A stretch of DNA of 64,000 bases from Bacilli bacterium (GTDB lineage Bacteria > Bacillota_I > Bacilli_A > ML615J-28 > CAG-698): contig JAGCUR010000018.1 of NCBI GenBank assembly GCA_017962745.1, positions 127,088 through 191,087 on the forward strand, written 5' to 3'. The position numbers and the translations under genes are program-made. Positions 1 through 64,000 of the stretch are shown here, piece after piece. The notes under the pieces were generated by a model. The model saw nothing but the letters and a program-made list of their open reading frames with translations. It was not told the origin of the DNA and searched no databases. Position 1 is the stretch's first letter. Each line of letters opens with the position of its first letter.

Positions 1-1017
1 ATCTTAGCTAAGCTAGAAGAAGTTGTAAAGATTGGAGCTAGTTATGATGAGGCTGTAATCAATGCAAGAGCTAGCATTGAGTTTGCGGAATTTTCAAAAA
101 TGTATTTATCAAAAGACCGTGACCTAGAACAGTTCTATACTTGGATTAATCCACGTACATTTGTTTTAGTTGGTAAAGATGATAATGTTAAATACGCATA
201 TGATGGTTTTGGTACTAATGATACTGATTATGCATTTAGTCATTTAAAAGAATCTATTAAAGAAGTTGCAAAACTAGCTCTAGAGTTATGTAGTGCTACA
301 ATGCCAACACCAGGTAAATATACAATCATTACTGATCCATCAATTACCGGCTTAATTGCTCATGAAGCATTTGGCCATGGAACAGAAATGGACCAATTCG
401 TTAAAGATAGAGCGATGGGCGCTGAATTTGTTGGTAAAAGAGTAGCAAGTAAACATGTAACAATGCATGATGGGGCAAAAGCTTGTGTATCTAGTGCATC
501 ATATTTCTTTGATGATGAAGGAACACTAGCTCAAGATACCGTAATCATTAGAAAAGGTATTTTAGAAAAAGGTATTTGTGATGCCGTATCAGCTTCAATT
601 TTAGGTGTTAAGCCAACAGGCAATGGCCGTCGTGAATCATATAAACATAAAGCTTATACAAGAATGACTAATACATTCTTTGATAAGAAGGATAAAACAT
701 TAGAAGAAATGATTGCAAGTGTAGAATATGGATACTATATCGCAATTACTAATAACGGTATGGAAGACCCTAAAAACTGGGGTATCCAATGTACTGCTCT
801 ATACGGTAGAGAAATCGTTAATGGTAAATTTAGCGGTAAGATTGTATCACCAGTTGTTATGAGTGGTTATGTAATCGATCTACTTGAATCTATTTCAATG
901 GTTGCTAAAGATACATTTGATATTATTGGATCCGGATCTTGCGGAAAAGGATACAAGGAATGGGTTAGAGTATCTGATGGTGGCGCTAGCATTAAAGCGG
1001 AGGTTAAAATAGGATAA
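1..1017 (+). CDS. tldD: TldD-family metallopeptidase, 5'-truncated by the window edge. The reading frame is open from base 1; the listed Met at 100 is internal.
   Basis: HEAFGHG zinc-binding motif and TldD/PmbA family sequence. No stop in frame between 1 and 100. Followed immediately by a PmbA-like paralogue. Confidence 0.75.
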   Translation: MLAKLEEVVKIGASYDEAVINARASIEFAEFSKMYLSKDRDLEQFYTWINPRTFVLVGKDDNVKYAYDGFGTNDTDYAFSHLKESIKEVAKLALELCSATMPTPGKYTIITDPSITGLIAHEAFGHGTEMDQFVKDRAMGAEFVGKRVASKHVTMHDGAKACVSSASYFFDDEGTLAQDTVIIRKGILEKGICDAVSASILGVKPTGNGRRESYKHKAYTRMTNTFFDKKDKTLEEMIASVEYGYYIAITNNGMEDPKNWGIQCTALYGREIVNGKFSGKIVSPVVMSGYVIDLLESISMVAKDTFDIIGSGSCGKGYKEWVRVSDGGASIKAEVKIG

Positions 1018-1018
1018 T

Positions 1019-2281
1019 ATGTCAAGAATTAATAAAATAATTAAATCGCTTAAGGCTAAAAATGTTAGCGAATATCGTATCATCGAAACAATCGAAGATG
1101 ATTATCAACAATTCTATGATTTACAAAAATTAGAAACCGTAAGAAGAGTATCTACAACCGAAGAGCAAGTTACAATTTATGTAAAGACAGCTGAAGATGG
1201 TAAAACCCTAATGGGTGAAGCTAGTTTTATTGTTAGCCATGAAGAATCAAAAGCTAACTTAGAAAAACTAATCGATCAAGCAATTTATGAAGCAAGCTTC
1301 ATTAAAAACCAAGAATATAGCTTAGTAAATGGTGATAAAAAGAAGAGCATGGCTTATAAGCCACTAGCAGAAGATCCATTCACAATCCTTACAAAGCTAG
1401 CTAAGATTTTCTTTAAAGAATCTAATGAAGTAGCTCGTTTTAATGCGTTAGAGTTATTCTTTAATGATGTGACTACCCATATTGTTAACTCAAATGGTGT
1501 TGATTACAAAAAGAGAACTTATGAAATTAATATTGAAGCTATTCCATCATTCTATGGTGAAGGTATAAAGACAGAACTTTACCGTATGTTTGAATATAAC
1601 GAACTAAATTACGATAAAGCTGCAAGTGATGCTAAAGAAGCAATTCTAGATGTTTATAACCGTGGTAAAGCTGTTAAGCTAGAAGGCGTAAACAAAGCAA
1701 ATATCATTTTACGCGATAAAGATTTATTCCAACTAGCATTTGAAGTAATCGATAGCTTACATTATGCTAGCGTTTATAACCATTCTAATCTTAAAAAAGT
1801 TGGTGAAGCACTAACTTCTAATAAGATTAATATTGGTCTAGATGCTAATACTAAATATGATTATTTTGATAATGATGGAGTTAGACTATCTAAATGCAGC
1901 GTAATTGAAGATGGTATCGTTAAATCATATTATGGTAATAACCGTTATGCTTGCTATATCGGCGAAAAACCTACTGGTAATTTAAATAAATTAACATTAT
2001 CAAAAGGTAAAAAGTCGGTAGAAGCATTTAAAACAAAACCATATTTAGAAATATACGATATGTCAGGCATTCAAGTAGATGCTTACCAAAACTACTTAGG
2101 TGGTGAAGTAAGATTAGCTTTATATTTTGATGGTAAAGATATTATTCCAGTTAGCGGCTTCTCATTTAGCGCTAACTTACAAGAAGCCATTGATAATATG
2201 TCTTTAAGTAAAGAAGTATCAAATATCAATAATTATAGCGGAGCAAAATTTGCTTTGATTAAAGATGTAGCAATTAACTAA
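1019..2281 (+). CDS. pmbA: TldD/PmbA-family protein (PmbA/TldE-like partner)
   Basis: 420 aa. Starts 1 nt after the tldD stop, as in the usual tldD-pmbA pair. C-terminal GxS..FS motifs typical of the family. Confidence 0.7.
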   Translation: MSRINKIIKSLKAKNVSEYRIIETIEDDYQQFYDLQKLETVRRVSTTEEQVTIYVKTAEDGKTLMGEASFIVSHEESKANLEKLIDQAIYEASFIKNQEYSLVNGDKKKSMAYKPLAEDPFTILTKLAKIFFKESNEVARFNALELFFNDVTTHIVNSNGVDYKKRTYEINIEAIPSFYGEGIKTELYRMFEYNELNYDKAASDAKEAILDVYNRGKAVKLEGVNKANIILRDKDLFQLAFEVIDSLHYASVYNHSNLKKVGEALTSNKINIGLDANTKYDYFDNDGVRLSKCSVIEDGIVKSYYGNNRYACYIGEKPTGNLNKLTLSKGKKSVEAFKTKPYLEIYDMSGIQVDAYQNYLGGEVRLALYFDGKDIIPVSGFSFSANLQEAIDNMSLSKEVSNINNYSGAKFALIKDVAIN

Positions 2282-2295
2282 AAACGGGAGAAGAA

Positions 2296-3576
2296 ATGAA
2301 AAAATTATTTAAAATATTAGGTATTATAATCGGATCAATCGTGATGATATTTTTAGTGTTAGCAATGTTAAATGTAATTTCTAGCTTAACACTTAAAAAT
2401 TACATTCGTACTTTTGATAAAGTAGAATATGCTAACCAATTAGTACCAGTAGTTGATGATGATGGTCATTATACATTTACTACTGATGGTGATTTTAGAA
2501 TTATGCAATTAAATGATTTGCATATTGCTGGAGGTCACTATTCACTTAAAAAAGATAAGAAAACAATCTATGAAGTAATGACTATGGTGCAAATTGAAAA
2601 ACCAGATTTAGTAATTCTAAATGGTGATAGTGTATTCTGTGTACCAGGACCACTTTTTGGTGGAGGTAGTAGTTTTAATAACAAAATGGCATCACGTAGA
2701 GTCCTAGATATTTTTGAAAAGCTAGGTGTATATTTTACTGTTGCCTTTGGTAATCACGATACAGAAGCATTTGATTATTATAACCGTGCCCAAATCGGTA
2801 AACTATATATGAAAGATAGATACCAATATTGTATATTCCAATCTGAATTTGATGGATATGGTGTTACTAACCAGTGTATTAAACTAGAAGATAGCGCTGG
2901 TAACTTAAGAAAAGCAATTATGGTATTTGATTCTAATGATTATATCGATACATCGCTAAAAGCATCAATGAACTGGTGGTATGATGTAATCCATGATGAA
3001 CAAGTACAGTGGGCAAAAGAAACTCTTCTTAGTTTAGGAGATGGCGTTAACCCTGCTAAATCATTATTCTTTTTCCATATCCCAACAGGTGAATTCGAAC
3101 AAGCATACCGTAACCTAGCTGCTAATAACTTCAACGATACAGCTGATACTAAATATATTAGCGGTGTATGGGATGAATTAGTTGACCCAGAAATGGGTGG
3201 AAGGATTTGGTATGGCGGCTGCCAAAAGAAAGATGTAGCGCCTAATGATAACGATAATTTATTTGAAGAATTAGGCCCAAGCGGTATTAATTCACTTGAA
3301 GCTATCTTTGTAGGTCATGACCACGTTAATAATGCGGTTGTGGAATACAAAGGAGTAATCCTTGCTTATGGTATGTCACTAGATAATACAGCATACAAAG
3401 ATATTAACTTATCAGGCCGCCAAAGAGGTGCCATGATTGTAACAGTTAAAAATGATAATACATTTACAATTGATCACAAAAATGCATATCTTGATTATGG
3501 CGTTGATGCTAATAAGTTTTATAATGTTTATTTAGATAAATATTTATATCCAGATTACGTTCCAACTAACAGGTAA
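2296..3576 (+). CDS. Membrane-anchored calcineurin-like metallophosphoesterase
   Basis: N-terminal TM helix. The GNHD/GNHE and VGHDH motifs of the metallophosphatase fold are present. Confidence 0.7.
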   Translation: MKKLFKILGIIIGSIVMIFLVLAMLNVISSLTLKNYIRTFDKVEYANQLVPVVDDDGHYTFTTDGDFRIMQLNDLHIAGGHYSLKKDKKTIYEVMTMVQIEKPDLVILNGDSVFCVPGPLFGGGSSFNNKMASRRVLDIFEKLGVYFTVAFGNHDTEAFDYYNRAQIGKLYMKDRYQYCIFQSEFDGYGVTNQCIKLEDSAGNLRKAIMVFDSNDYIDTSLKASMNWWYDVIHDEQVQWAKETLLSLGDGVNPAKSLFFFHIPTGEFEQAYRNLAANNFNDTADTKYISGVWDELVDPEMGGRIWYGGCQKKDVAPNDNDNLFEELGPSGINSLEAIFVGHDHVNNAVVEYKGVILAYGMSLDNTAYKDINLSGRQRGAMIVTVKNDNTFTIDHKNAYLDYGVDANKFYNVYLDKYLYPDYVPTNR

Positions 3577-3580
3577 TAAT

Positions 3581-6022
3581 ATGAAACAAATAATTTATGC
3601 ATCTAGCACTAAAGATATTAAAGAGCTAGAATTAGATAACCGAAAATTAGCGCTAGAGTGCGCAAAAGAAGCCATCGTTTTATTAAAAAATGATGGCATT
3701 TTGCCATTAAAGGATCAAAAAATTGCTTTGTTTGGAAGTGGTGCCAAAAAGACTATTAAAGGTGGCACCGGATCTGGTGAAGTAAATGAAAGATATAGTG
3801 TATCAATTTATAGTGGTTTACTAAATAAAGGCTTTATCATTACATCAAACAAATGGCTTGATGATTATGATTTAGAATATAGCGATGAACTAGCTATCTT
3901 CAATCATATGAAGATGAATCCATTCACGATCTTTAATGATGCAATCGGCCAGTTTTCATATCCATTTGGTAGAGAAATCAATGATACTGATATCGATGGT
4001 GAAACGGAAACTGCCATTTATGTAGCTAGCCGTCAAGCCGGTGAAGGTAAAGATAAAAGATTAGATAATGGTGATTATAATTTAGTTGATATTGAAATTA
4101 AGAATTTAGAATTCTTAAAGAAAAACTATAAATCAGTAATTCTTGTTATCAATTCAGGCTCAGGAATGGATTTATCGAATATTGAACACCTAGATTTAAA
4201 TGCCATTTTATATGTTAATGGTTTAGGTGAAGAAGGTGGAAATGCTTTTGCTAGCATTATTAAAGGGGAAGCATCGCCTTCTGGCCATTTATCATCTAGT
4301 TGGCCATTAAGTTATAAAGATATTCCAAACGGGGATGAATATAGTTATTTAGGTGATTTAGCTAAAGAAGAATATAAAGAAGATATTTATGTCGGGTACC
4401 GTTACTTTGATACTTTTAAAGTAAAAACTAGATATTGCTTTGGATACGGCTTATCTTACTCAGAATTTGAATGTAAATATCTTAACTTTAAAGTCGAAGG
4501 TGAGACAATCAGTTATGATTGCATGGTTAAGAATTTAGGACCATGTAAAGCTAAATACTTAGAGCAGTGCTATATCTCAATGCCAAATGGCAAACTTAAA
4601 AAAGAATATCGCCGACTCGTTGCTTTTAAAAAGACTAAAGAATTAGAAGTAGGCGAGCAAGACACTCTTCATTTAAGTTTTAATATTAAAGATGCAGCTT
4701 CATTTGACACATCTAAAGCAAGTTACATTTTGGAAAAAGGCTTATATTTAATTTGGAGCGGTAAAGATATCGATAACTCTAAGATAATTTATGGGGCTAA
4801 CTTAGATAAAACATATTATCCATATAAGTTAGCTAATCTAGTTAAACTAGAAGAAGATATTAAACTTTTAGAGCCAGAATTTAATAATGAATATAATATT
4901 CCTAGTAACCTAGAAATATTGAATATCAGTGGCGTAGAAGAAATTGAAGTAAGCTATGATTTACCAAAATATAAATTTAGTGAAGAAGTTAATAGATTAT
5001 TAGAAAAATTAACTACGAACGAAAAGATTGATTTATGTGTTGGTATGGGAATTAAAGGTATGATGGATTCAGCTGGTATTTATACCCCAGGTGCTGTTGG
5101 TAAAACAACAACTAGCCTATTTGATAAAGGTATTATTAATCTTAATCTATGCGATGGACCAGCGGGCTTGCGTATTTTAAGAGAATCAGCTTTAAATAAA
5201 AGACATAAATTAAAGATGGTTAAAGGAAACTGGCCAACTGGTATTATGGAAAGATTACCTGACTTTCTAGTTAAACCATTCTTAGCTAAAGAAAAAGATA
5301 ACCACTTATACCAATTTACAACGGCATTTCCGGTAGGAACTAGCCTTGCGCAAACATTTAATGAAGAGCTTTGCTGTGAAGTAGGTTATGCGATTTCTAA
5401 AGAGATGGCTGAATATGGCATTACTTACTTTTTAGGACCAGCTTTAAATATTCATCGTAATCCGCTGTGCGGAAGAAACTTTGAATATTATTCTGAAGAC
5501 CCAGTCTTAAGTGGCAAGATTGCAAGGTGCATAGTAGAAGGCATTACAAAAATTGAAGGTAACTATGCTACCATCAAGCATTTTGCTTGCAATAACGCCG
5601 AAGACAATCGTCAACATTCTAATAGTATAGTTTCAGAAAGAGCTTTAAGAGAAATATACTTAAAAGGATTTGAGATTTGTGTTAAAGGATCTAGGGTAGA
5701 TGCTTTAATGTCAAGCTATAATATTATAAATGGCGCTTATGCTGGTAATAGATATGATCTGAACCAACAAATCTTAAGATGCGAATGGGGCTATAGTGGA
5801 CTAGTTATGACTGACTGGTTTGAAACAGGAGGCGATAGGGCTAACGATGCAACTGCAATTGCAAGTGGCGTTGATCTAATCATGCCTGGTGCCAAAAGCG
5901 CTAAGAAGATGATTAAAAAAGGTCTAAAGAATGGTATGGTTAGTATTAATGATTTAAATAGGGCAGCAAGCTTAATCATTAAACAAATGTTAGAGTCTTT
6001 AGTTTATAAAAATATGGAGTAA
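3581..6022 (+). CDS. Glycoside hydrolase family 3 beta-glucosidase-like enzyme with permuted domain order
   Basis: The GEGKDKR...L motif of the GH3 C-terminal sandwich domain sits near aa 150. The KHF...GYSGLVMTDW nucleophile motif of the GH3 barrel is near the C-terminus. Confidence 0.75.
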   Translation: MKQIIYASSTKDIKELELDNRKLALECAKEAIVLLKNDGILPLKDQKIALFGSGAKKTIKGGTGSGEVNERYSVSIYSGLLNKGFIITSNKWLDDYDLEYSDELAIFNHMKMNPFTIFNDAIGQFSYPFGREINDTDIDGETETAIYVASRQAGEGKDKRLDNGDYNLVDIEIKNLEFLKKNYKSVILVINSGSGMDLSNIEHLDLNAILYVNGLGEEGGNAFASIIKGEASPSGHLSSSWPLSYKDIPNGDEYSYLGDLAKEEYKEDIYVGYRYFDTFKVKTRYCFGYGLSYSEFECKYLNFKVEGETISYDCMVKNLGPCKAKYLEQCYISMPNGKLKKEYRRLVAFKKTKELEVGEQDTLHLSFNIKDAASFDTSKASYILEKGLYLIWSGKDIDNSKIIYGANLDKTYYPYKLANLVKLEEDIKLLEPEFNNEYNIPSNLEILNISGVEEIEVSYDLPKYKFSEEVNRLLEKLTTNEKIDLCVGMGIKGMMDSAGIYTPGAVGKTTTSLFDKGIINLNLCDGPAGLRILRESALNKRHKLKMVKGNWPTGIMERLPDFLVKPFLAKEKDNHLYQFTTAFPVGTSLAQTFNEELCCEVGYAISKEMAEYGITYFLGPALNIHRNPLCGRNFEYYSEDPVLSGKIARCIVEGITKIEGNYATIKHFACNNAEDNRQHSNSIVSERALREIYLKGFEICVKGSRVDALMSSYNIINGAYAGNRYDLNQQILRCEWGYSGLVMTDWFETGGDRANDATAIASGVDLIMPGAKSAKKMIKKGLKNGMVSINDLNRAASLIIKQMLESLVYKNME

Positions 6023-6026
6023 TAAA

Positions 6027-6452
6027 ATGATTGAAAAGATAAAAGCAATAATTGATGATAAAATTCCACTAGTATCAAACTTATCAAATGTCAGCGCTAT
6101 TTTAAATGAAATGGAAGATATCAATTGGTGTGGTTTTTATTTAGCTAAAGATGAAACTTTATATTTAGGACCATTTCAAGGTGAAGTAGCCTGCACCACT
6201 ATTCCGTTTGGTAAAGGAGTGTGCGGCACGGCAGCCCAAACTAAAAAAACGCTAATCGTAGATAACGTATTAGAGTTTAAAGGTCATATCGCATGTTCGT
6301 CTAAATCGAGATCAGAAATTGTAACTCCAATCATTAAAGGAGACACAGTAGTTGGTGTAATTGATATTGATTCACCATCATTTTCTAGATTTAATAAAGA
6401 TGACCAAGATTTATTAGAAGAAGTAGCTAGAAAGTTAGCCATATTATTTTAA
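6027..6452 (+). CDS. GAF-domain protein, free methionine-(R)-sulfoxide reductase-like
   Basis: 141 aa single GAF domain with the conserved GKGVCG and Cys residues of the fRMsr/YebR family. Confidence 0.6.
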   Translation: MIEKIKAIIDDKIPLVSNLSNVSAILNEMEDINWCGFYLAKDETLYLGPFQGEVACTTIPFGKGVCGTAAQTKKTLIVDNVLEFKGHIACSSKSRSEIVTPIIKGDTVVGVIDIDSPSFSRFNKDDQDLLEEVARKLAILF

Positions 6453-6456
6453 AAAA

Positions 6457-6484
6457 GAAAGCTTCATTATGAAGCTTTCTTTTG
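6457..6484. terminator. Bidirectional rho-independent terminator between convergent genes
   Basis: Perfect hairpin gaaagcttca-tt-tgaagctttc flanked by A-run upstream and T-run downstream. Confidence 0.65.
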
Positions 6485-7252
6485 ATTTAAATATTTAATT
6501 AAATAAAATACGGAATAGAATATCGCACCATATACTACAAATGCTAATACAACTGTTATTGGATATAATATTTTATTACCATTAACCATATTATAGAATA
6601 TTACGTATGGTGTACCATCATGGTTGCGTAAGAACATATAATTGTAATCAATTATTTTATTAACTATCATGGCTAATAAAATAAATGTCATTAAGATACT
6701 TGCCACAATCCAAATGTTTTCTTTCTTTAAAGTAAGCATACCAGCTAATATGATGTATAAACCAGCAAAAGCGGAAATACAATGCGTTGTAGCACTAACC
6801 ATATTATCAAAAGCAAGTACTGGATAAGCATTATAGTTTTGGGCTGCACCGATTGTGCCCGCGATACCACCTAAAATACCAAATAAAGTAACAAAATCCA
6901 TCGCTGCTTCTTTAACTTTACCTTTAGTAAAAGCCGCAACTGGGATTGTAATTAACTGGATGCTACATAAAAACAAAGGTAAACTAGTTTTTAAACTTGC
7001 GATGCTATGCGCACGAGTGGCAAAGATAATTAGTTTGAAAATTTCAAAACCATCAATTAAAATAGCCGCCCAGATTAATACTTTGTTTTTAGTGGCATCA
7101 TCTTTGCTTCTGTTTCTTAAGCCTAAGAAAACGGCTAGGCCAATCATGATCGAAATCATAATCCCTGTATATAACAAGTGTTGCCAAGAATAAGCTCCTT
7201 CTGGAGTTCTAGTGTAGCCACCATAACCAAAAAATTCTTTTAAAACATTCAT
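6467..7252 (-). CDS. Integral membrane protein (YwaF-like), only minus-strand housekeeping-type gene in this block
   Basis: 261 aa with about 7 predicted TM helices. Convergent with the GAF gene and sharing a bidirectional hairpin terminator. Confidence 0.5.
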   Translation of the reverse strand: MNVLKEFFGYGGYTRTPEGAYSWQHLLYTGIMISIMIGLAVFLGLRNRSKDDATKNKVLIWAAILIDGFEIFKLIIFATRAHSIASLKTSLPLFLCSIQLITIPVAAFTKGKVKEAAMDFVTLFGILGGIAGTIGAAQNYNAYPVLAFDNMVSATTHCISAFAGLYIILAGMLTLKKENIWIVASILMTFILLAMIVNKIIDYNYMFLRNHDGTPYVIFYNMVNGNKILYPITVVLAFVVYGAIFYSVFYLIKYLNQKKAS

Positions 7253-7503
7253 TTTTATACCTCATTTAACAAACTATCAAGATTATACCATATATTAATT
7301 CTTTTGTCATTTTTATGCTTTGAAAGGCTCAATTGTAGCCTTAAATGAGGCTAAAATTAAGCCATAAATCTATTTGTCTACCTAGCGCGAATAATTAATG
7401 GGGTTTGAATAAAACCTATTTAATTAAATATTTCTTAAATGGTAAAAGTGGCATTGAGAATGAAATTTATTTATGTTATAATCGATTTTAGATAGAGGAT
7501 ATT

Positions 7504-8325
7504 ATGGGAAAATTATATTTAATACCAACACCGATTGGTAACTTAGATGATATGAATCTAAGGGCTTTAGAAGTCTTAAAAGAAGTAGATCATATTTATT
7601 GTGAAGATACAAGAAACACGAGGATCTTACTTAGTTATTATGATATTCATAAAGTTTTGAAGAGTTATCATATGTTTAATGAAGATAAAAAGAGCCAAGA
7701 GATTATAAAAGAATTAAAAGAAGGCTTAAATATAGCTCTTGTTAGCGATGCAGGATATCCTGGAATATCTGATCCTGGTTACTTAGTAGCTAAAAGAGCA
7801 ATTGAGGAAGGCTTGGAAGTTACTACGATTCCAGGGCCTACGGCAAGCCTTACTGCCCTAGTTACAAGTGGGATACCTTGTGATAAGTTTTATTTTTATG
7901 GCTTTTTAAATCATGATCTAAAGCAAAAGAAAAAAGAATTAGAAGAACTAGTTGATTTTAAAAATACGCTGATCTTTTATGAATCACCACACCGAATTGA
8001 GGAAACTTTAGAAGTATTACTTGAAATCTTTGGTAATAGATATATGTGTATAGCTAAAGACTTAACGAAAAAGTATGAAAAATACATTAGAGGTAATATA
8101 GCTGATATTATCGATATGCACTTAGAACTTAAAGGTGAGATGGTTTTAATTATAGAAGGGGCTAAAATAGATACAATTACTAATAATCTAAATAATTTAG
8201 ATATTGTAGATCATTATAAATATTATTTAGATCAAGGAATTGAATCAAAATTAGCGATGAAAAAAGTAGCAAGTGATAGAAACATTTCTAAAAGTGATGT
8301 ATATAGAGAAGTAATAAATAAATAG
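7504..8325 (+). CDS. rsmI: 16S rRNA (cytidine1402-2'-O)-methyltransferase
   Basis: N-terminal GKLYLIPTPIGNLDDM tetrapyrrole-methylase motif typical of RsmI. Good RBS, and an extended -10 (tgttataat) 20 bp upstream. Confidence 0.85.
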   Translation: MGKLYLIPTPIGNLDDMNLRALEVLKEVDHIYCEDTRNTRILLSYYDIHKVLKSYHMFNEDKKSQEIIKELKEGLNIALVSDAGYPGISDPGYLVAKRAIEEGLEVTTIPGPTASLTALVTSGIPCDKFYFYGFLNHDLKQKKKELEELVDFKNTLIFYESPHRIEETLEVLLEIFGNRYMCIAKDLTKKYEKYIRGNIADIIDMHLELKGEMVLIIEGAKIDTITNNLNNLDIVDHYKYYLDQGIESKLAMKKVASDRNISKSDVYREVINK

Positions 8326-8336
8326 GAGGATAAATT

Positions 8337-9269
8337 ATGTTATTTTTAGCTGATGAATTAGAAGGTGAAGTTGTAGAAGAGACTGTGGCAAGTGGTTATC
8401 AACTTAATGCCATTGATGAAATTTTTAATTTCGGCTTTATCCAACAAATTGAATCGCGAGGACTTCAAATCTTTTTAATCAAAGCGATGGAAGTTGTAGC
8501 GGTTTTAATCATTTTATTCATTTTATGTAAGATTGTCGACATCATTACTAAAACGATTAAAAGAAGAATGGAAAAGAAAGGCCGCGATAAAACAGTTACA
8601 AAGACTGTTTACCATTTAACTAATAAAGGTATTAAGATCTTATTAATCTTAGTAGCTGTAGGATGCTTAGGTATTGATACTACTAGTATTGTCGGTTTAT
8701 TTACGGCAGCTGGACTAGGTATAGGACTTGCTGTCCAAGGTGCTTTATCTAATTTTGCGGGTGGATTCTTAATTTTAATCATGAGACCATTTAGAGTTGA
8801 TGATTTTATTGAATGTCAAGGCGTAATGGGTAGAGTAGATGATATTCACCTATTCTATACAATGTTAGTAACTGTTGATAATAAAGAAATCATGATTCCA
8901 AATGGCGCTTTAATTGGCGGCAATGTAATTAACTATTCTAAGTTACCTACTAGAAGAGTAGATATCGACTTTTCAGTTGATTACAAAGCTGACTTTATGA
9001 AAGCTGAAGAAATCATTAAAGAAGTGGCTTCTAAACACGAACTTGTATTAAAAGATCCAGCTCCATTTGCACGTGTTACTGAATGGGGTGAATCACAATT
9101 AAAGGTTACTTGTAGAGTTTGGGTTAAAGGTGATGATTATTGGGGTGTTAGATTTGATCTAATCGAACAAGTTTATGCCGCATTTAAAGAAAATGGTATT
9201 AAAGTTCCATTTAAACAACTTGAAATTTCTTACCGTGAAGCATTAGCAGCTGAAAAAGCAGGTAAGTAA
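8337..9269 (+). CDS. Small-conductance mechanosensitive channel (MscS family)
   Basis: TM helices followed by the MscS beta-domain region (GxxxxIPN...V.NxS). Strong RBS aggagg. Confidence 0.8.
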   Translation: MLFLADELEGEVVEETVASGYQLNAIDEIFNFGFIQQIESRGLQIFLIKAMEVVAVLIILFILCKIVDIITKTIKRRMEKKGRDKTVTKTVYHLTNKGIKILLILVAVGCLGIDTTSIVGLFTAAGLGIGLAVQGALSNFAGGFLILIMRPFRVDDFIECQGVMGRVDDIHLFYTMLVTVDNKEIMIPNGALIGGNVINYSKLPTRRVDIDFSVDYKADFMKAEEIIKEVASKHELVLKDPAPFARVTEWGESQLKVTCRVWVKGDDYWGVRFDLIEQVYAAFKENGIKVPFKQLEISYREALAAEKAGK

Positions 9270-9285
9270 ATAATTATCATATAAA

Positions 9286-9314
9286 TTGAATTTGTAAATT
9301 TGTTAATGTATAAT
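9286..9314 (+). promoter_or_regulatory. Sigma-70-type promoter of fba
   Basis: TTGAAT -35, 17-nt spacer, extended -10 TGtTATAAT. Lies 45 bp upstream of the fba start. Confidence 0.5.
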
Positions 9315-9356
9315 GAAATAGTAGTGAATATTAATGAAGAAAAGAGGTAAATGATT

Positions 9357-10340
9357 ATGCCATTAGTAAACACAAAAGAAATGTTTGAAAAAGCTTATAA
9401 AGGCGGTTATGCCATTGGTGCATTCAATGTAAACAATATGGAAATCGTTCAAGCTATTACTGAAGCAGCAGGAAGCTTAAATGCCCCAGTAATTTTACAA
9501 GTATCAAGTGGAGCTAGAAAATATGCTAACTCTCGTTATTTAATTCATATGGTTAAGGCAGCTTGCGAAAACTTCCCTGACCTACCAATCGCTTTACACT
9601 TAGACCACGGCGATAGTTTTGAATTATGTAAAGCTTGTATTGATGATGGATTTACTTCAGTAATGATTGACTATTCTGGTCATCCATATGAAGAAAATGT
9701 GGAAGTAACTAAGAAAGTTTGTGAATACGCACATGACGTTAAAGCACGTGGACGCTATATTACAGTTGAAGCAGAACTAGGAACTCTAGCAGGGGTTGAA
9801 GATGATGTAAAAGTTGAATTTGGTAAATCAAGTTATACAGATCCTGAACAAGTTCAAGATTTCGTAACTAGAACTGGTGTAGATAGCTTAGCTATCGCCA
9901 TTGGAACTAGCCATGGTGCTTATAAATTCAAAGCTGAACAATGCACAAGAAATAAAGATGGTATCTTAGTACCGCCTGCACTAAGACTTGATATCTTAGA
10001 AGAAGTATCTAGAAGATTACCTGGATTCCCAATCGTTTTACACGGTTCATCTAGCGTTCCTCAAGAATACGTTAAGATCATTAACGAACATGGTGGAAAG
10101 ATGCCAGATGCAATTGGTATTCCAGAAGACCAATTAAGAGAAGCAGCTAGACGTAGTGTATGTAAGATTAACATCGACTCAGACTTACGTTTAGGAATGA
10201 CAGCTGCTATTAGAAAACATTTCGATGAACATCCAGATCATTTCGACCCTCGTCAATACTTATCAGATGGTAGAAATTATGTTCGTGAAACTGTTAAACA
10301 TAAGATCGTAGCAGTACTTGGTTGCGATAACAAAGCATAA
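9357..10340 (+). CDS. fba: Class II fructose-bisphosphate aldolase
   Basis: The MPLVNTKEMFEKA... N-terminus and the LHLDHG, GTSHG and VLHGSSS zinc/catalytic motifs are present. Start moved to the second ATG, which has proper RBS spacing. Confidence 0.9.
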   Translation: MPLVNTKEMFEKAYKGGYAIGAFNVNNMEIVQAITEAAGSLNAPVILQVSSGARKYANSRYLIHMVKAACENFPDLPIALHLDHGDSFELCKACIDDGFTSVMIDYSGHPYEENVEVTKKVCEYAHDVKARGRYITVEAELGTLAGVEDDVKVEFGKSSYTDPEQVQDFVTRTGVDSLAIAIGTSHGAYKFKAEQCTRNKDGILVPPALRLDILEEVSRRLPGFPIVLHGSSSVPQEYVKIINEHGGKMPDAIGIPEDQLREAARRSVCKINIDSDLRLGMTAAIRKHFDEHPDHFDPRQYLSDGRNYVRETVKHKIVAVLGCDNKA

Positions 10341-10353
10341 TAGAAAATACAAT

Positions 10354-10388
10354 AAGACATTCTTCGGAATGTCTTATAGTTTTAGGAG
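10354..10388 (+). terminator. Rho-independent terminator after fba
   Basis: aagacattc-ttcg-gaatgtctt hairpin followed by a T-rich tail. Confidence 0.6.
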
Positions 10389-10394
10389 GAAGTT

Positions 10395-11090
10395 ATGAAG
10401 TTTTATGGAATGGAAAAATTATCACTTGTTGATTTTGATGGCAAAATCACTTGCGTTTTGTTTTGCGGAGGGTGTAATTTCGCCTGCCCATTTTGCCATA
10501 ACTCTTCACTTGCTCTAAACCCATCTCTAAATCAAGAATTAGATTTTAGTGAAGTGATGGATTACTTAACTTTAAGGCGCAAAATGGTTGATGCGGTATG
10601 TATCACAGGTGGGGAACCTACTTTATATAAAGATTTAAAAGATTATTTTAAAATCTTTAAGGACATGGGCTTTATCACTAAACTTGATACTAATGGCACT
10701 AATCCAGATATGATAAGAGAGTTAGTAGAAGCTGGCTTAATTGATTATGTTGCCATGGACGTTAAGAATTCTTATACAAATTATTTTAAAACAATAGGAA
10801 AAGATGATCCTAAACTATTAGCTAAAGTAAAAGAAAGCATCGCTTATTTAATTGAAGGACATGTTGATTACGAATTTAGAACAACGATTGTAGAAGAATT
10901 ACATAAAGAAGAAGATTTCATCGAGTTAGCTAAAATGCTAAAAGGTGCTAAAAGGTATTTTCTTCAAAAATTCAAAAATTCTGAATACTGCATAGCTTCA
11001 GGTCTTCACGAGATAAAGATTGAAGATGCTAATAAATATTTAGAGATATTAAGAAAAGACTTAAATGATGTAAACTTGAGAGGTTATTAA
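10395..11090 (+). CDS. nrdG: Anaerobic ribonucleotide reductase activating protein (radical SAM, NrdG-like)
   Basis: 231 aa. Carries the CGGCNFACPFCHN cluster motif and the GGEPT glycine-rich SAM motif typical of small glycyl-radical activases. Confidence 0.75.
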   Translation: MKFYGMEKLSLVDFDGKITCVLFCGGCNFACPFCHNSSLALNPSLNQELDFSEVMDYLTLRRKMVDAVCITGGEPTLYKDLKDYFKIFKDMGFITKLDTNGTNPDMIRELVEAGLIDYVAMDVKNSYTNYFKTIGKDDPKLLAKVKESIAYLIEGHVDYEFRTTIVEELHKEEDFIELAKMLKGAKRYFLQKFKNSEYCIASGLHEIKIEDANKYLEILRKDLNDVNLRGY

Positions 11091-11091
11091 T

Positions 11092-12111
11092 ATGCATAAA
11101 TTTAGAAATGATTATTGCGAAATAGCACATGATGTAGTGCTAAAAGCATTAATTGATAATAAAGATTACCAGTTTAGCGGTTACGGGCTAGATGAGCATA
11201 GCCAAAACGCTGCTAAGCTTATTAAAGATTTATTTAAAGCACCAAGTGCAGATGTCCATTTTTTAGTTGGTGGAACACAAACTAATTTAACTTTTATATC
11301 TTATGTTTTAAAAGATTATGAAGCAGTGATTGCAGTAAAATCAGGTCACATCAATGTTCATGAAACCGGAGCAATTGAAGCTACTGGCCATAAAGTTTAT
11401 ACAGTGGATGGTGTAGATGGAAAGTTAACAGCTAGTGAATTAGAAAAAGCGGTTAAATACCACTGTGACGAACATATGGTAAAACCAAAATTAGCATACA
11501 TTTCTAATTCCACAGAAATTGGCACTATTTATCAAAAAGAAGAACTAACTAGTTTATATAATAAATGCCATGAGTTAGGTTTATACTTATTTATAGATGG
11601 GGCAAGGTTAGCATGTGCTCTTACAAGTGATGCCAATAATTTAGCACTAGATGATATTGCAAAAAACTGTGATGCTTTTTATTTAGGTGGAACAAAAAAT
11701 GGCCTTATGTTTGGCGAAGCTTTAGTAATTGTAAATAAAGAATTACAAGCTGATTTTAGATATCAAATAAAAAGTAAAGGCGCAATGCTAGCAAAAGGGT
11801 TTATTAGTGGTATTCAGTTTGAAGCAATTTTAAAAGATAATTTATATTTTAAGATTGCGAAAAGCGCTAATGATATGGCTAAGATATTATATGAAAGACT
11901 AGTTAGCCTAAACTTTGATGTTGATCCCGTTTATACTAATCAATTATTTGTAACTATCAAAAAGGATTTAGCATATAAACTAATTGAAGCTTTTGGCTGC
12001 GAACTATGGAAAGATTTAGGTGATAAATTAGTAATTAGATTTGTGACATCTTTTAATACAAAAGCAGAAGATATTGAAGAAGTATATAATTATTTAATAA
12101 ATATTAAATAA
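11092..12111 (+). CDS. ltaE: Low-specificity L-threonine aldolase (beta-eliminating lyase fold)
   Basis: Carries the FRNDY N-terminal motif and a PLP-lysine context (GGTKNG). About 340 aa. Confidence 0.7.
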   Translation: MHKFRNDYCEIAHDVVLKALIDNKDYQFSGYGLDEHSQNAAKLIKDLFKAPSADVHFLVGGTQTNLTFISYVLKDYEAVIAVKSGHINVHETGAIEATGHKVYTVDGVDGKLTASELEKAVKYHCDEHMVKPKLAYISNSTEIGTIYQKEELTSLYNKCHELGLYLFIDGARLACALTSDANNLALDDIAKNCDAFYLGGTKNGLMFGEALVIVNKELQADFRYQIKSKGAMLAKGFISGIQFEAILKDNLYFKIAKSANDMAKILYERLVSLNFDVDPVYTNQLFVTIKKDLAYKLIEAFGCELWKDLGDKLVIRFVTSFNTKAEDIEEVYNYLINIK

Positions 12112-12216
12112 TATAAGCAAAAAATATAAATCAATAAGAAATTAATTGTGTAAAGGTTAATTATATATATGATTGATCTTTATATGATTAATTTTTTTTA
12201 TGGGAAGGAGATAGTA

Positions 12217-13092
12217 ATGAAAGAAAATAATTATGAAGTTGTAAAGTTTAAAGATGAAGAAATTGAATTAGATGTTAATGTGAGCGCAAAAGAAGATACA
12301 GTGTGGTTAACAGTTGAGCAAATAGCTCAATTATTCGAAAGGGATAGAAGTGTAATCTCTAGACATATAAATAACATTTATACAGAAGGAGAACTTGATA
12401 AAAGGACTTCTGTGCATTTTTTGCACATAACTAATTTGAATCCTAAGAATAGGCCGCCTGAATTATATAATCTGGATGTTATTATATCAGTTGGATATAG
12501 AGTAAAATCAAAACGAGGTATTCTATTTAGAAAATGGGCAACAAATGTCTTAAAAGAATACTTATTAAAAGGCTATTCTATCAATGAAAATAGAGTAGTA
12601 GTATCTAATGAAAACTATATCGAGTTAAGAAATGAAGTAGTAAGTATAAATGATAGATTGTTAAAGATAGAAGATAAAGTGTTTGATAAAGAATATGGAT
12701 TAGATAAACTATTTTTTAATGGACAATTTTATGATGCATATACATTAATTCAAAATATCTTTGAAAAAGCTAAAGAAGAAATAATAATTATAGATAATTA
12801 TATAGATAGATCTATTTTAGATAGATTAGTAGTTAAAAAAAATGATGTTAGAGTAATTATATATAAAAATATAAATACATCTAAAATAAATGATATAGAT
12901 ATAAATACATTTAATAAACAATATAATAATTTAAAAATTATTAATACATTAAAAGTACATGATAGATATATAATTATAGACAAAATAAAATTATATCATT
13001 TAGGAGCATCAATTAAAGATTTGGGGAAGAAGATATTTTCAATAAGTGAATTAGATAAAAACTGGATAAATATGTTATTAAATAACCTATAA
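12217..13092 (+). CDS. RhuM-family (virulence RhuM/KilA-N-like) protein with an AT-rich C-terminal domain shared with the ORF6N protein at 51192
   Basis: Carries the LYNLDVIISVGYRVKS..ILFRKWATNVLKEYLLKGYSINENR RhuM core. The C-terminal 130 aa, IIIIDNYID...HDRYIIIDKIKLYHLGASIKDLG, are homologous to the tail of the 51192 gene. Start moved to the ATG with an AAGGAG RBS. Confidence 0.65.
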   Translation: MKENNYEVVKFKDEEIELDVNVSAKEDTVWLTVEQIAQLFERDRSVISRHINNIYTEGELDKRTSVHFLHITNLNPKNRPPELYNLDVIISVGYRVKSKRGILFRKWATNVLKEYLLKGYSINENRVVVSNENYIELRNEVVSINDRLLKIEDKVFDKEYGLDKLFFNGQFYDAYTLIQNIFEKAKEEIIIIDNYIDRSILDRLVVKKNDVRVIIYKNINTSKINDIDINTFNKQYNNLKIINTLKVHDRYIIIDKIKLYHLGASIKDLGKKIFSISELDKNWINMLLNNL

Positions 13093-13189
13093 AACTAATA
13101 GAAGATGATAAGAAAAACTTATGAAAAAATGAAAAAAATTTTATGAAAATGAATGAAAAAAATAGTCGTTAATAAAAGTAGCATTTTCC

Positions 13190-13218
13190 TTGATTTTAGG
13201 TTTTTAAATAGGTATAAT
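13190..13218 (+). promoter_or_regulatory. Sigma-70-type promoter of nrdD
   Basis: TTGATT-17-TATAAT, 25 bp upstream of the ATG chosen for nrdD. Preceded by phased A-tracts. Confidence 0.5.
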
Positions 13219-13242
13219 GCTAATTACAGGAGTGTGCGTGTT

Positions 13243-15603
13243 ATGTTAAATGTTAAGAAAAGAGATGGCAATATTGTACCATTCGATCTTAAGAAAATCG
13301 AAGGAGCAATCGAAAAAGCCTTTAAAGGATTAAACAAAAATTATTCTCAAGATATCATTGAGTTACTTGCTTTAAAAGTTACTGCTGATTTTAATAGCAA
13401 GGTAAAAGATGGCGTTATTGATGTGGAAGACATCCAAGATAGCGTAGAAGTAGTATTAATTCAATCGAGTTATGTTGATGTTGCTAAAGCATATATTTTA
13501 TATCGTAAGCAACATGAAAATATTCGTAATGTGAAGAATACTATTATTGACTATAAAGATACAGTTGATAACTATTTAAAGATTAATGACTGGCGTGTTA
13601 AAGAAAACTCGACTGTTACATATTCTGTTGGTGGCTTAATCTTATCAAATTCAGGTGCAGTTACAGCTAACTACTGGCTATCTGAAGTATATGATACAGA
13701 AATTGAACAAGCTCATCGTAATGCCGATATTCATATCCATGACTTATCTATGCTTACAGGATATTGTGCTGGATGGAGTTTAAAACAATTAATTCAAGAA
13801 GGCCTTGGCGGCGTTCCTGGAAAGATTACATCAACACCTGCTTCACACTTATCAACTTTATGTAACCAAATGACTAACTTTTTAGGTATTATGCAAAATG
13901 AATGGGCTGGCGCTCAAGCATTCTCATCATTTGATACATACCTAGCTCCATTTGTTAAGGTTGATAACTTATCATATAAAGAAGTAAAACAATGCATCCA
14001 ATCATTCGTATATGGTGTTAACACACCTTCACGTTGGGGAACTCAAGCTCCATTTACAAATATTACGCTTGACTGGGTAGTTCCAAATGACTTAGCAGAA
14101 CTTAATGCAATCGTTGGTGGAGTTGAACAAAACTTCAAGTACAAAGATTGCGTTAAAGAAATGGCTATGGTTAACAAAGCATTTATCGAAATCATGATTG
14201 AAGGTGATGCTAACGGAAGAGGTTTCCAATACCCTATCCCTACATATTCAATCACTCGTGATTTTGATTGGAGTGAAACTGAAAACAATAAGTTATTATT
14301 CGAAATGACAGCTAAATATGGTACTCCATATTTCTCTAACTACATCAATTCTGATATGGAACCAAGTGATGTTAGAAGTATGTGCTGCAGGTTACGACTT
14401 GACTTAAGAGAATTAAGAAAGAAATCAGGTGGTTTCTTTGGTAGTGGTGAATCAACTGGTTCAGTTGGTGTAGTTACTATCAATATGCCAAGACTTGCAT
14501 ACCTTGCTGAAAACGAAGCTGATTTCTTCAATCGTCTAGAAAAGATGATGGATTTATCAGCTAGATCTCTAAAGATTAAAAGAAATGTTATTACTAAACT
14601 TTTAGATGCCGGACTTTATCCATACACTAAAAAGTATTTAGGAACATTCAATAACCATTTCTCTACAATCGGATTAGTTGGTATGAATGAAGCTTGCTTA
14701 AATGCTAAGTGGATTGGTAAAGATTTAACTCATAAAGAAAGTATTGAATTCACTAAGAAAACTCTAAACTTTATGAGAGAAAAATTATCTGATTACCAAG
14801 AATTATATGGTGATTTATATAACTTAGAAGCAACTCCAGCTGAATCAACGGCTTATAGACTTGCAAAACATGATAAGAAGCGTTATCCAAATATCATCAC
14901 TGCTAGCGAAGGTAATAATACTCCTTATTACACTAACTCAAGTCATTTACCAGTTGGTTATACTGAAGATATCTTCAAAGCATTAGATATCCAAGATGAA
15001 CTTCAGACATTATATACATCAGGAACTGTTTTCCATGCCTTCCTTGGTCAAAAATTACCATCTTGGCAAGCTTGTGCTAAGCTAGTTAGAACAATCGCCG
15101 AAAACTACAAACTTCCATACTATACAATGTCACCTACATATTCTGTTTGTGCAAAACATGGATATATCGAAGGTGAAGAATATGTATGTCCTATTTGTGG
15201 GGAAAGAACTGAAGTATATTCAAGAATTACTGGTTACTATCGTCCTGTTCAAAACTGGAATGAAGGTAAGACTGAAGAATTCAAGAATCGTAAGACTTAT
15301 GATATCGATAATTCACATCTTTCTAAGAAAGAAGAAAAATGCGAATGCGAATGTAAGGCTGCTCCAGCTGTAAAAGAAATGATGCTTTTCACTACAAAGA
15401 CATGTCCAAATTGTAAGATGGCTAAGATGTTACTAGAAAAAGCTGGTATCAAATACAAGATGATTGACGCTGAAGATGAAAAAGATGTAACACTTCAATA
15501 TGGTGTTAGAAAAGCCCCTACATTACTAGTACCTAATGGCGATTCATTCGATCGTTATGAAAATGCTAGTGAAATTAAAGGATTTATCGAAAGACAAAAA
15601 TAA
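13243..15603 (+). CDS. nrdD: Anaerobic (class III) ribonucleoside-triphosphate reductase with a C-terminal glutaredoxin/NrdH-like domain
   Basis: ATP-cone N-terminus (VKKRDGNIVPFDLKKIEGAIEKAF) and NrdD core. C-terminal zinc ribbon CPICGERTE plus glycyl-radical loop SRITGYYRP. A further 75 aa thioredoxin-fold segment with TCPNCKMAK is in frame. Start moved to the internal ATG with an AGGAG RBS. Confidence 0.85.
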   Translation: MLNVKKRDGNIVPFDLKKIEGAIEKAFKGLNKNYSQDIIELLALKVTADFNSKVKDGVIDVEDIQDSVEVVLIQSSYVDVAKAYILYRKQHENIRNVKNTIIDYKDTVDNYLKINDWRVKENSTVTYSVGGLILSNSGAVTANYWLSEVYDTEIEQAHRNADIHIHDLSMLTGYCAGWSLKQLIQEGLGGVPGKITSTPASHLSTLCNQMTNFLGIMQNEWAGAQAFSSFDTYLAPFVKVDNLSYKEVKQCIQSFVYGVNTPSRWGTQAPFTNITLDWVVPNDLAELNAIVGGVEQNFKYKDCVKEMAMVNKAFIEIMIEGDANGRGFQYPIPTYSITRDFDWSETENNKLLFEMTAKYGTPYFSNYINSDMEPSDVRSMCCRLRLDLRELRKKSGGFFGSGESTGSVGVVTINMPRLAYLAENEADFFNRLEKMMDLSARSLKIKRNVITKLLDAGLYPYTKKYLGTFNNHFSTIGLVGMNEACLNAKWIGKDLTHKESIEFTKKTLNFMREKLSDYQELYGDLYNLEATPAESTAYRLAKHDKKRYPNIITASEGNNTPYYTNSSHLPVGYTEDIFKALDIQDELQTLYTSGTVFHAFLGQKLPSWQACAKLVRTIAENYKLPYYTMSPTYSVCAKHGYIEGEEYVCPICGERTEVYSRITGYYRPVQNWNEGKTEEFKNRKTYDIDNSHLSKKEEKCECECKAAPAVKEMMLFTTKTCPNCKMAKMLLEKAGIKYKMIDAEDEKDVTLQYGVRKAPTLLVPNGDSFDRYENASEIKGFIERQK

Positions 15604-15606
15604 ATT

Positions 15607-16512
15607 ATGATAGATATTATTGTAATTGGTGGAGGCGCAGCTGGGATGACCGCTGCCCTTTATGCTTTAAGAAGTGGAAAAAGTGTTTTAGTTTTAGAAA
15701 AGGAAAACTTTGGAGGTCAAATTGCTAATTCACCTCGAGTTGAAAACTTTCCTTCAATAAAAGAAATCAGTGGTGTTGATTTATCTAGTAACATGTTCGA
15801 TCAAATTTGTAGTTTAGGGGCTGAATTTGAGTTAGAAGATGTAGTAAGCGTTGAAAAAGTAGATGATCATTTCGTAGTAACAACTGACTATAATGAGTAT
15901 CAATCATCTGCAGTAATCATTGCAAGTGGTGTACACCACCGCAAGATTGGTGTAGAGGGTGAAGATGAGTTGGTTGGTAAAGGTGTATCATATTGTGCCG
16001 TATGCGATGGTGCTTTTTATAAAGACCAAGATGTAGTTTTAATTGGTGATGCTAATACAGCACTTCAATATGCATTGTTACTATCAAATTATTGTAAATC
16101 AGTACACATTTGCACATTATTTGATCATTTCTTCGGAGAAGATATTTTAGTTAAACGTATTAAAGATAGAGTTAATATTAAAGTTACTCATAATTTGTCT
16201 CTACAAAAGTTTAATTATGGTGATAGCCTAGAATCTTTAGATTTTATGGATACGCAAACTAAAGAAATGATTAACATACCTTGCGCTGCTTGCTTTATTG
16301 CTATTGGCCAAGTACCAAATAATGAGCGTTTTGCTAACTTAGTTGAGTTAGATCACGGCTATATCGTAACTGATGATGCTTGTAAAACAGCTACAGCTGG
16401 CGTATTTGCGGCTGGAGACTGTAGAAGCAAGAAGATTAGACAACTTACTACCGCTGTAGCTGATGGCGCTATTGCGGCTGTAGAAGCGGTTAATTATATC
16501 GACCGCAAATAA
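15607..16512 (+). CDS. Thioredoxin-reductase-like flavoprotein lacking the canonical NADPH-binding signature (FFTR-like)
   Basis: Has the GGGAAG FAD motif and a CAVCDG redox-active disulfide. The second GGGNSA motif is degenerate (GDANTA) and the HRRxxxR arginines are replaced (CTLFDHFFGE). Confidence 0.7.
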   Translation: MIDIIVIGGGAAGMTAALYALRSGKSVLVLEKENFGGQIANSPRVENFPSIKEISGVDLSSNMFDQICSLGAEFELEDVVSVEKVDDHFVVTTDYNEYQSSAVIIASGVHHRKIGVEGEDELVGKGVSYCAVCDGAFYKDQDVVLIGDANTALQYALLLSNYCKSVHICTLFDHFFGEDILVKRIKDRVNIKVTHNLSLQKFNYGDSLESLDFMDTQTKEMINIPCAACFIAIGQVPNNERFANLVELDHGYIVTDDACKTATAGVFAAGDCRSKKIRQLTTAVADGAIAAVEAVNYIDRK

Positions 16513-16517
16513 TTATT

Positions 16518-16545
16518 AACCCCACAACTAGTGGGGTTTTTTCTT
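16518..16545 (+). terminator. Rho-independent terminator after the nrdD-trxR-like pair
   Basis: aacccca-caacta-gtggggtt hairpin followed by a TTTTT run. Confidence 0.65.
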
Positions 16546-16550
16546 TTGGA

Positions 16551-16579
16551 TTGTCAATATTTTATAAAAATAGTATAAT
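16551..16579 (+). promoter_or_regulatory. Sigma-70-type promoter of ftcD
   Basis: TTGTCA-17-TATAAT, about 18 bp upstream of the ftcD RBS. Confidence 0.5.
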
Positions 16580-16596
16580 GATATGAAGGTGTAAAA

Positions 16597-17505
16597 ATGA
16601 ATGGCTTAATTGAATGCATTCCAAATGTATCAGAGGGTAGAAATTTAGATATTGTTAACCATTTAGCTGAGGTTATAAAAATGGCTAAAGGCGTAATGCT
16701 ACTTGATTATAGTAGCGATGCGGATCATAACCGTAGCGTTTATACAATCGTTGGTGGCATCAAGGAAATGGAAGCTGCTATGTTTACCTTCATCAAGGAA
16801 GCGAGCTTGCTAATTGATTTAAACCATCACCAAGGCGTACACCCAAGAATGGGGGCAGTTGATGTTTGTCCATTTGTAAGCCTTGATGAAAAGTTAGCTG
16901 ATGAAGCCATCCAAATGAGCCGTAATTTAGCTAAAAGGGTAGCAAAAGATTTAAATATACCTACATATTTATACGAACTATCTTGTGTTAATCCATGCCA
17001 TAAGAATTTAGCTGATTTAAGAAGAGGCCAGTTTGAAGGCCTAGCTAAAAAACAACTAGATCCTAAATGGGCTCCTGACTATGGGATAGGTTTCCATAAG
17101 ACTGCTGGTGTAGTAGCAATAGGGGTAAGAAAGCCTTTAATTGCTTATAACATAATCCTTGATAGTAGCGATTTAGATGCTGCTAAAAGGATCGCATGCC
17201 AGATTCGTGAAAAGAATGGTGGCCTAAAGTCGGTTAAAGCGCTAGGTTTGTATTTGGAAACGACATCTAAAGTCCAAGTATCGATGAATTTATGTAATTA
17301 CTTAGATACGGGAATTATGGAAGTATTTAATGCAGTTAAAAAGTTAGCAGATAAAGAAGGTATAAACATTTTATATAGCGAACTAATCGGCTTAATGCCA
17401 AAAGATGCTACAAAAGACATTGATTTTGTAAAAATTAAGCTTAAAGATTTTGATTTAGATAAACAAGTAATTGAAAACCGAATCAAATCTTTGAAAGAAG
17501 GATAA
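16597..17505 (+). CDS. ftcD: Glutamate/glycine formimidoyltransferase (FtcD N-terminal formiminotransferase domain)
   Basis: MNGLIECIPNVSEGRN N-terminus and 300-aa two-subdomain formiminotransferase architecture. Confidence 0.8.
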   Translation: MNGLIECIPNVSEGRNLDIVNHLAEVIKMAKGVMLLDYSSDADHNRSVYTIVGGIKEMEAAMFTFIKEASLLIDLNHHQGVHPRMGAVDVCPFVSLDEKLADEAIQMSRNLAKRVAKDLNIPTYLYELSCVNPCHKNLADLRRGQFEGLAKKQLDPKWAPDYGIGFHKTAGVVAIGVRKPLIAYNIILDSSDLDAAKRIACQIREKNGGLKSVKALGLYLETTSKVQVSMNLCNYLDTGIMEVFNAVKKLADKEGINILYSELIGLMPKDATKDIDFVKIKLKDFDLDKQVIENRIKSLKEG

Positions 17506-17506
17506 T

Positions 17507-18379
17507 ATGAGTTTTGATAGAAATGGAGAATGTTGGTGCGGTTCTGGTAAGAAATATAAAAAATGCCATATGGCATTTGATGACAAACTAGAACTATTCA
17601 AAAAAAGAGGATATAAACTCCCAACAAAAGCGATGATTAAAACACCAGCCCAAATTGAAGGTATAAAAAAAGCAGCCGTTGTTAATAACGGGCTCCTTGA
17701 TTATATTGAGGAAAGAATTAAAGCTGGTGCAAGCACGGAAGATATCGATAAATGGGCAGTAGAATTTTTAGCTGCAAATAATGCGCATTCTGCTGACTTA
17801 AATTACCAAGGATATCCAAAAAGCATTTGTACATCAGTTAATGATGTCGTATGCCACGGAATCCCTTCGGAAAAAGTAATTTTAAAAGAAGGCGATATCG
17901 TAAATGTGGATGCTACAACTGAAGTTGATGGCTTTTATGCGGATGCATCGAGGATGTATATAATTGGCAATGCAAGTGATGATGCTAAAAGGTTAGTAGA
18001 AGAAACAAAAAAATGTTTAGAAATTGGTATTGCCCAAGTTAAGCCTTGGGAAAGCGTCATCGGTGATATCGGTAAAGCGATTGAAGCATATGCGCATAAA
18101 TGCGGATATAGCGTTGTAGAAGAGTTTTGTGGACATGGGGTTGGCTTAAAGATGCATGAAAACCCATATGTTTACCACTTTAATCCCAACGAAAAAACGG
18201 AGTTAATCGTTCCGGGAATGGTATTTACCATTGAACCAATGATTAACCAAGGTAGAAAAGATATATTCATTGATGCTAAGAATGGTTGGGAAGTTAAAAC
18301 TAAAGACCATAAATTATCAGCTCAATGGGAACATACATTGCTAGTAACTGAGACTGGCTGCGAAATTCTTTCTAAATAA
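17507..18379 (+). CDS. map: Type I methionine aminopeptidase with N-terminal SEC-C zinc finger
   Basis: CWCGSGKKYKKCH SEC-C motif followed by the MetAP pita-bread motifs (D..D..H..E..E). Confidence 0.9.
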   Translation: MSFDRNGECWCGSGKKYKKCHMAFDDKLELFKKRGYKLPTKAMIKTPAQIEGIKKAAVVNNGLLDYIEERIKAGASTEDIDKWAVEFLAANNAHSADLNYQGYPKSICTSVNDVVCHGIPSEKVILKEGDIVNVDATTEVDGFYADASRMYIIGNASDDAKRLVEETKKCLEIGIAQVKPWESVIGDIGKAIEAYAHKCGYSVVEEFCGHGVGLKMHENPYVYHFNPNEKTELIVPGMVFTIEPMINQGRKDIFIDAKNGWEVKTKDHKLSAQWEHTLLVTETGCEILSK

Positions 18380-18404
18380 TTAGTATAAGAAAGGAGGGAA
18401 AACA

Positions 18405-19700
18405 ATGTTTGACTACAACATGAAGTTGACAGATGAACAATTAGAAATTCTAAATGGTGCCCAAGGTGCCACAATGGCTAAAGTTATGCAAACTTTAGTT
18501 ATGTTTGGCGAATTTCAAGGAGCAACTGAACTAGTGCCAATTACGCATTTAAATGGTCATCTATCGACTAGTTTTGGTATTGGTACGCTAAAACCTCTAT
18601 TTGAAGTTATGGAAAAACTAACTGATGATGAGATTAAAACTGTAGCCCCATTTACCGTTAACCCTCGTCCACTTGATTATACTAATGTGAAATGTAATTT
18701 CTTTGAACGAATTGTCTTTGATAAATACTTATACAATAAACAATCATTATACGAATCACAACTACTAAAACTAGGCTTAAAAGATAAAAATGCTTTTACT
18801 TGCACTAATTTCTTAGATGAAGTAGGCAACAGGCCTAAATATGGTGATATTTTATCTTGGGCAGAATCAAGTAGTGTCATCTATGCAAACTCGGTAATTG
18901 GTGCTAGATCAAATAGAAATAGTACGATGATTGAACTATTTGGTAATATTTTAGGATTAGTACCAAATTATGGATTATTACTTGATGAAGAAAGATTAGC
19001 AAGTACAAAAATAGTATTTAGACTTTCTCGATTATTTGATGCGCAAGCAATTGGCTTAGTAGTAGCAAAAGTAGCTAAAGATGAAATTGTTTATATTTCG
19101 GGACTTGATAAACATTTAGGAAAAGAATTAAGCGAAAAAGTTAAATCATATTTAAAAGACTTTGGGGCTAGCTTATCAGCAGTTAGCGATACGGGTTTAT
19201 ACCATATCGATAACATTACTCCTGAAGCTAAGAAGTTTGGTAACAAATTACTTAAAAAAGATTATAAGACAGTTGTTATCGATGATGAAGCTGTCCAAAA
19301 AGCGATTAAAGAAATTCCTGTTTTATGGAAAGATGAAAATGCGACTCCTAATCTATGCTTTATCGGTTGTCCACATTTATCACTTTTTCAACTAAATGAA
19401 TGGACTAAAAGGATAATTGACGGCTTAAAAGCTACTGAACATAAAAAAGTAGTAGTAAAGACAGTCTTGCTAGCAAGCCCTGATGTAATTACTAAATTTG
19501 AAGATACAGTTAATTATGATTTATTAATTAATGCCGGGGTAAAACTATCTAGTATTTGTCCGATTATGTTTACTAATAATCCAAAGACTAAGAAGAGATT
19601 AATAATTACCAATAGTAATAAATGTAGATACTTTTCTTCAAGCCGTTATTATACAAACGAAGATATTATTAATATCATCGTGGGGAAGGTGCAATCATGA
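18405..19700 (+). CDS. Aconitase X catalytic subunit (DUF521/AcnX large subunit)
   Basis: 431 aa with the DUF521 family signature (N-terminal helical region, central Cys/Ser-rich segment). Overlaps the start of the next gene. Confidence 0.65.
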   Translation: MFDYNMKLTDEQLEILNGAQGATMAKVMQTLVMFGEFQGATELVPITHLNGHLSTSFGIGTLKPLFEVMEKLTDDEIKTVAPFTVNPRPLDYTNVKCNFFERIVFDKYLYNKQSLYESQLLKLGLKDKNAFTCTNFLDEVGNRPKYGDILSWAESSSVIYANSVIGARSNRNSTMIELFGNILGLVPNYGLLLDEERLASTKIVFRLSRLFDAQAIGLVVAKVAKDEIVYISGLDKHLGKELSEKVKSYLKDFGASLSAVSDTGLYHIDNITPEAKKFGNKLLKKDYKTVVIDDEAVQKAIKEIPVLWKDENATPNLCFIGCPHLSLFQLNEWTKRIIDGLKATEHKKVVVKTVLLASPDVITKFEDTVNYDLLINAGVKLSSICPIMFTNNPKTKKRLIITNSNKCRYFSSSRYYTNEDIINIIVGKVQS

Positions 19701-20152
19701 AAGAATTTAAAGGTCGTGTCATTACCCCAGGTGAATGGATGGGTAAAGCCATCGTTACTAAAGAAGTCGTTAATATGATGGATACTTTCTACACTAGTGC
19801 TTACAAGAAAAGTAAGCAAGCAGTAGGAGGAGATCCTAAAAATAGCGATTTATATGGTAAAGTATTAACTGGTAATGCTTTATGCTTACCACACTCAAAA
19901 GCATCAGCAATCACTGGCTTAGTAATTCAAACGATATGTGAGATGAAAATATCACCAGCCGCCTATCTATTTAGTAATTCAATTGATGAAGTAGCTGCTA
20001 GCGGCATCATCTTAGCTAAGATTTGGGAAGATAGCGAAGTAATTTGTATTGATAACTTAGGATCTGACTTCTTAGATGCCATTAAAACTGATGATGAAAT
20101 AAAAATTGAGTATGATGGAACCGTAAAAATAATTGATAAAGATGATAAATAA
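19697..20152 (+). CDS. Aconitase X swivel-domain subunit (DUF126/AcnX small subunit)
   Basis: 151 aa, GxxLxGNALCLPHSKAS-type swivel domain. 4-bp overlap with the large subunit (ATGA coupling). Confidence 0.6.
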   Translation: MKEFKGRVITPGEWMGKAIVTKEVVNMMDTFYTSAYKKSKQAVGGDPKNSDLYGKVLTGNALCLPHSKASAITGLVIQTICEMKISPAAYLFSNSIDEVAASGIILAKIWEDSEVICIDNLGSDFLDAIKTDDEIKIEYDGTVKIIDKDDK

Positions 20153-20182
20153 AATGCTTTTCTTGCGAAAAGCATTTTTTTA
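20153..20182 (+). terminator. Rho-independent terminator after the AcnX pair
   Basis: atgcttttc-ttgc-gaaaagcat hairpin followed by T7. Confidence 0.65.
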
Positions 20183-20239
20183 ATGAAAAGAAAAATGTTT
20201 AATCTTTAAAAACGATTTGTTTTGTGCTAATATGGATAT

Positions 20240-22300
20240 ATGAAATATTATGAATTTGAGACAACTGAATATCCAATTAGTTATTATCTAGCCAAAGAAG
20301 AATACTTGCTTACTAAAAATGAGGAAGCATTTTTTATTTGGAACAATAAACCCGGTATCGTTATTGGTAAAAACCAAGTTTTAGATGATGAAGTAAATGT
20401 AGCGAAAGCTAAAGAAGATAATATCCCAATTTACAGACGTAAGAGTGGAGGCGGAGCTGTATATGCGGATAGCGGCTGCTTTATGTTTACTTTTATTGTT
20501 AAGAAAGATGTAATTTCAAACATTTATGCATCTTGCTTACGCAAGATTTATAAAGTTTTAAAACTAGCTGGTGTTAAATGCGAAATTGGGGAAAGAAATG
20601 ATATTTTAGTCGATGGCGCAAAAATATCAGGTAATGCCATTTACCTAAAGAGTAATTATGCGATCATGCACGGTAGCATTTTGTATGATTCTAAGCTTGA
20701 TGATATGGCTAAATATCTTACTCCTTCTAAAGAAAAACTAGCTAAAAATAAAGTAGCTAGTGTTAAAAGTAGGGTAACTAACTTAAAAGGTAAAACTGAT
20801 TATACTAAACTAGGCTTAATGAATTTCTTCCAAAAGTCAATTGGTACAACCAAAGGAAGACTATTTGATAGTGAAGAAAAAGTAATTGAAAGATTAGCGC
20901 AAAAATATGAAGAAGAAGCATGGCTAAGAGGTAAAAGAATTGAAACTAATTATAAAGTTAGTAAACGATTCCCTTGCGGTCAAATTACTTTTAATGCAAA
21001 ACTTGTTAAAAATGTTATTGAAGAAGTAATTATAAATGGTGATTTCTTTGAAAATTATGATATTCGTACCCTTGAACATAATTTCTTAGGGGCAAGAGTA
21101 TTTGAAATCGGCAAAGTTATCGATAAATTAACTATTTCTAAATTTATTTATGGCATAACTAATGATGAGTTTAAATCATTATTTATGGCTGTGGAGGAAA
21201 AGAAGAAAGATATGTTAGAAAAGAGAACATGTTTATATAAAAACCATATTAGACATAACGCTAAGATGGTCGAATTCGGTGGTTTCTTAATGCCACTAGA
21301 ATACACAAGCATTAGCGAAGAACATTTCGCGGTTAGAAATGATGCTGGTGTCTTTGACTGTTCACATATGGGTCAAATTAAAGTGTCAGGTGCTGATACG
21401 ATGGATTTCTTAAACTACATCTTAACATGTGATGTTAAGAGTGCACAAGTTAATCATATGGTATATGGTATGATGCTTTATCAAGATGGGACTGTTGTAG
21501 ATGACTTAATGGTTTATAAATATAAAGAAGATGAGTGCATGTTAGTAGTTAACGCATCTAATACCGATAAAGATTACGCTAATATCAATAAATATGCACC
21601 AAAGTTTAATGTAAAGATTGAAAACTTATCGGATGAATGCGGAGAACTAGCTTTACAAGGTCCAAAGGCTATAAATTATTTCTATAATTTCACAAGATAT
21701 AATCTTGATTCATTAAAGTTCTTCACCTTTGATTATTTTGAAATAGATGGGACTTTCTTCAACGTATCGCGTAGTGGATATACGGGATCTGATGGTTTTG
21801 AAATCTATGGTAAAAATAAAGATATCGTAAAATTATTTGAAGACTTAATAGAAAGCGGAGTTACTCCTTGTGGACTAGGCTGTAGAGATACACTAAGATT
21901 TGAAGCTGCTATGCCTTTATATGGCCATGAAATTAGTGAACAAACTACACCGCTTGAAGCGGGCTTAAATTATGCAGTTAGTTTTGATAAAGGCAATTTT
22001 ATCGGCCGCGAAGTTTTAGTTAAACAAAAAGAAGCAGGCGTCAAGAAAAAACTAGTAGGCCTTGAATTAAAAGAAAGAGGAATTGCTAGAAGCGGTTATA
22101 AACTATTCAAAGATGGTAAAGAAATTGGTTATATTACAACTGGTTATATGATTCCGGGTACCCAAAATTCATATGCTTTAGGTTATGTTACTAGAAAGAA
22201 TGCGAAGATTGGGACTGAAGTTGAAGTGCAAATTAGAAATAGATTAGTTAAAATGGAAGTAAGAGATAAGAAATTCTTGAAGAAAGAATACGTTAAGTAA
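20240..22300 (+). CDS. gcvT: In-frame fusion of lipoate-protein ligase (LplA) and glycine-cleavage aminomethyltransferase (GcvT)
   Basis: Residues 1-320 are LplA-like (RRKSGGGAVYADSGC, GNAIY...HGS). Residues 330-686 are GcvT (KRTCLYKNH..KMVEFGGFLMPLEY, GYTGSDGFEI). A single ORF with no stop between the two parts. Confidence 0.75.
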   Translation: MKYYEFETTEYPISYYLAKEEYLLTKNEEAFFIWNNKPGIVIGKNQVLDDEVNVAKAKEDNIPIYRRKSGGGAVYADSGCFMFTFIVKKDVISNIYASCLRKIYKVLKLAGVKCEIGERNDILVDGAKISGNAIYLKSNYAIMHGSILYDSKLDDMAKYLTPSKEKLAKNKVASVKSRVTNLKGKTDYTKLGLMNFFQKSIGTTKGRLFDSEEKVIERLAQKYEEEAWLRGKRIETNYKVSKRFPCGQITFNAKLVKNVIEEVIINGDFFENYDIRTLEHNFLGARVFEIGKVIDKLTISKFIYGITNDEFKSLFMAVEEKKKDMLEKRTCLYKNHIRHNAKMVEFGGFLMPLEYTSISEEHFAVRNDAGVFDCSHMGQIKVSGADTMDFLNYILTCDVKSAQVNHMVYGMMLYQDGTVVDDLMVYKYKEDECMLVVNASNTDKDYANINKYAPKFNVKIENLSDECGELALQGPKAINYFYNFTRYNLDSLKFFTFDYFEIDGTFFNVSRSGYTGSDGFEIYGKNKDIVKLFEDLIESGVTPCGLGCRDTLRFEAAMPLYGHEISEQTTPLEAGLNYAVSFDKGNFIGREVLVKQKEAGVKKKLVGLELKERGIARSGYKLFKDGKEIGYITTGYMIPGTQNSYALGYVTRKNAKIGTEVEVQIRNRLVKMEVRDKKFLKKEYVK

Positions 22301-22310
22301 GGAGAAAGTT

Positions 22311-22688
22311 ATGTATAAAGTATTAGAAAACTTAAAATATTCAAAGACTCATGAATGGGTAAGCGTTGATGGCGATGTTGCCACAATCGGTATTACTGAT
22401 TATGCCCAAGCTAGCCTTGGTACTGTTGTGTATGTAGAAGGGTATGAAATTGGGGAACACGTTGATCAAGGAGCTGAATGTGGAGCGGTTGAAAGCGTAA
22501 AAGCAGCTAGTGATATTATGGCTCCAGTAAGTGGTGATATCATTGATATCAACGATGATGTTATTAACGATCCAGAATTACTTAATAAAGATCCTTATGC
22601 TAATTGGATTTTAAAGATTAGAATGGATAATGAAGCTGAACTTGATAACTTACTCGATTCAGCTAGTTATAAGGATGAACAGAAATAA
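22311..22688 (+). CDS. gcvH: Glycine cleavage system H protein
   Basis: 125 aa with the lipoyl-lysine motif ESVKAASD and a strong RBS. Confidence 0.85.
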   Translation: MYKVLENLKYSKTHEWVSVDGDVATIGITDYAQASLGTVVYVEGYEIGEHVDQGAECGAVESVKAASDIMAPVSGDIIDINDDVINDPELLNKDPYANWILKIRMDNEAELDNLLDSASYKDEQK

Positions 22689-23986
22689 TGTTTAAATATT
22701 TTCCTCATACATTAAATGATGAAAAAGAAATGTTAGCTAAAATTAACTTATCCGAGTTAGATCAACTATTTAGTGATGTACCAGATCAAGTTAAAGTAAA
22801 AGAAGTTAACATTCCTTCATCTTTATCAGAAATTGAATTAAGGAATAAAGCAAACAAACTAGCATCAATTAACAAACAGCTAGTTTGTTTTGCTGGAGCG
22901 GGCAGTTATGATTGTTATACTCCTAGCGTAGTTAATGCTATTACCTCTCGCCAAGAGTTCTTAACATCATATACGCCATATCAAGCAGAAATTAGTCAAG
23001 GCACATTACAATATATCTTTGAATATCAAACAATGATTTGTAATTTAACCGGAATGGATGTTGCTAATGCATCTAATTATGATGGCGCAACTGCTGCTAT
23101 GGAAGCAATGCTTATGGCAGTTAACCAAACTAGAAAAAATACATTCATTTTACCACTTGATGTTAATCCTCGTGTAGCGGATGTTGTTAAGACATTAGCT
23201 AAGATGCATGGAATTAAGATTATTGAATGTAGCGTTAATGAAATCAATAATAATTTAAATGATGATTTAGCAGGCGTATTACTTGCTAATCCAAATTACT
23301 TTGGCGAAATTAATGATTATACTGGTCTAATTAGTAATATTCACGAAAACTCTAAAGCGATAGTAGCAATGTATACTGACCCATCAACATTAGCGATATT
23401 AAAATCACCTGGGGAAATGGGTGCTGATATTGCTTGTGGAGAAGCACAAAGTTTAGGAATTCCACTAAGCTTTGGTGGACCATATTTAGGCTTTATTGCT
23501 TCAACTGCTAAATTAATGCGTAAACTTCCAGGTAGAATCGTTGGTATGACGAAAGATACGGAAGGTAAAAGAGGCTATGTATTAACATTACAAGCTCGTG
23601 AACAACATATTAGAAGAGAAAAAGCAAATTCTAATATTTGCTCTAACCAATCATTAATGGCTTTACACGCTTTAGTGTATGTTGCCTTAATGGGTGGAGA
23701 TGGGCTAAAAGATGTGGCTAAAAGAGCATACAATAATGCTCACTATTTAGCTGAAACTTTAGCTAAATCAAGTAAAGTAAAAGTAAGCGATAAACCATTC
23801 TTTAAGGAATTTGTTGTTGAGACAAAATTTAATAGTGATGAATTCTTAAAATATATGGAAGATAATGGCATCCTTGCTGGTGTGAAAATCGATAATAATC
23901 ATTTACTAGTTTGTGCTAGCGAAGTTAGAACAAAAGACGAAATTGATTGTTATGTTAAGTTAGTGGAGGCATATGATGTACGATAA
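22688..23986 (+). CDS. gcvPA: Glycine dehydrogenase (decarboxylating) subunit 1
   Basis: 432 aa P-protein N-terminal half. TAATG overlap with gcvH. Confidence 0.85.
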   Translation: MFKYFPHTLNDEKEMLAKINLSELDQLFSDVPDQVKVKEVNIPSSLSEIELRNKANKLASINKQLVCFAGAGSYDCYTPSVVNAITSRQEFLTSYTPYQAEISQGTLQYIFEYQTMICNLTGMDVANASNYDGATAAMEAMLMAVNQTRKNTFILPLDVNPRVADVVKTLAKMHGIKIIECSVNEINNNLNDDLAGVLLANPNYFGEINDYTGLISNIHENSKAIVAMYTDPSTLAILKSPGEMGADIACGEAQSLGIPLSFGGPYLGFIASTAKLMRKLPGRIVGMTKDTEGKRGYVLTLQAREQHIRREKANSNICSNQSLMALHALVYVALMGGDGLKDVAKRAYNNAHYLAETLAKSSKVKVSDKPFFKEFVVETKFNSDEFLKYMEDNGILAGVKIDNNHLLVCASEVRTKDEIDCYVKLVEAYDVR

Positions 23987-25421
23987 ACTAATTTACGAAT
24001 TATCTAAACCAGCTAGAATTGCTTATTCTTTACCAAAAAGTGAAGTTAAAGAATATAAAATTGATAAAGATTTGACTAGATCAACTAGTTTAGATCTAGC
24101 AAGTGTAAGTGAACTTGATGTAGTTAGACACTACACTAAGTTATCGCTTAAGAATTTTGGTGTTGATCAAGGATTTTATCCACTTGGCTCATGCACAATG
24201 AAATATAATCCAAAGATTAATGAAGAAATTGCTAACCTTCCTAACTTTAAAAATATTCATCCACTTCAAAGTGAAGATAGTTCCCAAGGTTTAATGCAAA
24301 TATATTATGAAACATCAAAGATGTTAGCCGAAATTACAGGTATGGCTGAATTCTCATTTAATCCATTTGCTGGGGCACATGGCGAGTTAACTGGATTGAT
24401 GATTATGAAGCAATATCACTTAAATAGAGGTGACACTAAACGTACTAAAGTAATCGTACCTGATTCAGCTCATGGCACAAACCCAGCTAGTAGTGCTTTA
24501 TGTGGATTCGAAGTAGTACAAGTAGCATCTAAAGCAAATGGTACGGTTGATATTGAAGCACTTAAACCATTGCTTGATGATACAGTAGCTGGTATTATGA
24601 TGACTAATCCTAATACCGTAGGTATTTTTGAATCAGAAATCTTAGAAATTGCTAAGCTAATGCGTGAAAATGGCAGCTTACTTTATTATGATGGCGCTAA
24701 CCTAAATGCTATTTTAGGCGTAGCAAAACCAGCATTAATGGGCTTTGATATTATGCATATCAATCTTCATAAGACTTTCTCAACTCCTCATGGTGGCGGT
24801 GGTCCAGGAAGTGGGGCGGTTGGCGTAAAAGCTAGCTTAGTAGATTTACTACCTAATCCAAGAATTAAATTAGAAAATGGTAAATATCATTTTGTAAGTA
24901 CGAGCCCACTAAGAGTATCAGGATTTTATGGAAATGCCAATGTAGTTATTAAAGCATGGTGCTATATTTTATCTTTAGGTAAAGAAAATATAGCAAGTGT
25001 TGCTAAATACGCTGTTTTAAATGCTAACTACATTAAAGAAAGTCTAAAAGATTATTATAAATTACCAATTGCTAATATTTGTAAGCATGAAGTAGTATTT
25101 GATGGCCTAATTAGTGAAAAAGCAACTACCCTAGATGTTGCTAAGAGACTGCTTGATTATGGATATCATCCACCAACAATCTATTTCCCACTATTATTCC
25201 ATCAAGCATTGATGATTGAACCAACGGAAAATGAATCTAAAGAAACTTTAGATGAATTTATTGAGTGCTTAATTAAGATTGCTAAGGAAGCAGAAGAGAA
25301 TCCAGAGATCTTACACAACGCTCCACATACTACAATAGTTAAAAGACTCGATGATGTTCTTGCCGCAAGGCGCCCAATTCTAACTTACAAAGATTATTTA
25401 CAAAATAAAGATACATTTTAG
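23973..25421 (+). CDS. gcvPB: Glycine dehydrogenase (decarboxylating) subunit 2
   Basis: 482 aa with a PLP-lysine region (HINLHKTFSTPHGGGGPG). Overlaps gcvPA. Confidence 0.85.
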   Translation: MMYDKLIYELSKPARIAYSLPKSEVKEYKIDKDLTRSTSLDLASVSELDVVRHYTKLSLKNFGVDQGFYPLGSCTMKYNPKINEEIANLPNFKNIHPLQSEDSSQGLMQIYYETSKMLAEITGMAEFSFNPFAGAHGELTGLMIMKQYHLNRGDTKRTKVIVPDSAHGTNPASSALCGFEVVQVASKANGTVDIEALKPLLDDTVAGIMMTNPNTVGIFESEILEIAKLMRENGSLLYYDGANLNAILGVAKPALMGFDIMHINLHKTFSTPHGGGGPGSGAVGVKASLVDLLPNPRIKLENGKYHFVSTSPLRVSGFYGNANVVIKAWCYILSLGKENIASVAKYAVLNANYIKESLKDYYKLPIANICKHEVVFDGLISEKATTLDVAKRLLDYGYHPPTIYFPLLFHQALMIEPTENESKETLDEFIECLIKIAKEAEENPEILHNAPHTTIVKRLDDVLAARRPILTYKDYLQNKDTF

Positions 25422-25429
25422 GATATTTT

Positions 25430-26761
25430 ATGGAAAAACTATTTAAAGATTTAGTAATAATTGGTGCTGGTCCTGGCGGATACGAACTTGCTAGTATGGC
25501 AAGTAGTGCTGGACTTGATGTAGCCCTATTTGAAAAAAGCGAATTAGGGGGAACATGCCTAAACTGCGGCTGTATCCCAACTAAAACATATTTTCAATAT
25601 GCAAAAGTTAGGGAACAAGCAAATAAACTATATGCTAAAGAATTAGATTTTGAATTTATTGATTTATTTAATTCTAAAAATGATACCGTTAATGTCTTAA
25701 AGCAAGGAATTAAAGCTTCTTTAGCTAAAGTTCAAATAATTAGCGAAGAAGCAAAAATAGTTAAAACTGATGATAAAGTATTAGTTAGTAGTGAAAACTA
25801 TTTGATTGATGCCAAAAATATAGTTATCGCAACAGGATCAACTGATGCATCAATTAAAGCTAAAGGCATTAAGTATGCGGTTAATTCTAAGCAGTTATTA
25901 GAATTAGACCACTTGCCAACTTCAATTAACATCATTGGTGGTGGCGTAATTGGTATGGAAGTAGCATCAATTTACAATGCTTTAGGCGTTAAAGTTAATG
26001 TCTTTGAATATGCACCAATGATCTTGCCACGATTTGATAAAGAAGTATCTAGAAGACTTACTAATATCTTAAAAGCTAAAGGCATTAATATTTATAATAA
26101 TGCAGGCGTCACAGAAATTAAGAAAGTTAAAGGTGGATATAAAGTAATTGCTAGCGTTAAAGATAAGATTATTGAAGAAGAAGCTGAGATTGTTTTATGC
26201 GCTACTGGAAGAATTGCTAATACATCTAACCTTGGTTTAAGGGAAGCCGGCATTAGATTTGATAAAAAAGGTATCAAAGTAAATAAGAATTTGCAAACTA
26301 AAAATGTTAATGTTTATGCAATCGGGGATTGCATCGGTGGCATTATGCTAGCTCATAAAGCAAGTTTTGATGCAAAAGTTGTATTAAATCAAATACTTGG
26401 TAATAAATATAAAGTTAATTATGACTTAATACCTGCTTGTTGCTTTACATTACCTGAAGTCTCTAGTATTGGCCTAACTGAAGATGAGGCAAAAGAAAAA
26501 TATGGTGAAATTAAAGTAGTAAAAGAGTTATATAGAGCTAATGGTAAAGCCCAAGCTATTAAAGAAACTGATGGCTTTGTAAAACTAATTATTAAAAATG
26601 ATTTAATAATTGGTGCTAGTATCATTGGGGAAGAAGCTAACCTTTTAATTCATGAAGTGGTAGCGCTAATGAATGCTAAAGTTAAAGCAAGTGAAGCTAA
26701 AAAGTATATTCATGCGCATCCTACTTTATCAGAAATCATTCAAGGCTGCCTACAAAAATAA
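25430..26761 (+). CDS. lpdA: Dihydrolipoyl dehydrogenase (L-protein of glycine cleavage)
   Basis: GAGPGG FAD motif, GGTCLNCGCIPTK redox-active disulfide and a C-terminal HAHPTLSE dimerisation motif. Confidence 0.8.
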   Translation: MEKLFKDLVIIGAGPGGYELASMASSAGLDVALFEKSELGGTCLNCGCIPTKTYFQYAKVREQANKLYAKELDFEFIDLFNSKNDTVNVLKQGIKASLAKVQIISEEAKIVKTDDKVLVSSENYLIDAKNIVIATGSTDASIKAKGIKYAVNSKQLLELDHLPTSINIIGGGVIGMEVASIYNALGVKVNVFEYAPMILPRFDKEVSRRLTNILKAKGINIYNNAGVTEIKKVKGGYKVIASVKDKIIEEEAEIVLCATGRIANTSNLGLREAGIRFDKKGIKVNKNLQTKNVNVYAIGDCIGGIMLAHKASFDAKVVLNQILGNKYKVNYDLIPACCFTLPEVSSIGLTEDEAKEKYGEIKVVKELYRANGKAQAIKETDGFVKLIIKNDLIIGASIIGEEANLLIHEVVALMNAKVKASEAKKYIHAHPTLSEIIQGCLQK

Positions 26762-26775
26762 TATTTTTAATAATT

Positions 26776-28425
26776 ATTTAGACTACGTATGAACAGAGGC
26801 GCTATCAAATAACTGGGGGTTTTGATAAATAACCCTATAAAATAAGTGGGGGTCAAAAACACCTATAAAATTGATGGGGGTCGAAATAAGCCCGTTTCCA
26901 AATTAGGAAACGGGCTTTTTGTCAACCATTATAACTCATTTATGATAATTTCTAATTGGTGTATCCTTGTTTACAGCAAACATACACCTATTTCTAAATC
27001 TATCAAAGTTTTTATATCCATTGGCTGATTTAAGTATTATTTTAAGACGAGAATTGCAGCTTTCTATTTTTCCATTGGACAATCTTTTGCCTTTAACAAA
27101 CACGAATGAATTTTTGATTTCGTATTTCCATCTAATAATCATTTTTGTGAATTCATAGAATTCTGGTATACCTGAATTTGAGAATTTATATATTAAATCC
27201 TCAAAATCTTCCTCAAAATTATTGATATCGCAGTAATAATTAAACTCGCGATAATCTTCGGCTAAATTATATGCTTTTGTTAACTCTCCATCTATGGCTT
27301 TCAAGTATCCCAAAATTGTAAGTTTGTCCCATTTTGTTCTAATCTTATTAACGTTCCAAAGTTTATCTTCGAGTTTTGCATATGGTGTTTTAAAAAAGAA
27401 GTGAAACTTTTTAAGCATATAATAATACATATCAGCATTTTCTAATTTCGAATGACCCTTATCAAACTTTTTCATTGTTCTCAGTCTTACCATATCGACA
27501 GCTATGTTAAGGTGTTGTAAAACGTGAAATGAATCAACAGCAACTAATGCGTTTGGAAAAAGATCATTAGCAACTCTTTTATAAGAGTCCCACATATCCA
27601 TAACGATGTACTTAACGTTTTTTCGCTCATTTAAAGGTATTCTATATAAATTTTGAAGTAATGATAAATAATGCCTAGTTGGATAGATGTCAATAATATT
27701 ACCATTAAAGAAGTTAAGAAGAACACAGATATATTTATCCGGTTTCATATTCTTAGTATATATTTCATCCATGCATATTACTTCAGAAAGGGGCAATCTT
27801 TTACAGCTAACGTACTTATCGAATATATTAATGACAGATTGCGATGTAATTGAAAATAGTTTCGCAACACTAATGAAAGTAGCAGTATGGCTTCTAAGTT
27901 TTTCTAGTACTAGTAGATCGGTTTGCAAAGATACTTTTTCATCTTTTTGGCAAAACGGATTATTTTCATAGAAAATAGAGCCACACATCTTACATTTAAA
28001 TCTTCGAGATTTATATTTTAAAATACAAGGTTTATCTATTAATAAAGAATGCTTAATAGATTTAATTCTATAATCGTGTATGCAACAATCAGTACATCCA
28101 CATTTTGGGCAAGTAGCAATATTGTTCTTTAATACGACATAATAAATAATGGTATTGTTTTCCTTAATGAGCGTAGATTTATCTAAATCTATATTATAAG
28201 TTTCTAAATTTAGCAATTTTATGATATCATAATTCATGAAGACCTCCTTTTTTTTAATTGGTTGACACTCAATTATATCAAAAAAAGGTCTTCCTTTTTT
28301 TTACAAAAAAAGAGGCTATCAAGAGATGGGGGTCACCCCCAAGAAATTGATAGCCTATGCTTGACCCCCAAGAAATTTATATAACCTGAACAGTTAAGTG
28401 CTCGTTTATACGTAGTTTTTATTTG
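26776..28425 (-). mobile_element. ISL3-family insertion sequence. Ends are approximate: inner inverted repeats GGC(G)CTATCAA...TGGGGGT and outer ACTACGTAT are both seen.
   Basis: Single 433-aa ISL3 transposase ORF flanked by inverted sequence. Left end gaggcgctatcaaataactgggggtt (26794-26819); right end tgacccccaagaaattgatagcc (28337-28360) read on the other strand. Further outer ACTACGTAT/ATACGTAGT inverted pair at 26783-26791 and 28404-28412. Confidence 0.5.
26936..28237 (-). CDS. ISL3-family transposase
   Basis: N-terminal zf-ISL3 (CPKCGCTDCC...CKMCG) followed by the DDE region typical of IS204/IS1001/IS1165-type transposases, about 430 aa. Confidence 0.8.
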   Translation of the reverse strand: MNYDIIKLLNLETYNIDLDKSTLIKENNTIIYYVVLKNNIATCPKCGCTDCCIHDYRIKSIKHSLLIDKPCILKYKSRRFKCKMCGSIFYENNPFCQKDEKVSLQTDLLVLEKLRSHTATFISVAKLFSITSQSVINIFDKYVSCKRLPLSEVICMDEIYTKNMKPDKYICVLLNFFNGNIIDIYPTRHYLSLLQNLYRIPLNERKNVKYIVMDMWDSYKRVANDLFPNALVAVDSFHVLQHLNIAVDMVRLRTMKKFDKGHSKLENADMYYYMLKKFHFFFKTPYAKLEDKLWNVNKIRTKWDKLTILGYLKAIDGELTKAYNLAEDYREFNYYCDINNFEEDFEDLIYKFSNSGIPEFYEFTKMIIRWKYEIKNSFVFVKGKRLSNGKIESCNSRLKIILKSANGYKNFDRFRNRCMFAVNKDTPIRNYHK

Positions 28426-28510
28426 AATATAACTTATCCAATTGTAAAAAAATTACTTGCAAATTATGTGCAAACGAAGTAAAATTAAATTGTAAGAGGA
28501 GGATACAATT

Positions 28511-28786
28511 ATGGCAAATGTAAATGTAACCATTAGAATGGATGAAAATTTAAGGAAAGAAGCAGCTTTATTGTTTGATGATTTAGGAATTGGTCTTAAT
28601 CAAGCAATGACTCTTTTTGTTAAGCAGGCTGTAAGGGAGCAAAGAATCCCATTTGAAATTACGCGAAATATTCCAAATAAAGAGACATTAGATGCATTTA
28701 AAGAAATAGAATTAATGAAAGCTGGAAAGATTCCTTTTAAGGCATACGATAATGTAGATGAATTGTTCGAGGATGCCTTGAAATGA
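28511..28786 (+). CDS. dinJ: RelB/DinJ-family antitoxin (ribbon-helix-helix)
   Basis: 91 aa, MANVNVTIRMDENLRKEAALLFDDLGIGLNQAMTLFVKQ typical of DinJ. Promoter with TTGCAA/TAAAAT upstream. Confidence 0.75.
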   Translation: MANVNVTIRMDENLRKEAALLFDDLGIGLNQAMTLFVKQAVREQRIPFEITRNIPNKETLDAFKEIELMKAGKIPFKAYDNVDELFEDALK

Positions 28787-29058
28787 AATATAAAGTAGTA
28801 ATGTCTTCTAGGTTTTCAAAGGACCTAAAAATAATTGCTAGACGTGGATATGACTTGAATAAAATAAAGTACGTGATTAGTGAACTAGCAAATGGCAATA
28901 CACTTGATCCAAAATATAAAGATCACCAATTACAAGGAGATTATACTGGAAAAAGAGAGTGCCATATTTTACCTGACTGGTTATTGATATATGAAATAAG
29001 AGATAATGAGTTGTTGCTTTATTTAGCAAGAACCGGCTCTCATTCAGATTTGTTCTAA
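28783..29058 (+). CDS. yafQ: YafQ/RelE-family mRNA interferase toxin
   Basis: 91 aa, 4-bp overlap with the antitoxin. Conserved HxLxGxxxGxRExHI motif (DHQLQGDYTGKRECHI). Confidence 0.75.
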   Translation: MKYKVVMSSRFSKDLKIIARRGYDLNKIKYVISELANGNTLDPKYKDHQLQGDYTGKRECHILPDWLLIYEIRDNELLLYLARTGSHSDLF

Positions 29059-29074
29059 TAGCGAAGGTAATAAT

Positions 29075-30778
29075 ATGTTGTATATTTTTTATGATGTTTT
29101 ATTTGCTATATCTATAATTCTAACGTTATTTTATATAATGATATGGCATAAGCATTTTGATGTTCACATTACCTTAATATTTATATTAGTACCAATTGAG
29201 ACATTAGGCTATTTCTTATTAACCCACTGCGAAACGATAGAAGCAGCAATTGTTGTTAATAAATTAACATATTTTGGTGGGTGCTATTTAGGACTAGTTA
29301 TTTTATTTGCGGTATGTAGTTTGTGTGACATTAAAATTAATAAATGGGTAAAACTAGGATTATTATTAGCATCAACTATTGCTTACCTTTCAGCTTTGAC
29401 AGTAGGATATTTAGATATTTTCTATAAATCAATAACGATGGAAAGAATAAATGGGGTAAATGTATTTACTAAAGAATACAATTACATGCATACTTTCTTT
29501 TATGTAGTTGTAATAGTAGATTTTTTATTAAGCTTAGCGGCAATGATTTATGCAAATATCAAGAAAAAACAAATATCAAATAGAGTCATTAGACTTCTAT
29601 ATTTTCCGGCAGTCGTATCAGTGCTTGCTTTCTTTGGCGGTAGAAGAATAATTAAGAATTTAGAATTGTTGCCACTTGCTTATGTATTTGCACAAGTTAT
29701 CTATTTATTTATTATTTATAGATTACGTTTATATGATATTACCGATTCAGCAATTGACTCTTTAGTCAACAAAGGTGATACGGGCTTTGCTTCATTCGAT
29801 TTTAAATATCGTTATTTAGGCTCTAATCAAACAGCTAAAGATATATTTGATAGTCTAAATCAAATGCCAGTAGATAAGCCTCTTGATAATAATAATGTTT
29901 TTGATCAAAATGTTCTTAACTGGTTAGAAGATTTTAAAAATGATGAGGGGAAATCAGTCGTATATTATTCAGTAAACGATCATATTTATGAAGTGCAAAT
30001 AACTTATTTATATGATGGTAAACGTAAAAGAGGATATCAACTATTCATAACTGATGATACAAAGAACCAACAATACATTAAATTAATCAATTCGTTCAAC
30101 GAAGAGCTAACTAAAGAAGTAGAAATTAAAACAGCTAACCTTGTTAAGATGCACAATAAATTTATATTGGGCATGGCAACAATGGTTGAAAGTAGAGATA
30201 ACTCAACAGGTGGTCACATCAAGCGAACTAGTGAGGGCGTTCGAATATTGCTCGATGAAATGAGAACTGATCCTAACAATAATATTGATGATAAATTTTA
30301 TTTCAATATGATTAAAGCAGCGCCAATGCATGATTTAGGTAAGATTGCTGTTGATGATGTAGTTTTAAGAAAACCAGGCAAGTTTACACCTGAAGAATTT
30401 GAGATAATGAAGACCCATTCGGAAAAAGGAGTTGGTATTATTAGACAAATACTAGCTGATACTGATGATGATTATTTCAAAGGGATCGCAGAAAATGTTG
30501 CCCATTATCATCACGAAAGATGGGATGGATCGGGTTATCCTCATCATTTAGTAGGAGATGAAATTCCAATCGAAGCCATAATCATGGCAGTAGCTGATGT
30601 ATATGATGCATTAGTTAGTAAAAGAGTATACAAAGATTCGATGAGTTTTAGCGAAGCAGATAAAATAATGATGGAAAGTTTTGGCAAACATTTTGACCCA
30701 GAATTGCAAAAATATTATGTAGCTGCCCGTCCAAAACTAGAAGAATATTATATGAAAGAAGATAAACAAAACTTGTAG
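29075..30778 (+). CDS. Membrane-bound HD-GYP domain phosphodiesterase (c-di-GMP signalling)
   Basis: About 7 N-terminal TM helices (7TMR-like), then an HD domain with HDLGK and the HHERWDGSGYP HD-GYP signature. Confidence 0.8.
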   Translation: MLYIFYDVLFAISIILTLFYIMIWHKHFDVHITLIFILVPIETLGYFLLTHCETIEAAIVVNKLTYFGGCYLGLVILFAVCSLCDIKINKWVKLGLLLASTIAYLSALTVGYLDIFYKSITMERINGVNVFTKEYNYMHTFFYVVVIVDFLLSLAAMIYANIKKKQISNRVIRLLYFPAVVSVLAFFGGRRIIKNLELLPLAYVFAQVIYLFIIYRLRLYDITDSAIDSLVNKGDTGFASFDFKYRYLGSNQTAKDIFDSLNQMPVDKPLDNNNVFDQNVLNWLEDFKNDEGKSVVYYSVNDHIYEVQITYLYDGKRKRGYQLFITDDTKNQQYIKLINSFNEELTKEVEIKTANLVKMHNKFILGMATMVESRDNSTGGHIKRTSEGVRILLDEMRTDPNNNIDDKFYFNMIKAAPMHDLGKIAVDDVVLRKPGKFTPEEFEIMKTHSEKGVGIIRQILADTDDDYFKGIAENVAHYHHERWDGSGYPHHLVGDEIPIEAIIMAVADVYDALVSKRVYKDSMSFSEADKIMMESFGKHFDPELQKYYVAARPKLEEYYMKEDKQNL

Positions 30779-30798
30779 TTTCTCTACAAGTTTTTTTT
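30770..30798 (+). terminator. Rho-independent terminator after the HD-GYP gene
   Basis: cttgtag-tttct-ctacaag hairpin followed by T8. Confidence 0.6.
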
Positions 30799-30838
30799 AT
30801 AAATATTAAAAATATCTTAAAAAAATGATGTTAACCTA

Positions 30839-30866
30839 TTGCAAAATAATAATAACGTTGTATAAT
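30839..30866 (+). promoter_or_regulatory. Sigma-70-type promoter of clpB
   Basis: TTGCAA-16-TATAAT immediately upstream of the CIRCE element. Confidence 0.5.
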
Positions 30867-30877
30867 GGTATTGTAGA

Positions 30878-30904
30878 TTAGCACTCGGGGTGTTAGAGTG
30901 CTAA
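30878..30904 (+). promoter_or_regulatory. CIRCE operator (HrcA binding site)
   Basis: Perfect TTAGCACTC-N9-GAGTGCTAA inverted repeat between the promoter and the clpB RBS. Confidence 0.8.
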
Positions 30905-30931
30905 ATATTAACGATAAGGAGGAGAACTATA

Positions 30932-33049
30932 ATGGAAATGCAAGATTATAGCAAGGATGAAAACATTCTTGAAAAGTTTGGTCGTGATGTAACTGATGCA
31001 GTTAAAGCCGGCAAAATTGATCCTGTTATTGGTCGTGAAGACGAAATCTTAAGAATCATTAAAATTCTCGCCAGAAAGACTAAGAACAACCCAATCTTAA
31101 TCGGTTTACCAGGTGTTGGTAAAACTGCTATTATTGAAGGCTTAGCAACCCGAATTGTGAAAGAAGATGTACCAGCTAATTTGAAAGGTTGTCATATTTA
31201 CGAACTAGATATGGCTTCACTTGTTGCTGGGGCTAAGTTTAGGGGTGAATTTGAGGAAAGATTTAAAGCTGTCCTTAAAAAGATTCAAGAGAGTAACGGA
31301 AATATCATCATGTTTATTGATGAGATTCACTTAATTGTAGGGGCTGGTCAAGCAGAAGGAGCAATTGATGCTGGTAATATGTTAAAGCCAATGCTAGCTC
31401 GTGGTGAACTTCATTGTATCGGTGCTACTACATTAAATGAATATCGTAAATATATTGAAAAAGATACTGCGCTTGAACGTCGTTTCCAAAAAGTAATGAT
31501 TAATGAACCAAGTGTAGAAGATACTATTAGTATCTTAAGAGGTTTAAAGGAAAGATTTGAATTGTTCCATGGAGTAAGAATTTCTGATTCGGCTATTATT
31601 GCTGCTGCGACACTATCTAATAGATACATAACTGATAGATTCTTACCAGATAAAGCCATCGACTTAATCGATGAAGCTTGTGCTTCAATTAGAACACAGC
31701 TCGATAGTAAACCAACGGAACTTGATAATATCGACCGTCATATCATGCAACTTGAAATCGAAGCAGCATCTTTGAAGAAAGAAACTGATCCTTTAAGTAA
31801 ACAAAGATTAGCTAAAATCAATGAAGAACTAGATGCTAAGAAGAAAGAATCAAAAGAACTAGAAGCTAAGTGGCATCAAGAAAAGAAAGATATTGATTCT
31901 ATCAATGAAAAACAAAAGAAACTTGACACTCTTCGTAACGACTATGAAGTTGCTTTAAAGAACTGTGATTATAACAAAGCTAGTGAGATTTATTATAAAT
32001 CAATTCCTGCTCTAGAAGCAGAATTAAACGAAGCTAAGAAAGAATCAGACAAATTACTTAGTGAAGTAGTAACCGAAAATGATATTGCTAATATCATTTC
32101 AGCTAGTACTAATATCCCAGTAGCAAAACTAGTTAAAGGGGATAAAGAGAAATTATTAGGTCTAGAAGATACTTTGCGTAAAAGAGTAATCGGTCAAGAT
32201 TACGCATTAAGCGTTGTAGCTGATGCAATTATTAGACAAAGAGCTGGTATTAAGGATGAAAGAAGACCAATAGGATCATTCTTATTCTTAGGTCCAACTG
32301 GTGTTGGTAAGACTGAAGTATGTAAAAGCTTAGCTGAAGCTTTGTTTGATAGTGAGTCTCATATCGTAAGATTCGATATGAGTGAATATATGGAACCACA
32401 TTCGGTAGCTAAGTTAATTGGAGCCCCTCCAGGATATGTAGGCTATGATGAAGGTGGACAGTTAACTGAAGCTGTTAGAAGAAAACCATATTCAATTGTA
32501 TTGTTTGATGAAATAGAAAAAGCTCATCATGATGTATTTAATATTTTACTTCAATTACTTGATGATGGTAGAATTACTGATTCACAAGGAAGAACTGTTG
32601 ACTTTAAGAATACAGTTATCATTATGACATCAAATATTGGTAGTGAATACTTATTAAAAGGATCAGATAAAGCAACATACGATAAAGTAATGGATTTAGT
32701 TAGAGCTAACTTTAAACCAGAACTATTAAATCGTATCGATGAAATAGTTATGTTTAATGCTTTAGGAAAAGACGTTCAAGTTAAGATTGTGGATAAGATG
32801 TTAGATGACTTACGTGCAAGACTTGATAATAATCATATTAAGATGGACTATTCATCTAGACTTAAAGATTATGTCATTGATAATAGTTATTCACCAGAAT
32901 ATGGTGCCCGTCCAATCAAACGTTTTATTCAACATAACCTAGAAACTTATGTTGCGAAAGCGATTATTGAAGGTAGATTAATCCCTGGTAAATCATATTT
33001 ACTAGATTATGATGGGGAAATTAAAATTATAGAGAGTAGAAGTAATTAA
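30932..33049 (+). CDS. clpB: Chaperone ClpB lacking the N-terminal Clp_N domain
   Basis: Two AAA+ modules (GLPGVGKT and GPTGVGKT Walker A) separated by a long coiled-coil M-domain. 705 aa, starting directly at NBD1 as in Mollicutes-type ClpB. Confidence 0.9.
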
Positions 33050-33060
33050 AGGAGAACCAA

Positions 33061-34977
33061 ATGGCAGAAACAATAAAGTTTAAAACCGAATCGAAAAAGA
33101 TATTAGAATTAATGATTAATTCTATTTATACCAATAAAGATGTATTCTTAAGAGAATTAATATCTAATGCATCTGATGCAATCGATAAATATCATTATTT
33201 ATCATTAACTGGTAAAGACTTACCACGTAAAAATGATTATGAAATTGATATTGAAATCGATAAGAAGAATAGACTTTTAAAGATATCTGATAATGGTATA
33301 GGTATGACACATGAAGAATTAATTGAATCCCTTGGTACTATTGCTAAGAGTGGATCAAAAGATTTCATGGAAAAGATCGCTAAACTTAAAGGCGAAGAAG
33401 CAAAAGATATCGATATTATCGGTCAGTTTGGTGTCGGCTTCTATTCCGCTTTCATGGTAGCTAGTGAAATTGAAGTCAATACGCGTAGCTTATTTGATAC
33501 TAAAGGCTATAAGTTTACATCTAAAGGTGAAGATTCTTATACAATTGAAGAAATTGAAAAAGAAGAATCAGGAACCGAAGTTATCATTCACTTAAGAAAG
33601 AAAACAGATGAATTTGACTTTGATAAATATTTAGAAGAATGGCAAATCAAAGATTTAGTTAAACAATATTCTGATTACATCCGTTATCCAATTAAGATGG
33701 AAACTACTAAGAGGGAAAAGACACCTGATTCAACTGATGAAGATCCAAAGTATGAAGATGTTAAGAGTGTTGAGACTCTTAACAGTATGATGCCTATTTG
33801 GAAGAAGAATAAAAATGATGTAACTGAAGAAGAATATAATGAGTTTTATCATAATAAGTTTTATGATTATAAAGACCCAGCTATGCATATGCTAGTTAAT
33901 ATTGAAGGTAAACTAGAATATACAGCCCTACTTTATATTCCAAGTGCAGCTCCATATGATTTATATTCAGAAAAGTATGAAAAAGGATTACAACTTTATT
34001 CTAAAGGCGTCTTCATCATGGATAAGTGTAAAGAATTAATCCCTGATTACTTAAAGTTTGTTAAGGGGTTAGTGGACTCAAGCGACTTAGATTTAAACAT
34101 CTCGCGTGAGATGTTACAAAAGTCTAAAGTTTTACACGAAATTGAAGAAAACTTAGAGAAGAAGATTGTAGCAAAGCTTGAAAGTCTTAAAAAAGATGAT
34201 TTTGATAAGTATGTAGAGTTCTTTAAGAACTTTGGCTTACACCTAAAATTTGGTATTTATGAAAGTTATGGGTTAAAGAAAGACTTACTTAAAGATTTAA
34301 TTATCTATTCTTCAATCAATGAAGAAAAGATGATTGGCTTTAAAGAGTATGTAGAGAAGATGCCTAAAGATCAAGAGTATATTTACTATGCATCTGGTAA
34401 GAGCAAAGATGCGATCCTTGCAATGCCACAAATGGATTTAGTTAAAAAACATGGTTATGATGTTTTAATTCTAAATGATAATGTGGATGAATTCTTGATG
34501 AATATCTTAATGGATTACGATGGTAAGAAGTTTAAATCAATTAATCAAGGTGATCTTGATATCCTTGATAAGGATGAAGCTAAAAAAATCGAAGAATTAA
34601 ATGAAACTAAGAAACCATTCTTAGAGGCAATGAAGAATGCTTTAGCTAGTAAAGTTAGCGATGTAAGATTATCAAAGAGACTTACAGATAGCGCATGTTG
34701 TCTAGTATCAAGTGATGGAATTAGTTTTGAAATGGAAAAAGTCTTAGCTGAAAATCCAGCGGGAAGCGATGCTAAAGCGGAAAAGATTTTGGAATTAAAT
34801 CCAAATCATGATTTATTTAAAGCTTTAGAGAAACTTTATTATGATTCTCCTTTAGAGATTAATGAATATGCTGACTTACTTTATGATCAGGCATTATTGA
34901 TGGAAGGATTTAATCTAGATAATCCAGTTGAGTTTTCAAATAAGATGACAAGTTTAATGATTAAAGCATTAAAATAA
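33061..34977 (+). CDS. htpG: Molecular chaperone HtpG (Hsp90)
   Basis: Carries the ELISNASDALDK GHKL ATPase motif and GQFGVGFYS. 638 aa, 11 bp after clpB in the same operon. Confidence 0.9.
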   Translation: MAETIKFKTESKKILELMINSIYTNKDVFLRELISNASDAIDKYHYLSLTGKDLPRKNDYEIDIEIDKKNRLLKISDNGIGMTHEELIESLGTIAKSGSKDFMEKIAKLKGEEAKDIDIIGQFGVGFYSAFMVASEIEVNTRSLFDTKGYKFTSKGEDSYTIEEIEKEESGTEVIIHLRKKTDEFDFDKYLEEWQIKDLVKQYSDYIRYPIKMETTKREKTPDSTDEDPKYEDVKSVETLNSMMPIWKKNKNDVTEEEYNEFYHNKFYDYKDPAMHMLVNIEGKLEYTALLYIPSAAPYDLYSEKYEKGLQLYSKGVFIMDKCKELIPDYLKFVKGLVDSSDLDLNISREMLQKSKVLHEIEENLEKKIVAKLESLKKDDFDKYVEFFKNFGLHLKFGIYESYGLKKDLLKDLIIYSSINEEKMIGFKEYVEKMPKDQEYIYYASGKSKDAILAMPQMDLVKKHGYDVLILNDNVDEFLMNILMDYDGKKFKSINQGDLDILDKDEAKKIEELNETKKPFLEAMKNALASKVSDVRLSKRLTDSACCLVSSDGISFEMEKVLAENPAGSDAKAEKILELNPNHDLFKALEKLYYDSPLEINEYADLLYDQALLMEGFNLDNPVEFSNKMTSLMIKALK

Positions 34978-34986
34978 AAATAAATG

Positions 34987-35015
34987 GTGCACTTAAAAAA
35001 AGTGCATCATTTTTT
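34987..35015 (+). terminator. Rho-independent terminator after htpG
   Basis: gtgcactt-aaaaa-aagtgcat hairpin followed by T5. Confidence 0.5.
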
Positions 35016-35031
35016 AGTTAATAGTAGTTTA

Positions 35032-35060
35032 TTGACAGGAATAATTGGTTTTAATATAAT
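35032..35060 (+). promoter_or_regulatory. Sigma-70-type promoter inside the annotated 5' end of ORF 34984, implying a later start for that gene
   Basis: TTGACA-17-TATAAT followed by a GGAGG RBS 8 nt before the ATG at 35095. Confidence 0.5.
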
Positions 35061-35094
35061 GGGGTTAGTAAATGATGTCTTGTGGAGGAAACTA

Positions 35095-35634
35095 ATGAAA
35101 ACTGCATCGACTGTTTTTAGCTGGCTGGGAGCAATAACTAGTTCCATTTTGTCAATTTATTTATTTAATAGAGGAACGTATAATATTAGTCCTGTATTGT
35201 TTTGGATTTTATTCGTTGTGATATCATTAATTAGATTTATTATATTGGTTTGTAGGAACAGTGAAATTGAAGCTGGGAATAAGGTTAGATGCGGTGTATG
35301 GACATTACTATTTGTAAGTACCATTGGTGGCATTATGACATTTTGTATTCCTGATGAACATAGAAGTTATAACCGCGGCAATTCACCTGATGATATGACA
35401 CCATTAGAGAGGCTATCTAAGATTACTAAGTATGAAAACCAACTAAGCAATGGTGAAATCAGTATGGAAGTGTACAAACAAAAAATGTCACTTCTAGATG
35501 GCAGCGCTCAATATGATACAAAACAACTAACCGAGCAAGAAAAAATAAATATAATTAGGCAATATAAGGAATTGCTAGATGATGGATTAATAACTGAAGA
35601 AGAATTTAATAATAAGAAGAAAGAAATATTATGA
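35095..35634 (+). CDS. Membrane protein with C-terminal SHOCT domains
   Basis: Three TM helices, then two short SHOCT-like repeats (ISMEVYKQKMSLL; GLITEEEFNNKKKEIL). Start chosen downstream of the internal promoter. Confidence 0.55.
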   Translation: MKTASTVFSWLGAITSSILSIYLFNRGTYNISPVLFWILFVVISLIRFIILVCRNSEIEAGNKVRCGVWTLLFVSTIGGIMTFCIPDEHRSYNRGNSPDDMTPLERLSKITKYENQLSNGEISMEVYKQKMSLLDGSAQYDTKQLTEQEKINIIRQYKELLDDGLITEEEFNNKKKEIL

Positions 35635-35699
35635 TTCATTTATAAAAATGAATCATTTTTTATTTACATTATTTAAATAATCATTTATAATGAACTAAA

Positions 35700-35964
35700 C
35701 TGATGAGAAAGAAATTAAACTAGTGATTATTTTATAGAGATTTAGGGATGGTGGAAACCTAATAAATGTAACTAGCAAGTGGGCTTTCAAGGGCGAACAG
35801 AAAAAGATATTATTCTTTAGTATGGGTGACGTGTTGTTTACGTTATAAAACAAGAAAAGTGATTGCTTTTCGTAAATGAGAGAAAGAAAACATTTGTTTT
35901 CTTTAATAAAGGTGGCACCGCAGGTTTATGACTTGTCCTTTAGATTTAGGATAGGTCTTTTTTT
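35700..35964 (+). promoter_or_regulatory. T-box leader (tRNA-sensing riboswitch) with terminator, upstream of trpB
   Basis: Conserved T-box sequence aaaGGTGGcACCgCagg at 35908-35924. This is followed by the terminator hairpin gacttgtcc-N10-ggataggtc plus T7 at 35930-35964. The 5' extent is approximate. Confidence 0.5.
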
Positions 35965-35991
35965 ATTGGCCTATCAAGAAGGAGGAAAATT

Positions 35992-37218
35992 ATGAAGATT
36001 AATGACGTTGATTTTGAGACTTACTTGAAAAATTATCCGACGAAGGATGGCTATTTTGGCAAGTATGGTGGCAGTTTTATTAGTGATGATTTAAAGAAAG
36101 CTTTTAAAGAGATTAATGATGCTTATTTAACAATCTGTAAATCAGCTAAGTTTATTAGCGAACTACGTAGAATTAGAAAGGAATTTCAAGGTAGACCGAC
36201 ACCTTTATACCATTGTGAACGCTTATCACAAAGCGTAGGCAGTGGTAAAGTACAAATCTATCTAAAAAGAGAAGATCTTAATCATACTGGTGCGCATAAG
36301 CTTAACCATTGTATGGGTGAAGGATTACTGGCTAAATATTTAGGCAAGAAAAAGATAATCGCCGAAACTGGGGCTGGTCAACACGGGGTTGCTTTAGCTA
36401 CAGCTGCAGCATACTTTGGGCTTGAATGTGAAATTCATATGGGAATAGTGGATGTTAGGAAACAAGCACCAAATGTAGCGCGTATGAAAGTATTAGGAGC
36501 AAAGGTTATAGAAGTAACTGATGGGGAAGGTACGCTTAAAGAAGCAGTTGATTCCGCATTCATCAGTTATTCTAAGCAATATAAAGATGCAATTTATTGT
36601 ATAGGTTCCGTAGTAGGGCCTCATCCATTCCCAATGATTGTTAGGGATTTCCAAAGCGTTGTAGGCATTGAAGCTAGAGAACAATTCTTAGAAATGACTG
36701 GAGAACTACCGGATGTGATTACAGCATGTGTAGGTGGAGGCAGCAATAGTGCGGGTTTATTTATCCCATTTTTGAATGATCCAGTTAAGATTGTTGGCGT
36801 AGAAGCCTTTGGTAAAGGTAAAGATGCCAATTCCGCAAGCATTACTTATGGATCTGAAGGGGTACTTCATGGCTTTAACTCAATTATGCTTAAAGATGAA
36901 AAAGGTAATCCAGGATTAGCTTACTCAATTGCTAGTGGCCTAGATTATCCATCAGTTGGCCCTGAACATGCTTTCTTATATGATATTGGTAGAATTAGTT
37001 ATGAAGGCATAACTGATGAAGAAGCAATTGATGCTTTCTTCAAGCTTTCACGCCTTGAAGGAATTATTCCAGCATTAGAGAGTTCACATGCGGTAGCATA
37101 TGCAATTAAACTAGCAGGGCAAATGGATCACGGCTCAATTTTAGTCAACTTGTCAGGTAGAGGTGACAAAGATTTAGATTATGTTATTGAAAAATATGGA
37201 AAAAAATATATAATGTAA
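35992..37218 (+). CDS. trpB: Tryptophan synthase beta chain, stand-alone (no trpA adjacent)
   Basis: PLP-lysine motif [15 protein letters not shown] and GGGSNSAG. 408 aa. Not followed by trpA. Confidence 0.85.
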
Positions 37219-37228
37219 TAGTACGGGT

Positions 37229-37311
37229 GGGGCTATGGCGAAACTGGTAGACGCGTTACTCTCAGACGGTAATGTTTTAACGTGTGAGTTCGACTCTCAC
37301 TAGCCCCACCA
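37229..37311 (+). tRNA. tRNA-Leu (anticodon CAG) with long variable arm, CCA encoded
   Basis: Acceptor stem GGGGCTA/TAGCCCC, 3-bp D stem, anticodon stem TTACT/GGTAA with loop CTCAGAC, T arm GTGAG-TTCGACT-CTCAC, and a long variable arm. Confidence 0.7.
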
Positions 37312-37317
37312 AAATAA

Positions 37318-37391
37318 GCAGGTATGGTTTAATGGTAGAACATCTGCTTCCCAAGCAGAGGGTGCGGGTTCGATTCCCGTTACTTGCTCCA
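37318..37391 (+). tRNA. tRNA-Gly (anticodon CCC as folded by eye), CCA encoded
   Basis: Acceptor GCAGGTA/TACTTGC, anticodon stem TCTGC/GCAGA with loop TTCCCAA, T arm GCGGG-TTCGATT-CCCGT. Confidence 0.65.
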
Positions 37392-37400
37392 ATGATTTTA

Positions 37401-37432
37401 TTACGGTTGTTATTTTTAACCGTATTTTTTTT
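37401..37432 (+). terminator. Rho-independent terminator after the trpB-tRNA unit
   Basis: acggtt-N9-aaccgt hairpin followed by T9. Confidence 0.55.
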
Positions 37433-37866
37433 AAAAACCACGTATGATTCTTACAAGCAAGTAGCAAATCATGAGTACGTTTTCATAAAATATTCATTTA
37501 AAAATTAATGAAAATGGTGTAAAATGTTAATAACATAATGAATAAAAACATTATGTAGACAAAACAAAGTCTTTAAAACTCCAGACTACATATAAATATA
37601 GATCTGTATTATGTGGAAAGGAAGTGTTTAACTATGAAGTTCTTATATGAATTATTCAAAACAATGGCTGACGTTTTAATCATTTGTAACGTAAATATAT
37701 CTGATCCTAAATGTTAATAATGTCAGTTAATAAAAGCATAATTGTTTAAAGCGACAATTATGCTTTTTTGTATCTTTTTTAAGCGGAGAATGCGGCATCG
37801 ATATTGGTTACCTAGCGAGCTAAACTTGAAGGCATTTTGTAATAGTTGCCAAATGTCTTTTGTAAT

Positions 37867-37966
37867 TGTTGTTTGTTATTAATGCTTTTTTTGCTGTATC
37901 ATTTAAGTATAAGTAGTAAAAAGGAGAAAAGAAATGTTTAATCGCCTGAAATTTGATGAGAAAAAA
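37867..37966 (+). repeat. Direct repeat copy A (about 95 bp, about 90% identical to 39438-39534), a duplicated promoter-RBS-start region of the decarboxylase gene
   Basis: ttgtttgttatta..gcttttttgctgtatcatttaagtataa.ta.taaaaaggagaaaagaaatgttt.atcgcct.aaatt.gat.agaaaaa is shared by both copies. Confidence 0.8.
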
Positions 37967-38035
37967 GTTCATTTATTCTCTCATTTGGTATTCAGTTTTA
38001 CGAGAAAGATTGTAAAAACGAGAGAATCTATATAA
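37934..38035 (+). pseudogene. Truncated duplicate of the 5' end of the decarboxylase gene (33-codon ORF)
   Basis: MFNRLKFDEKK matches the MFDRLKFDKKN start of the 39503 gene. Homology then ends and a stop follows after 33 codons. Confidence 0.45.
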
Positions 38036-38123
38036 TAAATTATAAGCAAACAGGCGCAAATAATTGTTTTTTCTCACCAAAGGTGATATAATTGGTGCGT
38101 AAATAATAAGGATGGTGAGCAAA

Positions 38124-39170
38124 ATGAAGAAATTTAACTACTCAAACTTAAAAAATAAAACTTGGGATATCAAGATAATTAATTATTTGACTCAAATCCA
38201 TGAAGAAAAAGGTAAACAACAATTGTTTTTAAAACAAAAGCCTGAAGAATTAGAAAAGTTAGTTATTATTGCAAAAATACAAAGTACTGAATCATCTAAT
38301 GAAATTGAGGGTATTAGGACAACTAATACTAGACTAAAACAATTAGTGAATGAAAAAACAGCTCCTAAAAATAGAGCTGAAGAAGAAATTGCAGGATATA
38401 GAGATGCACTAAACATTGTACATGAAAATTTTGATTCGATACCTATTACCCCTAATTTTATTCTTCAATTACATAAAGTATTGTTATCTCATACATCAAC
38501 TTCATATGGTGGAAAATATAAGAATGTCCAAAATTATATTAGTGCGACAAATGAAAATGGAAAACCATGTACTTTATTCACTCCATTATCACCATTTGAG
38601 ACACCAATCGCAATGCAAGAATTATGCGATGAATACAATAGAGCTCTTGGTGAAGGAGTAGTAGATCCACTTATTTTAATTCCGCTGTTCATTCATGACT
38701 TTTTATGTATCCACCCTTTTATTGATGGAAACGGAAGAATGTCAAGATTATTAACGACACTGCTTCTATATCGTTCTGGTTATTATGTAGGAAAGTATAT
38801 ATCACTTGAAGCTAAGATAGCTAAGAATAAAGATTTATATTATGATGCATTATATGATTCTCAAATTGGATGGCACGAAAATGAAGATGACGCTACTCCA
38901 TTTATTAAGTATTTGTTAAGTACAATTGTTAGTGCATATAATGATTTTGAAGAAAGAGTAGAATTAGTGTCAGACAAGAGGTCTAGTATTGAAGTGGTAA
39001 GAATGGCAGTTAATTCTAAACTGGGAAAATTCACAAAGAGGGATATACTAGAACTAGTGCCTTCATTATCATCAACTAGTATTGAAAGAAGTTTAAAAGA
39101 ATTATGTGATTCAGGCGAAATAAGAAAAGAAGGCGTTGGTAAGTCAACATTTTATATTAGATTAAAATAA
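38124..39170 (+). CDS. Fic-family protein (AMPylator/adenylyltransferase fold)
   Basis: Canonical Fic motif HPFIDGNGRMSRLL, about 350 aa, C-terminal winged-helix-like region. Start set at the second ATG, which has better RBS spacing (38112 is possible). Confidence 0.8.
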   Translation: MKKFNYSNLKNKTWDIKIINYLTQIHEEKGKQQLFLKQKPEELEKLVIIAKIQSTESSNEIEGIRTTNTRLKQLVNEKTAPKNRAEEEIAGYRDALNIVHENFDSIPITPNFILQLHKVLLSHTSTSYGGKYKNVQNYISATNENGKPCTLFTPLSPFETPIAMQELCDEYNRALGEGVVDPLILIPLFIHDFLCIHPFIDGNGRMSRLLTTLLLYRSGYYVGKYISLEAKIAKNKDLYYDALYDSQIGWHENEDDATPFIKYLLSTIVSAYNDFEERVELVSDKRSSIEVVRMAVNSKLGKFTKRDILELVPSLSSTSIERSLKELCDSGEIRKEGVGKSTFYIRLK

Positions 39171-39371
39171 CATTCTTAACTTGGCTTTGAATCAAACCTG
39201 TTTTTAAAAACTTTTGTTGTATAAAATATGCATATCATACCTAAGTGTCACGTTTGTCACGCCAGTCACGTGTAACATAGCGTATATATCTAGAAATATG
39301 GCTTTAAGGGTGCACCTTCATCTATAAAAGGTGCATTGTGTTAACAAAACTTATTTTTCACATAATTAATT

Positions 39372-39400
39372 GACATCCTAGATTTTAGGATGTCTTTTTT
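39372..39400 (+). terminator. Rho-independent terminator after the Fic gene region
   Basis: gacatcctag-attt-taggatgtc hairpin followed by T6. Confidence 0.6.
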
Positions 39401-39437
39401 CAATAAATTTTAATAAATAATTTTACTAAAACTCATT

Positions 39438-39534
39438 ATTGTTTGTTATTAGGGCTTTTTTGCTGTATCATTTAAGTATAAATACTAAAAAGGAGAAAAG
39501 AAATGTTTGATCGCCTAAAATTCGATAAGAAAAA
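39438..39534 (+). repeat. Direct repeat copy B (functional promoter/RBS/start of the decarboxylase gene)
   Basis: See copy A. This copy continues into a full-length ORF. Confidence 0.8.
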
Positions 39535-40957
39535 CGAAGAAGAACGTCAAAGACAACTTGAATCATTACAAAATCGTTTATATGATGCAATTGCTGCTCA
39601 TAGTAAAATTAGAGAAACACCAATCTTTACGCTTCCGAATGAAGAAGACATCATGGAAATTGAAAAAATACAAATACCTGAAGAAGGGCGTAATGCTATT
39701 GAGGTTGAAGAAGAATTAATGAAATATGTTTTTTCAAAACAAGCCCTTCTTCAACATCCTCGTTTCTTTTCTTTTGTATGTTCGGCTGTCTCACCTTACT
39801 CAATTGCGGGATCGATCTTAACTGACCTTTATAACCCTAATGCTGGTTCATATAGCTTATGTCCTGGTGCTGGAATAATAGAAGAAAAGTTATGCAAATG
39901 GATGGGATCATGTGCAGGATACCCAGAAGATACATGCTCTGGTATATTCTTATCCGGTGGATCCATTTCTACCATGTCAGCTATCATCACTGCTCGAACT
40001 AATAAGCTAGGCGAATACGATTATCCAAAAGCGATGGCCTACCTTTCTGATCAAGCCCATAGCTCGGTAAGAAAAGCTTTAAGAATGTTAGGCTTTAGAA
40101 CTGACCAAATCGCGATACTACCATCAGATAGTGAATTTAAGATGGATGTAGAGAAGTTAGAAGAAGCGATTTTTAAAGATAGGTGTGATGGTAAAATCCC
40201 ATTTTTAGTTGTAGGTACCCTTGGTACAACTAATACAGGTACTATAGATCCACTTTCTAAAATTGGTGATATTGCTAAAAAATACAATTTATGGTTCCAT
40301 GTAGATGGAGCATATGGAGCATCATCACTAATATCACCAATTTACAGAAATGTATCAGCTGGTATCGAAAAATCCGATTCACTTACTTGGGATACTCATA
40401 AATGGTTAATGCAAACATATTCTTGCTCAACTCTTTTAGTAAAAGATAAACAAACGTTAGTTGATGCGTTTGTAGAACACCCAGAGTATTTAGAAGATGT
40501 GTCATCTACGGATCATATTGATGGCTGGGATAAAGGCCCAGAGATGAGTAGACCGCACCGCGCAATAAAACTATGGTTTACAGTTCAAGCTACAGGTACT
40601 CACTTGCTTGAAGAAATGATTGAATATTCATTCTATAATGCGAAAATTGTCTTACACGAGTTAGAGAAAAGAGATAATTGGCAAATTATCTCTAAACCTA
40701 GTTGCGGAACGATTAACTTTAGATATGCTCCAAGTGGCTTGTCACTAGAACAGTTAAATGAACTTAATCTAAATATTACTAAAGAAATCAATAAGACTGG
40801 TTTTGCCTATATTGTAACTACGACTTTAAATGAAATGAAAACTATTAGAATGTGTATGATTAATGCTAACTCTACAACTGAAGATATAATTGAAACAGTA
40901 GAGTTACTAGATAAAATAGCTAAAGAGTTATATATAGAAGTATTAAATAATAAATAA
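39503..40957 (+). CDS. Group II pyridoxal-dependent amino-acid decarboxylase (aromatic-amino-acid/tyrosine/DABA decarboxylase family)
   Basis: 484 aa with PLP-lysine in S..WDTHKWL and the fold-type I decarboxylase motifs (HVDGAYG). Confidence 0.75.
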   Translation: MFDRLKFDKKNEEERQRQLESLQNRLYDAIAAHSKIRETPIFTLPNEEDIMEIEKIQIPEEGRNAIEVEEELMKYVFSKQALLQHPRFFSFVCSAVSPYSIAGSILTDLYNPNAGSYSLCPGAGIIEEKLCKWMGSCAGYPEDTCSGIFLSGGSISTMSAIITARTNKLGEYDYPKAMAYLSDQAHSSVRKALRMLGFRTDQIAILPSDSEFKMDVEKLEEAIFKDRCDGKIPFLVVGTLGTTNTGTIDPLSKIGDIAKKYNLWFHVDGAYGASSLISPIYRNVSAGIEKSDSLTWDTHKWLMQTYSCSTLLVKDKQTLVDAFVEHPEYLEDVSSTDHIDGWDKGPEMSRPHRAIKLWFTVQATGTHLLEEMIEYSFYNAKIVLHELEKRDNWQIISKPSCGTINFRYAPSGLSLEQLNELNLNITKEINKTGFAYIVTTTLNEMKTIRMCMINANSTTEDIIETVELLDKIAKELYIEVLNNK

Positions 40958-40968
40958 AGGAGAAAGAA

Positions 40969-41637
40969 ATGTTTAAATTTTGGGGAGATGGCTCTGATTT
41001 TTCAAAAGAGTTAATTAGAAACATTGTTGTTAGAAGTACAGAAAACTTTAATTGGACTTTTATTTTTATTCTTGCAGTTGTATTTTATGTATACTGGTCA
41101 GAAATTCATAAAAAGAGATATGAAGTAGTCTTTGCGGGACTAGCTTTATATGGCGTACACTGGTTATATGAAATAGCTAACGCTATTATTGCTAAGATTA
41201 CCGGTTACCCTTTATGGGCAGTATCAAATGAATCAACTACATTTATTTTATTAATTGGTGTATGTTGGGAATTATCAATGATGTTTTCACTTGCTGGTAT
41301 CATTTCATTTAAAATGTTACCAGAAGATAGAAACAAAAGATATTTTGCTAAGGGTAAATTCAAAGGAATTAGTTGTAAATTAGTTGGTGCTATTGAAATG
41401 GCCTTACTATTTGCTTTATTTGAATCATTTTTAGCGGGAACTTCAAATCATTCATTCATTTGGGTATATAAATGGTGGGGTGTAATTCCAGTATTCTTTA
41501 CAACTTATATACCATTCTTCTTAGCTAGTAACTATGTACCTGATATGGATCCAAAGAAGAGAAAAATCTTCTTGATTGTAGAATGGGGATTAGTAGCATT
41601 ATTACTCGCAATTCTAATTCCACTAGGTATAATTTAA
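40969..41637 (+). CDS. Hypothetical membrane protein
   Basis: 222 aa, about 6 TM helices, strong RBS, follows the decarboxylase by 11 bp. Confidence 0.45.
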   Translation: MFKFWGDGSDFSKELIRNIVVRSTENFNWTFIFILAVVFYVYWSEIHKKRYEVVFAGLALYGVHWLYEIANAIIAKITGYPLWAVSNESTTFILLIGVCWELSMMFSLAGIISFKMLPEDRNKRYFAKGKFKGISCKLVGAIEMALLFALFESFLAGTSNHSFIWVYKWWGVIPVFFTTYIPFFLASNYVPDMDPKKRKIFLIVEWGLVALLLAILIPLGII

Positions 41638-41640
41638 TTT

Positions 41641-42168
41641 ATGAAAGTATTTAGATTAGTAAAACTAGCAAGTTATGTGATATTTGCGATTCTCATCTTT
41701 ATTTTTCGAGAATTCTTTGTTACTAACTTGAGATATTTCATCGGTGGTTTAATGATCTTATATGGTTCTTTAGCAATTCTAGAAATTGCTTTAGAAAAGA
41801 TTAAACCAATATATGATGGTCACGGCTTCTTATTTAACTCAATTGAAATATTACTAGGTTTAGTTATTTTAATTCTAATCAAAGAATATGCTACCGTTTG
41901 TGTAATGTGGGCGGTATGGTCAATCTTTAGAGAATCAATTGAATTAAGAGAAATATTAGCCAAGAAGCTACATTCCGTATTAGCCTTAATAAGTTTTATA
42001 GAATCATTAGCAGTAATTGTTTTATCAATACTATTATTAATGGAACCAGGTGAACATCATGCTTTAATTCATACATATTTACTATGTATAGAATTAATAC
42101 TAACAGCATCCATTCCCGTTTGTAATGGTTATATATTTAAAGATGAAAAAGAAGCTTTGGAAGAATAA
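41641..42168 (+). CDS. Hypothetical membrane protein
   Basis: 175 aa, about 5 TM helices, 3 bp after the previous gene. Confidence 0.45.
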   Translation: MKVFRLVKLASYVIFAILIFIFREFFVTNLRYFIGGLMILYGSLAILEIALEKIKPIYDGHGFLFNSIEILLGLVILILIKEYATVCVMWAVWSIFRESIELREILAKKLHSVLALISFIESLAVIVLSILLLMEPGEHHALIHTYLLCIELILTASIPVCNGYIFKDEKEALEE

Positions 42169-42279
42169 TCCAAAGCTTTTAATTATAAATATTATTTATC
42201 AACCTAAAAATAAAAATAAGTTTAAATAATTTATAAAAAAAGGTATAATCTAAATAGATAGTATTATATAAGGGAAAGT

Positions 42280-43581
42280 ATGCAAACTGATAATAAAAAA
42301 TCGCTAAAGGAATATTTTCATAATTATTTTAAAACTAAAAAAGAAGAAATAAGAAATTATGGAAAAGCTAACTTGATTAAAAGACTAATTACGATTGGGG
42401 TTACATTAGTACTTGCCGTTCTATTCATTGTAATCTTTGGTAAAACTACCTATTATAAAAATGAATATACCATTATCATGAATGAAACATATGGTATTTA
42501 TGGTAAACTAATTAAAGCTAAAGTAACTTCAATTGATGATATTTATTACCCGAGTGAAGATGAAAGATTAGATTATACAATTAGAATTACCTTTACTGCG
42601 GAAATCTTAAAAGGTGATAAAAAAGGTCAGTCAGTAGAAGTAATGCAATATTTAAATGATTATACTAGTCATTTTTATAAACAAGTAAAAGATGGTAAAA
42701 GAATATATATCGTAGAAGAAAATACAGCCGAAAATGGGGAACCAACATATTACTTTGCGGGGGACTCATTAAGCTATAACCACTGGGGTGGTATTATCGC
42801 TTTAGTTTCGATATTAATAATTTTATTATTAATAATATCGAAGAGTAAAGGCTTGTTAACGATTATATCGTTAGCCTTAACGGCATTAGTAATTGTATTT
42901 GTATTACTGCCATCAATTATTAACGGTATTAATATTTATTTATTAGTATTAATCTGTGCTATTTATGTAATAGCGGTAACGTTTATATTAGTAGTTGGCA
43001 TAAACAAAAAATGTTTATGTGCAAGCCTTGGTTGTTTTAGTGGTTTACTTTTAAGCGGATTACTTGCCTTAATTACTTTAAGAATCATTAATGCAACTGG
43101 ATATTATTACCAAGAAGGCGTAGAAGATGTAGTAATGTTATTCCAAACATCATATAACGCCGATATTATCATTGATCTTAAGGGCTTAGTATTTGCTTCC
43201 ACTATCATCGGTGCCTTAGGCGCCGTAATGGATGTTAGCTTATCACTATCTAGTGCTTTAAAAGAAGTATATGATAATAGTAAAGAGACATCCTTAATCA
43301 ATACAATCAAAAGTGGTTTTACGATTGGTAAAGATATGATTGGTACGATGGTTAATACGCTAATACTTGCGTATGTGGCATCCGACTTAACGTTTATTTT
43401 ATGGATAATGGAACATAGAAGTAACGGCTTCATTTTCCAAAGTGAATATATCGCAGTTGCCATTGCCCAAGCGTTAGTTGGCGCTATTGCGATGGTACTT
43501 ACTATCCCACTAACATCAATCATTTGTGCATTTGTTTACAATAAAAAAAATAAAAATAAAGAATTATTGGAGGAGGAGTAA
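42280..43581 (+). CDS. YibE/F-like polytopic membrane protein
   Basis: N-terminal TM helix, about 110-aa extracytoplasmic domain, then about 7 TM helices. This architecture is typical of YibE/F, but the family call is tentative. Confidence 0.4.
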   Translation: MQTDNKKSLKEYFHNYFKTKKEEIRNYGKANLIKRLITIGVTLVLAVLFIVIFGKTTYYKNEYTIIMNETYGIYGKLIKAKVTSIDDIYYPSEDERLDYTIRITFTAEILKGDKKGQSVEVMQYLNDYTSHFYKQVKDGKRIYIVEENTAENGEPTYYFAGDSLSYNHWGGIIALVSILIILLLIISKSKGLLTIISLALTALVIVFVLLPSIINGINIYLLVLICAIYVIAVTFILVVGINKKCLCASLGCFSGLLLSGLLALITLRIINATGYYYQEGVEDVVMLFQTSYNADIIIDLKGLVFASTIIGALGAVMDVSLSLSSALKEVYDNSKETSLINTIKSGFTIGKDMIGTMVNTLILAYVASDLTFILWIMEHRSNGFIFQSEYIAVAIAQALVGAIAMVLTIPLTSIICAFVYNKKNKNKELLEEE

Positions 43582-45882
43582 ATGAAAAAATTTCCTAGAG
43601 TTATGAAGCGAATAATGATTTTCACTCTTTTCGCTACATTATTTGCTTCATTAGTTGTGTTTGGCTTTGGCGTCAAAGCTGCAAACATTGACATTAAAGG
43701 TGTTGACATTATTTATAGCAATCCTGGTGAGGACTGCTCAACACAAATTACTATTTCATGGCATGCAAAATCTAGGTATTCTACTTTAATTTATACATTA
43801 AAGAGCGACCCTACTTATGCCTTCGCTACTAGTATGCTAGTAACTGGTATTTATGATGAATCATCATTCTTCCACTATGATGTGGCAAAATTCTATAAAT
43901 GTACAGTTCCACTAAAGGATTTAGATCCTGATACTGAATACATTTATAAGATTAGATGTGATGACTATACATCTGAACAATACACATTTAGAACAGCTGG
44001 TGCATCAGAATTCACATTTGCTTACATGAGCGATATTCATGCAATTCCATATGATGACCTAGAACTAGGTATGACAGCTGTTAAGAAACTTAAAACTGTG
44101 CAAACATTATTAGAAAAAGCAGAAGATGTAAATGATACAAGACTTTCATTTATCATTACGACTGGGGACGAAACTTGGAGAGGTAGCCAATACTCTAACT
44201 GGCTAGAATGGAGTAAGACACAATTTACTTCTGCTCGTAAAGATTATTTATGGTTATCTTGCCCTGGTAACCACGAATACTATACGCAAACAACCAACTC
44301 AATTTGGAATTATTATCCAGATAAGTATTCATCTAACCCAAGTGCCATTTATGATGATCCAGAATATTTCTATAATACATATTTTAATTCGGTAAAAGCA
44401 GTACCAAAGAATGGTCCTGAAGGTATCCCATCAAGTTATTATACGCTTTATAATAATATTTTATTCATCTGTATCGATAGTATGCAAGTTGGTGACTACG
44501 GCAAACTTAACGAAACTCGTGCTTGGTTTGAAAGAGTAATGCAGAAGAACGAAGGTAAATACCAATACATTATCGTTTACCAACACTATCCATGGTATGA
44601 TTTCGTAACTGGCGAAGATAAATATGCTTATAGATGGCGTGATTTATTCGATAAATATGGTGTAGACTTAGCATTAAGTGGCCACATGCATGGCTATTTA
44701 AGAACTAAGACTTTATATGATGGTAAAGTTACAACTGAAGAAAAGAAAGGTACAGTTTATGTAGTATCACCTCAAATCGGTGATAGACCAAAAGTAACTT
44801 CAGGCGATCAAAACAAAAACTTAATCGCTTACCGTGAATCAACTAAAACTTGGACAGACTATTCTGCCATCTCTACAATCACAGTTACAAATGAAGGCCT
44901 AACTTATAAACTAATCGATGTAGATGGAAAAGTAAGAGATACATTTACAATTGAAGCAAGACGTGCATCAACTATTTCTGAAAGCCACAAAAATAGCATC
45001 ATTGATAGCCTGACTTTCTCTGGAACACCTGATTCAATCGTTTGTGATTTCAAGAGTTCTTATAGCTTATATGTAAAGAACATTAAAGTAGAAGCAGGTG
45101 GCAAGAGCGGCGAAGTTAACCCATCTGAACAAAAAACAGGCTACGTTGCTGCTAAAGGTTTAGCTAATAACACATTATATGATGCAAAAGTAACAATTAC
45201 ATTCATCGATGATTCTACATACACTACTTCAGCTAGCGTAGTAACTAGCGGTACATTTGGTTTAATCAATAACTTAAAAGCAAATGTAGTTAACGATAAG
45301 ATGAATATCAACTGGAATGTAAGCGATGCAAGCTTAGTAGATCAATATAAGATTTATATTAACGATGAGCTTGAAGGTACATCGACTACTAACTCTTATG
45401 AAATTGATAAGAGTAGAGTAGAATTTAGCACTAAATATACTCTAGAAGCTTACAAAGATAATAAGTTATTATTCCATAAAGATTTCTATTACGGCGTATA
45501 TGGTGATGTTAACCTAGATGGTAGCATTAACGATAACGACGTTAAGAAATTAATTGAATTAATCTTTGCGGGCTACGTTTTTAATAGCGGAGCTATTAAA
45601 TTACTAGATAACAATAACGATGGAATCGTTGATATCGGCGATGCATTTAAGATTTTAGCTTACCAAAATGAACGCGTTGAACATTTAGTTTATAACGAAT
45701 ATGAAGTTACATTTGTTGGCTACTCAGGTAATGCTTTAGCTAGAGTAAAAGTGCTAGAAGGTGAAGATGCGGTAGCCCCTGAAGCACCAACTATTACTGG
45801 TTATACATTTGTTGGCTGGAGCGTATCTTATACAAACGTAAATTCTAACTTAATCGTTAGAGCAATTTATGAGGCTAATTAG
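43582..45882 (+). CDS. Secreted purple-acid-phosphatase-like metallophosphoesterase with dockerin and Listeria-Bacteroides repeat domains
   Basis: Signal peptide, FN3-like N-domain and metallophosphatase motifs (GDETW, GNHEY, GHMHGY). A dockerin duplicated Ca-binding segment (DVNLDGSINDNDVKKL / LDNNNDGIVDIGDAFKIL) and a C-terminal flg_new repeat (YEVTFVGYSG...ITGYTFVGW) are also present. Confidence 0.7.
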   Translation: MKKFPRVMKRIMIFTLFATLFASLVVFGFGVKAANIDIKGVDIIYSNPGEDCSTQITISWHAKSRYSTLIYTLKSDPTYAFATSMLVTGIYDESSFFHYDVAKFYKCTVPLKDLDPDTEYIYKIRCDDYTSEQYTFRTAGASEFTFAYMSDIHAIPYDDLELGMTAVKKLKTVQTLLEKAEDVNDTRLSFIITTGDETWRGSQYSNWLEWSKTQFTSARKDYLWLSCPGNHEYYTQTTNSIWNYYPDKYSSNPSAIYDDPEYFYNTYFNSVKAVPKNGPEGIPSSYYTLYNNILFICIDSMQVGDYGKLNETRAWFERVMQKNEGKYQYIIVYQHYPWYDFVTGEDKYAYRWRDLFDKYGVDLALSGHMHGYLRTKTLYDGKVTTEEKKGTVYVVSPQIGDRPKVTSGDQNKNLIAYRESTKTWTDYSAISTITVTNEGLTYKLIDVDGKVRDTFTIEARRASTISESHKNSIIDSLTFSGTPDSIVCDFKSSYSLYVKNIKVEAGGKSGEVNPSEQKTGYVAAKGLANNTLYDAKVTITFIDDSTYTTSASVVTSGTFGLINNLKANVVNDKMNINWNVSDASLVDQYKIYINDELEGTSTTNSYEIDKSRVEFSTKYTLEAYKDNKLLFHKDFYYGVYGDVNLDGSINDNDVKKLIELIFAGYVFNSGAIKLLDNNNDGIVDIGDAFKILAYQNERVEHLVYNEYEVTFVGYSGNALARVKVLEGEDAVAPEAPTITGYTFVGWSVSYTNVNSNLIVRAIYEAN

Positions 45883-45891
45883 GAGGATAAC

Positions 45892-46668
45892 ATGAGAAAA
45901 ATTAAACTTGTTCTTGTTTTTATTCTAGCTATTTTTAGTCTTGGCTTAATTGCTTGTGGAGAAGGTGGAAATACTGAAATTGATTGGAGTAAAAAGACCG
46001 TAAGTGGTATTTCTCCAGTTAAAGAAACATTTTATGCTAAATACGAATATGATGAATTTGAACTATCAATGCTTAAGATTCATGTAGAATATACTGATGG
46101 AACTAGTAGAGATATACCAGTTACTGAAGAAATGCTAGATGAAAAAGATATTCGTAAACTTAAAACAGTTGGTAAACCACGTATTACAATTTATTATGAT
46201 GCATTTGATCTACAAATGTCAGTAAATATCATTGACTCAAGTAGACTTGATGAAAACTTAAACCCAGATGGTGAATATGCTTGTGTAATTAAAGCCATCC
46301 GTGATCAAGAAGCAGGTATCATCAACTTCATATTTGAAGGTAATGAAAACTATGATGTTTGTGCAATGAGCTTTGCATATAGCTATGATAATAGCTTAAT
46401 GCAACTTAGCAATGCTAAGATGAATGAAGCATTAACTGGTATTGGTGATGTGCAAGTAGTAGATGGTAAAGTAATGTTTGCTTACACTGAATCAGGGACT
46501 GCTTTAGAAGGCGAAATTATATTATTTACAGTTAACTATACTGGTGACTTCCGTAACAGTAAGTTAGGAGCAGCAGAAGACTTTAATAATGTAGTTTACC
46601 TTGCAAACTTCACTGATTTCTCTACTACCCTTGCTGATAATGTTTTATATCATGCATCAGTAAAATAA
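45892..46668 (+). CDS. Lipoprotein (possible cohesin-like partner of the upstream dockerin protein)
   Basis: Lipobox LGLIAC, 258 aa, beta-rich C-terminal 140 aa. Starts 9 bp after the dockerin protein with a strong RBS. Confidence 0.5.
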   Translation: MRKIKLVLVFILAIFSLGLIACGEGGNTEIDWSKKTVSGISPVKETFYAKYEYDEFELSMLKIHVEYTDGTSRDIPVTEEMLDEKDIRKLKTVGKPRITIYYDAFDLQMSVNIIDSSRLDENLNPDGEYACVIKAIRDQEAGIINFIFEGNENYDVCAMSFAYSYDNSLMQLSNAKMNEALTGIGDVQVVDGKVMFAYTESGTALEGEIILFTVNYTGDFRNSKLGAAEDFNNVVYLANFTDFSTTLADNVLYHASVK

Positions 46669-46685
46669 ATACTTATAAAAAAATA

Positions 46686-46730
46686 AAGTTCTAGATTATG
46701 AAAGTCTTTCATAATTTAGAACTTTTTTAT
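46686..46730 (+). terminator. Rho-independent terminator (20-bp stem)
   Basis: aaagttctagattatgaaag / ctttcataatttagaacttt near-perfect hairpin followed by T6. Confidence 0.7.
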
Positions 46731-46764
46731 ATAATGTATATAGTTAGTTTTAAATGGAGTATTT

Positions 46765-47631
46765 ATGGAAAAAGTATTGATCATTTATTTTAGTGGTATG
46801 GGTAATACTAAACTACTTGCTAATATGGCTAAGGATGAATTCCTCGCTAAAGGCTATGATACAAAAGTGGTAGATGTATGTAGCGATGAAGTGGTTGAAA
46901 TTAATGACTATAACTATCTAGTTGTAGCATACCCAATATATGCCTTTAATGCTCCAGGGCCTATTATTAGTTATATTAAGAAATTTAATAAAATTAATAA
47001 TGATCTTAAATGTTTAATTTTAAAAGATTCCGGTGAATACCTTTTCTGGAACAATGCTTCAAGTTTGCAACTTACTAGCATTTTAAAGAGAAAAGGAATA
47101 AAGATATTTAGTGAATATCATTATTTATTACCTTATTCATTTGTTTTTAGACATACAGACTATATGGCATATAAAATGCTATATACGCTTAAATATTTAC
47201 TGCCTTTAGATATTGATGATTTTCTAGGCGGTAAATATCATAAGCTTGATAGGTTTTTCTTAGATAGGCCCTTTAGTTTTGTTTTTAGAATCCAACGCTT
47301 TGGGGGTAGACTTAACGGTAGATTTTATAAAGTAGATCAAGAAAAGTGTATTAAGTGCAATAAATGCATTAATAACTGTCCAGCTAATAACATTAAAATC
47401 AAAGATGATAAATTTATTTTTGGTGGAAAATGCTTAATGTGTCAACGTTGCGTTGTAAACTGTCCGCATACTGCTATTAAAGCCGGCTTCTTTAAAAGGT
47501 GGATGGTTGGTGGCGCTTACTCGTTTAGAGAAACAACAGAGTTTGAAGTAGAAAAGAAACCAAAATACTGTGCAAAAAGTTATAAGAAATATTTTGAAGA
47601 AAGTGTAAAGCGAGGTAACAAAATTGTCTAA
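46765..47631 (+). CDS. Flavodoxin-like domain fused to a 2x[4Fe-4S] ferredoxin domain (EFR1-type)
   Basis: N-terminal flavodoxin fold (KVLIIYFSGMGNTK). C-terminal CIKCNKCINNCP and CLMCQRCVVNCP ferredoxin motifs. Confidence 0.65.
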   Translation: MEKVLIIYFSGMGNTKLLANMAKDEFLAKGYDTKVVDVCSDEVVEINDYNYLVVAYPIYAFNAPGPIISYIKKFNKINNDLKCLILKDSGEYLFWNNASSLQLTSILKRKGIKIFSEYHYLLPYSFVFRHTDYMAYKMLYTLKYLLPLDIDDFLGGKYHKLDRFFLDRPFSFVFRIQRFGGRLNGRFYKVDQEKCIKCNKCINNCPANNIKIKDDKFIFGGKCLMCQRCVVNCPHTAIKAGFFKRWMVGGAYSFRETTEFEVEKKPKYCAKSYKKYFEESVKRGNKIV

Positions 47632-48067
47632 ATTATTTATTTATTATTCAAATACTGGTAGTGGTGATGCAGTAGCAAGCAAATTAGCTACTTTAGGATA
47701 TGAAATAAGAAAAGTTACTCCTAAAAAAGATTTACCAAAAGCATTCTTTTTTAAAGTAATGAGCGGTGGCTTTTTAGCTAGTCTAAATGCTAAAGCTAAA
47801 CTTAACGAATTTGATGCAAATATTGAAGGTTACGAAGAAGTTGTAATTGGTTCCCCTATTTGGAATGGAAGACTTTCTACACCTATTAATACAGTATTAT
47901 CTCTTTTAGATTTAAATGGTAAAAATGTATCATTTATACTGTATGCAGGAAGTGGTGCTGCCAAGGCTGCACCAAAACAAATCAAAAAATTTGTAAGTGA
48001 AGCTAAGATTACTATCCTGAAAGAACCTAAGAAATATCCAGAAGAATTAGAAAAGATTGGTGAATAA
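47624..48067 (+). CDS. Short-chain flavodoxin-like protein (TTG start)
   Basis: 147 aa, flavodoxin-type N-terminus (KLFIYYSNTGSGDAVASKLA). TTG start with GAGGT RBS, overlapping the previous gene by 8 bp. Confidence 0.55.
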   Translation: MSKLFIYYSNTGSGDAVASKLATLGYEIRKVTPKKDLPKAFFFKVMSGGFLASLNAKAKLNEFDANIEGYEEVVIGSPIWNGRLSTPINTVLSLLDLNGKNVSFILYAGSGAAKAAPKQIKKFVSEAKITILKEPKKYPEELEKIGE

Positions 48068-49438
48068 ATGTATAAAAAAGTAAAAGATTATATCGAAACA
48101 ATAGATGGCATATCTCATACTACCTTTGATCCGCACGGACCAGGAGTAGTAAGGATTCACCTAGTACCACCCGAAAAGATTAAACTCGGTTTAGCTTGGA
48201 CCATTATTTTAAATGGTCAAGATGTAATACCTATTACCTTTGGTTGGGCAGTATTACTGCGTGAATTTATTAATGCTGTTAACAAAAGAAGTGGCGTAGC
48301 TTTAGAAGATGAAGAAATTGCCCATATCATTAATGAAGCAATTGAAGCTGCTAGTAAAGTATTTGATAAGACTAACAAAAAGACCCTTCGTGCCGATTTA
48401 AAACAAATCGTAGAAACATTAACTAAGATTGCAAGAAAAGAAAAGATATCTGAGATAATAGAATATGCACCTTTATCTACATATGCTAAATACATGGCTG
48501 CTCCGCACAGAATGGATTTAATGATTTCCGCCATGAGCAAAAATGGGGCTTGGCATTGTAATCAAAAATGTTTAAATTGTTATGCGGCAGGGCAGATTCA
48601 AGCAAATGTAGAAGAAATTGATACTGAAAGTTGGAAGAAAATTATTGATAAATGCAAAGCTTCCATGATTCCTCAATTAACATTTACTGGTGGAGAGCCT
48701 ACACTAAGATCAGATTTAGTAGAACTTGTTAATTATTCACAGTGGTTTGTAACCCGCCTTAATACTAATGGGCAGCTATTATCTAAAGAGTTATGTGCTA
48801 AGTTATATGAAGCAAGCCTTGATAGTGTTCAAGTAACACTATATTCACATAAAAAAGAAATTCATAACTTTCTAGTTGGCGCCGATGGTTTTGATAAAAC
48901 CATTGAGGGCATTAAAAATGCGATTGATGCTAGGTTAAATGTTAGCATCAATACACCATTATGTGATCTAAATAAAGATTATGTGGATATGGTTAAATAT
49001 GCTCATGAAGTGCTAGGTGTTAATTATTTCACATGTTCTGGTTTAATTTTAACTGGTAATGCTACGGATACTGCTAATTCTAGATTATCTAAAGCAGAAA
49101 TCTTAAATGTTTTAAAAGAAGCTAAAGCGTATACTGATTCAAATAATTGCGAATTATCATTTACATCGCCTGGTTGGATTGATAGCGATATTTTAAGAAA
49201 GATGAAAATGATGGTGCCTTCTTGTGGAGCATGTTCATCAAATATGGCTATTACGCCAAATGGCATGGTAGTACCTTGCCAAAGTTGGCTTTCAGATACC
49301 CCACTTGGTAACATGCTAACTGATGAATGGAAAAAGATTTGGAATAGTAGAAGATGTGTAAAGTTAAGAAAAGAAAATTCTAAAGCTAATGATTTATGTC
49401 CATTAAGCGGTAGAATTGAGGGTGAAGTAAATGAGTAA
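48068..49438 (+). CDS. Radical SAM enzyme with C-terminal SPASM/twitch domain and a 160-aa N-terminal extension
   Basis: CNQKCLNCY (CX3CX2C) at aa about 164 and a GGEPTL SAM motif. The C-terminal Cys-rich region (CSGLIL...SCGACSS...VPCQSW...CVKL...CPLSG) is typical of SPASM auxiliary clusters. Confidence 0.75.
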   Translation: MYKKVKDYIETIDGISHTTFDPHGPGVVRIHLVPPEKIKLGLAWTIILNGQDVIPITFGWAVLLREFINAVNKRSGVALEDEEIAHIINEAIEAASKVFDKTNKKTLRADLKQIVETLTKIARKEKISEIIEYAPLSTYAKYMAAPHRMDLMISAMSKNGAWHCNQKCLNCYAAGQIQANVEEIDTESWKKIIDKCKASMIPQLTFTGGEPTLRSDLVELVNYSQWFVTRLNTNGQLLSKELCAKLYEASLDSVQVTLYSHKKEIHNFLVGADGFDKTIEGIKNAIDARLNVSINTPLCDLNKDYVDMVKYAHEVLGVNYFTCSGLILTGNATDTANSRLSKAEILNVLKEAKAYTDSNNCELSFTSPGWIDSDILRKMKMMVPSCGACSSNMAITPNGMVVPCQSWLSDTPLGNMLTDEWKKIWNSRRCVKLRKENSKANDLCPLSGRIEGEVNE

Positions 49439-50471
49439 TATTAAGAAGTTATTGGTATTTATCATTCTTTCCTTAAGCTTAGTTTTTGCTTTCTCATTTA
49501 GTAAAGTTAAAGCATATAATGATTTAGATCATATTGAATTATATGAGATTAAAGTAACACCCGTTAAAGATGATGGTAGCCTAAATATTGAAATCCATAT
49601 TATTTGGGAAGTATTAGATAGTTATACTGATGGTCCATTAGAATGGATTAAAGTAGGTATACCTAATTACCATGCGAAGGACATTAAAGCATTAAGTGGT
49701 GGAATTAGAAAGATAAAGTATTATTCAGATAGTGGATCATACATTAGAATTGATTTTTCTAATAGCCATTATGAAGGTGAAAAGATTGATATTCGCTTTA
49801 GTTATAATCAATCATACATGTATCATCTAAATGAAGAATATGTGGTTTATGATTATCATCCTGGTTGGTTTGATGATATCAAAGTAGATATGTGTAATCT
49901 TTATTGGGCTAAAGATGGTGTAGATCAAATAGCAGATGGCATAACTACTGCAAGTGGTGTAACATTTAGCGAAGAAGATGGTTATTATAAACTATCTAGT
50001 CCACTAAATTATGGTGGAACGATAAAAATGAGGCTTCGCTATGCTAATAATTACTTTAGTGAACTTGATCCAAAGAAAGAATATACTGATAAATATGTTA
50101 AACCAGTAACTATTATTTTAATTGTAGCAGCAATTGTTACCTTTTTAGCAATAGTAATTGCTCTATATTACTATCAAAAGAATAATCAAGATCCATATAT
50201 GAATGAAAGAGGATTTTGTACAGGTTATTACCATTGGTATTTATTTGGTAGACCTCACCATTATTATGGAAAAACAGTTAATAGTAAAGGTGCAAGAATC
50301 GTAAATCCATCTTCTAGCAGTGGAAGCCATGGTGGATTTAGCGGTGGTGGCGGCTGTGCTTGTGCATGTGCTTGCGCATGCGCTGGTGGCGGAAGAGCTG
50401 GATGCTCGAAAAAAGACTTTTACAATACTAACTTGTCAAGCGAAAAAGTATTAAAAGAGTTAGAAAAGTAA
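49431..50471 (+). CDS. DUF2207-like membrane protein with cytoplasmic Gly/Cys-Ala repeat tail
   Basis: Signal peptide, extracytoplasmic beta-rich domain and one TM helix. Cytoplasmic tail ...SSSSGSHGGFSGGGGCACACACACAGGGRAGCS. Overlaps the rSAM gene by 8 bp. Confidence 0.5.
   Translation: MSNIKKLLVFIILSLSLVFAFSFSKVKAYNDLDHIELYEIKVTPVKDDGSLNIEIHIIWEVLDSYTDGPLEWIKVGIPNYHAKDIKALSGGIRKIKYYSDSGSYIRIDFSNSHYEGEKIDIRFSYNQSYMYHLNEEYVVYDYHPGWFDDIKVDMCNLYWAKDGVDQIADGITTASGVTFSEEDGYYKLSSPLNYGGTIKMRLRYANNYFSELDPKKEYTDKYVKPVTIILIVAAIVTFLAIVIALYYYQKNNQDPYMNERGFCTGYYHWYLFGRPHHYYGKTVNSKGARIVNPSSSSGSHGGFSGGGGCACACACACAGGGRAGCSKKDFYNTNLSSEKVLKELEK
50355..50384 (+). repeat. Hexanucleotide (TGY-GCW)x5 in-frame microsatellite encoding (Cys-Ala)5
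   Basis: The sequence tgtgcttgtgcatgtgcttgcgcatgcgct lies within the 49431 ORF. Confidence 0.8.
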
Positions 50472-50488
50472 AGAATTATTCTTAAATG

Positions 50489-50513
50489 AGGAGCCCTAGG
50501 CTCCTTTTTTTTT
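50489..50513 (+). terminator. Rho-independent terminator
   Basis: aggagcc-ctag-ggctcct hairpin followed by T9. Confidence 0.7.
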
Positions 50514-50682
50514 GAAAACGAAAGAAAATGTTTTCTTATTATTGTTTATATCTTTTTAACTAAACATATATTTAGTAGTTCTTATATCCATTATTTATTA
50601 ATTAATAGTTTATAAACACTAAACATATATTTTCATAACCTCTATTTTTACTATGTTATAATTATTAAATATTATTAATATA

Positions 50683-50857
50683 TTTCCAGAAAGATATAGA
50701 TTTCAAATGAATGTGGATGAAATAGAATATTTATCGAGGTCAAAAAATTTGACCTCGATAATGCAAACAACTGGTATAAAGGGTGGCCGTGTTTATTTGC
50801 CATATGCTTTTACTGAACAAGGTATTTATATGTTGAAGAGAGGGGAAGAGAATAATG
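50683..50857 (+). pseudogene. 5'-truncated ORF6N-domain gene copy (first unit of tandem array)
   Basis: Translates as FPERYRFQ...GGRVYLPYAFTEQGIYMLKRGEENNG*, matching the C-terminal half of the next two ORF6N genes. No upstream start. Confidence 0.55.
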
Positions 50858-51199
50858 GATAATAAAGATATAGAAATCATAGAATTAAACAATGAATCAA
50901 TTGAGAAAATGATTTATGTTATTAGGGGCAAGAAAGTAATGCTAGATTTTGATTTAGCTAGAATATATGGTTTTGACACTAAAAGATTAAATGAGCAAGT
51001 AAAAAGAAATATAAGTAAGTTTCCAGAAAGATATAGGTTTCAGCTGACATTATACGAAGTGGATTATTTGGTGAGGTCGCAAAATGCGACCTCACGAATT
51101 TGGCCAATGACTAATGAAGGTGGCAGAAGATATTTGCCATATGCATTTACAGAACAAGGTATTTATATGTTGAAGAGAGGAGAAGAGAATAATGGATAA
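50855..51199 (+). CDS. ORF6N-domain protein (short copy, ORF6N domain only)
   Basis: VMLDFDLARIYG...NEQVKRN..FPERYRF...RYLPYAFTEQG is typical of the ORF6N/KilA-N-like family. About 97% DNA identity with the start of the next gene over about 170 bp. Confidence 0.6.
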   Translation: MDNKDIEIIELNNESIEKMIYVIRGKKVMLDFDLARIYGFDTKRLNEQVKRNISKFPERYRFQLTLYEVDYLVRSQNATSRIWPMTNEGGRRYLPYAFTEQGIYMLKRGEENNG

Positions 51200-52130
51200 T
51201 AAAGAAATAGAAATCATAGAATTAAACAATGAATCAATTGAGAAAATGATTTATGTTATTAGAGACAAGAAAGTAATGCTAGATTTTGATTTAGCTAGAA
51301 TATATGGATATGAAACAAGAAGATTTAATGAACAAGTAAAAAGAAATATTGATAAATTTCCAGAACGATATCGATTTAAGTTGAACCAATTCGAGATTGA
51401 TTCAATCTTGAAGTCGCATTTTGCGACATCAAGTTGGGGCGGCACTAGAAAGCTTCCTTATGCATTCACAGAACAAGGTATTTATATGTTAATGACTGTA
51501 TTAAAAGGAGATTTAGCCACTAAACAATCTATTGCATTAATTGATGCTTTTAAAAATATGAAAGATTATATTATTGAAAACAATGGATTACTATTAAATA
51601 CTAATACTTATATAGAATCAAAGTTTGCTTCATATGATAAAAGATTTGAAGTAATTGAAAATAAAATAGATATAGTTATGGATAACTTTATAGATCCATC
51701 TAGTTATAAACATTATTTAATACTAAATGGTCAAAGGATTGAATCAGATATTGCTTGTCAATCTATTTATAAATTAGCTAAATATTCTTTAATAATAATT
51801 GATAATTATATAGATATAAAAACATTACAGTTATTAAAAGTATGTAATAAAGATATAAATATAATAATTATAAGTGATAATGTATTAAGACTAGGTAATA
51901 GTTTTATTAATGATTTTAAAAAAGATACTAATATTAATATAATAATAAAACCAAATAATAATTTATTTCATGATAGATATATTATTATAGACTATGATAA
52001 TAATGATAATTATCAAATATATCATTGTGGATCATCTAGTAAAGATGGAGGGAATAAGATATCTACTATTATGAAAATAGAAGATAAGATGATGTATAAA
52101 AAGATCATTGATAAAATGATAATTATATAA
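51192..52130 (+). CDS. ORF6N-domain protein with C-terminal domain shared with the RhuM protein at 12217 (HxR-x4-D PLD-like motif)
   Basis: N-terminal ORF6N domain. The C-terminal 140 aa, LIIIDNYID...HDRYIIIDYDNNDNYQIYHCGSSSKDGG, are homologous to the RhuM gene tail. Extremely AT-rich 3' half. Confidence 0.65.
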   Translation: MDNKEIEIIELNNESIEKMIYVIRDKKVMLDFDLARIYGYETRRFNEQVKRNIDKFPERYRFKLNQFEIDSILKSHFATSSWGGTRKLPYAFTEQGIYMLMTVLKGDLATKQSIALIDAFKNMKDYIIENNGLLLNTNTYIESKFASYDKRFEVIENKIDIVMDNFIDPSSYKHYLILNGQRIESDIACQSIYKLAKYSLIIIDNYIDIKTLQLLKVCNKDINIIIISDNVLRLGNSFINDFKKDTNINIIIKPNNNLFHDRYIIIDYDNNDNYQIYHCGSSSKDGGNKISTIMKIEDKMMYKKIIDKMIII

Positions 52131-52223
52131 TAGGCGAAGAATAATTTATAATGTCATATTAATTGCTATCTTTTGTATTTTATTATATACTCTAATAGGA
52201 ATAAATATAAAGGAGGCCTTATT

Positions 52224-53801
52224 ATGGCAAAGAAACCAATTTTATTAGTTGTTATGGATGGTGTTGGCTTTTCCAAAACTGGCTTAGGCGATGCAGTTAG
52301 TTTAGCTAATACTCCTACACTTGATTATTTGCTTGCAAATTATCCAAATGTTAGATTAAAAGCACATGGTAGTGCTGTTGGTCTACCTAGTGATGATGAT
52401 ATGGGAAATAGTGAAGTTGGACATAATGCTATTGGATGTGGACAAATATATTCACAAGGTGCAAAACTAGTAAATGAATCAATCGAAAGTGGTAAGATGT
52501 TTAAATCTAACGCTTGGGCTGAAGTTGTAAATAACGTTAAAGAACATGATTCTACATTACACTTTATCGGTTTACTATCTGATGGTAATGTTCATTCAAA
52601 CATTTCTCATTTAATTGCGATGCTCAAAGCAGCTAAAAATGATGGTGTTAAAGAAGTAAGAATTCATATTTTACTTGATGGTAGAGATGTTCCGGCTACA
52701 TCTGCTCTAATTTATGTAGATCAATTAGAAAATGCTTTAAAAGAATTAAATGATTCTTCATTTAATGGCTTAATTGCATCAGGTGGCGGTAGAATGAAGA
52801 TCACTATGGACCGTTATCAAGCAAATTGGAAGATGGTTGAAGAAGGCTGGAAAACTCATGTACAAGGCGAGGGTAGATTCTTTCCTTCTGCTACATCAGC
52901 TATAACTACATACCGTGAAGAAAATCCTGGTGTTATTGACCAAGATTTACCAGCATTTGTCATTGGCAAAGAAAATGCCCCAGTTGGTAAGATGCATGAT
53001 AATGATTCAGTAATCTTATTTAACTTTAGAGGTGACCGTGCAATTGAGTTATCAATGGCATTTGATCAAGATGGCTTTAATAAATTTAATAAAGCATATA
53101 ATCCTAAAGTTGTTTATGCTGGATTACTTCAATACGATGGTGATTTACAATTACCTAAACGTTTCTTAGTAGCTCCACCAGAAATCCATAATACTCTAAC
53201 CGAAGTAATGGTTGAAAATGGTGTTAATGAATTCGCTATTAGCGAAACGCAAAAATATGGTCATGTAACATATTTCTGGAATGGTAATAGAACCGAAAAG
53301 TTTAGCCAAGAACTTGAAACTTATGTAGAGATACCATCAGATAAAGTATCATTTGATGAAAGACCTTGGATGAAATCAGCAGAAATCACTGATAGATTAA
53401 TTGAAGAATTAAAGAGTCATAAATATGGTTTCTTAAGAGTTAATTTCCCTAATGGTGATATGGTTGGTCATACTGGTAGCTTACCAGCTACTATTTGCTC
53501 AATGGAAGCACTAGATTTAGCTTTAGCAAGATTACTTGCGGTTGCTAAAAAAGAAGGTTATACGATGTTAGTTACAGCCGATCATGGTAATGCGGATGAA
53601 ATGTTAGAAAAGAACAAAAAAGGTGAAATCACAGTTAGAACTGCACATTCACTAAACCCTGTTCCATTTATTATTGTGGATGATGATAATAAATATGAAT
53701 TTGTAGAAGGTAATTACGGCCTAGCTAACATCGCTCCAACTGTTGTTAAGATGATGGGATTTAAGATTCCAGCTTCTTGGGAAAAACCAATGATTAAATA
53801 A
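52224..53801 (+). CDS. gpmI: 2,3-bisphosphoglycerate-independent phosphoglycerate mutase
   Basis: KKPILLVVMDGVG start and metal-binding motifs (DGRD, ADHGN). Start moved to the ATG after the AAAGGAGG RBS. Confidence 0.9.
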   Translation: MAKKPILLVVMDGVGFSKTGLGDAVSLANTPTLDYLLANYPNVRLKAHGSAVGLPSDDDMGNSEVGHNAIGCGQIYSQGAKLVNESIESGKMFKSNAWAEVVNNVKEHDSTLHFIGLLSDGNVHSNISHLIAMLKAAKNDGVKEVRIHILLDGRDVPATSALIYVDQLENALKELNDSSFNGLIASGGGRMKITMDRYQANWKMVEEGWKTHVQGEGRFFPSATSAITTYREENPGVIDQDLPAFVIGKENAPVGKMHDNDSVILFNFRGDRAIELSMAFDQDGFNKFNKAYNPKVVYAGLLQYDGDLQLPKRFLVAPPEIHNTLTEVMVENGVNEFAISETQKYGHVTYFWNGNRTEKFSQELETYVEIPSDKVSFDERPWMKSAEITDRLIEELKSHKYGFLRVNFPNGDMVGHTGSLPATICSMEALDLALARLLAVAKKEGYTMLVTADHGNADEMLEKNKKGEITVRTAHSLNPVPFIIVDDDNKYEFVEGNYGLANIAPTVVKMMGFKIPASWEKPMIK

Positions 53802-53810
53802 ATAAAGTAA

Positions 53811-53841
53811 AGCATTAATGAAATCATTAATGCTTTTTTTA
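53811..53841 (+). terminator. Rho-independent terminator after gpmI
   Basis: agcattaatg-aaat-cattaatgct perfect 10-bp hairpin followed by T7. Confidence 0.7.
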
Positions 53842-53898
53842 TTTTCTATTTTAAAAAATCATTTATATTGTATAATGATATTATAGATGGAGGAAATT

Positions 53899-54411
53899 AT
53901 GGATTTTTTAGAGTTGGCTAAAAGTAGATATAGCTGTAGAAGATTTAGTGATAGACAAGTAGAAGATGAAAAGATTGAAAAATTATTAGAAGCAGCCCGC
54001 TTAGCGCCAACTGCTGTTAATTTTCAACCTCAAAGAATTATTGTAGTTAAAAGTGATGAAGCATTAAATAAACTAAAAAAGGGTATTAGTCCTAATCTTA
54101 ACCCAACGCTAGCCTTTATCATCAGTTATGATAAAAATGCTTGTTGGGTTAGAGAATATGATGGGGCATCTAGCGGTGAAGTTGATGCTTCGATTGTTGC
54201 GACACATGTTATGTTAGAAGCAGCAAACCTTGGTCTTGGTTCTACATGGGTTATGCATTTTAATCCTTTTGTTGTTGAAGAAGAATTTGAGCTAGAAGAT
54301 AACATTATCCCTGTTGTGGTGTTAGTTATGGGTTACCCGGCAGTTGATGCAGCCCCATCTGCTAATCACACTAAAAGAAAAGATATAAATGAGATATCAA
54401 AAATATTATAA
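53899..54411 (+). CDS. Nitroreductase-family flavoprotein
   Basis: RYSCRRF..R motif and LAPTAVNFQP typical of the NfsB/NADH-oxidase nitroreductase fold. Start set after the GGAGG RBS. Confidence 0.7.
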   Translation: MDFLELAKSRYSCRRFSDRQVEDEKIEKLLEAARLAPTAVNFQPQRIIVVKSDEALNKLKKGISPNLNPTLAFIISYDKNACWVREYDGASSGEVDASIVATHVMLEAANLGLGSTWVMHFNPFVVEEEFELEDNIIPVVVLVMGYPAVDAAPSANHTKRKDINEISKIL

Positions 54412-54438
54412 AGATGAATCAAGTGATTCATCTTTTTT
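54412..54438 (+). terminator. Rho-independent terminator
   Basis: agatgaatc-aagt-gattcatct hairpin followed by T6. Confidence 0.65.
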
Positions 54439-54521
54439 AATTTACAACTAGTTTAATGGTGTATAGTATTAATAAAAGTGATAGATATTTGATTAAAAAA
54501 AGAGTATAATGTTTATAGAGT

Positions 54522-55220
54522 GTGCAAGAAATGAGTAAAGGAAAACGCAAATCTAAAGGTTATTTCAAAAAATACTTATTTTATGATATTCATAAAGTAT
54601 TGTATCTATTTCCTTGGTTACTATATTATCGACCTAAAAAATTACTTATTAGCGATAAAGCAACAAAGAATATTAAAGGTGGAGCATTAGTTTGCTTAAA
54701 CCACCAAAGCACAGCTGATATTCCGCGCATCCAAGCGATTAACCCTTGGAGGCGTAATCATATCATTGCCGGGGAGATTGCTTTTACTAGTAAAATAGGT
54801 TCGTTTTTCTTAAAACTTTTTTTAGCAGTGCCAATCGACCGTGAGGCATTTTCTTATGGTCAGTTTAGAGATATTGTAAATTTACTAAAAGATGGTAGAC
54901 TTGTTAATATTTTTTGTGAAGGACATATGAATTATGTCCCTCACACAATCGATGAGGTTAAAGAGGGACCAATTCTAATGGCTCTAAGTGCTAAAGTGCC
55001 CGTTTATCCCGTTTATATCTTACCTAAACATAGTCGCATTGAAAGGTTAAGAATAGCATACGGGGAAGCTATTGACTTTACTGCTTTAGGGTATGATCGT
55101 CATCACCTTCAAGAAGCAGCCGCTTACTTAAGGGCAAGACTAGAAGAATTGATGCATCTAGCTGAGGCTGATTATCAAAAAACAAGAAGTTATAAAAGAA
55201 GAAAGAAGGATAATTTATAA
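54522..55220 (+). CDS. plsC: 1-acyl-sn-glycerol-3-phosphate acyltransferase
   Basis: NHQSTAD (HX4D) acyltransferase motif and a FCEGH motif III-like region. 232 aa. Confidence 0.75.
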   Translation: MQEMSKGKRKSKGYFKKYLFYDIHKVLYLFPWLLYYRPKKLLISDKATKNIKGGALVCLNHQSTADIPRIQAINPWRRNHIIAGEIAFTSKIGSFFLKLFLAVPIDREAFSYGQFRDIVNLLKDGRLVNIFCEGHMNYVPHTIDEVKEGPILMALSAKVPVYPVYILPKHSRIERLRIAYGEAIDFTALGYDRHHLQEAAAYLRARLEELMHLAEADYQKTRSYKRRKKDNL

Positions 55221-56161
55221 TGAAAGATTTCAAAATTGTATCAGATACTACCTGTGATTTATCAAAAGAAGTATTAAATGACTTTAATATTGAAATGATT
55301 AAAGCTCATTTCATGGATAAAGATGGTGTTGATAAATATTCATTCACGGATTGGAGTGAATGTGATTATTATGCTTCAAGTAATGATTTTTATAAAGCGT
55401 TGAAAGCAAATCCGAGCGCATTTGCTTCATCTGCTCCTAATATTGAAGAAATCAAAAACTTCATGATTGATATCATTAAAGATGGCACAGGCTGCCTTGC
55501 TATTGCTATGAGTGGAGCAATGAGTGGATCTTATAATAATTATTTAAATGCGAAAAAAGAAGTATTAAAAGAATATCCTGATGCTCATATCGAAGTCTTT
55601 GATAGTCTTAGATTTGGTGCTGGCCTTGGTTTAATGTTAGTATGGGCTTCAATTTTAAGAAGTGAAGGTAAATCTTTAGATGAAGTTATTGCTTTCTTAA
55701 AAGAAAATAGAGATTGTTTCCACCAAATGGGTTGGTTAGATGATTTAAGCTTTGTAGCTAAAAAAGGTAGAATCACCCATGCGAAAGCATTCTTTGGCAC
55801 ATTAATTGGTATTAAACCATTAGGTGATTTTGACCAAAACGGTATGACTACCGTTTTAGGTAAAGCTAAAGGTGAAAAAGCAGCATATGAAGCTATTATT
55901 GAATATATTAAACAAACAGTAGTTGATCCAGAAAACCAAATTATGTTTGTTAGCCATTCTAATCGTGAAAAGTGTGCTTTAATCTTAAAAGATATGGTTG
56001 AAAAAGAGTTTAAACCTAAGAAGTTATACTTTATTGAAACTGGTCCTAGCTGCGGAATAAATGTAGGTCCTGGCTTAAATGCTGTATATTATTTTGGCGC
56101 TAAAGCTAGTAAAGATTTAGTTCAAGAAAAAGAATTAATGGAAAAGATTTTAGTAAAATAG
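55220..56161 (+). CDS. DegV-family fatty-acid-binding protein (FakB-like)
   Basis: MKDFKIVSDTTCDL start typical of DegV. 313 aa. Confidence 0.8.
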   Translation: MKDFKIVSDTTCDLSKEVLNDFNIEMIKAHFMDKDGVDKYSFTDWSECDYYASSNDFYKALKANPSAFASSAPNIEEIKNFMIDIIKDGTGCLAIAMSGAMSGSYNNYLNAKKEVLKEYPDAHIEVFDSLRFGAGLGLMLVWASILRSEGKSLDEVIAFLKENRDCFHQMGWLDDLSFVAKKGRITHAKAFFGTLIGIKPLGDFDQNGMTTVLGKAKGEKAAYEAIIEYIKQTVVDPENQIMFVSHSNREKCALILKDMVEKEFKPKKLYFIETGPSCGINVGPGLNAVYYFGAKASKDLVQEKELMEKILVK

Positions 56162-56171
56162 AAGATAGTCT

Positions 56172-57812
56172 ATGAAAGTTAAGAGAGTTGATGGTGTTTT
56201 GTTTGAGAAGATGTTAGTCAATGGACTTAACTATCTAAAACAAAACGAAGCAAAAATAAATGAAATGAATGTATTCCCAGTACCTGATGGTGATACTGGC
56301 TCAAACATGCGTATGACGTTAGAAAACGGCTTACGCAGTGCTAAAGTTAACAACAATGTCGGGGAATATGCTAACGAGCTTGCTAGCGGTATGCTAATGG
56401 GGGCTAGAGGTAACTCAGGGGTAATCTTGTCCCAAATCTTCAAAGGTTTCTTTGAAGACATCAGAAGATGCTCGATTTTAGATGCTAGGGAATTCATGGA
56501 AGGTTTTGTAGCTGGTTATAAGTGCGCATATGATGCGGTCATTAGACCAGTAGAAGGAACCATTTTAACAGTTGCGAGAGAAGGTATTGAACACATTCGC
56601 GGTCAAATTAACCGTGGAATGTATATCGATTCATTCTTTAGTATTTATGTAGCGGAAATGAAAAAATCGCTAGAAGGTACTCCTAACCTACTTCCTTGCT
56701 TAAAAGAAGCAGGTGTACTAGATAGCGGTGGCGCCGGCTACATCTTAATCATTGAAGGAATGCTTAAATATCTTCAAGATGAAATCGTTGATGGAGAAGC
56801 AATAGTAACTAAAGATAATAATGTAATTGATACTACTAAATTTGATGAATATTCTAATTTTGATTATGGTTATTGTTTAGAATTCATTTTACAATTAATG
56901 GTTTCTAAAACTGATATCAATAAATTTAATCAAAAATTATTCATTAAAGATTTAGAGGGATTAGGTGAATCGCTAGTAGTCGTAAAAGATGGAACAAAAG
57001 TAAAAGTACATATTCATACAAAGCTACCTGCTCATGTAATTACATATGCACAAACCTATGGTGAATTTGTTGCTTTTAAGTTAGAAAATATGGCGCTTCA
57101 ACATTCTTCCCTTCACCAAGAAGAAGCGGATGAAGAAAAGCTTCCCCATGTTGATCTAGCTAAGATTGCTATTGTTAATGGTGAAGAATTAAAACAAATT
57201 TATACTGAGTTAGGTTGCCATATCGTCCTAGATGGTGGCAAGACGATGAACACTTCATCAGAAGAGATCATCAAAGCGATTAAAAAGTGTGATGCTGACC
57301 GCATTGTTATCTTTACGAACAATAAAAATATCGAGCTTGCATGCTTGCAAGCAATCGATGTTTTAAGGCAAGATAACATTCACATGATTAAAAGCAAAAA
57401 TAGTTTAAGAGGCTATTACGCTTTAGCGATGGATGAAGCTGATAACGATAATCTCGATTATCGTATCAAGCAAATGGAAGCAGGCGTAGATGCTATTAAA
57501 ACAATTACTTTATTTAATGCATCACGTGATTGTAATTTAAATCATATTGAAGTTAAAAAAGATAATATTGTTGCTTGTGATGAAGAAAAGATATTAGCAA
57601 GCTCAGATGATGTTTATTACATCATTAAAAAGAGTTTAGAACAGATTAATGATATAAGTGATAAAACAATGTGTATCATATTAAAAGGTAAAAACTTTAA
57701 TTACGATACAGAATTATTAGAAAAAGCAATTAATGAAGCTAATCCATATTTAGAAATAAATTATATGGATGGTGGATTAGAAATTTATGATGCTATTATT
57801 GGTTTAGTTTAG
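56172..57812 (+). CDS. yloV: DAK2-domain protein fused to DegV-like domain (YloV family)
   Basis: N-terminal DhaL/DAK2 helical domain (PDGDTGSNM) and C-terminal DegV-like domain. 546 aa. Confidence 0.8.
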   Translation: MKVKRVDGVLFEKMLVNGLNYLKQNEAKINEMNVFPVPDGDTGSNMRMTLENGLRSAKVNNNVGEYANELASGMLMGARGNSGVILSQIFKGFFEDIRRCSILDAREFMEGFVAGYKCAYDAVIRPVEGTILTVAREGIEHIRGQINRGMYIDSFFSIYVAEMKKSLEGTPNLLPCLKEAGVLDSGGAGYILIIEGMLKYLQDEIVDGEAIVTKDNNVIDTTKFDEYSNFDYGYCLEFILQLMVSKTDINKFNQKLFIKDLEGLGESLVVVKDGTKVKVHIHTKLPAHVITYAQTYGEFVAFKLENMALQHSSLHQEEADEEKLPHVDLAKIAIVNGEELKQIYTELGCHIVLDGGKTMNTSSEEIIKAIKKCDADRIVIFTNNKNIELACLQAIDVLRQDNIHMIKSKNSLRGYYALAMDEADNDNLDYRIKQMEAGVDAIKTITLFNASRDCNLNHIEVKKDNIVACDEEKILASSDDVYYIIKKSLEQINDISDKTMCIILKGKNFNYDTELLEKAINEANPYLEINYMDGGLEIYDAIIGLV

Positions 57813-57822
57813 GAGGTAGGCT

Positions 57823-58767
57823 ATGCCTTGGTGGGGATGGTTATTACTTGGTATATTCTTTTTAGTGTTAGCACCTGGTTTCTTTTTTCAAATGTTACTG
57901 GCTAGATCACTTTATTTTAGATATCTAGTTAGAGGAAAGAAAGAAAGCTGGGAAAGAGAACCTAAAACAGATGACCCAGAAACTATAAAAATATATGAAA
58001 TTGGTGATAAAGAGTTTTATCAGCCCAATAAACACTTAGCAAAAGAAGTAAGCGTTACAAGCTGTGGCTTCAAGCTAGCGGGGGAATTTTATGACTTTGG
58101 TCATAAAAAAACAGCTATCATTGTAGCCGGTAGAAGTGAAGCTCTAACTTATAGTTATTATTTTGCAATTCCTTACCAAAAGTTAGGCTTTAACATTTTA
58201 GTTATTGACAATAGAGGCCATGGCTATTCTGAAGGTAAGATTAATGCAGTAGGATTAAAAGAATGGCCAGATATTCTAGCTTGGGTAAAGATGCTTCATG
58301 ATGATTTTGGTCAAGAAGAAATCATTTCACATGGTGTATGTATTGGCTCAGCTACAACTCTATATGCTCTTACAAGCGAAGACTGTCCAGACTACTACAA
58401 AGGTATGGTAGCTGATGGAATGTATCAAAACTTCCCATTATCGTTTATTAATCATGCGTATGAAGCGGGATATCCTAAACATTTCGTTTATGAATTCTTC
58501 TTTATGTGGTTTAAACATTATGCAAAAGTTGATCCGTTCTACGGACCAATCGATTGCATCGATAAAATAAAAGTCCCAATTTTATTTATTTATAGTAAAG
58601 AAGATCGATATTCTACTCCTGATAAAGGTTTAGAATTATATGAAAAATGTAATGGTCCAAAAGAGATTGCTTGGTTTGATAAAGGTAGACATTCTTACGT
58701 TAGAATCAATAACCAGGAAGGTTATGATAAAGCAATCGAACAATTCATCAATAAATATAATTTATAA
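57823..58767 (+). CDS. Alpha/beta-fold hydrolase with apparent Cys nucleophile
   Basis: N-terminal TM/signal. Nucleophile elbow HGVCIGSA (GxCxG rather than GxSxG), then candidate Asp (DRYSTPD) and His (GRHSY). Confidence 0.55.
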   Translation: MPWWGWLLLGIFFLVLAPGFFFQMLLARSLYFRYLVRGKKESWEREPKTDDPETIKIYEIGDKEFYQPNKHLAKEVSVTSCGFKLAGEFYDFGHKKTAIIVAGRSEALTYSYYFAIPYQKLGFNILVIDNRGHGYSEGKINAVGLKEWPDILAWVKMLHDDFGQEEIISHGVCIGSATTLYALTSEDCPDYYKGMVADGMYQNFPLSFINHAYEAGYPKHFVYEFFFMWFKHYAKVDPFYGPIDCIDKIKVPILFIYSKEDRYSTPDKGLELYEKCNGPKEIAWFDKGRHSYVRINNQEGYDKAIEQFINKYNL

Positions 58768-58779
58768 TTTGGAGGAAAT

Positions 58780-60258
58780 ATGAAAAAGTTAACTAAAAGA
58801 CAATTAACTTGGTATGGTATAGCAGGTTTAGGCCCAAATATGCTCAACCTTATGGTTGGCGCATATTTATGCGATGCTCTAATGACTGAAGGTTTTGGAG
58901 AAAACATTGAGCATTGGACATATTTAAATAAAACTCTAATCGTAATTGTTGTTTGGAGTATCTTTGTTACCATCGCTAAAATCATCGATGGTGTAATCGA
59001 TGTGCCACTTGGTGCTCTTACTGATAACCTTAAATCTAAATGGGGTAAAAGAAGACCATCAATGTTTGTTGGTATCATTGTTATGTTACTAGCTTACCTT
59101 ATGTTTTTAATCGTACCAAAGAATGCGGAAAACAGTATTGGTAATACTATTTGGTTCTTTGCATGGTTATGTGTATTCTATTCGGCCTACACTCTAACGA
59201 TGGTTACATATTATGCAACATTTTCTGAAGTAACTGATAATCAAGCTGATCGAGTATATTTATCAAATGTTAAATCAACAGTTGATATTATCTATTTCGT
59301 ATTAGGTTATGCGGCAATTCCGGCAATGATTGGTTTAGCTAACATTAGAGTACTAGCGCTAGCAGTACTAATAATGATGCCATCAATGATCATTCCATTT
59401 GTATTATTAAAAGAAAGATCAACTAAACCAGAAGATGTTGCTAAATACAAAGAAGAACATCCAGAAGAATTTATGGATGGCGCAGTAGAAGAAAAAGAAC
59501 CAAGTATGATGGAATCTATTAAATATACATTTAAGAACAAAGATTTCATCGTTTGGATGATTATCTATTCAGCTTTACAATTTGGTTTACAAATGTTTTT
59601 AACTGGCTTTAATGTATATTATAGTGGAACAGTTGGTTTTAGTGGTATGAAAGTAATGTTATGTAATGTAGCTGCTTTTGGACCAGTACCATTTACATTA
59701 ATTTTATATAACTGGTTAAATAAGAAAAAAGGATTCAAGTTTAGCTTACAATATACACTAATTATCTTTAGTATTGGTATGATCTGCGCAGTATTCTGCC
59801 GTCCATCAGTATTTCCTAATGAGACAGTAAGATTAGTTGCTATTATGGTATCTAATGCTATATGCTCATTTGCTATTGGTACATTCTTCTCAGTAAGTTA
59901 TACTGTACCAAGCCAAATCGCCGCTGATGAAAAAGCTAAAACTGGTGTTAGCCATCCAGCAATGTATTTTGCTATTCAAGGTTTATTCGGTGCTGGTGTA
60001 ACAGCAATATCAACTGGCCTTGTATGGATTAACATTAAGAAGATCGCTGCAAACCCTAATAGTTTCTTCTTTGCACCAGTAGAAAAGCTAAACGCAGTAA
60101 CTGGTCTAATGGAACTAGTTGGTGGTGGAGGCGCAGGATTGTTAACTTTAATGGTTGCAATAAGCTGCTTAGTAGCATTTGGCCTAAGTTTCTTACTTCC
60201 AAAATCATTAGTAAATGTTGGAAGAATTGAAAACCCAGAACCAGTTGATGCAAAATAA
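58780..60258 (+). CDS. MFS/GPH-family sugar(glycoside):cation symporter-like transporter
   Basis: 492 aa, 12 predicted TM helices, glycine-rich C-terminal loop. Confidence 0.6.
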   Translation: MKKLTKRQLTWYGIAGLGPNMLNLMVGAYLCDALMTEGFGENIEHWTYLNKTLIVIVVWSIFVTIAKIIDGVIDVPLGALTDNLKSKWGKRRPSMFVGIIVMLLAYLMFLIVPKNAENSIGNTIWFFAWLCVFYSAYTLTMVTYYATFSEVTDNQADRVYLSNVKSTVDIIYFVLGYAAIPAMIGLANIRVLALAVLIMMPSMIIPFVLLKERSTKPEDVAKYKEEHPEEFMDGAVEEKEPSMMESIKYTFKNKDFIVWMIIYSALQFGLQMFLTGFNVYYSGTVGFSGMKVMLCNVAAFGPVPFTLILYNWLNKKKGFKFSLQYTLIIFSIGMICAVFCRPSVFPNETVRLVAIMVSNAICSFAIGTFFSVSYTVPSQIAADEKAKTGVSHPAMYFAIQGLFGAGVTAISTGLVWINIKKIAANPNSFFFAPVEKLNAVTGLMELVGGGGAGLLTLMVAISCLVAFGLSFLLPKSLVNVGRIENPEPVDAK

Positions 60259-60318
60259 AACATTAAAAGTGCGCTACCTGTAGCGCACTTTAAAAAACGA
60301 AATAGAAAGGAATTAATA

Positions 60319-60795
60319 ATGAATATAAGTAAAAGAGATTCAATAATTATTGCTCTAATGAGTATTGTAGTAGGCATTCTATTTATAATTCTAAAAAGCG
60401 ATGTCATTGGCATCGCCATGACAGTGCTTGGCGTATTATTAATAGTTAATGGTATTATCCATTTAGTTGGTGATACTGATAAAGTATATGGTATTATTTT
60501 AATCTGTGTTGGTGCCCTAATTATTGTAGCTGGTTGGTTAATTGCTACCATCGTTTTATACATAATTGCCGTATTATTTATAATTTATGGAGCACTTATG
60601 ATTTATGCTTTCTTTAAAGCAGGTCATGCAAGTATCATTAACCTAATCGCGCCAATCCTAATGATCGTAGCCGGTGTGTTACTTTTCTTAAATCAAAAAG
60701 GAACAGTTGACTGGGTATTTATTGTAGAAGGAATTATATTAGTTATTGAAGGTGCTATCAATTTAGTTGCAGCACTAGTTACAAAGAATCAATGA
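60319..60795 (+). CDS. Small membrane protein (HdeD/DUF308-like, repeated GxxxG helices)
   Basis: 158 aa, 5-6 TM helices with internal repeat structure. Confidence 0.4.
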   Translation: MNISKRDSIIIALMSIVVGILFIILKSDVIGIAMTVLGVLLIVNGIIHLVGDTDKVYGIILICVGALIIVAGWLIATIVLYIIAVLFIIYGALMIYAFFKAGHASIINLIAPILMIVAGVLLFLNQKGTVDWVFIVEGIILVIEGAINLVAALVTKNQ

Positions 60796-60810
60796 GAATT
60801 GATTCTTTTT
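60786..60810 (+). terminator. Rho-independent terminator
   Basis: gaatcaat-gaga-attgattc hairpin followed by T5, overlapping the stop codon. Confidence 0.6.
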
Positions 60811-60921
60811 ATTAATAAATAAATAGGAATTATTCGCGTGATAATATTTATTATTAGTGTACGTATTTATATAGATTCCAAAATATGGTATAATCGTTTT
60901 AGCAACTAGTGAGGTAGTATT

Positions 60922-61629
60922 ATGGATAAAATCACTTACAATGAAAAGTATTACGTTAAATCTTCAGAAGTAGATATTTCTCAAGAATTAAAACCTTCAT
61001 CACTTCTAAAGATTTTACAAGATTTAGCAACCGAAGGTTCTAAAATCGTAGATGCAGGAACAGATAAAACTTTAGATAAAGGCTATCTATGGGTATTCTC
61101 TAAATTAGATCTTAGCATTAATAGAATGCCAAGATATCAAGAAACTATCAATCTATCTACTTATCCAAATGAAATGATGCATTTCATTTATCCTAGAACT
61201 TATTTATTTAAAGATTTAAATGATAATTTATTAATTAAAGCAACTTCAATTTGGTGCTTAATTGATGCTAAGACGCGTAAGGTATTATTACCTAGTGAAA
61301 CCGGAATCGGTGTTGCATCACCGATTAAAGCTGATCCAATCTCTAGAATTGAGAAAAAAGAAGTAGAGCTAAAAGAATCAAGAACTGTAAAATATACAGA
61401 TATTGATCTTAATAAACATCTAAACAATACTAAATATTTAGATTACATTTGTGATTTATATGATTCTAGTTTTTTTTATATTAACCATATCAAAAAAATA
61501 ACAATCGCCTTTCATAATGAAGTAAAAGAAGGCGAAACGATAGATATCTATGCATCAAGCGATAACTCTTACTTTTTATTTAAAGTAAATGAAAAGATAG
61601 TATTTGAATGTAATATCGAATATAAATAA
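60922..61629 (+). CDS. Acyl-ACP thioesterase (FatA/B-like, short form)
   Basis: Two hot-dog repeats, with an N-terminal YxVxSSEVD motif and a C-terminal NxHLNN-like motif (NKHLNNTKYLD). Confidence 0.65.
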   Translation: MDKITYNEKYYVKSSEVDISQELKPSSLLKILQDLATEGSKIVDAGTDKTLDKGYLWVFSKLDLSINRMPRYQETINLSTYPNEMMHFIYPRTYLFKDLNDNLLIKATSIWCLIDAKTRKVLLPSETGIGVASPIKADPISRIEKKEVELKESRTVKYTDIDLNKHLNNTKYLDYICDLYDSSFFYINHIKKITIAFHNEVKEGETIDIYASSDNSYFLFKVNEKIVFECNIEYK

Positions 61630-61640
61630 AATGATTATTT

Positions 61641-61678
61641 AAAGTCAAAATGATGATTATCATCAGTTTGACTTTTTT
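61641..61678 (+). terminator. Rho-independent terminator
   Basis: aaagtcaaa...tttgacttt long hairpin followed by T6. Confidence 0.65.
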
Positions 61679-61890
61679 GTGTTAGCGCCTTGATGATTAA
61701 ATTTTTGTTGATAAGTGATTTGTTCTATCTTTAAAGGCGTGGTTTTTGTTGCGTTTTAGGCATTTAAAATGCATAAAAAAAATAACGCTTTCATTTTGTT
61801 AATAAAGTTTACAAAATATATTGCAACGCATATATGTTTGTTGTATAATGTTATTAGATAAATTAGGAAAATTTTATACGTGAGGAAAAA

Positions 61891-62526
61891 ATGGGAAAGA
61901 AAGAATCGTTATTTAAGCCAAGTCCTTTATATCGCGAATTAGCATTGCTAAATGCTATTAGCGATAACCCTAATGCGACTCAACGAGATATCGCACTAAT
62001 TGCTGATGTATCAGCTACGATGATCAATAAGTATTTAGATAAATATGAAGCTGAAGGCTTAATTACTAAAAACTATTCTTCAAGTAAAACAATTGAATAT
62101 TTCATTACTAAAAAAGGAATTGAGCGCAGAAAACTTCTCGCCATTCAGTTTTTAGAGTCATCTTTAGATATTTATAACTTAGCTAAAGATCAATGTTCTA
62201 ATTTCTTAAAAGAAATAGTTAATAAGAACTATCAAAATGTATTGTTCTATGGCGCCGGAGAAGTAGCAGAGATTATGGTATATGTTATTACTAATACGCC
62301 TGATCTTGATGTTAATGTATTAGCCATCATCGATGATGATGAATCTAAAATTGGCACAAAATTAGTTAATATTCCAATTATTAGTAGTGCTGATATTTCG
62401 AAATATAGTTATGATGGAATTTTGGTTTCTTCATATGGACATTCAAAGACTATTTTGAGCAAACTGAAAGAACTAGGTGTCCCAAAAGAAAAAACTCTTA
62501 AATTTTTTGAGGGGGCAAATATATGA
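61891..62526 (+). CDS. Rex-like winged-helix plus Rossmann (NAD/CoA-binding) transcriptional regulator
   Basis: N-terminal wHTH (PLYRELALLNAI..TQRDIALIADVSATMINKYL). C-terminal LFYGAGEVAE...IIDDDESKIGTKLVNIPIIS resembles Rex GxGxxG...FDxxxxKIG. 4-bp overlap with galE. Confidence 0.5.
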   Translation: MGKKESLFKPSPLYRELALLNAISDNPNATQRDIALIADVSATMINKYLDKYEAEGLITKNYSSSKTIEYFITKKGIERRKLLAIQFLESSLDIYNLAKDQCSNFLKEIVNKNYQNVLFYGAGEVAEIMVYVITNTPDLDVNVLAIIDDDESKIGTKLVNIPIISSADISKYSYDGILVSSYGHSKTILSKLKELGVPKEKTLKFFEGANI

Positions 62527-63554
62527 TATTAGTTACAGGTGGCTTAGGTTATATTGGGTCACATACTCTAGTAGAATTACTTAATGCAGGTTACGATGTA
62601 TGTGTAATTGATAACTTAGCAAACACTACAATTGATGTTAAAGATAAAATTAAAAAGATTACTGGTAAAGATTTTAAAGTATATATTGGCGATATATTAG
62701 ATGAAAAATTGGAAAATCAAATCTTTGAAGAAAACAAAATTGATGCTGTTATCCATTTTGCTGGCTTAAAAGCAGTTGGAGAGTCTAGCGTGATACCGTT
62801 AGAGTATTATAGAAATAATGTGGAAGGGACACTTCATTTACTTGAAGTTATGAAAAAACATGATTGTAAATCAATTGTTTTTTCTTCGTCTGCTACAGTA
62901 TATGGCTCTCAAGAGGTGCAACCTCTAAAAGAAGACGCACCATTAATGGATGCAACTAATCCTTATGGTAGAACTAAAAGGTTTATTGAAGATATCTTAA
63001 AAGACTTATATAAATCTGATAATAGTTGGCATATTATATTACTTAGATATTTTAATCCAATTGGTGCTCATGAATCTGGCTTAATTGGGGAAAAACCAAA
63101 TGGTATTCCTAATAATTTAATGCCATATATTACTCAGACTGCGATTGGAGCTAGAGAATATTTAAATGTATTTGGATCCGATTATAAAACTCATGATGGA
63201 ACAGGAGTTAGAGATTATATCCATGTTTGTGATCTAGCTCATGGTCACTTGCTTGCTTTAAGAAAGATTGAAAAAGATAAAGAAAGAAATATTGCAAAAT
63301 TAGATATTTATAATCTAGGGACAGGAAATGGATATTCAGTTTTAGATATTGTTAATACTTTTATGAAAGTAAATAATATTAATGTTCCATATAGAATTGT
63401 AGATAGAAGACCTGGTGATATTGATTGTTGCTATGCTGATGCTACAAAAGCTCATAATGAATTAGGCTTTAAATGCGAAAAGAACTTAGCTGACATGTGT
63501 AAAGACTCGTGGAATTTCCAAAAAAATATTAAGGATGATGGAGGGCAAAACTAA
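62523..63554 (+). CDS. galE: UDP-glucose 4-epimerase
   Basis: ILVTGGLGYIGSHT NAD-binding motif, SSSATVYG and YxxxK catalytic motif. 343 aa. Confidence 0.9.
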   Translation: MILVTGGLGYIGSHTLVELLNAGYDVCVIDNLANTTIDVKDKIKKITGKDFKVYIGDILDEKLENQIFEENKIDAVIHFAGLKAVGESSVIPLEYYRNNVEGTLHLLEVMKKHDCKSIVFSSSATVYGSQEVQPLKEDAPLMDATNPYGRTKRFIEDILKDLYKSDNSWHIILLRYFNPIGAHESGLIGEKPNGIPNNLMPYITQTAIGAREYLNVFGSDYKTHDGTGVRDYIHVCDLAHGHLLALRKIEKDKERNIAKLDIYNLGTGNGYSVLDIVNTFMKVNNINVPYRIVDRRPGDIDCCYADATKAHNELGFKCEKNLADMCKDSWNFQKNIKDDGGQN

Positions 63555-64000
63555 TGCCAGAAGAAATTAAAGTTAATGAACAAAAAGATGAATCATTAGC
63601 TAATAGTAAAAAGATAGACTTATACATCAATAATAATGATAGCGTTGATGCAGGTGGTATTAGCATCATGAATGTTTTCTCATTCATGAAGCAACGTTTC
63701 CACATTTTCATTTTCATTATTATAATTACATTTATTTTAGGATTACTAATCCCAATTACAATGTATTTATTTAAAGATAAAGAAGATGAAGCAGTTGCAA
63801 TCATCGGGCTAGATTATAATGGAGCTGAAAGTGGTCTTGCTCCTAATGGATCAGCTTTAGATATTTCTTATCTAAAATCTTCATACATCATTCAAAATGC
63901 TTTGAATAATGTAACTTTATCTAAAAATGTTAGTGTTGCTTTAATTCAATCAAACTTAACTATTACGGGTGTTTTAACTGATGAAACAAAGCAACAAAAA
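63554..64000 (+). CDS. Wzz/CpsC-like polysaccharide chain-length determinant (3'-truncated by the window edge)
   Basis: Cytoplasmic N-terminus, TM helix (FIFIIIITFILGLLIPI), then a periplasmic Wzz-type segment. TAATG overlap with galE. The ORF is open to the end of the window. Confidence 0.55.
   Translation, partial: MPEEIKVNEQKDESLANSKKIDLYINNNDSVDAGGISIMNVFSFMKQRFHIFIFIIIITFILGLLIPITMYLFKDKEDEAVAIIGLDYNGAESGLAPNGSALDISYLKSSYIIQNALNNVTLSKNVSVALIQSNLTITGVLTDETKQQK

Follow-up and report, generated by a model that had tools for sequence, protein, structure and literature searches.

A PLD-fold domain with an HxR/SxK motif behind RhuM-type and ORF6N heads: a candidate head-directed nuclease in a Bacilli genome

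Two genes in a 64,000-nucleotide stretch of a Bacilli genome (the window, meaning the whole stretch analysed) encode proteins that begin differently and end alike. Both are taken from the open reading frame list: p1 (12217..13092, plus strand) encodes 291 aa with a RhuM-N type head, and p2 (51192..52130, plus strand) encodes 312 aa with an ORF6N head. Members of their family are currently annotated as ‘RhuM family’ or ‘ORF6N domain-containing’ only. The locus raises the question of what the shared C-terminal module is, and what a protein joining it to a DNA-binding head would do. The original prediction likened the module to the PLD/HKD type, with the canonical Lys replaced by Arg. This identification is borne out by PLDc_2 matches in homologues, by the alignment of the family with Nuc, and by essentially invariant H, R and D residues, and from the predicted models we take membership of the PLD superfamily to be settled. 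Already known are a catalogued candidate class that covers both proteins and the building of a PLD nuclease together with a DNA-binding domain; what is new is the HxR/SxK site, the range of heads joined to the module (ORF6N, RhuM-N and Bro-N), and how large the family is.

Two heads and a shared module

An upstream ATG at 12169 is a possible alternative start for p1, but 12217 is favoured because, counting from it, residue 4 is already covered by the PADLOC model PDLC04879. Neither p1, with either start, nor p2 has an identical sequence on record. The first 116 residues (12217..12564, plus strand) form a putative DNA-binding and specificity part, recognised by the N-terminal segment of Pfam RhuM and by weak HTH matches. 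A coiled-coil linker leads from this head to the PLD-fold domain at 12709..13089 (plus strand, about aa 165-291). The Pfam Virulence_RhuM match is confined to residues 77-134, which correspond to model positions 17-76 of 252 (70.4 bits), and p1 has no match to the whole RhuM model (PF13310). Compared with canonical RhuM, the p1 head fits the N-terminal 60 positions, while the roughly 175 remaining ones are replaced by linker and PLD domain.

p2 is also composed of head, coiled-coil linker and PLD-fold domain. Its ORF6N head (Pfam E=6.4e-31) spans the full length of PF10543 at 106.9 bits, against a threshold of 27.8, and its PLD-fold domain (51714..52127, plus strand, about aa 175-311) is delimited by the pattern of strands and helices at pLDDT 84-92. 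The full-length model (pLDDT 81) consists of a compact head (12-105), two long helices (107-167) and the PLD domain (175-311). The two heads had been called unrelated. They do belong to different families by sequence, as the RhuM-N and ORF6N profiles have no significant hhalign match (E=0.012, probability 3.5%), but they may share a common fold.

As predicted, p1 lies between nrdG (10395-11090) and nrdD (13153-15603), and the interval also contains a second ORF (11092-12111, 339 aa) with a seemingly aldolase-like sequence. The nearest relative of p1, in a rumen Bacilli MAG (L001), retains the order nrdG, 339-aa ORF, gene. Between these syntenic orthologues the heads are 54% identical, compared with 89% for the linker and PLD part. 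The head thus diverges faster than the PLD part, the pattern expected of a specificity-determining head on a conserved effector. Promoter scans are uninformative in such AT-rich DNA.

The homology of the C-terminal modules is direct. BLASTP aligns residues 117-280 of p1 with 123-297 of p2 at 34% identity over 178 aa (E=2e-13), and the strings that had suggested the relationship (NGQ, IIIIDNYID or LIIIDNYID, and HDRYIIID followed by G(A/S)S) are all present. The 3′ halves of both genes are indeed more AT-rich than the 5′ halves and the neighbours: their GC content is 0.16-0.17, whereas the 5′ halves have about 0.29-0.30 and the genes on either side 0.31-0.36. This fall spans all three codon positions (GC3 0.09-0.10 versus 0.17-0.25), and the shared region is rich in I, N and K. 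Because the E-value holds with composition adjustment, the match is not an artefact of AT-richness.

The fold of the module emerges from homologues and models. Pfam PLDc_2 matches neither p1 nor p2, but it does match two homologues 56% identical to the p1 module, P0087 and P0088 (29.1 and 27.5 bits; threshold 27), and 12 of 146 family representatives directly (E<=1e-3). The profile of the DISARM protein DrmC also matches the p1 module weakly (2.2e-4, PADLOC). The AlphaFold model of p1 residues 117-291 (mean pLDDT 84) has the beta-alpha-beta-alpha-beta sandwich of the PLD fold, and its best Foldseek matches in the PDB are PLD, FAM83, NucT, PLD2, TrmBL2, Nuc and Zucchini, at E of about 1e-5. The p2 model matches NucT, Zucchini, PPK, Tdp1 and TrmBL2. 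Searches of PDB sequences with the single domain and with the profiles A1 and A3 gave nothing significant, the best being Nuc at E=0.26.

It had also been suggested that the module might be the ORF6C-type domain. ORF6N often accompanies ORF6C, and the AT-rich, I/N/K-rich region could invite a reading as an ORF6C-type or NERD-type domain or as a compositional artefact; we give this reading almost no credence. Pfam searches with cut-offs of E<=1 and E<=10 return no match to ORF6C (PF10552) or NERD (PF08378), two methods support the PLD fold, and the related clusters include GC-richer taxa. A SUKH-type alternative found no supported match. In PHROGs only the heads match, to anti-repressor families, and the module corresponds to no phage family.

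An active-site-like motif with Arg and Lys

The motif lies at 12958..13020 in p1 (HDRYIIIDKIKLYHLGASIKD, plus strand), where HDR aligns with HDK of Nuc and the key residues are H248, R250, S265 and K267, and at 51969..52046 in p2 (HDRYIIIDYDNNDNYQIYHCGSSSKD, plus strand), where the hairpin is five residues longer than in p1. The pattern HDR-x4-D-x7-GxSxK is nearly invariant in about 270 homologues, and HDR[YF]..ID occurs in 118 of the 120 closest. In alignment A1 every named residue of HDRxxxxD-x5-H-x-G-x-S-x-K-D (H, D, R, D, H, G, S, K, D) is invariant. In the 146 representatives at 50% identity this still holds for H and D, and the conservation of R, D, G, S and K is 90% or more. Profile-to-sequence comparison of the family with Nuc by hhalign (E=7e-5) places HDR...D on HDK...D, an alignment that HMMER also returns.

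The literal motif HxK(x4)D(x6)GSxN is absent, as K is replaced by R, GS by GxS on a longer hairpin, and N by K. The loop is better described as S-x-K than as GxS alone; it would correspond to the canonical S-x-N, with two more residues in the hairpin. This proposed equivalence is drawn from the sequence, in which the Ser is invariant, the middle residue is hydrophobic, as in Nuc, and Lys gives way to Asn: the only recurrent substitute for the loop Lys, in a minority of members, is the canonical residue (GASLNH, GSSLNR and similar). We know of no characterised PLD enzyme in which Arg occupies the place of the Lys or Lys that of the Asn, and a literature search found no HKD variant with Arg described. 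Known non-catalytic relatives with a PLD fold have lost the motif, and TrmB-type domains are not known to have a His-based one. The two outcomes named in advance as fatal to the original prediction, placement in a non-catalytic family lacking conserved H, R and D and a predicted structure lacking a PLD-like fold, did not occur.

By analogy with known systems, p1 and p2 are most readily read as head-directed homodimeric PLD nucleases, each gene being by itself a mobile module for defence or addiction, a reading to which we assign a probability of roughly 55%. In each chain a long helical linker joins a variable N-terminal head, presumed to bind DNA, to a single PLD-fold domain. The coiled coil and PLD domains would pair two chains, and the paired PLD domains would form one catalytic centre by analogy with the single-HKD nucleases Nuc, NucT, Zucchini and BfiI. 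The conserved His would attack the phosphodiester, while Arg in the role of the canonical Lys and the Ser-x-Lys loop in that of Ser-x-Asn would hold the phosphate. The two heads of the dimer would select the nucleic acid to be cut, most likely DNA, and the biological role would be that of a horizontally mobile defence or addiction function of the PADLOC candidate class PDC-S05. To the directly supported module homology, PLD fold, motif conservation, family size and heads, and faster head divergence, the proposal adds dimerisation, catalysis, a DNA substrate and an anti-phage role, each of which we infer. The nuclease reading is weakened by the Arg and Lys departures, by the failure of PLDc_2 to match p1 and p2, by the housekeeping neighbours of many family members, and by the uncertain subtype of the PDC-S05 member that has been tested.

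The closest small PLD nucleases, Nuc of pKM101 and NucT of Helicobacter pylori, likewise carry a single motif in each chain, which leads one to expect a dimer, and the H-D-x...D segment aligns with that of Nuc. They differ in having the canonical Lys and G-S-x-N, compared with Arg and G-x-S-x-K on the hairpin that is two residues longer in p1 and p2. In addition, Nuc and NucT are secreted or periplasmic non-specific nucleases without a DNA-binding head or coiled coil, unlike p1 and p2. Restriction enzymes combine such parts differently. In BfiI and NgoAVII the PLD domain is N-terminal and a B3-like head is C-terminal, whereas in p1 and p2 this order is reversed, with the ORF6N or RhuM-N head at the N-terminus; neither protein has the architecture of these type IIS enzymes together with a cognate methyltransferase. 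BfiI, NgoAVII and SauUSI carry HxK/SxN in contrast to HxR/SxK, and p1 and p2 are without a helicase, with no methyltransferase partner seen in the window. Inspection of the ORF translations reveals no methyltransferase-like ORF flanking either gene. More generally, the window shows no recognisable partner for immunity or modification, which counts against the nuclease and defence reading. DrmC of DISARM is a PLD-family defence nuclease; p1, whose module it weakly matches, is not full-length DrmC, has another motif variant and has no DISARM genes nearby.

The domain might instead be a PLD fold without catalysis, as in TrmB/TrmBL2-like regulators or chromatin-type proteins, where it would dimerise or bind a phosphate-bearing ligand and the H/R/S/K pocket would bind without cleaving. 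We consider this possible but unlikely. The whole-length p2 model aligns with TrmBL2 (E=3e-5) through DNA-binding head, long helix and PLD-like domain, TrmB, FAM83 and MITD1 rank high among the structural matches, the motif deviates from the canonical K and N, and the neighbours are housekeeping genes at many loci. However, the likeness to archaeal TrmBL2 and TrmB, with their PLD-like C-terminal domain, is structural only: neither the N-terminal nor the regulator C-terminal Pfam profile of TrmB gave a match, and the His motif is invariant here. H, R, D, S and K/N are near-invariant across thousands of clusters, as an active site would be, and the residue to which the loop Lys changes is the catalytic Asn. 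The non-catalytic reading also sits poorly with members in a restriction-modification operon, on mobile elements and in a catalogue of defence candidates.

Alternatively, the protein may be an active phosphodiesterase of PLD fold acting on something other than bulk DNA, such as RNA, a nucleotide signal, a DNA-protein adduct or a lipid, with the head serving only localisation or regulation. Lipid hydrolases, Tdp1, PPK and the PLD3/4 exonucleases are among the structural matches, and the change in chemistry that R and K bring might have come with a change of substrate. This seems improbable to us, as the KilA-N-type, ORF6N, Bro-N and DUF1016_N heads are all associated with nucleic acids, the small single-domain proteins that match most closely (NucT, Nuc and Zucchini) are nucleases, and inspection of the p2 model reveals no membrane-like DSSP helix. 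If the head-directed nuclease is active, its HxR/SxK site would extend what is known of PLD-superfamily chemistry, and the protein would offer a compact design for a nuclease with a programmable head.

Family, genomic settings and defence

The module belongs to a large family. A search with the p1 module returned 489 relatives, and a profile search of 1.84 billion cluster representatives gave 5,819 clusters (counted at 50% identity) with a cut-off of E<=1e-3, and 2,706 with one of E<=1e-10. All 5,819 clusters thereby gain an assigned fold, together with a candidate active site (H, R, S, K) that lends itself to testing. In the survey of heads proposed in the original prediction, among the top 146 representatives, 51 have ORF6N, 19 RhuM-N and 2 Bro-N heads, besides singletons, and a DUF1016_N head also occurs in the family.

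Close relatives usually occur as a solo insert amid housekeeping genes. Among 37 of them no enrichment in defence islands was found; most genes next to them have housekeeping roles, asparagine synthase and ABC transporters being examples. An HTH gene adjoins the family gene in about a quarter of the close-relative loci, and in five such loci an XRE-type ORF of roughly 104 aa overlaps the start of the gene. More distant members reside on DNA of mobile or defence type. On a Treponema plasmid the gene lies between hsdM and hsdS of a type I restriction-modification operon, with Fic, HNH and P-loop genes nearby; RhuM-like genes are known hitch-hikers in restriction-modification loci. Members on conjugative or mobilisable plasmids of Bacteroides, Segatella and Legionella are adjoined by recombinases, integrases, Fic and DUF3644 genes. 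Viral contigs of IMG/VR carry p2-type genes, while the phage genomes searched contained none for the p2 module and three unannotated metagenomic records for the p1 module.

Both proteins match PDC-S05 profiles of PADLOC over essentially their full length. Residues 4-288 of p1 align with positions 3-281 of 285 in PDLC04879 (2.5e-87), and residues 1-309 of p2 align with positions 2-300 of 306 in PDLC04869 (6.6e-99). PDC-S05 was defined by bioinformatics and embraces many kinds of C-terminus, of which p1 and p2, matching end to end, represent a PLD subtype. One PDC-S05 member in E. coli lowers the plating of T7 and T5 about 1000-fold and also protects against T4 (Nat Commun 2026, PMC12881386). 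The tested protein is described as containing a RhuM domain only and may not be of the PLD subtype (PMC12881386). The defence framing is consistent with the full-length profile matches and with this published test of one class member. In the searchable literature we found no description of a PDC-S05 mechanism or of a PLD assignment, and searches for ORF6N with PLD, or RhuM with anti-phage function, returned no description of the fusion. A catalogued class of anti-phage candidates thus contains a PLD subtype with swappable DNA-binding heads.

The ORF6N array and its palindrome

That p2 ends a tandem array is confirmed; the repeat unit measures 337 bp. The array begins with a 5′-truncated ORF6N copy (copy 0, 50684..50862, plus strand), continues with a head-only ORF6N ORF of 114 aa (copy 1, 50855..51199, plus strand; E=2.5e-31, 108.2 bits), whose stop overlaps the start codon of p2, and closes with p2 itself. 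The copies are 86% identical overall, with near-identical flanks and a diverged centre, and the centre of copy 0 resembles an allele found elsewhere as a full head. The arrangement fits a set of exchangeable head cassettes. Comparable arrays occur in only two of 65 other loci, and an Rfam scan of the array returned nothing relevant.

A strong palindrome is embedded in the coding sequence of each ORF6N head of the window, where the protein reads N-L-R-S-Q-[IF]-[AV]-T-S. In copy 0 (50731..50761) it has 14-bp arms that are 100% complementary around a 3-nt centre (RNA fold -18.8 kcal/mol, z -8.2), in copy 1 (51071..51095) perfect 11-bp arms (-24.9 kcal/mol, z -6.0), and in the p2 head (51407..51433) 12-bp arms with one mismatch (-16.8 kcal/mol, z -3.35). 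No further copies exist within the window, none was found in RhuM-type heads, and neither Rfam nor the searchable literature yielded a match or description. More widely, a palindrome with arms of 11-22 bp is present in 62 of 64 ORF6N instances from several phyla, one further instance having been left out for a masked run of N. Its usual position is 21-57 nt ahead of the PYAFTEQG codons on the upstream side (98 nt in two loci).

Covariation was computed on 55 distinct sequences, in rows chosen for Watson-Crick matches. Pairs changed on both sides number 14 of 16, compared with 10.2 in shuffles, and cells changed on both sides 155, compared with 49 +/- 7. The covariation score is 0.446 against 0.153 in shuffles, none of 500 reaching the observed value, and drops to 0.06-0.11 when partners are slid. 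On average 13.9 of 16 pairs are Watson-Crick, against 7.3 after synonymous resampling. The wobble base of the Ser codon pairs with the second base of the Ala or Val codon (TCG with GCG, TCA with GTG). The covarying palindrome would be a nucleic-acid element that overrides codon choice in a widespread domain of phages and mobile elements.

Candidate explanations are an operator for an ORF6N dimer, a recombination or cruciform site, and an mRNA hairpin. One-sided changes of the G-U type are almost absent among these rows preselected for Watson-Crick matches, which weakly favours dyad symmetry of DNA over an RNA hairpin. It is conceivable, though in our view rather doubtful, that the palindrome is no by-product of the protein sequence but a working DNA element recognised by the ORF6N dimer itself, so that the gene carries the target of its own head. 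If so, PLD fusions could gain autoregulation, self-marking and a homing-like ability to cut related alleles. A head-only ORF, for example 50855-51199, might then be a protective competitor, and tandem heads could be exchangeable specificity cassettes.

The codons that form the palindrome are rare in these genomes (TCG 3%, GCG 6%, GTG 8%, ACC 8%, AGG 9%). In viral contigs it is present in all 26 ORF6N genes fused to PLD and in 25 of the 53 without PLD, the other 28 having at most a short core palindrome.

A conserved palindrome in ORF6N coding sequences

A conserved palindrome with arms of 11-22 bp lies within the coding sequences of ORF6N genes, both in the window and across loci L019-L173. 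It falls on the codons of the motif N-L-R-S-Q-[IF]-[AV]-T-S and is carried by ORF6N genes fused to the phospholipase-D-fold (PLD) domain and also by other ORF6N genes. Compensatory variation across the palindrome is strong and rare codons are used to encode it; 13.9 of 16 possible pairs are observed, compared with 7.3 of 16 under synonymous resampling. The RhuM heads examined do not contain this ORF6N-type palindrome, and Rfam has no entry for it. In the window, one palindrome is present in each ORF6N copy (50731-50761, 51071-51095 and 51407-51433).

These copies belong to a tandem array of ORF6N heads with a 337-bp unit (50684-51530), located upstream of the ORF6N-PLD gene at 51192-52130 and including its start. 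A ribosome-binding site and an ATG are present in every unit; the units are nearly identical at their flanks and have diverged at the centre. Because the unit length shifts the reading frame, the array generates head-only ORFs ending in KRGEENNG. Comparable arrangements are found in only two of 65 loci, as head remnants in L002 and as a second ORF6N gene in L035. Directly after the gene upstream of the array, a GC-rich hairpin precedes a T-run (50488-50506) in a terminator-like arrangement; judged from these sequence features, the array appears to begin a separate transcription unit.

Divergence and context of the RhuM-PLD gene

The RhuM-PLD gene at 12217-13092 has a syntenic orthologue in a rumen Bacilli genome (L001, 7524-8426), where nrdG, a 339-aa ORF and the RhuM-PLD gene follow in the same order. 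The heads of the two proteins are 54% identical and the linker and PLD parts 89%; the flanking nrdG and 339-aa ORF are 87% and 77% identical, respectively. The PLD halves of both window genes (12565-13089 and 51558-52127) are richer in AT than their neighbours at synonymous sites as well (GC3 of 0.09-0.10 versus 0.17-0.25), thus amino-acid composition alone does not account for this bias.

In five related genomes, the 5′ end of the RhuM-PLD gene is overlapped by a conserved ORF of roughly 104 aa with an XRE-type helix-turn-helix (L004, 7247-7564; L005, 7253-7564; L007, 7226-7543; L008, 7255-7566; L010, 7253-7570), which could encode a controller or antidote. The region upstream of the window's RhuM-PLD gene lacks this ORF. 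The nearby nrdD encodes 816 aa and is extended at the C terminus (15380-15603, the 3′ end of the gene); this extension contains a CPNC motif and, from its translation, looks like a fused glutaredoxin/NrdH-type redoxin.

Other genomic settings

On plasmid pTS1 of Treponema saccharophilum, an ORF6N-PLD gene (L083, 4485-5381) is flanked by hsdM and hsdS inside a type I restriction-modification operon. It is preceded by a small winged-helix gene and followed by genes for Fic, HNH and P-loop proteins.

Elsewhere in the window, the ORF at 49431-50471 (predicted 346-aa protein) ends in a C-terminal run rich in Gly, Cys and Ala (GGGGCACACACACAGGGRAGC, 50341-50400), encoded by TGTGCA/TGTGCT repeats.

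Follow-up and report, generated by a model that had tools for sequence, protein, structure and literature searches.

A class III ribonucleotide reductase (RNR) gene, nrdD, was found fused in frame to the coding sequence of a thioredoxin-fold redoxin domain in a 64,000-nucleotide stretch of DNA from a Bacilli bacterium (the window). The gene that follows it encodes a thioredoxin reductase (TrxR) homologue in which the NADPH-binding motifs are replaced. Judging from their sequences, we think it probable that these two genes are co-transcribed and encode a dedicated disulfide-relay reducing system for the RNR. The original prediction had proposed such a relay, running from the reductase to the fused redoxin and then to NrdD, and this is still the best explanation.

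Organization of the locus

The features identified in the window are listed in Table 1. The ORF of the fusion gene is open from 13153 and ends at 15603. Its start was placed at 13243 because of the promoter-like site and the AGGAG sequence upstream and because the homologues of NrdD-Grx, which share its domains and form more than 120 protein clusters, are 786-795 aa long. Promoter-like consensus matches turn up at least as often in shuffled sequence as in this region, which makes the site weak support for the start. Residues of NrdD-Grx are numbered from the Met at 13243. The stop codon (TAA, 15601-15603) is separated by 3 bases from the ATG of the reductase gene at 15607, and the promoter-like site and the terminator-like hairpin flank exactly these two genes. 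As had been described, nrdG lies 2 kb upstream, with a threonine aldolase-like gene and a RhuM gene in between.

Table 1. Window coordinates of the nrdD-grx and reductase genes, their functional residues and the neighboring genes.
Feature	Position	Strand	Remark
nrdG, radical-SAM activase of NrdD	10395..11090	+	TIGR02495 NrdG2, 207.6 bits (cut-off 131); 2.1 kb upstream
Beta-eliminating lyase / threonine-aldolase-like gene	11092-12111		Upstream of nrdD-grx
RhuM-family gene	12169-13092		Upstream of nrdD-grx
Promoter-like site, TTGATT-17 nt-TATAAT	13190-13218	+	Consensus match; ahead of nrdD-grx start codon
Ribosome-binding site, AGGAG	13228-13232	+	Consensus match; ahead of nrdD-grx start
nrdD-grx fusion gene	13243..15603	+	786 aa: ATP-cone, class III RNR catalytic core, linker, CPNC redoxin domain; ORF call, Pfam PF03477/PF13597/PF00462
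ATP-cone (allosteric activity site), residues 3-92	13249..13518	+	PF03477, E 1.4e-24
NrdD catalytic core, residues 121-686	13603..15300	+	Pfam NRDD, E 1.4e-190
Beta-A Cys175	13765-13767	+	Aligns to T. maritima NrdD C125
Finger loop Met380-Cys381-Cys382-Arg383	14380-14391	+	Aligns to T. maritima SCCR 328-331
Glu529	14827-14829	+	Aligns to T. maritima E495
Glycyl-radical Gly664 in RITGYYRP	15232-15234	+	
Linker, residues 688-712, IDNSHLSKKEEKCECECKAAPAVKE	15304..15378	+	Variable, acidic, Cys-enriched
Thioredoxin-fold redoxin domain, residues 713-786	15379..15600	+	C721-P-N-C724; cis-Pro motif KAPT
Atypical thioredoxin-reductase homologue	15607..16512	+	301 aa
Terminator-like hairpin AACCCCACAACTAGTGGGGTT, then T-run	16518..16548	+	Closes the two-gene unit

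The NrdD part of the fusion protein

The fusion protein is a class III RNR. It scored above the curated cut-offs of PF13597 (635 bits, cut-off 26), TIGR02487 (516, cut-off 326) and NF006126 (1135, cut-off 548), and it contains the glycyl-radical motif, the finger-loop thiyl Cys and a zinc-ribbon-like site (C636-x2-H639 ... C649-x2-C652), with nrdG present at the locus. The catalytic residues, including the finger-loop Met380, were invariant in the 64 full-length fusions.

The extra Cys pair of the thioredoxin-dependent NrdD subclass was sought by alignment with the T. maritima (Tm) enzyme and was found, as MCCR and Glu529 correspond to SCCR and E495. Thus, the fusion has both the double-Cys finger loop and the active-site Glu used to recognize NrdD2 (Wei et al. 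2014). In class III RNRs, disulfide-based turnover has been linked to this Glu and to the extra Cys (Wei et al. 2014; Burnim et al. 2022, PMC9669993). The “thioredoxin-only” pattern of NrdD2, in which the finger-loop Met is absent (Burnim et al. 2022), did not occur in the 64 fusions. The Met is kept in 83% of double-Cys NrdDs, for which either reductant is possible, and a Met next to a double-Cys finger loop is seen as compatible with formate or a redoxin (Burnim et al. 2022, PMC9669993). The original prediction called the electron path formate-independent, which was overstated, since MCCR keeps this Met. The methanogen subtype NrdD3, with a third Cys and no Glu, was rejected because Glu529 is present.

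The linker and the fused redoxin domain

The fusion is a single ORF, with no stop codon or frameshift between NrdD and the CxxC redoxin. The extension past NrdD is in frame, as had been noted, but its length is about 100 aa (a 25-aa linker and a 74-aa domain), slightly above the earlier estimate of about 75 aa. TCPNC (C721, C724) is present as previously read, and CPNC and the cis-Pro motif APT are invariant in the domain among orthologues. The domain had been described as glutaredoxin/NrdH-like. This holds at the level of the fold, with a match to Pfam Glutaredoxin PF00462 at residues 714-761 (35 bits, gathering score 22.9), but the specific NCBIfam models all scored far under their cut-offs.

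Two specific assignments were rejected. In classical glutaredoxins the GG.DD region after the cis-Pro strand binds glutathione; the domain lacks it, has CPNC instead of CPYC, and scored 26 bits against the glutathione-dependent Grx3 model TIGR02181 (cut-off 90). NrdH-redoxins are marked by a C[VM]QC active site and a WSGFRP motif; the domain has CPNC and no WSGFRP, scored 22 bits with TIGR02194 (cut-off 85.75), and matched PDB NrdH proteins at E 1e-5 only. The closest solved relatives are TrxR-reduced glutaredoxin-like proteins (PDO, Mj0307) and NrdH, which are reduced by thioredoxin reductases and not by glutathione.

The Cys- and Glu-rich linker contains KKEEKCECECK (C700, C702, C704). Among orthologues it varies from 25 to 46 aa, and its Cys content is 6.9%, compared with 1.8% in the remaining protein. 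A CC, CxC or CxxC pair was found in 43 of 64 linkers, and seven had no Cys. Thus, the CECEC linker of the original prediction exists in this sequence and linkers are Cys-enriched overall, but CECEC itself is not conserved.

The reductase homologue

The reductase retains the FAD motif GGGAAG (G8-G10-G13) and the redox disulfide C130-A-V-C133 (CAVCDG). The NADPH-binding residues had been reported missing, and the alignment bears this out: relative to Bacillus cereus TrxR (7aaw), GGGDSA has become GDANTA (G147-D-A-N-T-A152-L-Q-Y) and HRRDTLR has become CTLFDHF (C169-T-L-F-D173-H-F-F). The replacement motifs GD[AG]N[TS]AL[QS]Y and TLFD[KRH]FF were found in all 77 orthologues and HRR in none. In 16 of 78 orthologues the first motif is GDGNTA, which still fits GxGxxA, so the sequence is compatible with dinucleotide binding. 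At +18, where NADH-preferring relatives like AhpF carry an acidic residue, the alignment, read as that of a Rossmann fold, shows none. Among the orthologues, the aromatic pair after CxxCDG is kept; in the GR/KG thioredoxin-docking motif the basic residue varies, and GSG, GNG and GHG are common.

Of the features expected of an NTR, the FAD GxGxxG, the CxxC and the two-domain low-Mr TrxR fold are present. GxGxxA and HRRxxxR are not, and the score with TIGR01292, the NADPH-dependent thioredoxin reductase equivalog, was 310.2 bits, below the cut-off of 343.45. The AF2 model (pLDDT 91) superimposed with a TM of 0.93 on the B. cereus (7aaw) and S. aureus (4gcm) TrxRs. The orthologues formed their own monophyletic clade in an NJ tree of sequences other than FFTRs, and their nearest relatives outside it, in a library of 1.84 billion proteins, were ordinary HRR-containing reductases. 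A divergent member of the clade (49% identity) again adjoins NrdD-Grx and NrdG. The altered NADPH site is a conserved, new motif marking a monophyletic clade and not a product of decay. Assignment to the DvTRi-type atypical TrxRs was rejected, since these have TQ/NGK in place of HRRD where this clade has TLFD[KRH]FF.

Distribution and synteny

At least 588 such loci occur in species-representative genomes, 80 of which were examined. NrdD and the Grx domain were joined in a single reading frame in 79 of the 80, and a reductase homologue began -7 to +313 bp downstream of the fusion in 79 of the 80 loci, the sole exception being at a contig end. This recurrence at species level is far beyond chance or sequencing error. 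nrdG was within a few kb in at least 32 of the 80 loci and often came next after the reductase gene. An unfused operon, nrdD-grx-trxR-nrdG, was also found. The fixed synteny and the unfused four-gene operon argue strongly that these proteins work together. No ferredoxin or flavodoxin gene was conserved in the neighborhoods of the module.

Hundreds of uncultured gut Firmicutes have kept the two-gene unit, and the module is common in Christensenellales-like Clostridia, small-genome gut Bacilli and phages. On viral contigs, 28 of 50 related NrdDs had the fused domain and none had the reductase within 3 kb; the fused domain can evidently be served by something encoded elsewhere. Some large phages carry the reductase gene alone.

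Separate nrdD and grx genes in some genomes, and stand-alone redoxins of 72-84 aa, could suggest that the fusion arose through an assembly or sequencing error that removed a stop codon between two genes. This explanation can be dismissed with near certainty. It is refuted by the comparative data, as the in-frame fusion is present in 79 of 80 assemblies, independent and at species level, and in more than 120 protein clusters from many samples, with linkers that vary in length and sequence.

Proposed mechanism and alternatives

In the proposed relay, each turnover of NrdD would oxidize Cys175 of strand beta-A and one of Cys381 and Cys382 in the finger loop, with Glu529 as the likely proton donor. 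The tethered CPNC domain (Cys721/Cys724) would swing in on its flexible 25-aa linker and re-reduce this disulfide. The oxidized domain would then be reduced by the downstream flavoenzyme, in which electrons would pass from FAD to its own Cys130/Cys133 pair. Because its NADPH site is replaced by a different conserved surface, the flavoenzyme is most probably independent of NAD(P)H. The most plausible candidate for its reductant is a low-potential protein carrier, a ferredoxin or flavodoxin, the kind of donor that NrdG needs. The original prediction had named this donor, which was a guess, as no such gene is conserved beside the module.

The sequences show the domain make-up, the catalytic residues, the lost and replaced NADPH motifs and the near-obligate linkage of the genes; the direction of electron flow, the independence of NAD(P)H and the donor are inferred. 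The relay as a whole is favored by the conserved fusion and its neighbor, the redoxin-type residues of NrdD, the invariant CPNC and cis-Pro motifs, the retained FAD and CxxC motifs, TrxR fold and replaced NADPH motifs of the reductase, and the promoter-like site and hairpin around the two genes. The relay also has precedents: the NrdD of M. barkeri uses NrdH and a ferredoxin:disulfide reductase, that of N. bacilliformis uses Trx (Wei et al. 2014 PNAS), and a Grx that is fused to NrdB functions as the reductant of its RNR (PMC6187632). Counted against the relay were the Met in MCCR, GDGNTA in 16 of 78 orthologues, the lack of a linked ferredoxin or flavodoxin gene, the phage fusions with no reductase nearby, and the unconserved basic residue of the docking motif.

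The relay could run as proposed while the flavoenzyme takes NADH or NADPH through a remodelled site. Its fold and “NADPH domain” are intact at high model confidence, the Asp of HRRD is kept, the formal GxGxxA survives in some orthologues, as described above, and JGI labels orthologues “thioredoxin reductase (NADPH)”, by homology only. NADH-preferring relatives, such as T. maritima TR and AhpF, also exist (PMC5627308). We nevertheless regard this as unlikely, because in every orthologue hydrophobic residues (T/L/F...F) take the place of the three arginines of the 2'-phosphate site, the pyrophosphate loop has gained an invariant Asp, most orthologues have Ala for the second Gly, the NADH-specifying position has no acidic residue, and the TIGR01292 score is under the cut-off. 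It seems quite improbable that formate reduces the nucleotide while the thiol relay serves to maintain NrdD cysteines in the reduced state, or to rescue or regulate NrdD after oxidative stress. MCCR with its Met is the arrangement thought to permit formate chemistry (PMC9669993), thioredoxin systems of anaerobes are often stress-linked (PMC5627308), and the phage fusions with no reductase close by would fit; but the Glu and extra Cys are tied to disulfide-based turnover, a one-to-one tether and an obligate link to a dedicated reductase (79 of 80 genomes) suit a per-turnover reductant better than occasional repair, and the NrdB-Grx fusion is a precedent for the former (PMC6187632).

The original prediction took the reductase for a ferredoxin/flavodoxin-dependent FFTR. 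Like FFTRs, it lacks GxGxxA and HRRxxxR, and like the clostridial ones it has no C-terminal tail. Elsewhere in the window, about 31 kb from the module, lie genes for a 2x[4Fe-4S] protein and a flavodoxin-like protein, and reduced ferredoxin is plentiful in fermentative anaerobic Firmicutes such as these hosts. This assignment is doubtful, however. The reductase scored 98-124 bits against the CaFFTR structures (6gna/6gnc/6gnd) and 121 against GvFFTR (5j60), compared with 172-212 against bacterial NADPH reductases, so that on similarity scores (the tree being one without FFTRs) it shares the motif loss of FFTRs but does not group with the characterized ones. No FFTR was among the top 50 structural matches of its model, its nearest relatives outside the clade have HRR, its replacement motif is clade-specific, and the module has no linked ferredoxin gene. 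Nor is motif loss a signature of FFTRs: it arose independently several times and is common to the unrelated FFTR, DFTR, DvTRi and TR3, whose donors differ or are not established (PMC5627308). A tentative proposal, which we do not hold firmly, is that the clade is an unrecognized class of TrxR that arose from NADPH enzymes independently of FFTRs, takes electrons from a donor other than a pyridine nucleotide and serves only the RNR-tethered redoxin.

Implications

If the clade is such a class of TrxR, class III RNRs would have in this module a fourth reducing system complete in itself, the others being formate, Trx/TrxR/NADPH and NrdH/FDR. Anaerobic dNTP synthesis in a large block of uncultured gut Firmicutes, and in their large phages, would then be coupled directly to the low-potential pool of ferredoxin and flavodoxin. 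Since the module is common in gut Clostridia, Bacilli and phages, it may be a major anaerobic route to DNA precursors in the gut microbiome. The characterized redoxin-using class III RNRs are one thioredoxin-dependent and one NrdH/FDR-dependent enzyme, and which protein factor the T. maritima enzyme requires was never established (Wei et al. 2014). Here the catalytic subunit, tethered redoxin, reductase and activase are all named genetically, so the reductant question is directly testable. In addition, the short list of TrxRs that gave up NADPH would gain a well-populated, motif-defined lineage, one for which an automatic “thioredoxin reductase (NADPH)” or “probably FFTR” cannot be trusted.

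Comparison with known systems

Like the NrdD2 systems (Neisseria bacilliformis; T. maritima, 4COI/4U3E), the module has a glycyl-radical NrdD in which strand beta-A supplies a Cys, the finger loop two Cys and the active site a Glu, and its turnover disulfide is probably likewise reduced by a thioredoxin-fold protein. It differs in that the redoxin is covalently attached at the C-terminus of NrdD, that in place of a housekeeping Trx/TrxR/NADPH system there is a dedicated, non-canonical reductase encoded by the adjacent gene, and that the finger loop keeps the Met (MCCR) where T. maritima has SCCR. In Methanosarcina barkeri, the class III RNR is reportedly fed by a small redoxin together with a disulfide reductase that does not depend on NAD(P)H, both encoded with nrdD. 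The proposed pairing of a dedicated redoxin with a dedicated reductase would be shared with this NrdD3 system, but there the reductase is an Fe-S FTR-type enzyme and not a flavin TrxR-type, the Glu is absent and the redoxin is separate.

A fused redoxin domain as a built-in RNR reductant, as proposed here, has a parallel in the Grx-ATP-cone-NrdB of Facklamia ignava, which is a class I NrdB and glutathione-dependent (PMC6187632), whereas our fusion is a class III NrdD. A RefSeq census lists one “Glutaredoxin:NrdD”, from Lachnospiraceae bacterium TWA4 (WP_082039398.1), as a table entry only (Rozman Grinberg et al. 2018, PMC6187632). In the searchable literature, we found no description of the breadth of NrdD-Grx (at least 588 loci), of the linked atypical reductase or of its occurrence in phages.

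Like the FFTRs of Clostridium acetobutylicum (6GNA/6GNC) and Gloeobacter (5J60/6XTF), the reductase has a low-Mr TrxR fold, FAD and a CxxC, with the NADPH motifs gone; unlike them, it is much nearer NADPH reductases in sequence, has a clade-specific replacement motif and lacks a C-terminal Trp tail. Descent from NADPH reductases with a remodelled 2'-phosphate site is shared with Desulfovibrio vulgaris TRi, TR3 and the F420H2-dependent DFTR of M. jannaschii, which are independent lineages, each with its own motif and partner (PMC5627308). Compared with these atypical TrxRs, the present clade has TLFD[KRH]FF and not the TQ/NGK of DvTRi, its partner would be an RNR-fused redoxin, and it is found in gut Firmicutes and phages.

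The nrdD-grx module and its distribution

The window encodes a class III RNR (NrdD) fused in frame to a CPNC redoxin (NrdD-Grx), and directly 3' of it an atypical thioredoxin-reductase-like protein, referred to here as the reductase homologue. The features of this region are collected in the table below. Every element of the layout in the original prediction, namely the fusion, the adjoining TrxR homologue and nrdG about 2 kb upstream with a threonine aldolase and a RhuM gene in between, was recovered.

Features of the nrdD-grx region and of other window genes discussed in the text (residues are counted from the Met at 13243)
Feature	Position	Strand	Basis or remark
nrdG	10395-11090	+	TIGR02495 above its cut-off; 2.1 kb upstream of nrdD
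RhuM-family ORF	12169-13092		Between threonine-aldolase-like gene and nrdD
nrdD-grx ORF	13153 (or 13243)..15603	+	ORF scan
Likely nrdD-grx start, ATG	13243	+	AGGAG 13228-13232; TTGATT-17-TATAAT 13190-13218; homologue length 786-795 aa
ATP-cone	residues 3-92	+	Pfam
NrdD catalytic core	residues 121-686	+	Pfam E 1.4e-190; NCBIfam NF006126 1135 bits, cut-off 548
Linker IDNSHLSKKEEKCECECKAAPAVKE	residues 688-712	+	Between NrdD core and redoxin
Glutaredoxin-family match	residues 714-761	+	Pfam 35 bits, gathering score 22.9
Active site T-C721-P-N-C724	redoxin domain	+	Sequence
nrdD-grx stop, TAA	15601-15603	+	Reductase ATG three bases on
Reductase homologue gene, 301 aa	15607-16512	+	ORF scan
Terminator-like hairpin and T-run, strong	16518-16548	+	3' of reductase gene
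LplA/T-protein fusion ORF	20240-22300		Lipoate-protein ligase domain fused to aminomethyltransferase
ISL3-family transposase gene	26936-28237	-	PF01610, PF14690
Protein with two [4Fe-4S] ferredoxin motifs, 288 aa	46765-47631
Flavodoxin-like protein	47624-48067		PF12682
Radical-SAM/SPASM enzyme	48068-49438		Grouped with the two preceding genes (46765-49438)

The hairpin is followed by an unrelated formiminotransferase gene with a promoter-like site of its own ahead of it. Because of this hairpin and the new promoter-like site beyond it, nrdD-grx and the reductase gene look like one transcription unit. In a promoter scan, sigma-70-like matches in the region were not above shuffled expectation; it is the position of the site that speaks for a promoter. 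An Rfam scan of 9-18 kb of the window detected neither riboswitches nor other RNA elements. Upstream, nrdG and nrdD are parted by a beta-eliminating-lyase/threonine-aldolase-like gene and the RhuM-family gene in an AT-rich stretch, and the RhuM-family ORF falls within the part of the window with the highest AT content (GC 0.26 over 12001-14000). The RhuM profile matches only residues 93-150 of its product, so the ORF may be the remnant of an inserted element that separated nrdG from nrdD. Elsewhere the window holds an ISL3-family transposase gene and an ORF in which a lipoate-protein ligase domain (LplA) is joined to glycine-cleavage T protein.

The in-frame fusion was confirmed and an artefactual origin was rejected on the basis of its recurrence. 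More than 120 clusters, drawn from many independent samples, came out of the protein search; their members measure 786-795 aa and show the ATP-cone, NRDD and Glutaredoxin architecture of the window protein. In addition, a profile of the redoxin domain was run over GTDB (one genome per species), and at least 588 loci with the domain were confirmed by tblastn among these species representatives. Among the best 80 of the at least 588 loci, 79 have the redoxin fused in frame to an NrdD core that is 76-88% identical to that of the window. A reductase homologue (50-64% identical) starts -7 to +313 bp past the nrdD-grx stop, again in 79 of these best 80; at the sole locus without one the contig ends there. 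When all ORFs around these best 80 loci were clustered, NrdD-Grx, the reductase and NrdG were the only conserved neighbours, the remainder being lineage-specific housekeeping genes, and no linked ferredoxin or flavodoxin gene was conserved. The hosts are uncultured gut or rumen Firmicutes: Clostridia and Christensenella-like MAGs, Bacilli MAGs, Erysipelotrichaceae, Anaeroplasmataceae and Candidatus Onthovivens. An unfused operon of nrdD (664 aa), grx (76 aa), reductase (305 aa) and nrdG (229 aa) was also found, and a divergent reductase, 49% identical to that of the window, again adjoins an NrdD-Grx fusion and nrdG.

Catalytic residues of NrdD and the tethered redoxin

The NrdD2 subtype is defined by an extra Cys and a Glu, and its turnover disulfide is reduced by a thioredoxin-type protein; the Met that heads the finger-loop motif is the residue of formate chemistry (Aurelius et al. 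2015; Burnim et al. 2022, PMC9669993). In an alignment with T. maritima NrdD (4COI), Cys175 of the window protein corresponds to Cys125 in strand beta-A, Met380-Cys381-Cys382-Arg383 to Ser-Cys-Cys-Arg 328-331 in the finger loop and Glu529 to Glu495. The extra Cys of redoxin-dependent NrdDs is thus present, as the double Cys of MCCR together with Glu529. No variation was seen among 64 full-length fusions in Cys175, the MCCR loop, Glu529, the RITG664YYRP glycyl-radical motif or the C-x2-H...C-x2-C site. Because this catalytic set is invariant, the window NrdD is, as judged from its sequence, equipped for redoxin-dependent turnover; formate use is also possible. A path described as formate-independent was not supported, as the finger loop keeps the Met.

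The redoxin domain is highly conserved. The consensus of the fused and stand-alone versions is LLFTTKTCPNCKMAKMLLDKAGI.Y..IDAEEN..LT..YGV.KAPTLLVPNG..YD.YENAS.IKGYIES, in which neither CPNC nor the cis-Pro motif APT varies. Its description as glutaredoxin/NrdH-like holds at the level of the Pfam Glutaredoxin threshold, but not for the specific NCBIfam models, all of which scored far under their cut-offs (YruB 29 vs 88, Grx3 26 vs 90 and NrdH 22 vs 86 bits). The nearest solved structures are weak matches (E 1e-9 to 1e-5) and include the C-terminal unit of the Aquifex and Pyrococcus 'glutaredoxin-like' protein disulfide oxidoreductases, Mj0307 thioredoxin and NrdH. Such proteins draw their electrons from thioredoxin reductases rather than from glutathione.

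Across the fusions the linker measures 25-46 aa, is variable and is rich in Glu, Lys and Ala. Its Cys content is 6.9%, compared with 1.8% in the remaining protein, an enrichment of about 4-fold. A CC, CxC or CxxC pair occurs in 43 of 64 linkers, and 7 of 64 are free of Cys. Given this variation in length and sequence, CECEC was rejected as a strictly conserved feature that would act as a shuttle or metal site, and the CECEC of the window is not a conserved element. Two further observations concern these segments. A predicted membrane protein encoded 3.4-5.3 kb upstream of nrdD (L072, one of the loci from the genome search, 2606-3418, and 7 further loci) has at its end a tail, ACECGECDCAECDCAECACSENEPCSCENGNNCECACS, that is itself rich in Cys and Glu and looks like the Cys/Glu-rich linkers of NrdD-Grx. 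Also, in a library protein of 128 aa from a 529-bp contig (P0168), the N-terminal ~47 residues of the reductase homologue run straight into a CPNC redoxin, through either a chimeric assembly or a rearrangement that fused reductase and redoxin.

The reductase homologue and its relation to other thioredoxin reductases

Both the GxGxxG of FAD binding and the disulfide C130-A-V-C133 are present in the reductase homologue, and its AlphaFold model (pLDDT 91) has a TM score of 0.93 to the B. cereus and S. aureus thioredoxin reductases. Alignment with B. cereus TrxR verified the predicted loss of NADPH-binding residues: GGGDSA is replaced by GDANTA and HRRDTLR by CTLFDHF. The score for TIGR01292, 310 bits, is under the cut-off of 343. 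Simple degeneration of the NADPH site was rejected because the replacement motifs are themselves conserved; across 77 orthologues they vary very little from GD[AG]N[TS]AL[QS]Y and [x]TLFD[KRH]FF[GA][DE]. The Asp of TLFD sits at the position of the HRRD Asp, and an Asp in the pyrophosphate loop is invariant. As the alignment reads in the light of the Rossmann fold, the acidic residue that NADH-preferring relatives such as AhpF have is absent at the corresponding position.

The original prediction assigned the protein to the flavin thioredoxin reductases that depend on ferredoxin (FFTRs). Comparison with solved structures did not favor this label, as far as bit scores and motif content can tell: bacterial NADPH reductases scored 172-212 bits, whereas FFTR structures scored 98-124 bits (6GNA, 6GNC, 6GND) and 121 bits (5J60). 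D. vulgaris TRi (probably 5NII) scored 100 bits. A PDB search with a motif-less library match (P0445) placed NADPH reductases, not FFTRs, on top. Relatives were sought among 1.84 billion representative proteins. The nearest all had the signature G[DS][AG][NP]..A.QY and, with 17 representatives at 50% identity, formed a single clade in a neighbour-joining tree; the next-nearest (42-50% identity) were reductases of the ordinary kind, having GGGxxA and HRR. As judged by similarity scores and motif content, the reductase homologue is separate from FFTRs; it is very probably NAD(P)H-independent, in a lineage of its own. The thioredoxin-contacting aromatic pair after CxxCDG is kept (AFY/AFF). In the GR/KG docking motif the basic residue is not conserved (GSG, GKG, GNG, GHG). 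This docking-residue pattern is similar to that of a partner-specific atypical reductase (Valette et al. 2017, PMC5627308).

Viral and phage-like copies

Among 50 IMG/VR viral contigs with close relatives of the window NrdD (L102-L151), 28 have the fused CPNC redoxin domain and many lack the ATP-cone. No reductase homologue was found within 3 kb of nrdD in any of these 50 contigs. Several viral nrdD genes match the query in pieces (L094 2597-7913, L101 4212-7892, L146 and L147), and the inserts of 0.5-1 kb suggest introns, inteins or homing-endonuclease insertions. Reductases of the same clade occur between ClpP and PhoH genes (L090 7986-8903, L087 6001-6969 and L088 5915-6883) on IMG/VR contigs with the appearance of large phages, about 140 kb in size. 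In the L090 copy the signature is complete (GDGNTAAQY...TLFDKFF). No NrdD was found within 8 kb of these three genes; the nucleotide-metabolism genes ThyX and dCMP deaminase and a RecD2-like helicase, which may contain an intein, are nearby. NrdD cores are 75-88% identical across Clostridia, Bacilli and viral contigs, and this high identity is compatible with horizontal spread, possibly by phages.

Proposed electron path and comparison with known systems

Electrons would enter from a donor at the FAD of the reductase homologue, pass to C130/C133, then to C721/C724 of the tethered redoxin, and from there to the C175-C381/382 disulfide of NrdD and the nucleotide. For the part of this path that begins at the reductase, support comes from the architecture, the catalytic residues, the near-obligate synteny, the fusion/fission pattern and precedents in other systems. 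The donor is suggested by exclusion; ferredoxin or flavodoxin is an attractive candidate, since NrdG needs a donor of this type anyway and the window encodes a 2x[4Fe-4S] protein and a flavodoxin-like protein. Low-potential carriers are encoded in the genome, grouped with a radical-SAM/SPASM gene; they lie 31 kb from nrdD, and nothing ties the carrier genes to the module.

Among the precedents, M. barkeri NrdD reportedly works with NrdH and ferredoxin:disulfide reductase. Others are the NrdD of N. bacilliformis, which uses Trx (Aurelius et al. 2015), and the Grx-NrdB of F. ignava (PMC6187632). NADPH motifs have been lost repeatedly among TrxRs, each time with a motif and a donor of their own: ferredoxin for FFTR and F420H2 for DFTR, the donor of TRi with its TQ/NGK motif being not known (Valette et al. 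2017, PMC5627308). The fusion itself has one table line, 'Glutaredoxin:NrdD' in Lachnospiraceae bacterium TWA4 (Rozman Grinberg et al. 2018, PMC6187632). Neither the linked reductase and its motif nor how widespread the module is nor its phage copies turned up in the literature searched, and an earlier mention in key primary papers is possible. A class III RNR reduced by a redoxin is already known as a principle; what appears undescribed is the pairing of a tethered redoxin with a flavin reductase that is dedicated, motif-defined and non-NADPH.

Follow-up and report, generated by a model that had tools for sequence, protein, structure and literature searches.

Stand-alone lipoate-protein ligases of the Bacillota (LplJ/LplA1 type; 8cri, 5iby and 1vqz; M. 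hyopneumoniae Lpl, 6jom) consist of a catalytic and a C-terminal accessory domain, carry RRxSGGGAVY and KxSGNA motifs, and have GcvH as their expected acceptor (PMC7186572). The accessory domain is a trait of ATP-dependent ligases and is absent in the LipB and LipM octanoyltransferases (PMC10332631). An N-terminal LplA joined to another lipoate-related protein is known from the bifunctional lipoate--protein ligase/lipoyl synthase of NCBIfam NF053790, and public records hold fusions of the T-protein in the form of GcvT-GcvPA (P0127), FolD-GcvT (P0191) and HemD-GcvT (P0155, P0159). The canonical gcvT-gcvPA-gcvPB operon of the Bacillota, which is the form seen in the relatives designated L013 and L014, is equipped with a tandem glycine riboswitch.

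In the 64-kb stretch of DNA analyzed here (the window), lplA and gcvT form a single open reading frame (20240..22300, + strand) with an ATG start and 686 codons, encoding a protein of 78.4 kDa predicted mass in which the LplA to GcvT junction reads ...KSLFMAVEEKKKDMLEKRTCLYKNH... in continuous frame. The ligase half shares layout, motifs and expected acceptor with the stand-alone Bacillota enzymes; unlike them, it lacks a stop codon and runs into GcvT, the His of the VYHD motif is replaced, and identity to any stand-alone LplA found in a search with this half does not exceed 38%. As in NF053790, LplA is N-terminal, but the partner is the T-protein rather than lipoyl synthase: the window protein lacks the radical-SAM part and matches the LplA part of that model (aa 1-321, 249 bits), far from reaching its cutoff of 800. 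The FolD and HemD fusions are joined at the same point of GcvT and likewise tie the T-protein to a pathway neighbor, whereas P0127, P0191, P0155 and P0159 all have other partners, none of them a cofactor-attachment enzyme. With the canonical operon, the locus shares the order T, P-alpha, P-beta and overlapping, translationally coupled genes; it differs in having neither a riboswitch nor an apparent leader and in also including gcvH, lpd and the ligase. The features of the locus are as follows.

20151..20178, no strand assigned: 12-bp hairpin flanked by T/A runs, listed for the - strand; on the + strand, too, the AAAATGCTTTTCTTGCGAAAAGCATTTT palindrome and a T-run after it are visible
20205..20210, +: -35-like hexamer TTTAAA, part of the conserved CTTTAAAA block; the -10 element follows after 17 nt
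20223..20233, +: extended -10 element TGTGC-TAATAT (TRTG plus -10 hexamer), from sequence and conservation
20282..21181, +: lipoate-protein ligase module (Pfam; catalytic plus C-terminal accessory domain, aa 15-314)
aa 15-184: LplA-B_cat (PF21948), E-value 1.4e-46, 159 bits against a cutoff of 27 (Pfam)
aa 235-314: Lip_prot_lig_C (PF10437), E-value 2.1e-13, 50.4 bits against a cutoff of 24 (Pfam)
21182..21226, +: linker FMAVEEKKKDMLEKR (aa 315-329), rich in Lys/Glu, A-rich, weakly structured as RNA
21193..21197, +: GGAGG, Shine-Dalgarno (SD)-like, within the linker, 14 nt upstream of the internal ATG
21212..21214, +: in-frame ATG (M325), where stand-alone GcvT starts
21233..22279, +: aminomethyltransferase (T-protein) module (Pfam; aa 332-680)
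aa 332-578: GCV_T (PF01571), E-value 2.6e-82, 276 bits (Pfam)
aa 603-680: GCV_T_C (PF08669), E-value 7.3e-18, 65 bits (Pfam)
22311..22688, +: gcvH, 125 aa, with lipoyl-lysine motif ESVK64AAS and a strong SD (TAAGGAGAAAGTT-ATG)
22688..23986, +: gcvPA (P-protein subunit 1), its start overlapping the gcvH stop; PF02347 in syntenic orthologs
23973..25421, +: gcvPB (P-protein subunit 2), with a 14-nt overlap with gcvPA
25430..26761, +: lpd, dihydrolipoyl dehydrogenase (L-protein); TIGR01350, 416 bits against a cutoff of 408.8
26890..26920, no strand assigned: perfect 10-bp GC-rich hairpin (GCCCGTTTCC-aaatta-GGAAACGGGC) followed by TTTTT, read directly from the sequence

All four Pfam profiles of the fusion are covered near end to end, and the GcvT half also passes the TIGR00528 equivalog cutoff (376.6 bits versus 235.85); gcvH, gcvPA, gcvPB and lpd directly follow it, here and in every relative, and 324 residues stand ahead of it where a free N-terminus would lie just before the T(P/C)LY motif. 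The in-frame fusion proposed in a sequence-only reading of this DNA, made before any database search, is thus present with the junction and domains described there, and the order gcvH, gcvPA, gcvPB and lpd that it gave for the genes downstream is borne out by the ORFs and profiles. The hairpin at 26890..26920, which was not listed by the hairpin pattern scan, probably marks the end of both the operon and a convergent transposase gene. That reading had also noted the absence of lipA and lipB, and the ORFs of the 64-kb window indeed include no lipA, lipB, lipM, lipL or other lipoyl-domain protein. Together with the ligase type, as indicated by the C-terminal accessory domain, this lack of lipA and lipB in 64 kb may point to a lipoate-scavenging organism, as that reading had proposed. 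A structure model of the fusion (AF2, 8-sequence alignment; pLDDT 65, pTM 0.42) was too poor to judge the inter-domain interface.

The fusion, which the sequence-only reading had proposed to look for in relatives, was found there down to 62% identity. Full-length fusions, all of them metagenome-derived and drawn from numerous independent assemblies, form seven protein clusters at 62-99% identity, and the same operon carries the fusion in loci L001-L012 and L019, which stem from different samples and assemblers; of these, L001 was added by a genome scan with patterns whose reach is limited to close relatives, and L019, 97% identical, by a metagenome scan. Both halves are under purifying selection, with dN/dS values of 0.07-0.28 for LplA and 0.065-0.22 for GcvT at dS of ~0.6-1.8, and 0.37-1.1 for the linker. 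The fusion is rare: among 1.84 billion representative proteins, scanned exhaustively with a 256-bit floor, the LplA-GcvT architecture turned up in one 50%-identity cluster. No mention of it was found in the literature searched, including a broad survey of lipoate assembly (PMC10332631), and LplA-GcvT is apparently an undescribed domain architecture, though not a new kind of system. A search with the LplA half alone missed known fusions and is unusable as an argument for the absence of others, and a mixed alignment of fused and stand-alone LplA and GcvT was set aside as mis-registered (LplA rows at ~22% identity versus ~36% by BLAST).

The 87-nt gap upstream of the fusion (20153-20239) contains the terminator-like hairpin and the promoter-like TGTGCTAATAT. 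The hairpin is the putative terminator of the upstream acnX genes and would insulate the gcv operon transcriptionally. The -10 hexamer TAATAT occupies 20228-20233, so that the conserved TGTGnTAATAT box ends 6 nt ahead of the fusion ATG, the A of which (20240) is the seventh base after the hexamer. The block CTTTAAAA-N12-TTTGTGyTAATAT-GGATAT-ATG is conserved in six loci and in L011, L012 and L019, although the upstream neighbor differs (acnX, sdaA, CHAP or amylase). Across lineages the -10 element varies as TGTGyTAATAT, TGTGTTACTAT or TATGATAAGAT at the same distance from the ATG (identical spacing in 6/7 distinct lineages), except in L009/L010, which lack the promoter and carry an SD-like AGGAAA 5 nt before the ATG. 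Scanning of the window genes for SD-like motifs returned none upstream of the fusion ATG; approximately two thirds of these genes have one, with strong AGGAGG/GGAGG motifs mostly 3-9 nt from the start. The leaderless-type promoter geometry suspected earlier therefore holds in its -10/ATG spacing and recurs in relatives. With this spacing of the extended -10 element, transcription would begin on the ATG itself or no more than 1-2 nt away from it, which would imply a leaderless mRNA; leaderless expression of the fusion is likely. The conserved upstream block was also considered as an operator, a reading that was set aside, its 6-bp TAATAT/ATATTA inverted repeat being unremarkable in DNA of 31% GC. 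The absence of a glycine riboswitch, claimed from the sequence alone, was confirmed with Rfam RF00504: none reaches the gathering threshold in the whole window, none appears in 19900-20500 even at E<=10, and none was found in five fusion loci. Tandem glycine aptamers do precede the unfused gcvT in L013 and L014.

The two nearest stand-alone LplA genes, in other uncultured Bacilli, are those of L016 (GCA_028700315.1, JAQVSY010000054) and L017 (JGI Ga0591956_0109117), which have the same lplA-gcvT order and share with the fusion locus a short promoter-proximal lplA start; no glycine riboswitch was found in L016. The SD of gcvT (TGGAGG) lies within the last lplA codons. They differ from the fusion in that lplA ends with a TAA stop followed by a spacer of 7 or 4 nt and the gcvT ATG. 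The sequence-only reading had named, as evidence that would count against the fusion, relatives in which the two genes stand apart at this position. Such relatives exist, but only as these distant lineages, the LplA of which is 34-36% identical to the fused one, and the ancestral state is the best interpretation of their separate genes. A tandem lplA-gcvT of the L016/L017 type is the likely precursor of the fusion, and L013 (divergent lplA, riboswitch), L016/L017 (tandem lplA-gcvT) and the fusion would form a clean evolutionary series. A nucleotide-level reconstruction of the stop loss from L016/L017 proved impossible across such distant lineages: the TGGAGG core is shared, but it is read in another frame and sits two codons farther along.

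We consider it probable that lplA-gcvT is a genuine, selectively maintained fusion yielding a 78-kDa bifunctional protein in a small clade of Bacilli, as part of a leaderless, self-lipoylating operon. In the ancestor of this clade of uncultured low-GC ruminant-gut Bacilli, a tandem lplA-gcvT would have lost the lplA stop codon, giving rise to the bifunctional 78-kDa protein. Its C-terminal T-protein half would transfer the aminomethyl group carried by lipoylated GcvH to tetrahydrofolate. Both modules would dock one partner, GcvH, and the fusion would physically couple lipoylation to the glycine-cleavage complex; the enzymatic activities of both modules are predicted from their sequences. The operon adds H, P-alpha, P-beta and L, so that a single transcription unit would be sufficient for a glycine cleavage system that lipoylates itself. 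Its own extended -10 promoter would drive transcription into a leaderless mRNA that lacks a glycine riboswitch.

Metagenome assemblies contain errors, and on that prior a missing base or stop might have falsely joined two genes. The open junction recurs, however, at no fewer than 13 loci, taken from assemblies of different samples in ENA, JGI, NCBI and Logan, at 62-99% identity and with differing linker lengths, and we regard this artefact, whose chance is vanishingly small, as already refuted by the comparative data. A second question is whether the N-terminal half is a salvage ligase at all, or instead an octanoyl-/lipoyl-transferase (LipM/LipL-like) or an inactive H-protein-binding scaffold. 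Its TIGR00545 score of 268.8 bits falls just under the equivalog cutoff of 280, a near miss that accounts for the NCBI record of the fusion (P0001) being named 'GcvT' only. Its distance from every stand-alone LplA points the same way, as does the change within the GGGAVY(H)D motif, where characterized ligases have VYHD, the window protein has VYAD, and the His is replaced by Ala, Ser or Thr among the fusions. Against this, the TIGR00545 match spans the full length (1-315 versus 1-327 of the 328-position model), this half can be aligned over its entire length to ligases of solved structure, 8cri among them, and its best PDB matches are lipoate-protein ligases without exception. The ligase-associated C-terminal domain is present and matches 8cri and 5iby. 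The motifs RRKSGGGAVY (aa 66-75) and GAKISGNA (K128) are intact in the window protein, invariant across 8 fusion sequences and aligned with the same motifs (R66-Y75 and K128) of 8cri, and the dN/dS of LplA is as low as that of GcvT. A transferase or scaffold is hence quite improbable.

The linker bears on a further alternative, namely that the locus still functions as two genes, the fused polypeptide being a tolerated by-product of stop loss, with a working T-protein of ~41 kDa initiated at M/V325 and little contribution from the GcvT portion of the fusion. The internal start MLEKR.. proposed by the sequence-only reading proves to be a conserved ATG or GTG: all 8/8 lineages have one of the two at this position, with no other Val codon, and Met1 of stand-alone GcvT aligns to fusion residues 325-327. 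GTG accounts for 5-16% of the Val codons in the fusion genes, and of 43 alignment columns with at least four Val, two are all-GTG, both in the linker. A GGAGG/GGGGG run is kept in the linker of 6/8 fusion genes despite differing encoded residues (it is degenerate in L003 and L007), and the junction RNA ranks within the 3-11% of windows that have the least structure in each gene, which could simply stem from the Lys/Glu codons. The geometry resembles that of the unfused L016/L017, and the run with its ATG/GTG appears to be a fossil of the former gcvT SD and start. In addition, PMC7733448, citing Okamura-Ikeda 1999 and 2003, reports that the T-protein N-terminus is essential for H-protein association; on that account, fusion at the N-terminus could be a hindrance to T function and not a benefit. 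The distance from the run to the ATG/GTG (11-14 nt), however, is suboptimal, exceeding the 5-9 nt typical of this genome, and the existence of HemD- and FolD-GcvT fusions suggests that the T-protein may tolerate N-terminal partners. Moreover, linker lengths in relatives (13, 14, 16 and 20 aa; range 13-20) differ by multiples of three nucleotides, all linker indels being in frame, and neither a new stop nor a shift of frame has arisen in any lineage over dS>1. This pattern speaks for selection on the read-through into GcvT itself. We therefore hold the two-gene arrangement to be unlikely, although less so than a non-ligase N-terminal half. Internal initiation at M/V325 may nonetheless yield free GcvT alongside the fusion. 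More tentatively, and with the balance leaning against it, the gene could have a dual output, in which the leaderless start would give a little fusion that captures and lipoylates nascent apo-GcvH and passes it straight to the T active site, the internal start would give the bulk of free T-protein with the native N-terminus that catalytic cycling requires, and the ligase to T-protein ratio would be set solely by two initiation modes on a riboswitch-free mRNA.

The fusion exposes an annotation gap, since the protein stands in public records simply as GcvT, and with its operon would provide a compact cassette of six activities (ligase, T, H, P-alpha, P-beta and L) that could serve the engineering of glycine cleavage or of the reductive glycine pathway without host lipoylation. 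The series from L013 through L016/L017 to the fusion would illustrate two processes, the displacement of a regulatory leader and the persistence of an intergenic SD and start codon as a linker. As a naturally occurring Rosetta-stone fusion, LplA-GcvT joins the enzyme that attaches a cofactor with the complex in which this cofactor is used, and it supports the view that GcvH is the dedicated, perhaps the only, client of the ligase in these reduced rumen Bacilli.

The lplA-gcvT fusion ORF lies exactly where the sequence-only reading had placed it, with the domains of both enzymes complete by Pfam (each profile covered almost wholly), and the gene order proposed after it was recovered in full. 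The operon genes are tightly packed, with neighbouring starts and stops overlapping or at most ~10 nt apart.

Fusion operon with its start and junction signals
20205-20210, +, -35-like TTTAAA, 17 nt before the -10 hexamer TAATAT
20223-20233, +, extended -10 (TGTGC-TAATAT), followed by GGATAT and then the ATG
20240..22300, +, lplA-gcvT fusion, ATG start, 686 aa: LplA-B_cat (aa 15-184), Lip_prot_lig_C (aa 235-314), GCV_T (aa 332-578), GCV_T_C (aa 603-680)
21193-21197, +, Shine-Dalgarno (SD)-like GGAGG in the linker
21212-21214, +, internal ATG (M325), 14 nt after GGAGG and five codons before the TCLY motif
22311-22688, +, gcvH, lipoyl-Lys64 in ESVKAAS
22688-23986, +, gcvPA
23973-25421, +, gcvPB
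25430-26761, +, lpd, TIGR01350 score above cutoff

Against NCBIfam models, the C-terminal half exceeds the GcvT equivalog cutoff of 235.85 bits (376.6 bits), and the N-terminal half aligns over its full length with the lipoate-protein ligase equivalog at 268.8 bits, slightly below the cutoff of 280. Alignment with solved ligases (8cri, 5iby) spans both ligase domains, and their motifs match those of the fusion.

Among 5.8 billion proteins searched, the fusion was found at full length in seven clusters (685-692 aa; 99, 83, 68, 67, 66, 64 and 63% identity), all remaining matches being stand-alone GcvT proteins at no more than 48% identity; relatives at ~62-99% identity, which the earlier reading had proposed to look for, thus share the fusion. 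DNA was retrieved for every cluster (loci L001-L012 and L019) from assemblies (ENA, NCBI, JGI and Logan) made from different samples; the sole record with a name is the water-buffalo rumen MAG "Bacilli bacterium RGIG8164". The operon has the same make-up in all of these loci (fusion, gcvH, gcvPA, gcvPB, lpd), and the junction lacks a stop codon in each. By the Nei-Gojobori method, at synonymous divergences of ~0.6-1.8 among the compared fusions, both the LplA half (dN/dS 0.07-0.28) and the GcvT half (0.065-0.22) are under strong purifying selection, and the linker is relaxed (0.37-1.1). Linker length varies (13, 14, 16 or 20 aa), invariably through indels in multiples of three, and the fusion sequences all share the motifs RRKSGGGAVY and GAK128ISGNA of the ligase without change. 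Together these data rule out both an artefact and a decaying pseudo-domain.

In an exhaustive HMMER search of 1.84 billion 50%-identity representatives, one cluster only (P0005) matched the query end to end, with the detection floor being such that an independent LplA-GcvT fusion below ~256 bits in total would escape. Four further long proteins carry a C-terminal GcvT joined to other partners, namely HemD (two), FolD and an LPG-synthase membrane domain, and another joins GcvPA to the C-terminus of GcvT (clusters P0155, P0159, P0191, P0131 and P0127). FolD-GcvT makes functional sense, methylene-THF being consumed by FolD; the fusions with HemD and with the membrane domain could be gene-calling artefacts. 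NCBIfam holds an exception model for another type of LplA fusion, LplA-LipA (NF053790), but none for LplA-GcvT; cluster P0001 is named just "GcvT" at NCBI, and no description of the fusion was found in full-text literature searches or in the main lipoate-assembly survey. The fusion is a new domain-architecture variant assembled from two well-known families; as far as can be seen, only a single small clade within the rumen Bacilli has it.

Its origin can be approached through unfused relatives. A word-indexed search with the LplA half (aa 1-320), the negatives of which need caution because it missed all seven fusion proteins (62-99% identical there), gave as closest stand-alone ligases P0269 (36%) and P0271 (34%), each encoded directly upstream of a separate gcvT. 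At the tandem loci L017 (...GTG TGG AGG TAA ataa ATG AAA AAA ACG GTT TTG TAT) and L016 (...GTT TGG AGG TAA agtcaga ATG AGG AAA ACT ATT TTG TAT), the gcvT Shine-Dalgarno (TGGAGG) sits within the final lplA codons; in the more distant L013, lplA is divergent from a gcvT-H-PA-PB-lpd operon. The simplest history would be that lplA and gcvT became tandem neighbours and the lplA stop was then lost, the exact mutation being beyond reconstruction given the distance of L016 and L017.

The fused linker (in the window, GCT GTG GAG GAA AAG AAG AAA GAT ATG TTA GAA AAG AGA ACA TGT TTA TAT) still seems to resemble that intergenic region. Stand-alone GcvT N-termini fall at query positions 325-327 in the HMMER search. 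Across eight lineages codon 325 is ATG (three) or GTG (five) and never GTT, GTA or GTC, with GTG making up just 5-16% of Val codons in the fusion genes. Val occurs four or more times in 43 alignment columns, and just two of these use GTG exclusively: codon 325 and V318, whose third base starts GGAGG. SD-like G-runs number 2-5 per 2-kb fusion gene, one of them encoding the invariant SGGGA motif; the junction run is kept in six of eight genes despite differing residues (VEE, TGE, LGE) and is degenerate in L003 and L007. The 50 nt around codon 325 rank among the 3-11% least structured windows in every gene, though Lys/Glu codons would give the same result, and the 11-14 nt from G-run to start codon, versus 5-9 typical in the window's genome, count against a fully functional site. 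We conclude that codon 325 is apparently held as a start codon by selection, so that the chances of some free 41-kDa GcvT being made there may be put at about even. Such a product would be biologically sensible, since the N-terminal region of T-protein is reportedly essential for productive H-protein association (PMC7733448, citing Okamura-Ikeda 1999, 2003).

The start of the fusion gene itself agrees with the leaderless geometry suggested earlier: counting on from the -10 hexamer, the seventh base is the A of the start codon, and no Shine-Dalgarno precedes it, although some two thirds of the genes in the window possess one. Between the fusion gene and the gene for the acnX small subunit upstream lie 87 nt, which open with a terminator hairpin of 12 bp. 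The block CTTTAAAA-N12-TTTGTGyTAATAT-GGATAT-ATG is kept across lineages with differing upstream genes (acnX, L-serine dehydratase, a CHAP-domain protein, amylase), and sequence farther upstream is unalignable between them. The L009/L010 lineage, in which the fusion gene follows acnX by 37 nt, no longer has the block and has gained GGATAGGAAATAAT-ATG, with an SD-like AGGAAA 5 nt before the ATG; this swap would be expected if the other lineages translate a leaderless transcript. A second candidate start of the leaderless type lies elsewhere in the window, at 41620-41645 (ggTATAATttaatttATG), where a perfect -10 hexamer ends 7 nt before the ATG of an ORF (41641-42168, 175 aa) with neither a Pfam match nor a Shine-Dalgarno.

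The missing glycine riboswitch was also borne out: the whole window gave no match at the Rfam gathering score and the stretch 19900-20500 none at E<=10, and five fusion loci and L016 were likewise negative. In the unfused relatives L013 and L014, by contrast, gcvT is directly preceded by tandem glycine aptamers. Placement of lplA before gcvT thus accompanied loss of glycine sensing.

The surroundings are rich in glycine, serine and one-carbon genes, including a threonine-aldolase-like beta-eliminating lyase and a formimidoyltransferase (FTCD) (11092-12111, 16597-17505) and, in relatives, an L-serine dehydratase gene adjoining the fusion on its upstream side (L003 6567-7751; L005 5372-6568), which hints at an operon role in amino-acid catabolism or C1 supply. 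A two-subunit aconitase-X pair (AcnX large plus swivel, 18405-20152) directly precedes the operon, and most relatives show the same synteny. The 13153-16512 region encodes NrdD, an anaerobic ribonucleotide reductase of 816 aa with a glutaredoxin-like domain at its C-terminal end (aa 744-791); the gene next to it, with nothing in between, encodes a thioredoxin-reductase-like flavoprotein (15607-16512), and L002, L003 and L011 keep the two together. This arrangement suggests that the class III enzyme draws its reductant from thiols rather than from formate. In L002 and L007, clpB comes after lpd with a small ORF or none between them; in the window an insertion occupies this place.

Insertion between lpd and clpB (26762-29058)
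about 26810-26885, three ~30-nt repeats containing TGGGGGT
26890-26920, perfect hairpin terminator
26936-28237, -, IS-type transposase
28511-29058, RelB/DinJ-YafQ-like toxin-antitoxin pair

The ligase type of the N-terminal half implies that free lipoate would be usable. A Pfam scan of essentially all other ORFs of the 64-kb window found no LipA, LipB, LipM, LipL, second LplA or E2 lipoyl protein, which upholds the reported absence of lipA and lipB within that stretch; two radical-SAM proteins (10395-11090, 48068-49438) lack LipA features. That lpd belongs to the operon is in keeping with GcvH as the main or sole lipoyl protein. The N-terminal module would activate lipoate with ATP and transfer it to GcvH Lys64, and the C-terminal module would use lipoyl-GcvH for aminomethyl transfer to tetrahydrofolate. 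Since both modules would dock the same small protein, the fusion would ensure that a maturation enzyme and its client's catalytic partner are co-expressed and co-localised. The AF2 model (pLDDT 65, pTM 0.42) is uninformative on hand-over or channelling.

Overall, the original observation is confirmed and its interpretation largely supported. The fusion leaves an instructive evolutionary trace in a gene whose translation signals are probably unusual.

Follow-up and report, generated by a model that had tools for sequence, protein, structure and literature searches.

A portable Fic gene module inserted between two copies of a decarboxylase promoter and start in uncultured rumen Bacilli

A 64,000-nt stretch of DNA from a Bacilli bacterium (the window) was found to carry a portable Fic gene module inserted at the beginning of a gene for a PLP-dependent decarboxylase. 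Comparison with other contigs demonstrated the insertion, the empty site, the portability of the module, a microhomology at its left junction and the decay of the first repeat. The arrangement was probably produced by a one-off insertion of a circulating Fic module into codon 11 of the decarboxylase gene through illegitimate together with homologous recombination. The exact recombination pathway, a defence function of Fic, its autoregulation at a promoter palindrome and a read-through from the first repeat into the Fic gene are the parts of this reading that we infer. The features of the region are given below by their positions in the window, with the basis of each in brackets.

35694-35943, + strand: T-box leader before trpB, context outside the insertion (Rfam RF00230, 75.8 bits, which is under the gathering score of 93, E = 2e-15)
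35992-37218, + strand: trpB, tryptophan synthase beta subunit, context (NCBIfam TIGR00263, Pfam PALP)
37229-37311, + strand: tRNA-Leu(CAG) (ARAGORN, Rfam tRNA)
37318-37391, + strand: tRNA-Gly(CCC) (ARAGORN, Rfam tRNA)
37392-37864, + strand: native upstream flank U (37676-37864 contiguous with the single repeat copy in contig L051)
37402-37424, + strand: terminator 3' of tRNA-Gly (terminator scan)
37634-37717, + strand: 27-codon ORF within flank U
37732-37767, + strand: strong hairpin terminator within flank U (terminator scan)
37865-37965, + strand: R1, a relic that was the native decarboxylase promoter and ribosome-binding site with the first 10.7 codons (R2 alignment, L051 comparison)
37934-38035, + strand: 33-codon fusion ORF beginning MFNRLKFDEKKVHLF (decarboxylase codons 1-11 and read-through of the Fic leader)
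37951-39365, + strand: portable Fic module with truncated leader, own promoter, Fic and 3' element (identity to L028-L035)
37958-37965, + strand: left recombination junction, 8-nt perfect microhomology GAGAAAAA (alignment with L099, L029, L066, L036, L051 and R2)
38064-38092, + strand: the Fic gene's own promoter, TTGTTT-17-TGaTATAAT (read from the sequence)
38075-38097, + strand: palindrome CACCAA-N11-TTGGTG overlapping the Fic promoter, putative operator (read from the sequence)
38124-39170, + strand: Fic gene, 348 aa, predicted class II (SoFic-like) AMP-transferase with a C-terminal winged-helix region (Pfam, motifs, PDB, PADLOC)
39242-39364, + strand: 122-nt non-coding element (nhmmer)
39366-39434, + strand: lineage-specific 69 nt (found only in L022-L024, L044, L045, L047 and L048 besides the window)
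39372-39394, + strand: terminator hairpin insulating the decarboxylase (terminator scan)
39435-39534, + strand: R2, functional decarboxylase promoter, ribosome-binding site and start, a different allele (alignments, promoter site)
39503-40957, + strand: PLP-dependent decarboxylase (Pfam Pyridoxal_deC, E = 2e-70)

The direct repeats of about 95 bp reported in an earlier note on this DNA are real and lie within 2-3 bases of where they had been placed. R1 (101 nt) and R2 (100 nt) are identical in 91 of 101 aligned columns, with a single 1-nt indel within a T run and with longest perfect blocks of 26 and 23 nt. The 26-mer core has two occurrences in the 64 kb window, where 100 shuffles gave an expectation of 0.00, so the repeat is not a dispersed element there. 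The duplicated promoter, ribosome-binding site and decarboxylase start described in the earlier note were all recovered: both copies contain the AAAGGAG ribosome-binding site, the ATG and the first 10.7 decarboxylase codons, and the sigma-70-like site reads TTGTTA-18-TATCAT in R1 (37873-37902) and TTGTTA-17-TATCAT in R2 (39443-39471). The dead-end ORF of 33 codons that follows the upstream copy was recovered as well; it is a by-product and is not conserved.

An empty site, which had been predicted from the repeats, exists in the related strain represented by contig L051. In this contig, which has no Fic gene, flank U leads through a single repeat copy into the decarboxylase; its positions 1-290 correspond to 37676-37965 of the window and 191-2635 to 39435-41878. 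It should be noted that L051 is the only empty-site contig found, is 2.6 kb long and ~6.5% divergent from the window, and ends short of the tRNA genes. The native flank seen in it is the 190 nt next to R1 (37676-37864), and the remaining 284 nt nearest the tRNA lie outside it. Three other assemblies (L022/L024, L047 and L048) have the occupied form. Decarboxylase relatives L001-L021 (at most ~80% aa identity) were rejected as empty sites, as they are not syntenic and have no tRNA or Fic gene upstream; the homologues L050 (86%) and L103 (82%) are likewise not syntenic.

At each of the seven sites that separate R1 from R2, the single repeat copy of L051 has the R1 state, in a comparison covering only 100 nt with these seven informative sites; at 37868 and at the C of 37889 it has the state of R2. 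R1 is also contiguous with flank U, and by these comparisons R1 is the native copy. In L047/L048, the last T of the R1 -10 box is mutated (TATCAT to TATCAA), and the fusion ORF has acquired a stop at codon 24 (38003 A>T) and a V to D change at codon 12, which together display the decay of R1 in this one lineage.

The module itself (37951-39365, ~1.4 kb) has 92.8-94.3% nucleotide identity to eight loci, L028-L035, whose flanks are otherwise unrelated. These flanks fall into two left groups and three right groups, which occur in five combinations. Additional contexts of the Fic gene were seen in L036-L043, L104 and L105, and the module stands in at least five unrelated contexts of other gut Bacilli, where its neighbours are Abi, restriction-modification and resolvase genes. 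The Fic protein reaches up to 97% identity at the closest loci. The sole other gene common to the window and these loci has 46% protein identity, against ~91% for Fic at the same locus (L039). These matches mark the Fic module as portable and foreign to the locus. The matches to Fic coding sequence in the phage and plasmid collections were distant only (60-71%), and an exact look-up of the Fic protein of the window gave no match. Within the 64 kb window, neither a Fic paralogue nor another copy of the island DNA is present.

The left junction was located by aligning the Fic leaders of other loci with R1, R2 and the native decarboxylase. R1, the native decarboxylase gene in L051 and the Fic leaders from other loci all contain the octamer GAGAAAAA, which sits within a 12-nt stretch, TGA(T/G)GAGAAAAA, that matches at 11 of 12 positions. 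On its 5' side the window follows the decarboxylase (codons 9-11), and on its 3' side it follows the Fic leader. The leaders of L099, L029, L066, L036 and L105 extend upstream and include a second palindrome of the CACCAA..TTGGTG type, which is loosely matched in some of them (CATCAA..TTGGTG in L099). In the window, R1 takes the place of this upstream leader exactly at TGA(T/G)GAGAAAAA, and the leader is shortened by ~55-70 nt; it is kept at the other examined Fic loci with enough upstream sequence except L104, which has a different left boundary, the comparison being made without the flanks of L041 to L043. The earlier suggestion that a Fic module had been inserted at the decarboxylase promoter is borne out by the portable module and the empty site, with the amendment that the edge of the module lies inside R1, homology beginning at 37951.

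A complete Fic gene with its active-site motif and a 3' terminator, as had been described between the repeats, was confirmed at 38124-39170 and 39372-39394, with ATG 38124 as the likely start. The protein matches Pfam PF02661 (E = 3.7e-17, 63.4 bits against a cutoff of 24) and has the active-site motif HxFx(D/E)GNGRxxR as HPFIDGNGRMSR at residues 197-208. The inhibitory motif (S/T)xxxE(G/N) proposed for checking is present N-terminal to the Fic core of the same chain, as SNEIEG at residues 58-63, and aligns with STESSNRLEG of PDB 8uqu; a search for an AS1-like antitoxin ORF flanking Fic found none. By the positions of these motifs, the Fic protein is of class II. The best solved structure is 8uqu (E = 1.4e-74), and SoFic structures match too. 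The PADLOC SoFic model PDLC03963 matches residues 4-323 over profile positions 9-327 of 361 (E = 3.3e-42), and the score against the NCBIfam SoFic equivalog is 66.9 bits, far under its cutoff of 550.

The Fic protein shares with SoFic (PADLOC/DefenseFinder; PMC12249575) the active-site motif and the predicted N-terminal inhibitory helix in one chain, a length of ~350 aa with a C-terminal domain, and relatives placed among Abi, restriction-modification and GmrSD-type genes. It differs in that its relationship to Shewanella SoFic is only distant (PDB E ~ 1e-9), its closest structure is an uncharacterised 'Fido domain' protein (8uqu), and it lacks an AS1-like small antitoxin gene downstream. The gene probably encodes a toxin for abortive infection or anti-phage defence that works as a single gene, as suggested by the HMM match and by the defence-island neighbours at L028-L035. 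The Fic promoter and its palindrome are kept even in Fic loci of only 85% identity (L036, L099), and this palindrome may be an operator through which Fic would be autoregulated. One strain has a nonsense mutation in Fic.

The best PDB match of the decarboxylase is 4obu (E = 9.4e-124), which we take to be the Ruminococcus gnavus tryptophan decarboxylase of Williams et al. 2014. On the basis of this likeness, the substrate is probably tryptophan or an aromatic amino acid. The trpB, tRNA-Leu and tRNA-Gly genes upstream are as the earlier note had them (ARAGORN, Rfam, NCBIfam): trpB scores 521.7 bits against TIGR00263, over the cutoff of 392, and UGG was read by eye in the specifier region of the T-box alignment.

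A comparison of the occupied strains points to homologous recombination that is ongoing in the region. Between the window and L047, the stretch 38570-39592 has 3 differences in 1023 positions, and the divergence is ~5% from 39593 onward; R2 is identical in the two despite this difference in the decarboxylase. Over 17 kb, 16 sites separate L022 from the window; every one of them is in Fic, and 14 fall in a 148-nt patch with the states of other Fic alleles. DGR-like hypermutation was considered for these Fic-only changes and rejected, as they are not restricted to adenine, and 9-10 of the 14 have the state of other natural Fic alleles. Against L051, the divergence of the decarboxylase is uniform (~6.5%, sliding window, 2.4 kb), and no import boundary is visible in it over this length.

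In the course of events that we hold to be probable, the host would be one clade of a single uncultured rumen Bacilli species and the recipient a tryptophan-decarboxylase-like gene. No mobile-element enzyme would have been at work, and the arrangement would go back to a single recombination event. On the left side, chromosomal decarboxylase codons 9-11 would have been joined to the Fic leader at GAGAAAAA; on the right side, the incoming DNA would have carried, or been joined to, the other allele of the decarboxylase promoter and start (R2). This could have come about through homology-facilitated illegitimate recombination or through a circularised fragment that entered by a single crossover. 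The outcome would be the order U, R1, Fic, terminator, R2, decarboxylase, in which R2 would keep the decarboxylase expressed behind the new terminator and R1 would be the leftover promoter and start. Because no terminator lies between them, read-through from R1 into Fic is possible. As no donor configuration (Fic module, 69 nt, R2 and decarboxylase without R1) was found among the contigs searched, the right-hand homologous crossover is a step that we infer; the protein look-ups P0002 and P0003 gave other Fic contexts and no donor arrangement.

Homology-facilitated illegitimate recombination was reportedly described by de Vries and Wackernagel in 2002. In E. coli, one-homologous-end recombination and single crossovers of circularised fragments have produced locus duplications of 109-950 bp (PMC3240628). 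The window resembles these events in having microhomology on one side and homology on the other, with a duplicated piece flanking the insert. It differs in that the process is read from the end product alone. In Vibrio cholerae, incoming T6SS modules are reported to leave stubs or orphaned fragments of the resident gene beside the new working copy, a situation like that in the window. The displacement of T6SS effector-immunity modules in that species (PMC5361080) differs in gene class and organisms, and its arrays build up repeatedly, in contrast to the single event proposed here.

A less likely course, yet the most credible of the alternatives, is a duplication in situ, in which a template switch or unequal exchange copied 100 nt during the capture of Fic, so that R1 and R2 were the same at birth and the seven differences of R2 came later through allelic homologous recombination with another strain. 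R2 does lie within the tract 38570-39592, and because this tract is near-identical between strains with a 5% decarboxylase difference, R2 was evidently exchanged recently. That the search gave no R1-less donor in which Fic precedes R2 is also in keeping with such a duplication, and the microhomology junction is equally compatible with template switching. Nevertheless, a second microhomology switch would be needed at the boundary of the 69 nt and R2, where no similarity is visible, as well as an extra recombination step, since the constrained R2, not the relic R1, is the diverged copy.

The earlier note also held that recombination between the repeats could excise the Fic gene; extended to L051, this would make the occupied form ancestral and the 'empty' allele a product of R1 x R2 recombination. 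Direct repeats of 100 nt can recombine, and L051 does equal R2 at 37868 and at the C of 37889; excision is possible in principle. As the origin of the L051 allele, however, it is improbable. The seven diagnostic sites of L051 all have the R1 state, up to 37958, which would confine the crossover to the last ~7 of 100 nt, and the longest blocks of perfect identity available for it are just 26 and 23 nt. Moreover, no excision junction was seen among the strains close to the occupied ones, and the Fic module is foreign and truncated at the junction. Excision is thus unsupported, and insertion remains the preferred reading.

The 'unusual non-coding stretch' of the earlier note proved to be a conserved element of 122 nt (nhmmer, model of 34 copies, E = 1e-33). 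It contains GTCAC four times with a 9-nt period, the palindrome GTATATAC and, in doubled form, the motif (A)GGGTGCA (AGAGGGTGCA). In 51 metagenome contigs, it lies 3' of many unrelated defence-like genes in the same orientation, with 1-2 copies per locus; the genes preceding it include Fic, DEDDh exonuclease, GmrSD_N, Schlafen/AlbA_2, DUF4238, DUF5677 and DUF4160, among others. The homology between loci ends exactly at its 3' edge, and the element borders a swap slot directly 3' of nrdG. It had no match in Rfam or in the phage and plasmid collections, IMG/VR held no copy of its core, and a literature search with the core string gave nothing relevant. An RNA structure was rejected (alignment fold -6.25 kcal/mol, 2 covarying pairs, unremarkable single-sequence folds), as was a small protein, the 37-codon TTG ORF of the window meeting a stop in most other copies of the alignment. 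As single-stranded DNA, the element folds at ~-14 kcal/mol (z-scores -1.7 to -2.65) with a local 9-bp hairpin only.

The repeats of the element suggest a protein-bound recombination site or a homology anchor. A more far-reaching reading, which is unlikely, would make the element the mobility or exchange determinant of a system, not described before, in which uncultured Bacilli of gut and rumen exchange single genes as cassettes; if true, the Fic module of the window would be a cassette of this kind that illegitimate recombination had placed off-site. The stronger version, in which the element directed site-specific insertion in the window like an integron attC, is very improbable. It has in its favour that varied single genes are each followed by a conserved element of ~120 nt in one orientation and that homology breaks at its 3' end, as in integrons. 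Both junctions of the window, however, miss element copies, the left one lying in the Fic leader and the right one 69 nt past the element; no second copy of the element was found in the 64 kb window (nhmmer), and Fic copies without it exist (L104, L105). The element also has no end-to-end hairpin and almost no covariation, no RYYYAAC/GTTRRRY core sites were seen on reading it, and its primary sequence is highly conserved, in contrast to that of attC sites. Unlike integron cassettes, its cargo genes have their own promoter or stand behind the core gene nrdG, they form no long arrays, and 37392-39502 holds no recombinase ORF.

The 'island context' proposed from the two tRNA genes 0.47 kb upstream, i.e., an integrase-driven island at tRNA-Gly, shares with tRNA-linked genomic islands the presence of foreign low-GC accessory DNA close to tRNA genes and is effectively refuted: the insertion point is codon 11 within the decarboxylase coding sequence, away from the tRNA; 37676-37864 is native, the empty site having it as well; a search of the window with the last 26 nt of tRNA-Gly, up to 3 mismatches allowed, gave a single occurrence, leaving no att repeat; and in 37392-39502 there is no integrase or recombinase, Fic being the sole coding-strand ORF of at least 60 aa and the others short or antisense within Fic. 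Nor was an IS element or transposon seen, with no inverted repeat at the module ends, no transposase ORF, a flanking duplication of 100 nt that is only 90% identical, as against the short target duplication of IS elements, and no match in phage or plasmid collections supporting a mobile-element origin.

The acquisition of Fic, probably by illegitimate and homologous recombination, is a tidy but fairly ordinary case of its kind. It offers a clean natural example, with empty and occupied alleles, of a toxic or defence gene planted in the start of a metabolic gene that survives, the decarboxylase being rescued by a promoter/start duplication of 100 nt. In this rumen population, strain-level presence and absence, gene conversion and pseudogenisation of a SoFic-like gene can be followed. 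As the decarboxylase is probably for tryptophan and adjoins a T-box-controlled trpB, the defence gene may stand under read-through from an amino-acid-metabolism promoter. Of wider interest may be the 122-nt element, which is shared by many defence-like genes of uncultured gut Bacilli and could be the sign of a gene-exchange route not recognised so far.

A complete Fic gene lies between two direct repeats, R1 and R2, downstream of a T-box leader, trpB, tRNA-Leu(CAG) and tRNA-Gly(CCC). The alignment of the repeats bore out the earlier note, which had placed copies of about 95 bp around a complete Fic gene with its terminator: 91 of 101 aligned columns were identical, with one single-base indel, and the longest perfect blocks were 26 and 23 nt. 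The 26-mer core common to R1 and R2 occurs twice in the 64-kb window, with 0.00 occurrences expected by chance.

Features of the repeat-Fic unit and its non-coding parts (window coordinates)
37865-37965: R1, direct repeat, 101 nt
38064-38092: the Fic gene's own promoter, TTGTTT-17-TGaTATAAT
38075-38097: palindrome CACCAA-N11-TTGGTG, overlapping the Fic -10 box; also in the Fic loci L029 (about 4786-4808) and L105 (about 1357-1385)
39242-39364: conserved non-coding element of ~122 nt, the "unusual non-coding stretch" of the earlier note
39372-39394: hairpin terminator between Fic and R2
39435-39534: R2, direct repeat, 100 nt

Both repeats contain a sigma-70-like site (TTGTTA-17/18-TATCAT), an AAAGGAG ribosome-binding site, and the ATG with the first 10.7 codons of the gene for a PLP-dependent decarboxylase. 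Decarboxylase orthologues of other species keep the N-terminal peptide MFDRLKFD(E/K)K, and the DNA upstream of those orthologues is unrelated, so R1 is a true partial duplicate of the decarboxylase 5' end. R1 runs into a 33-codon ORF, as had been noticed before. In the lineage of L047 and L048, two strain contigs carrying the Fic insertion, the last T of the R1 -10 box is changed to A and the fusion ORF stops at codon 24. R1 is decaying in this lineage, and the 33-codon ORF is therefore a by-product.

The nearest named relatives of the host, an uncultured rumen Bacilli, carry the labels Erysipelotrichaceae, Bacilli or Enteromonas and are metagenome-assembled genomes; no synteny with the locus was seen in species-level relatives. 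Strain-level relatives were obtained by exact-protein look-ups. The contigs L022/L024 are 99.9% identical to the window and arranged in the same way, and both L047 and L048 (~97% identity) keep the order R1, Fic, R2, decarboxylase. A further contig, L051, encodes a decarboxylase with 97% protein and ~93.5% DNA identity to that of the window. L051 1-290 corresponds to window 37676-37965 and L051 191-2635 to window 39435-41878, which shows that L051 consists of the native upstream flank, a single repeat copy and the decarboxylase, without Fic. This is the empty site that had been predicted; such a site thus exists, and the repeat, whose core occurs nowhere else in the window, is not a dispersed one. 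Short-read contigs from several samples end between tRNA-Gly and the Fic 3' end (L026 ends at 37578, L027 at 37548 and L025 at 37359; L023 starts at 39120), and these breaks fit assembly-graph tangles arising from a multi-context Fic module and strain variation at the site.

At the seven sites separating R1 from R2, the single copy of L051 agrees with R1 at all seven; its agreement with R2 is confined to two positions, 37868 and the C in the T run. Since R1 is also contiguous with the resident flank, we conclude that R1 is the resident copy and R2 is another allele. The window and L047 have the same R2 sequence. The tract containing it, 38570-39592, has 3 differences in 1023 nt between these two strains, and ~5% difference is seen downstream of the tract. 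Homologous exchange between strains is thus active at the locus.

Homologues of Fic number in thousands. The nearest 90% cluster to the window protein (97% identity) has 1039 member sequences, one identical protein of which is encoded at at least eight places with differing neighbours, including Abi_2, a resolvase with type I restriction-modification, a RhuM-Fic protein, HTH proteins and an acetyltransferase/ABC operon. The window segment 37951-39365 has ~93% DNA identity to all of these loci, whose flanks form two groups on the left and three on the right, combined in five ways. The single other gene common to the window and any such locus has 46% protein identity, and more distant Fic alleles (85-90%) stand in other contexts again. 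The phage and plasmid collections gave no near relative of the module. Such changing contexts at the other loci mark the inserted DNA as a portable module. The earlier reading, in which a Fic module had entered between two copies of a duplicated promoter, was right at its core. In the 85%-identical Fic loci L036-L040, an 89-aa gene (4636-4905, minus strand) is divergent from Fic across a palindrome-bearing intergenic region; it has no Pfam match and no counterpart in the window.

Apart from L104, all the other Fic loci that were examined and reach far enough upstream, diverged ones included, have a leader extending ~55-70 nt further upstream; in place of this extension, the window has R1. A second palindrome copy, absent from the window, lies in the extension, ~110 to 150 nt upstream, in five loci read (four aligned together and L105), and is only loosely matched in some loci (L099: CATCAA..TTGGTG). 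The palindrome pair may represent operators for the C-terminal winged-helix domain of Fic. The left switch point falls within TGA(T/G)GAGAAAAA, and the native decarboxylase of L051, R1 and the Fic leaders all contain the 8 nt GAGAAAAA (37958-37965). The module is thus cut short on its left side at a microhomology junction, a hallmark of illegitimate recombination and not of a site-specific enzyme. On the right side, the module homology stops at 39365 and is followed by 69 lineage-specific nt with the terminator and then by R2.

No recombinase ORF was found within 37392-39502, no repeat of the tRNA-Gly 3' end and no terminal inverted repeats. Because 37676-37864 is moreover native, being present in the empty site, the closeness to the tRNA genes is incidental and the earlier idea of a tRNA-associated island did not hold. 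Between tRNA-Gly and R1, a 27-codon ORF (37634-37717, MKFLYELFKTMADVLIICNVNISDPKC) has a good ribosome-binding site and a terminator 3' of it (37732-37767, 15-bp stem); the empty-site strain keeps this region from 37676 on, and the ORF has no family match. An ISL3-family transposase gene (26936-28237, minus strand) and a RelB/YafQ toxin-antitoxin pair (about 28500-29050), assigned from gene calls on the near-identical contig L024, lie ~9-11 kb upstream of the insertion.

A one-ended homologous event best fits the facts, since R1 is of resident type, R2 is of foreign type, the microhomology junction truncates the module and no mobile-element enzyme is present. The event could have proceeded by homology-facilitated illegitimate recombination, or the fragment could have been circularised at the microhomology and then integrated by a single crossover. 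Both routes are documented and leave duplicated stretches of the homologous locus, 109-950 bp long, next to the insert (PMC3240628). The insertion belongs to an already known kind of process. As weak points of this reading, the donor arrangement was not found, and the divergence between the decarboxylase of the window and that of L051 is uniform (~6.5%) with no import boundary visible. That the repeat was instead duplicated in situ by template switching, R2 being later replaced by another allele, is an unlikely but still serious alternative. It is very unlikely that the empty allele of L051 arose by excision between R1 and R2: the crossover would have to lie within the final ~7 nt of the 100-nt repeat, and the perfect blocks are at most 26 and 23 nt. 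The repeat-mediated excision suggested earlier is unsupported for the same reasons.

Scanning with the core of the conserved 3' element identified 51 metagenome contigs, which come from human gut, rumen and digesters; copies occur in the ~93%-identical Fic loci L028-L035 and in L052-L102 (e.g., L063 11161-11283; L029 3850-3970 and 6120-6240), and some Fic alleles lack it. The element lies 3' of many unrelated genes in constant orientation, usually 8-90 nt past the stop codon. These genes include DEDDh exonuclease, DUF4160, DUF5677, Schlafen/AlbA_2, DUF4238, GmrSD_N, AAA_14/DUF4143 and two kinds of Fic; many are defence-like. Each locus has one or two copies, pairs being in direct orientation, and homology between loci begins or ends exactly at the element edges. 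In a recurrent slot (L053 1-337 and 1618-3451; L058 7477-8497; L071 9208-11262), cargo genes are exchanged in the interval that separates the stop codon of nrdG, or of an nrdG-like gene, from the element; the different cargos include a gene of 158 aa and a 424-aa family, and both flanks are conserved (89-97% identity). Within the element, GTCAC recurs four times with a 9-nt period; the element also has a palindrome, GTATATAC, and a doublet of AGAGGGTGCA, and some copies have lost one 21-nt unit of this doublet. It showed no conserved RNA structure and no Rfam match and, unlike attC sites, it has no attC-like hairpin; searches of IMG/VR and of the phage and plasmid collections gave no copies. 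Neither junction of the window insertion coincides with the element, which therefore did not direct it. Our best guess, itself quite unlikely to be right, is a DNA site bound by a protein and used for recombination or as a homology anchor.

The Fic protein is of class II: the SNEIEG inhibitory motif, for which a check had been proposed, is present at residues 58-63, and HPFIDGNGRMSR is at 197-208. The closest solved structure is 8uqu (E = 1.4e-74), with BtFic (3cuc) and SoFic more distant. The PADLOC SoFic model matched (E = 3.3e-42), and the NCBIfam SoFic equivalog cutoff was missed widely. SoFic-type proteins are reported single-gene abortive-infection defences, and an E. coli member has a 47-aa antitoxin downstream (PMC12249575), whereas the search for an antitoxin partner revealed no evident ORF of this type downstream of the window Fic. 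The L022 strain is identical to the window over 17 kb except for 16 sites, all inside Fic (window 38348-39056 equivalent). Fourteen of them fall within a patch of 148 nt whose states recur in other Fic alleles and which was imported from one such allele. The patch includes the nonsense mutation G38952T, which splits Fic into 276 and 67 aa, indicating that Fic is dispensable and recombines with its relatives.

The terminator scan found none between the R1 promoter and Fic, and read-through from this decarboxylase-type promoter into Fic is plausible on the sequence. The terminator behind Fic, together with R2, would restore the independent expression of the decarboxylase. The best structural relative of the latter is 4obu (E = 9.4e-124), the Ruminococcus gnavus tryptophan decarboxylase, and orthologues at 55-69% identity occur in unrelated contexts in other species, including Lachnospiraceae, Oscillospiraceae and Coriobacteriaceae MAGs. 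The T-box leader and trpB (35694-37218) lie 2.3 kb from the decarboxylase gene (39503-40957), and the T-box specifier, read by eye, is probably UGG. The trpB-decarboxylase region may be a tryptamine-producing locus.
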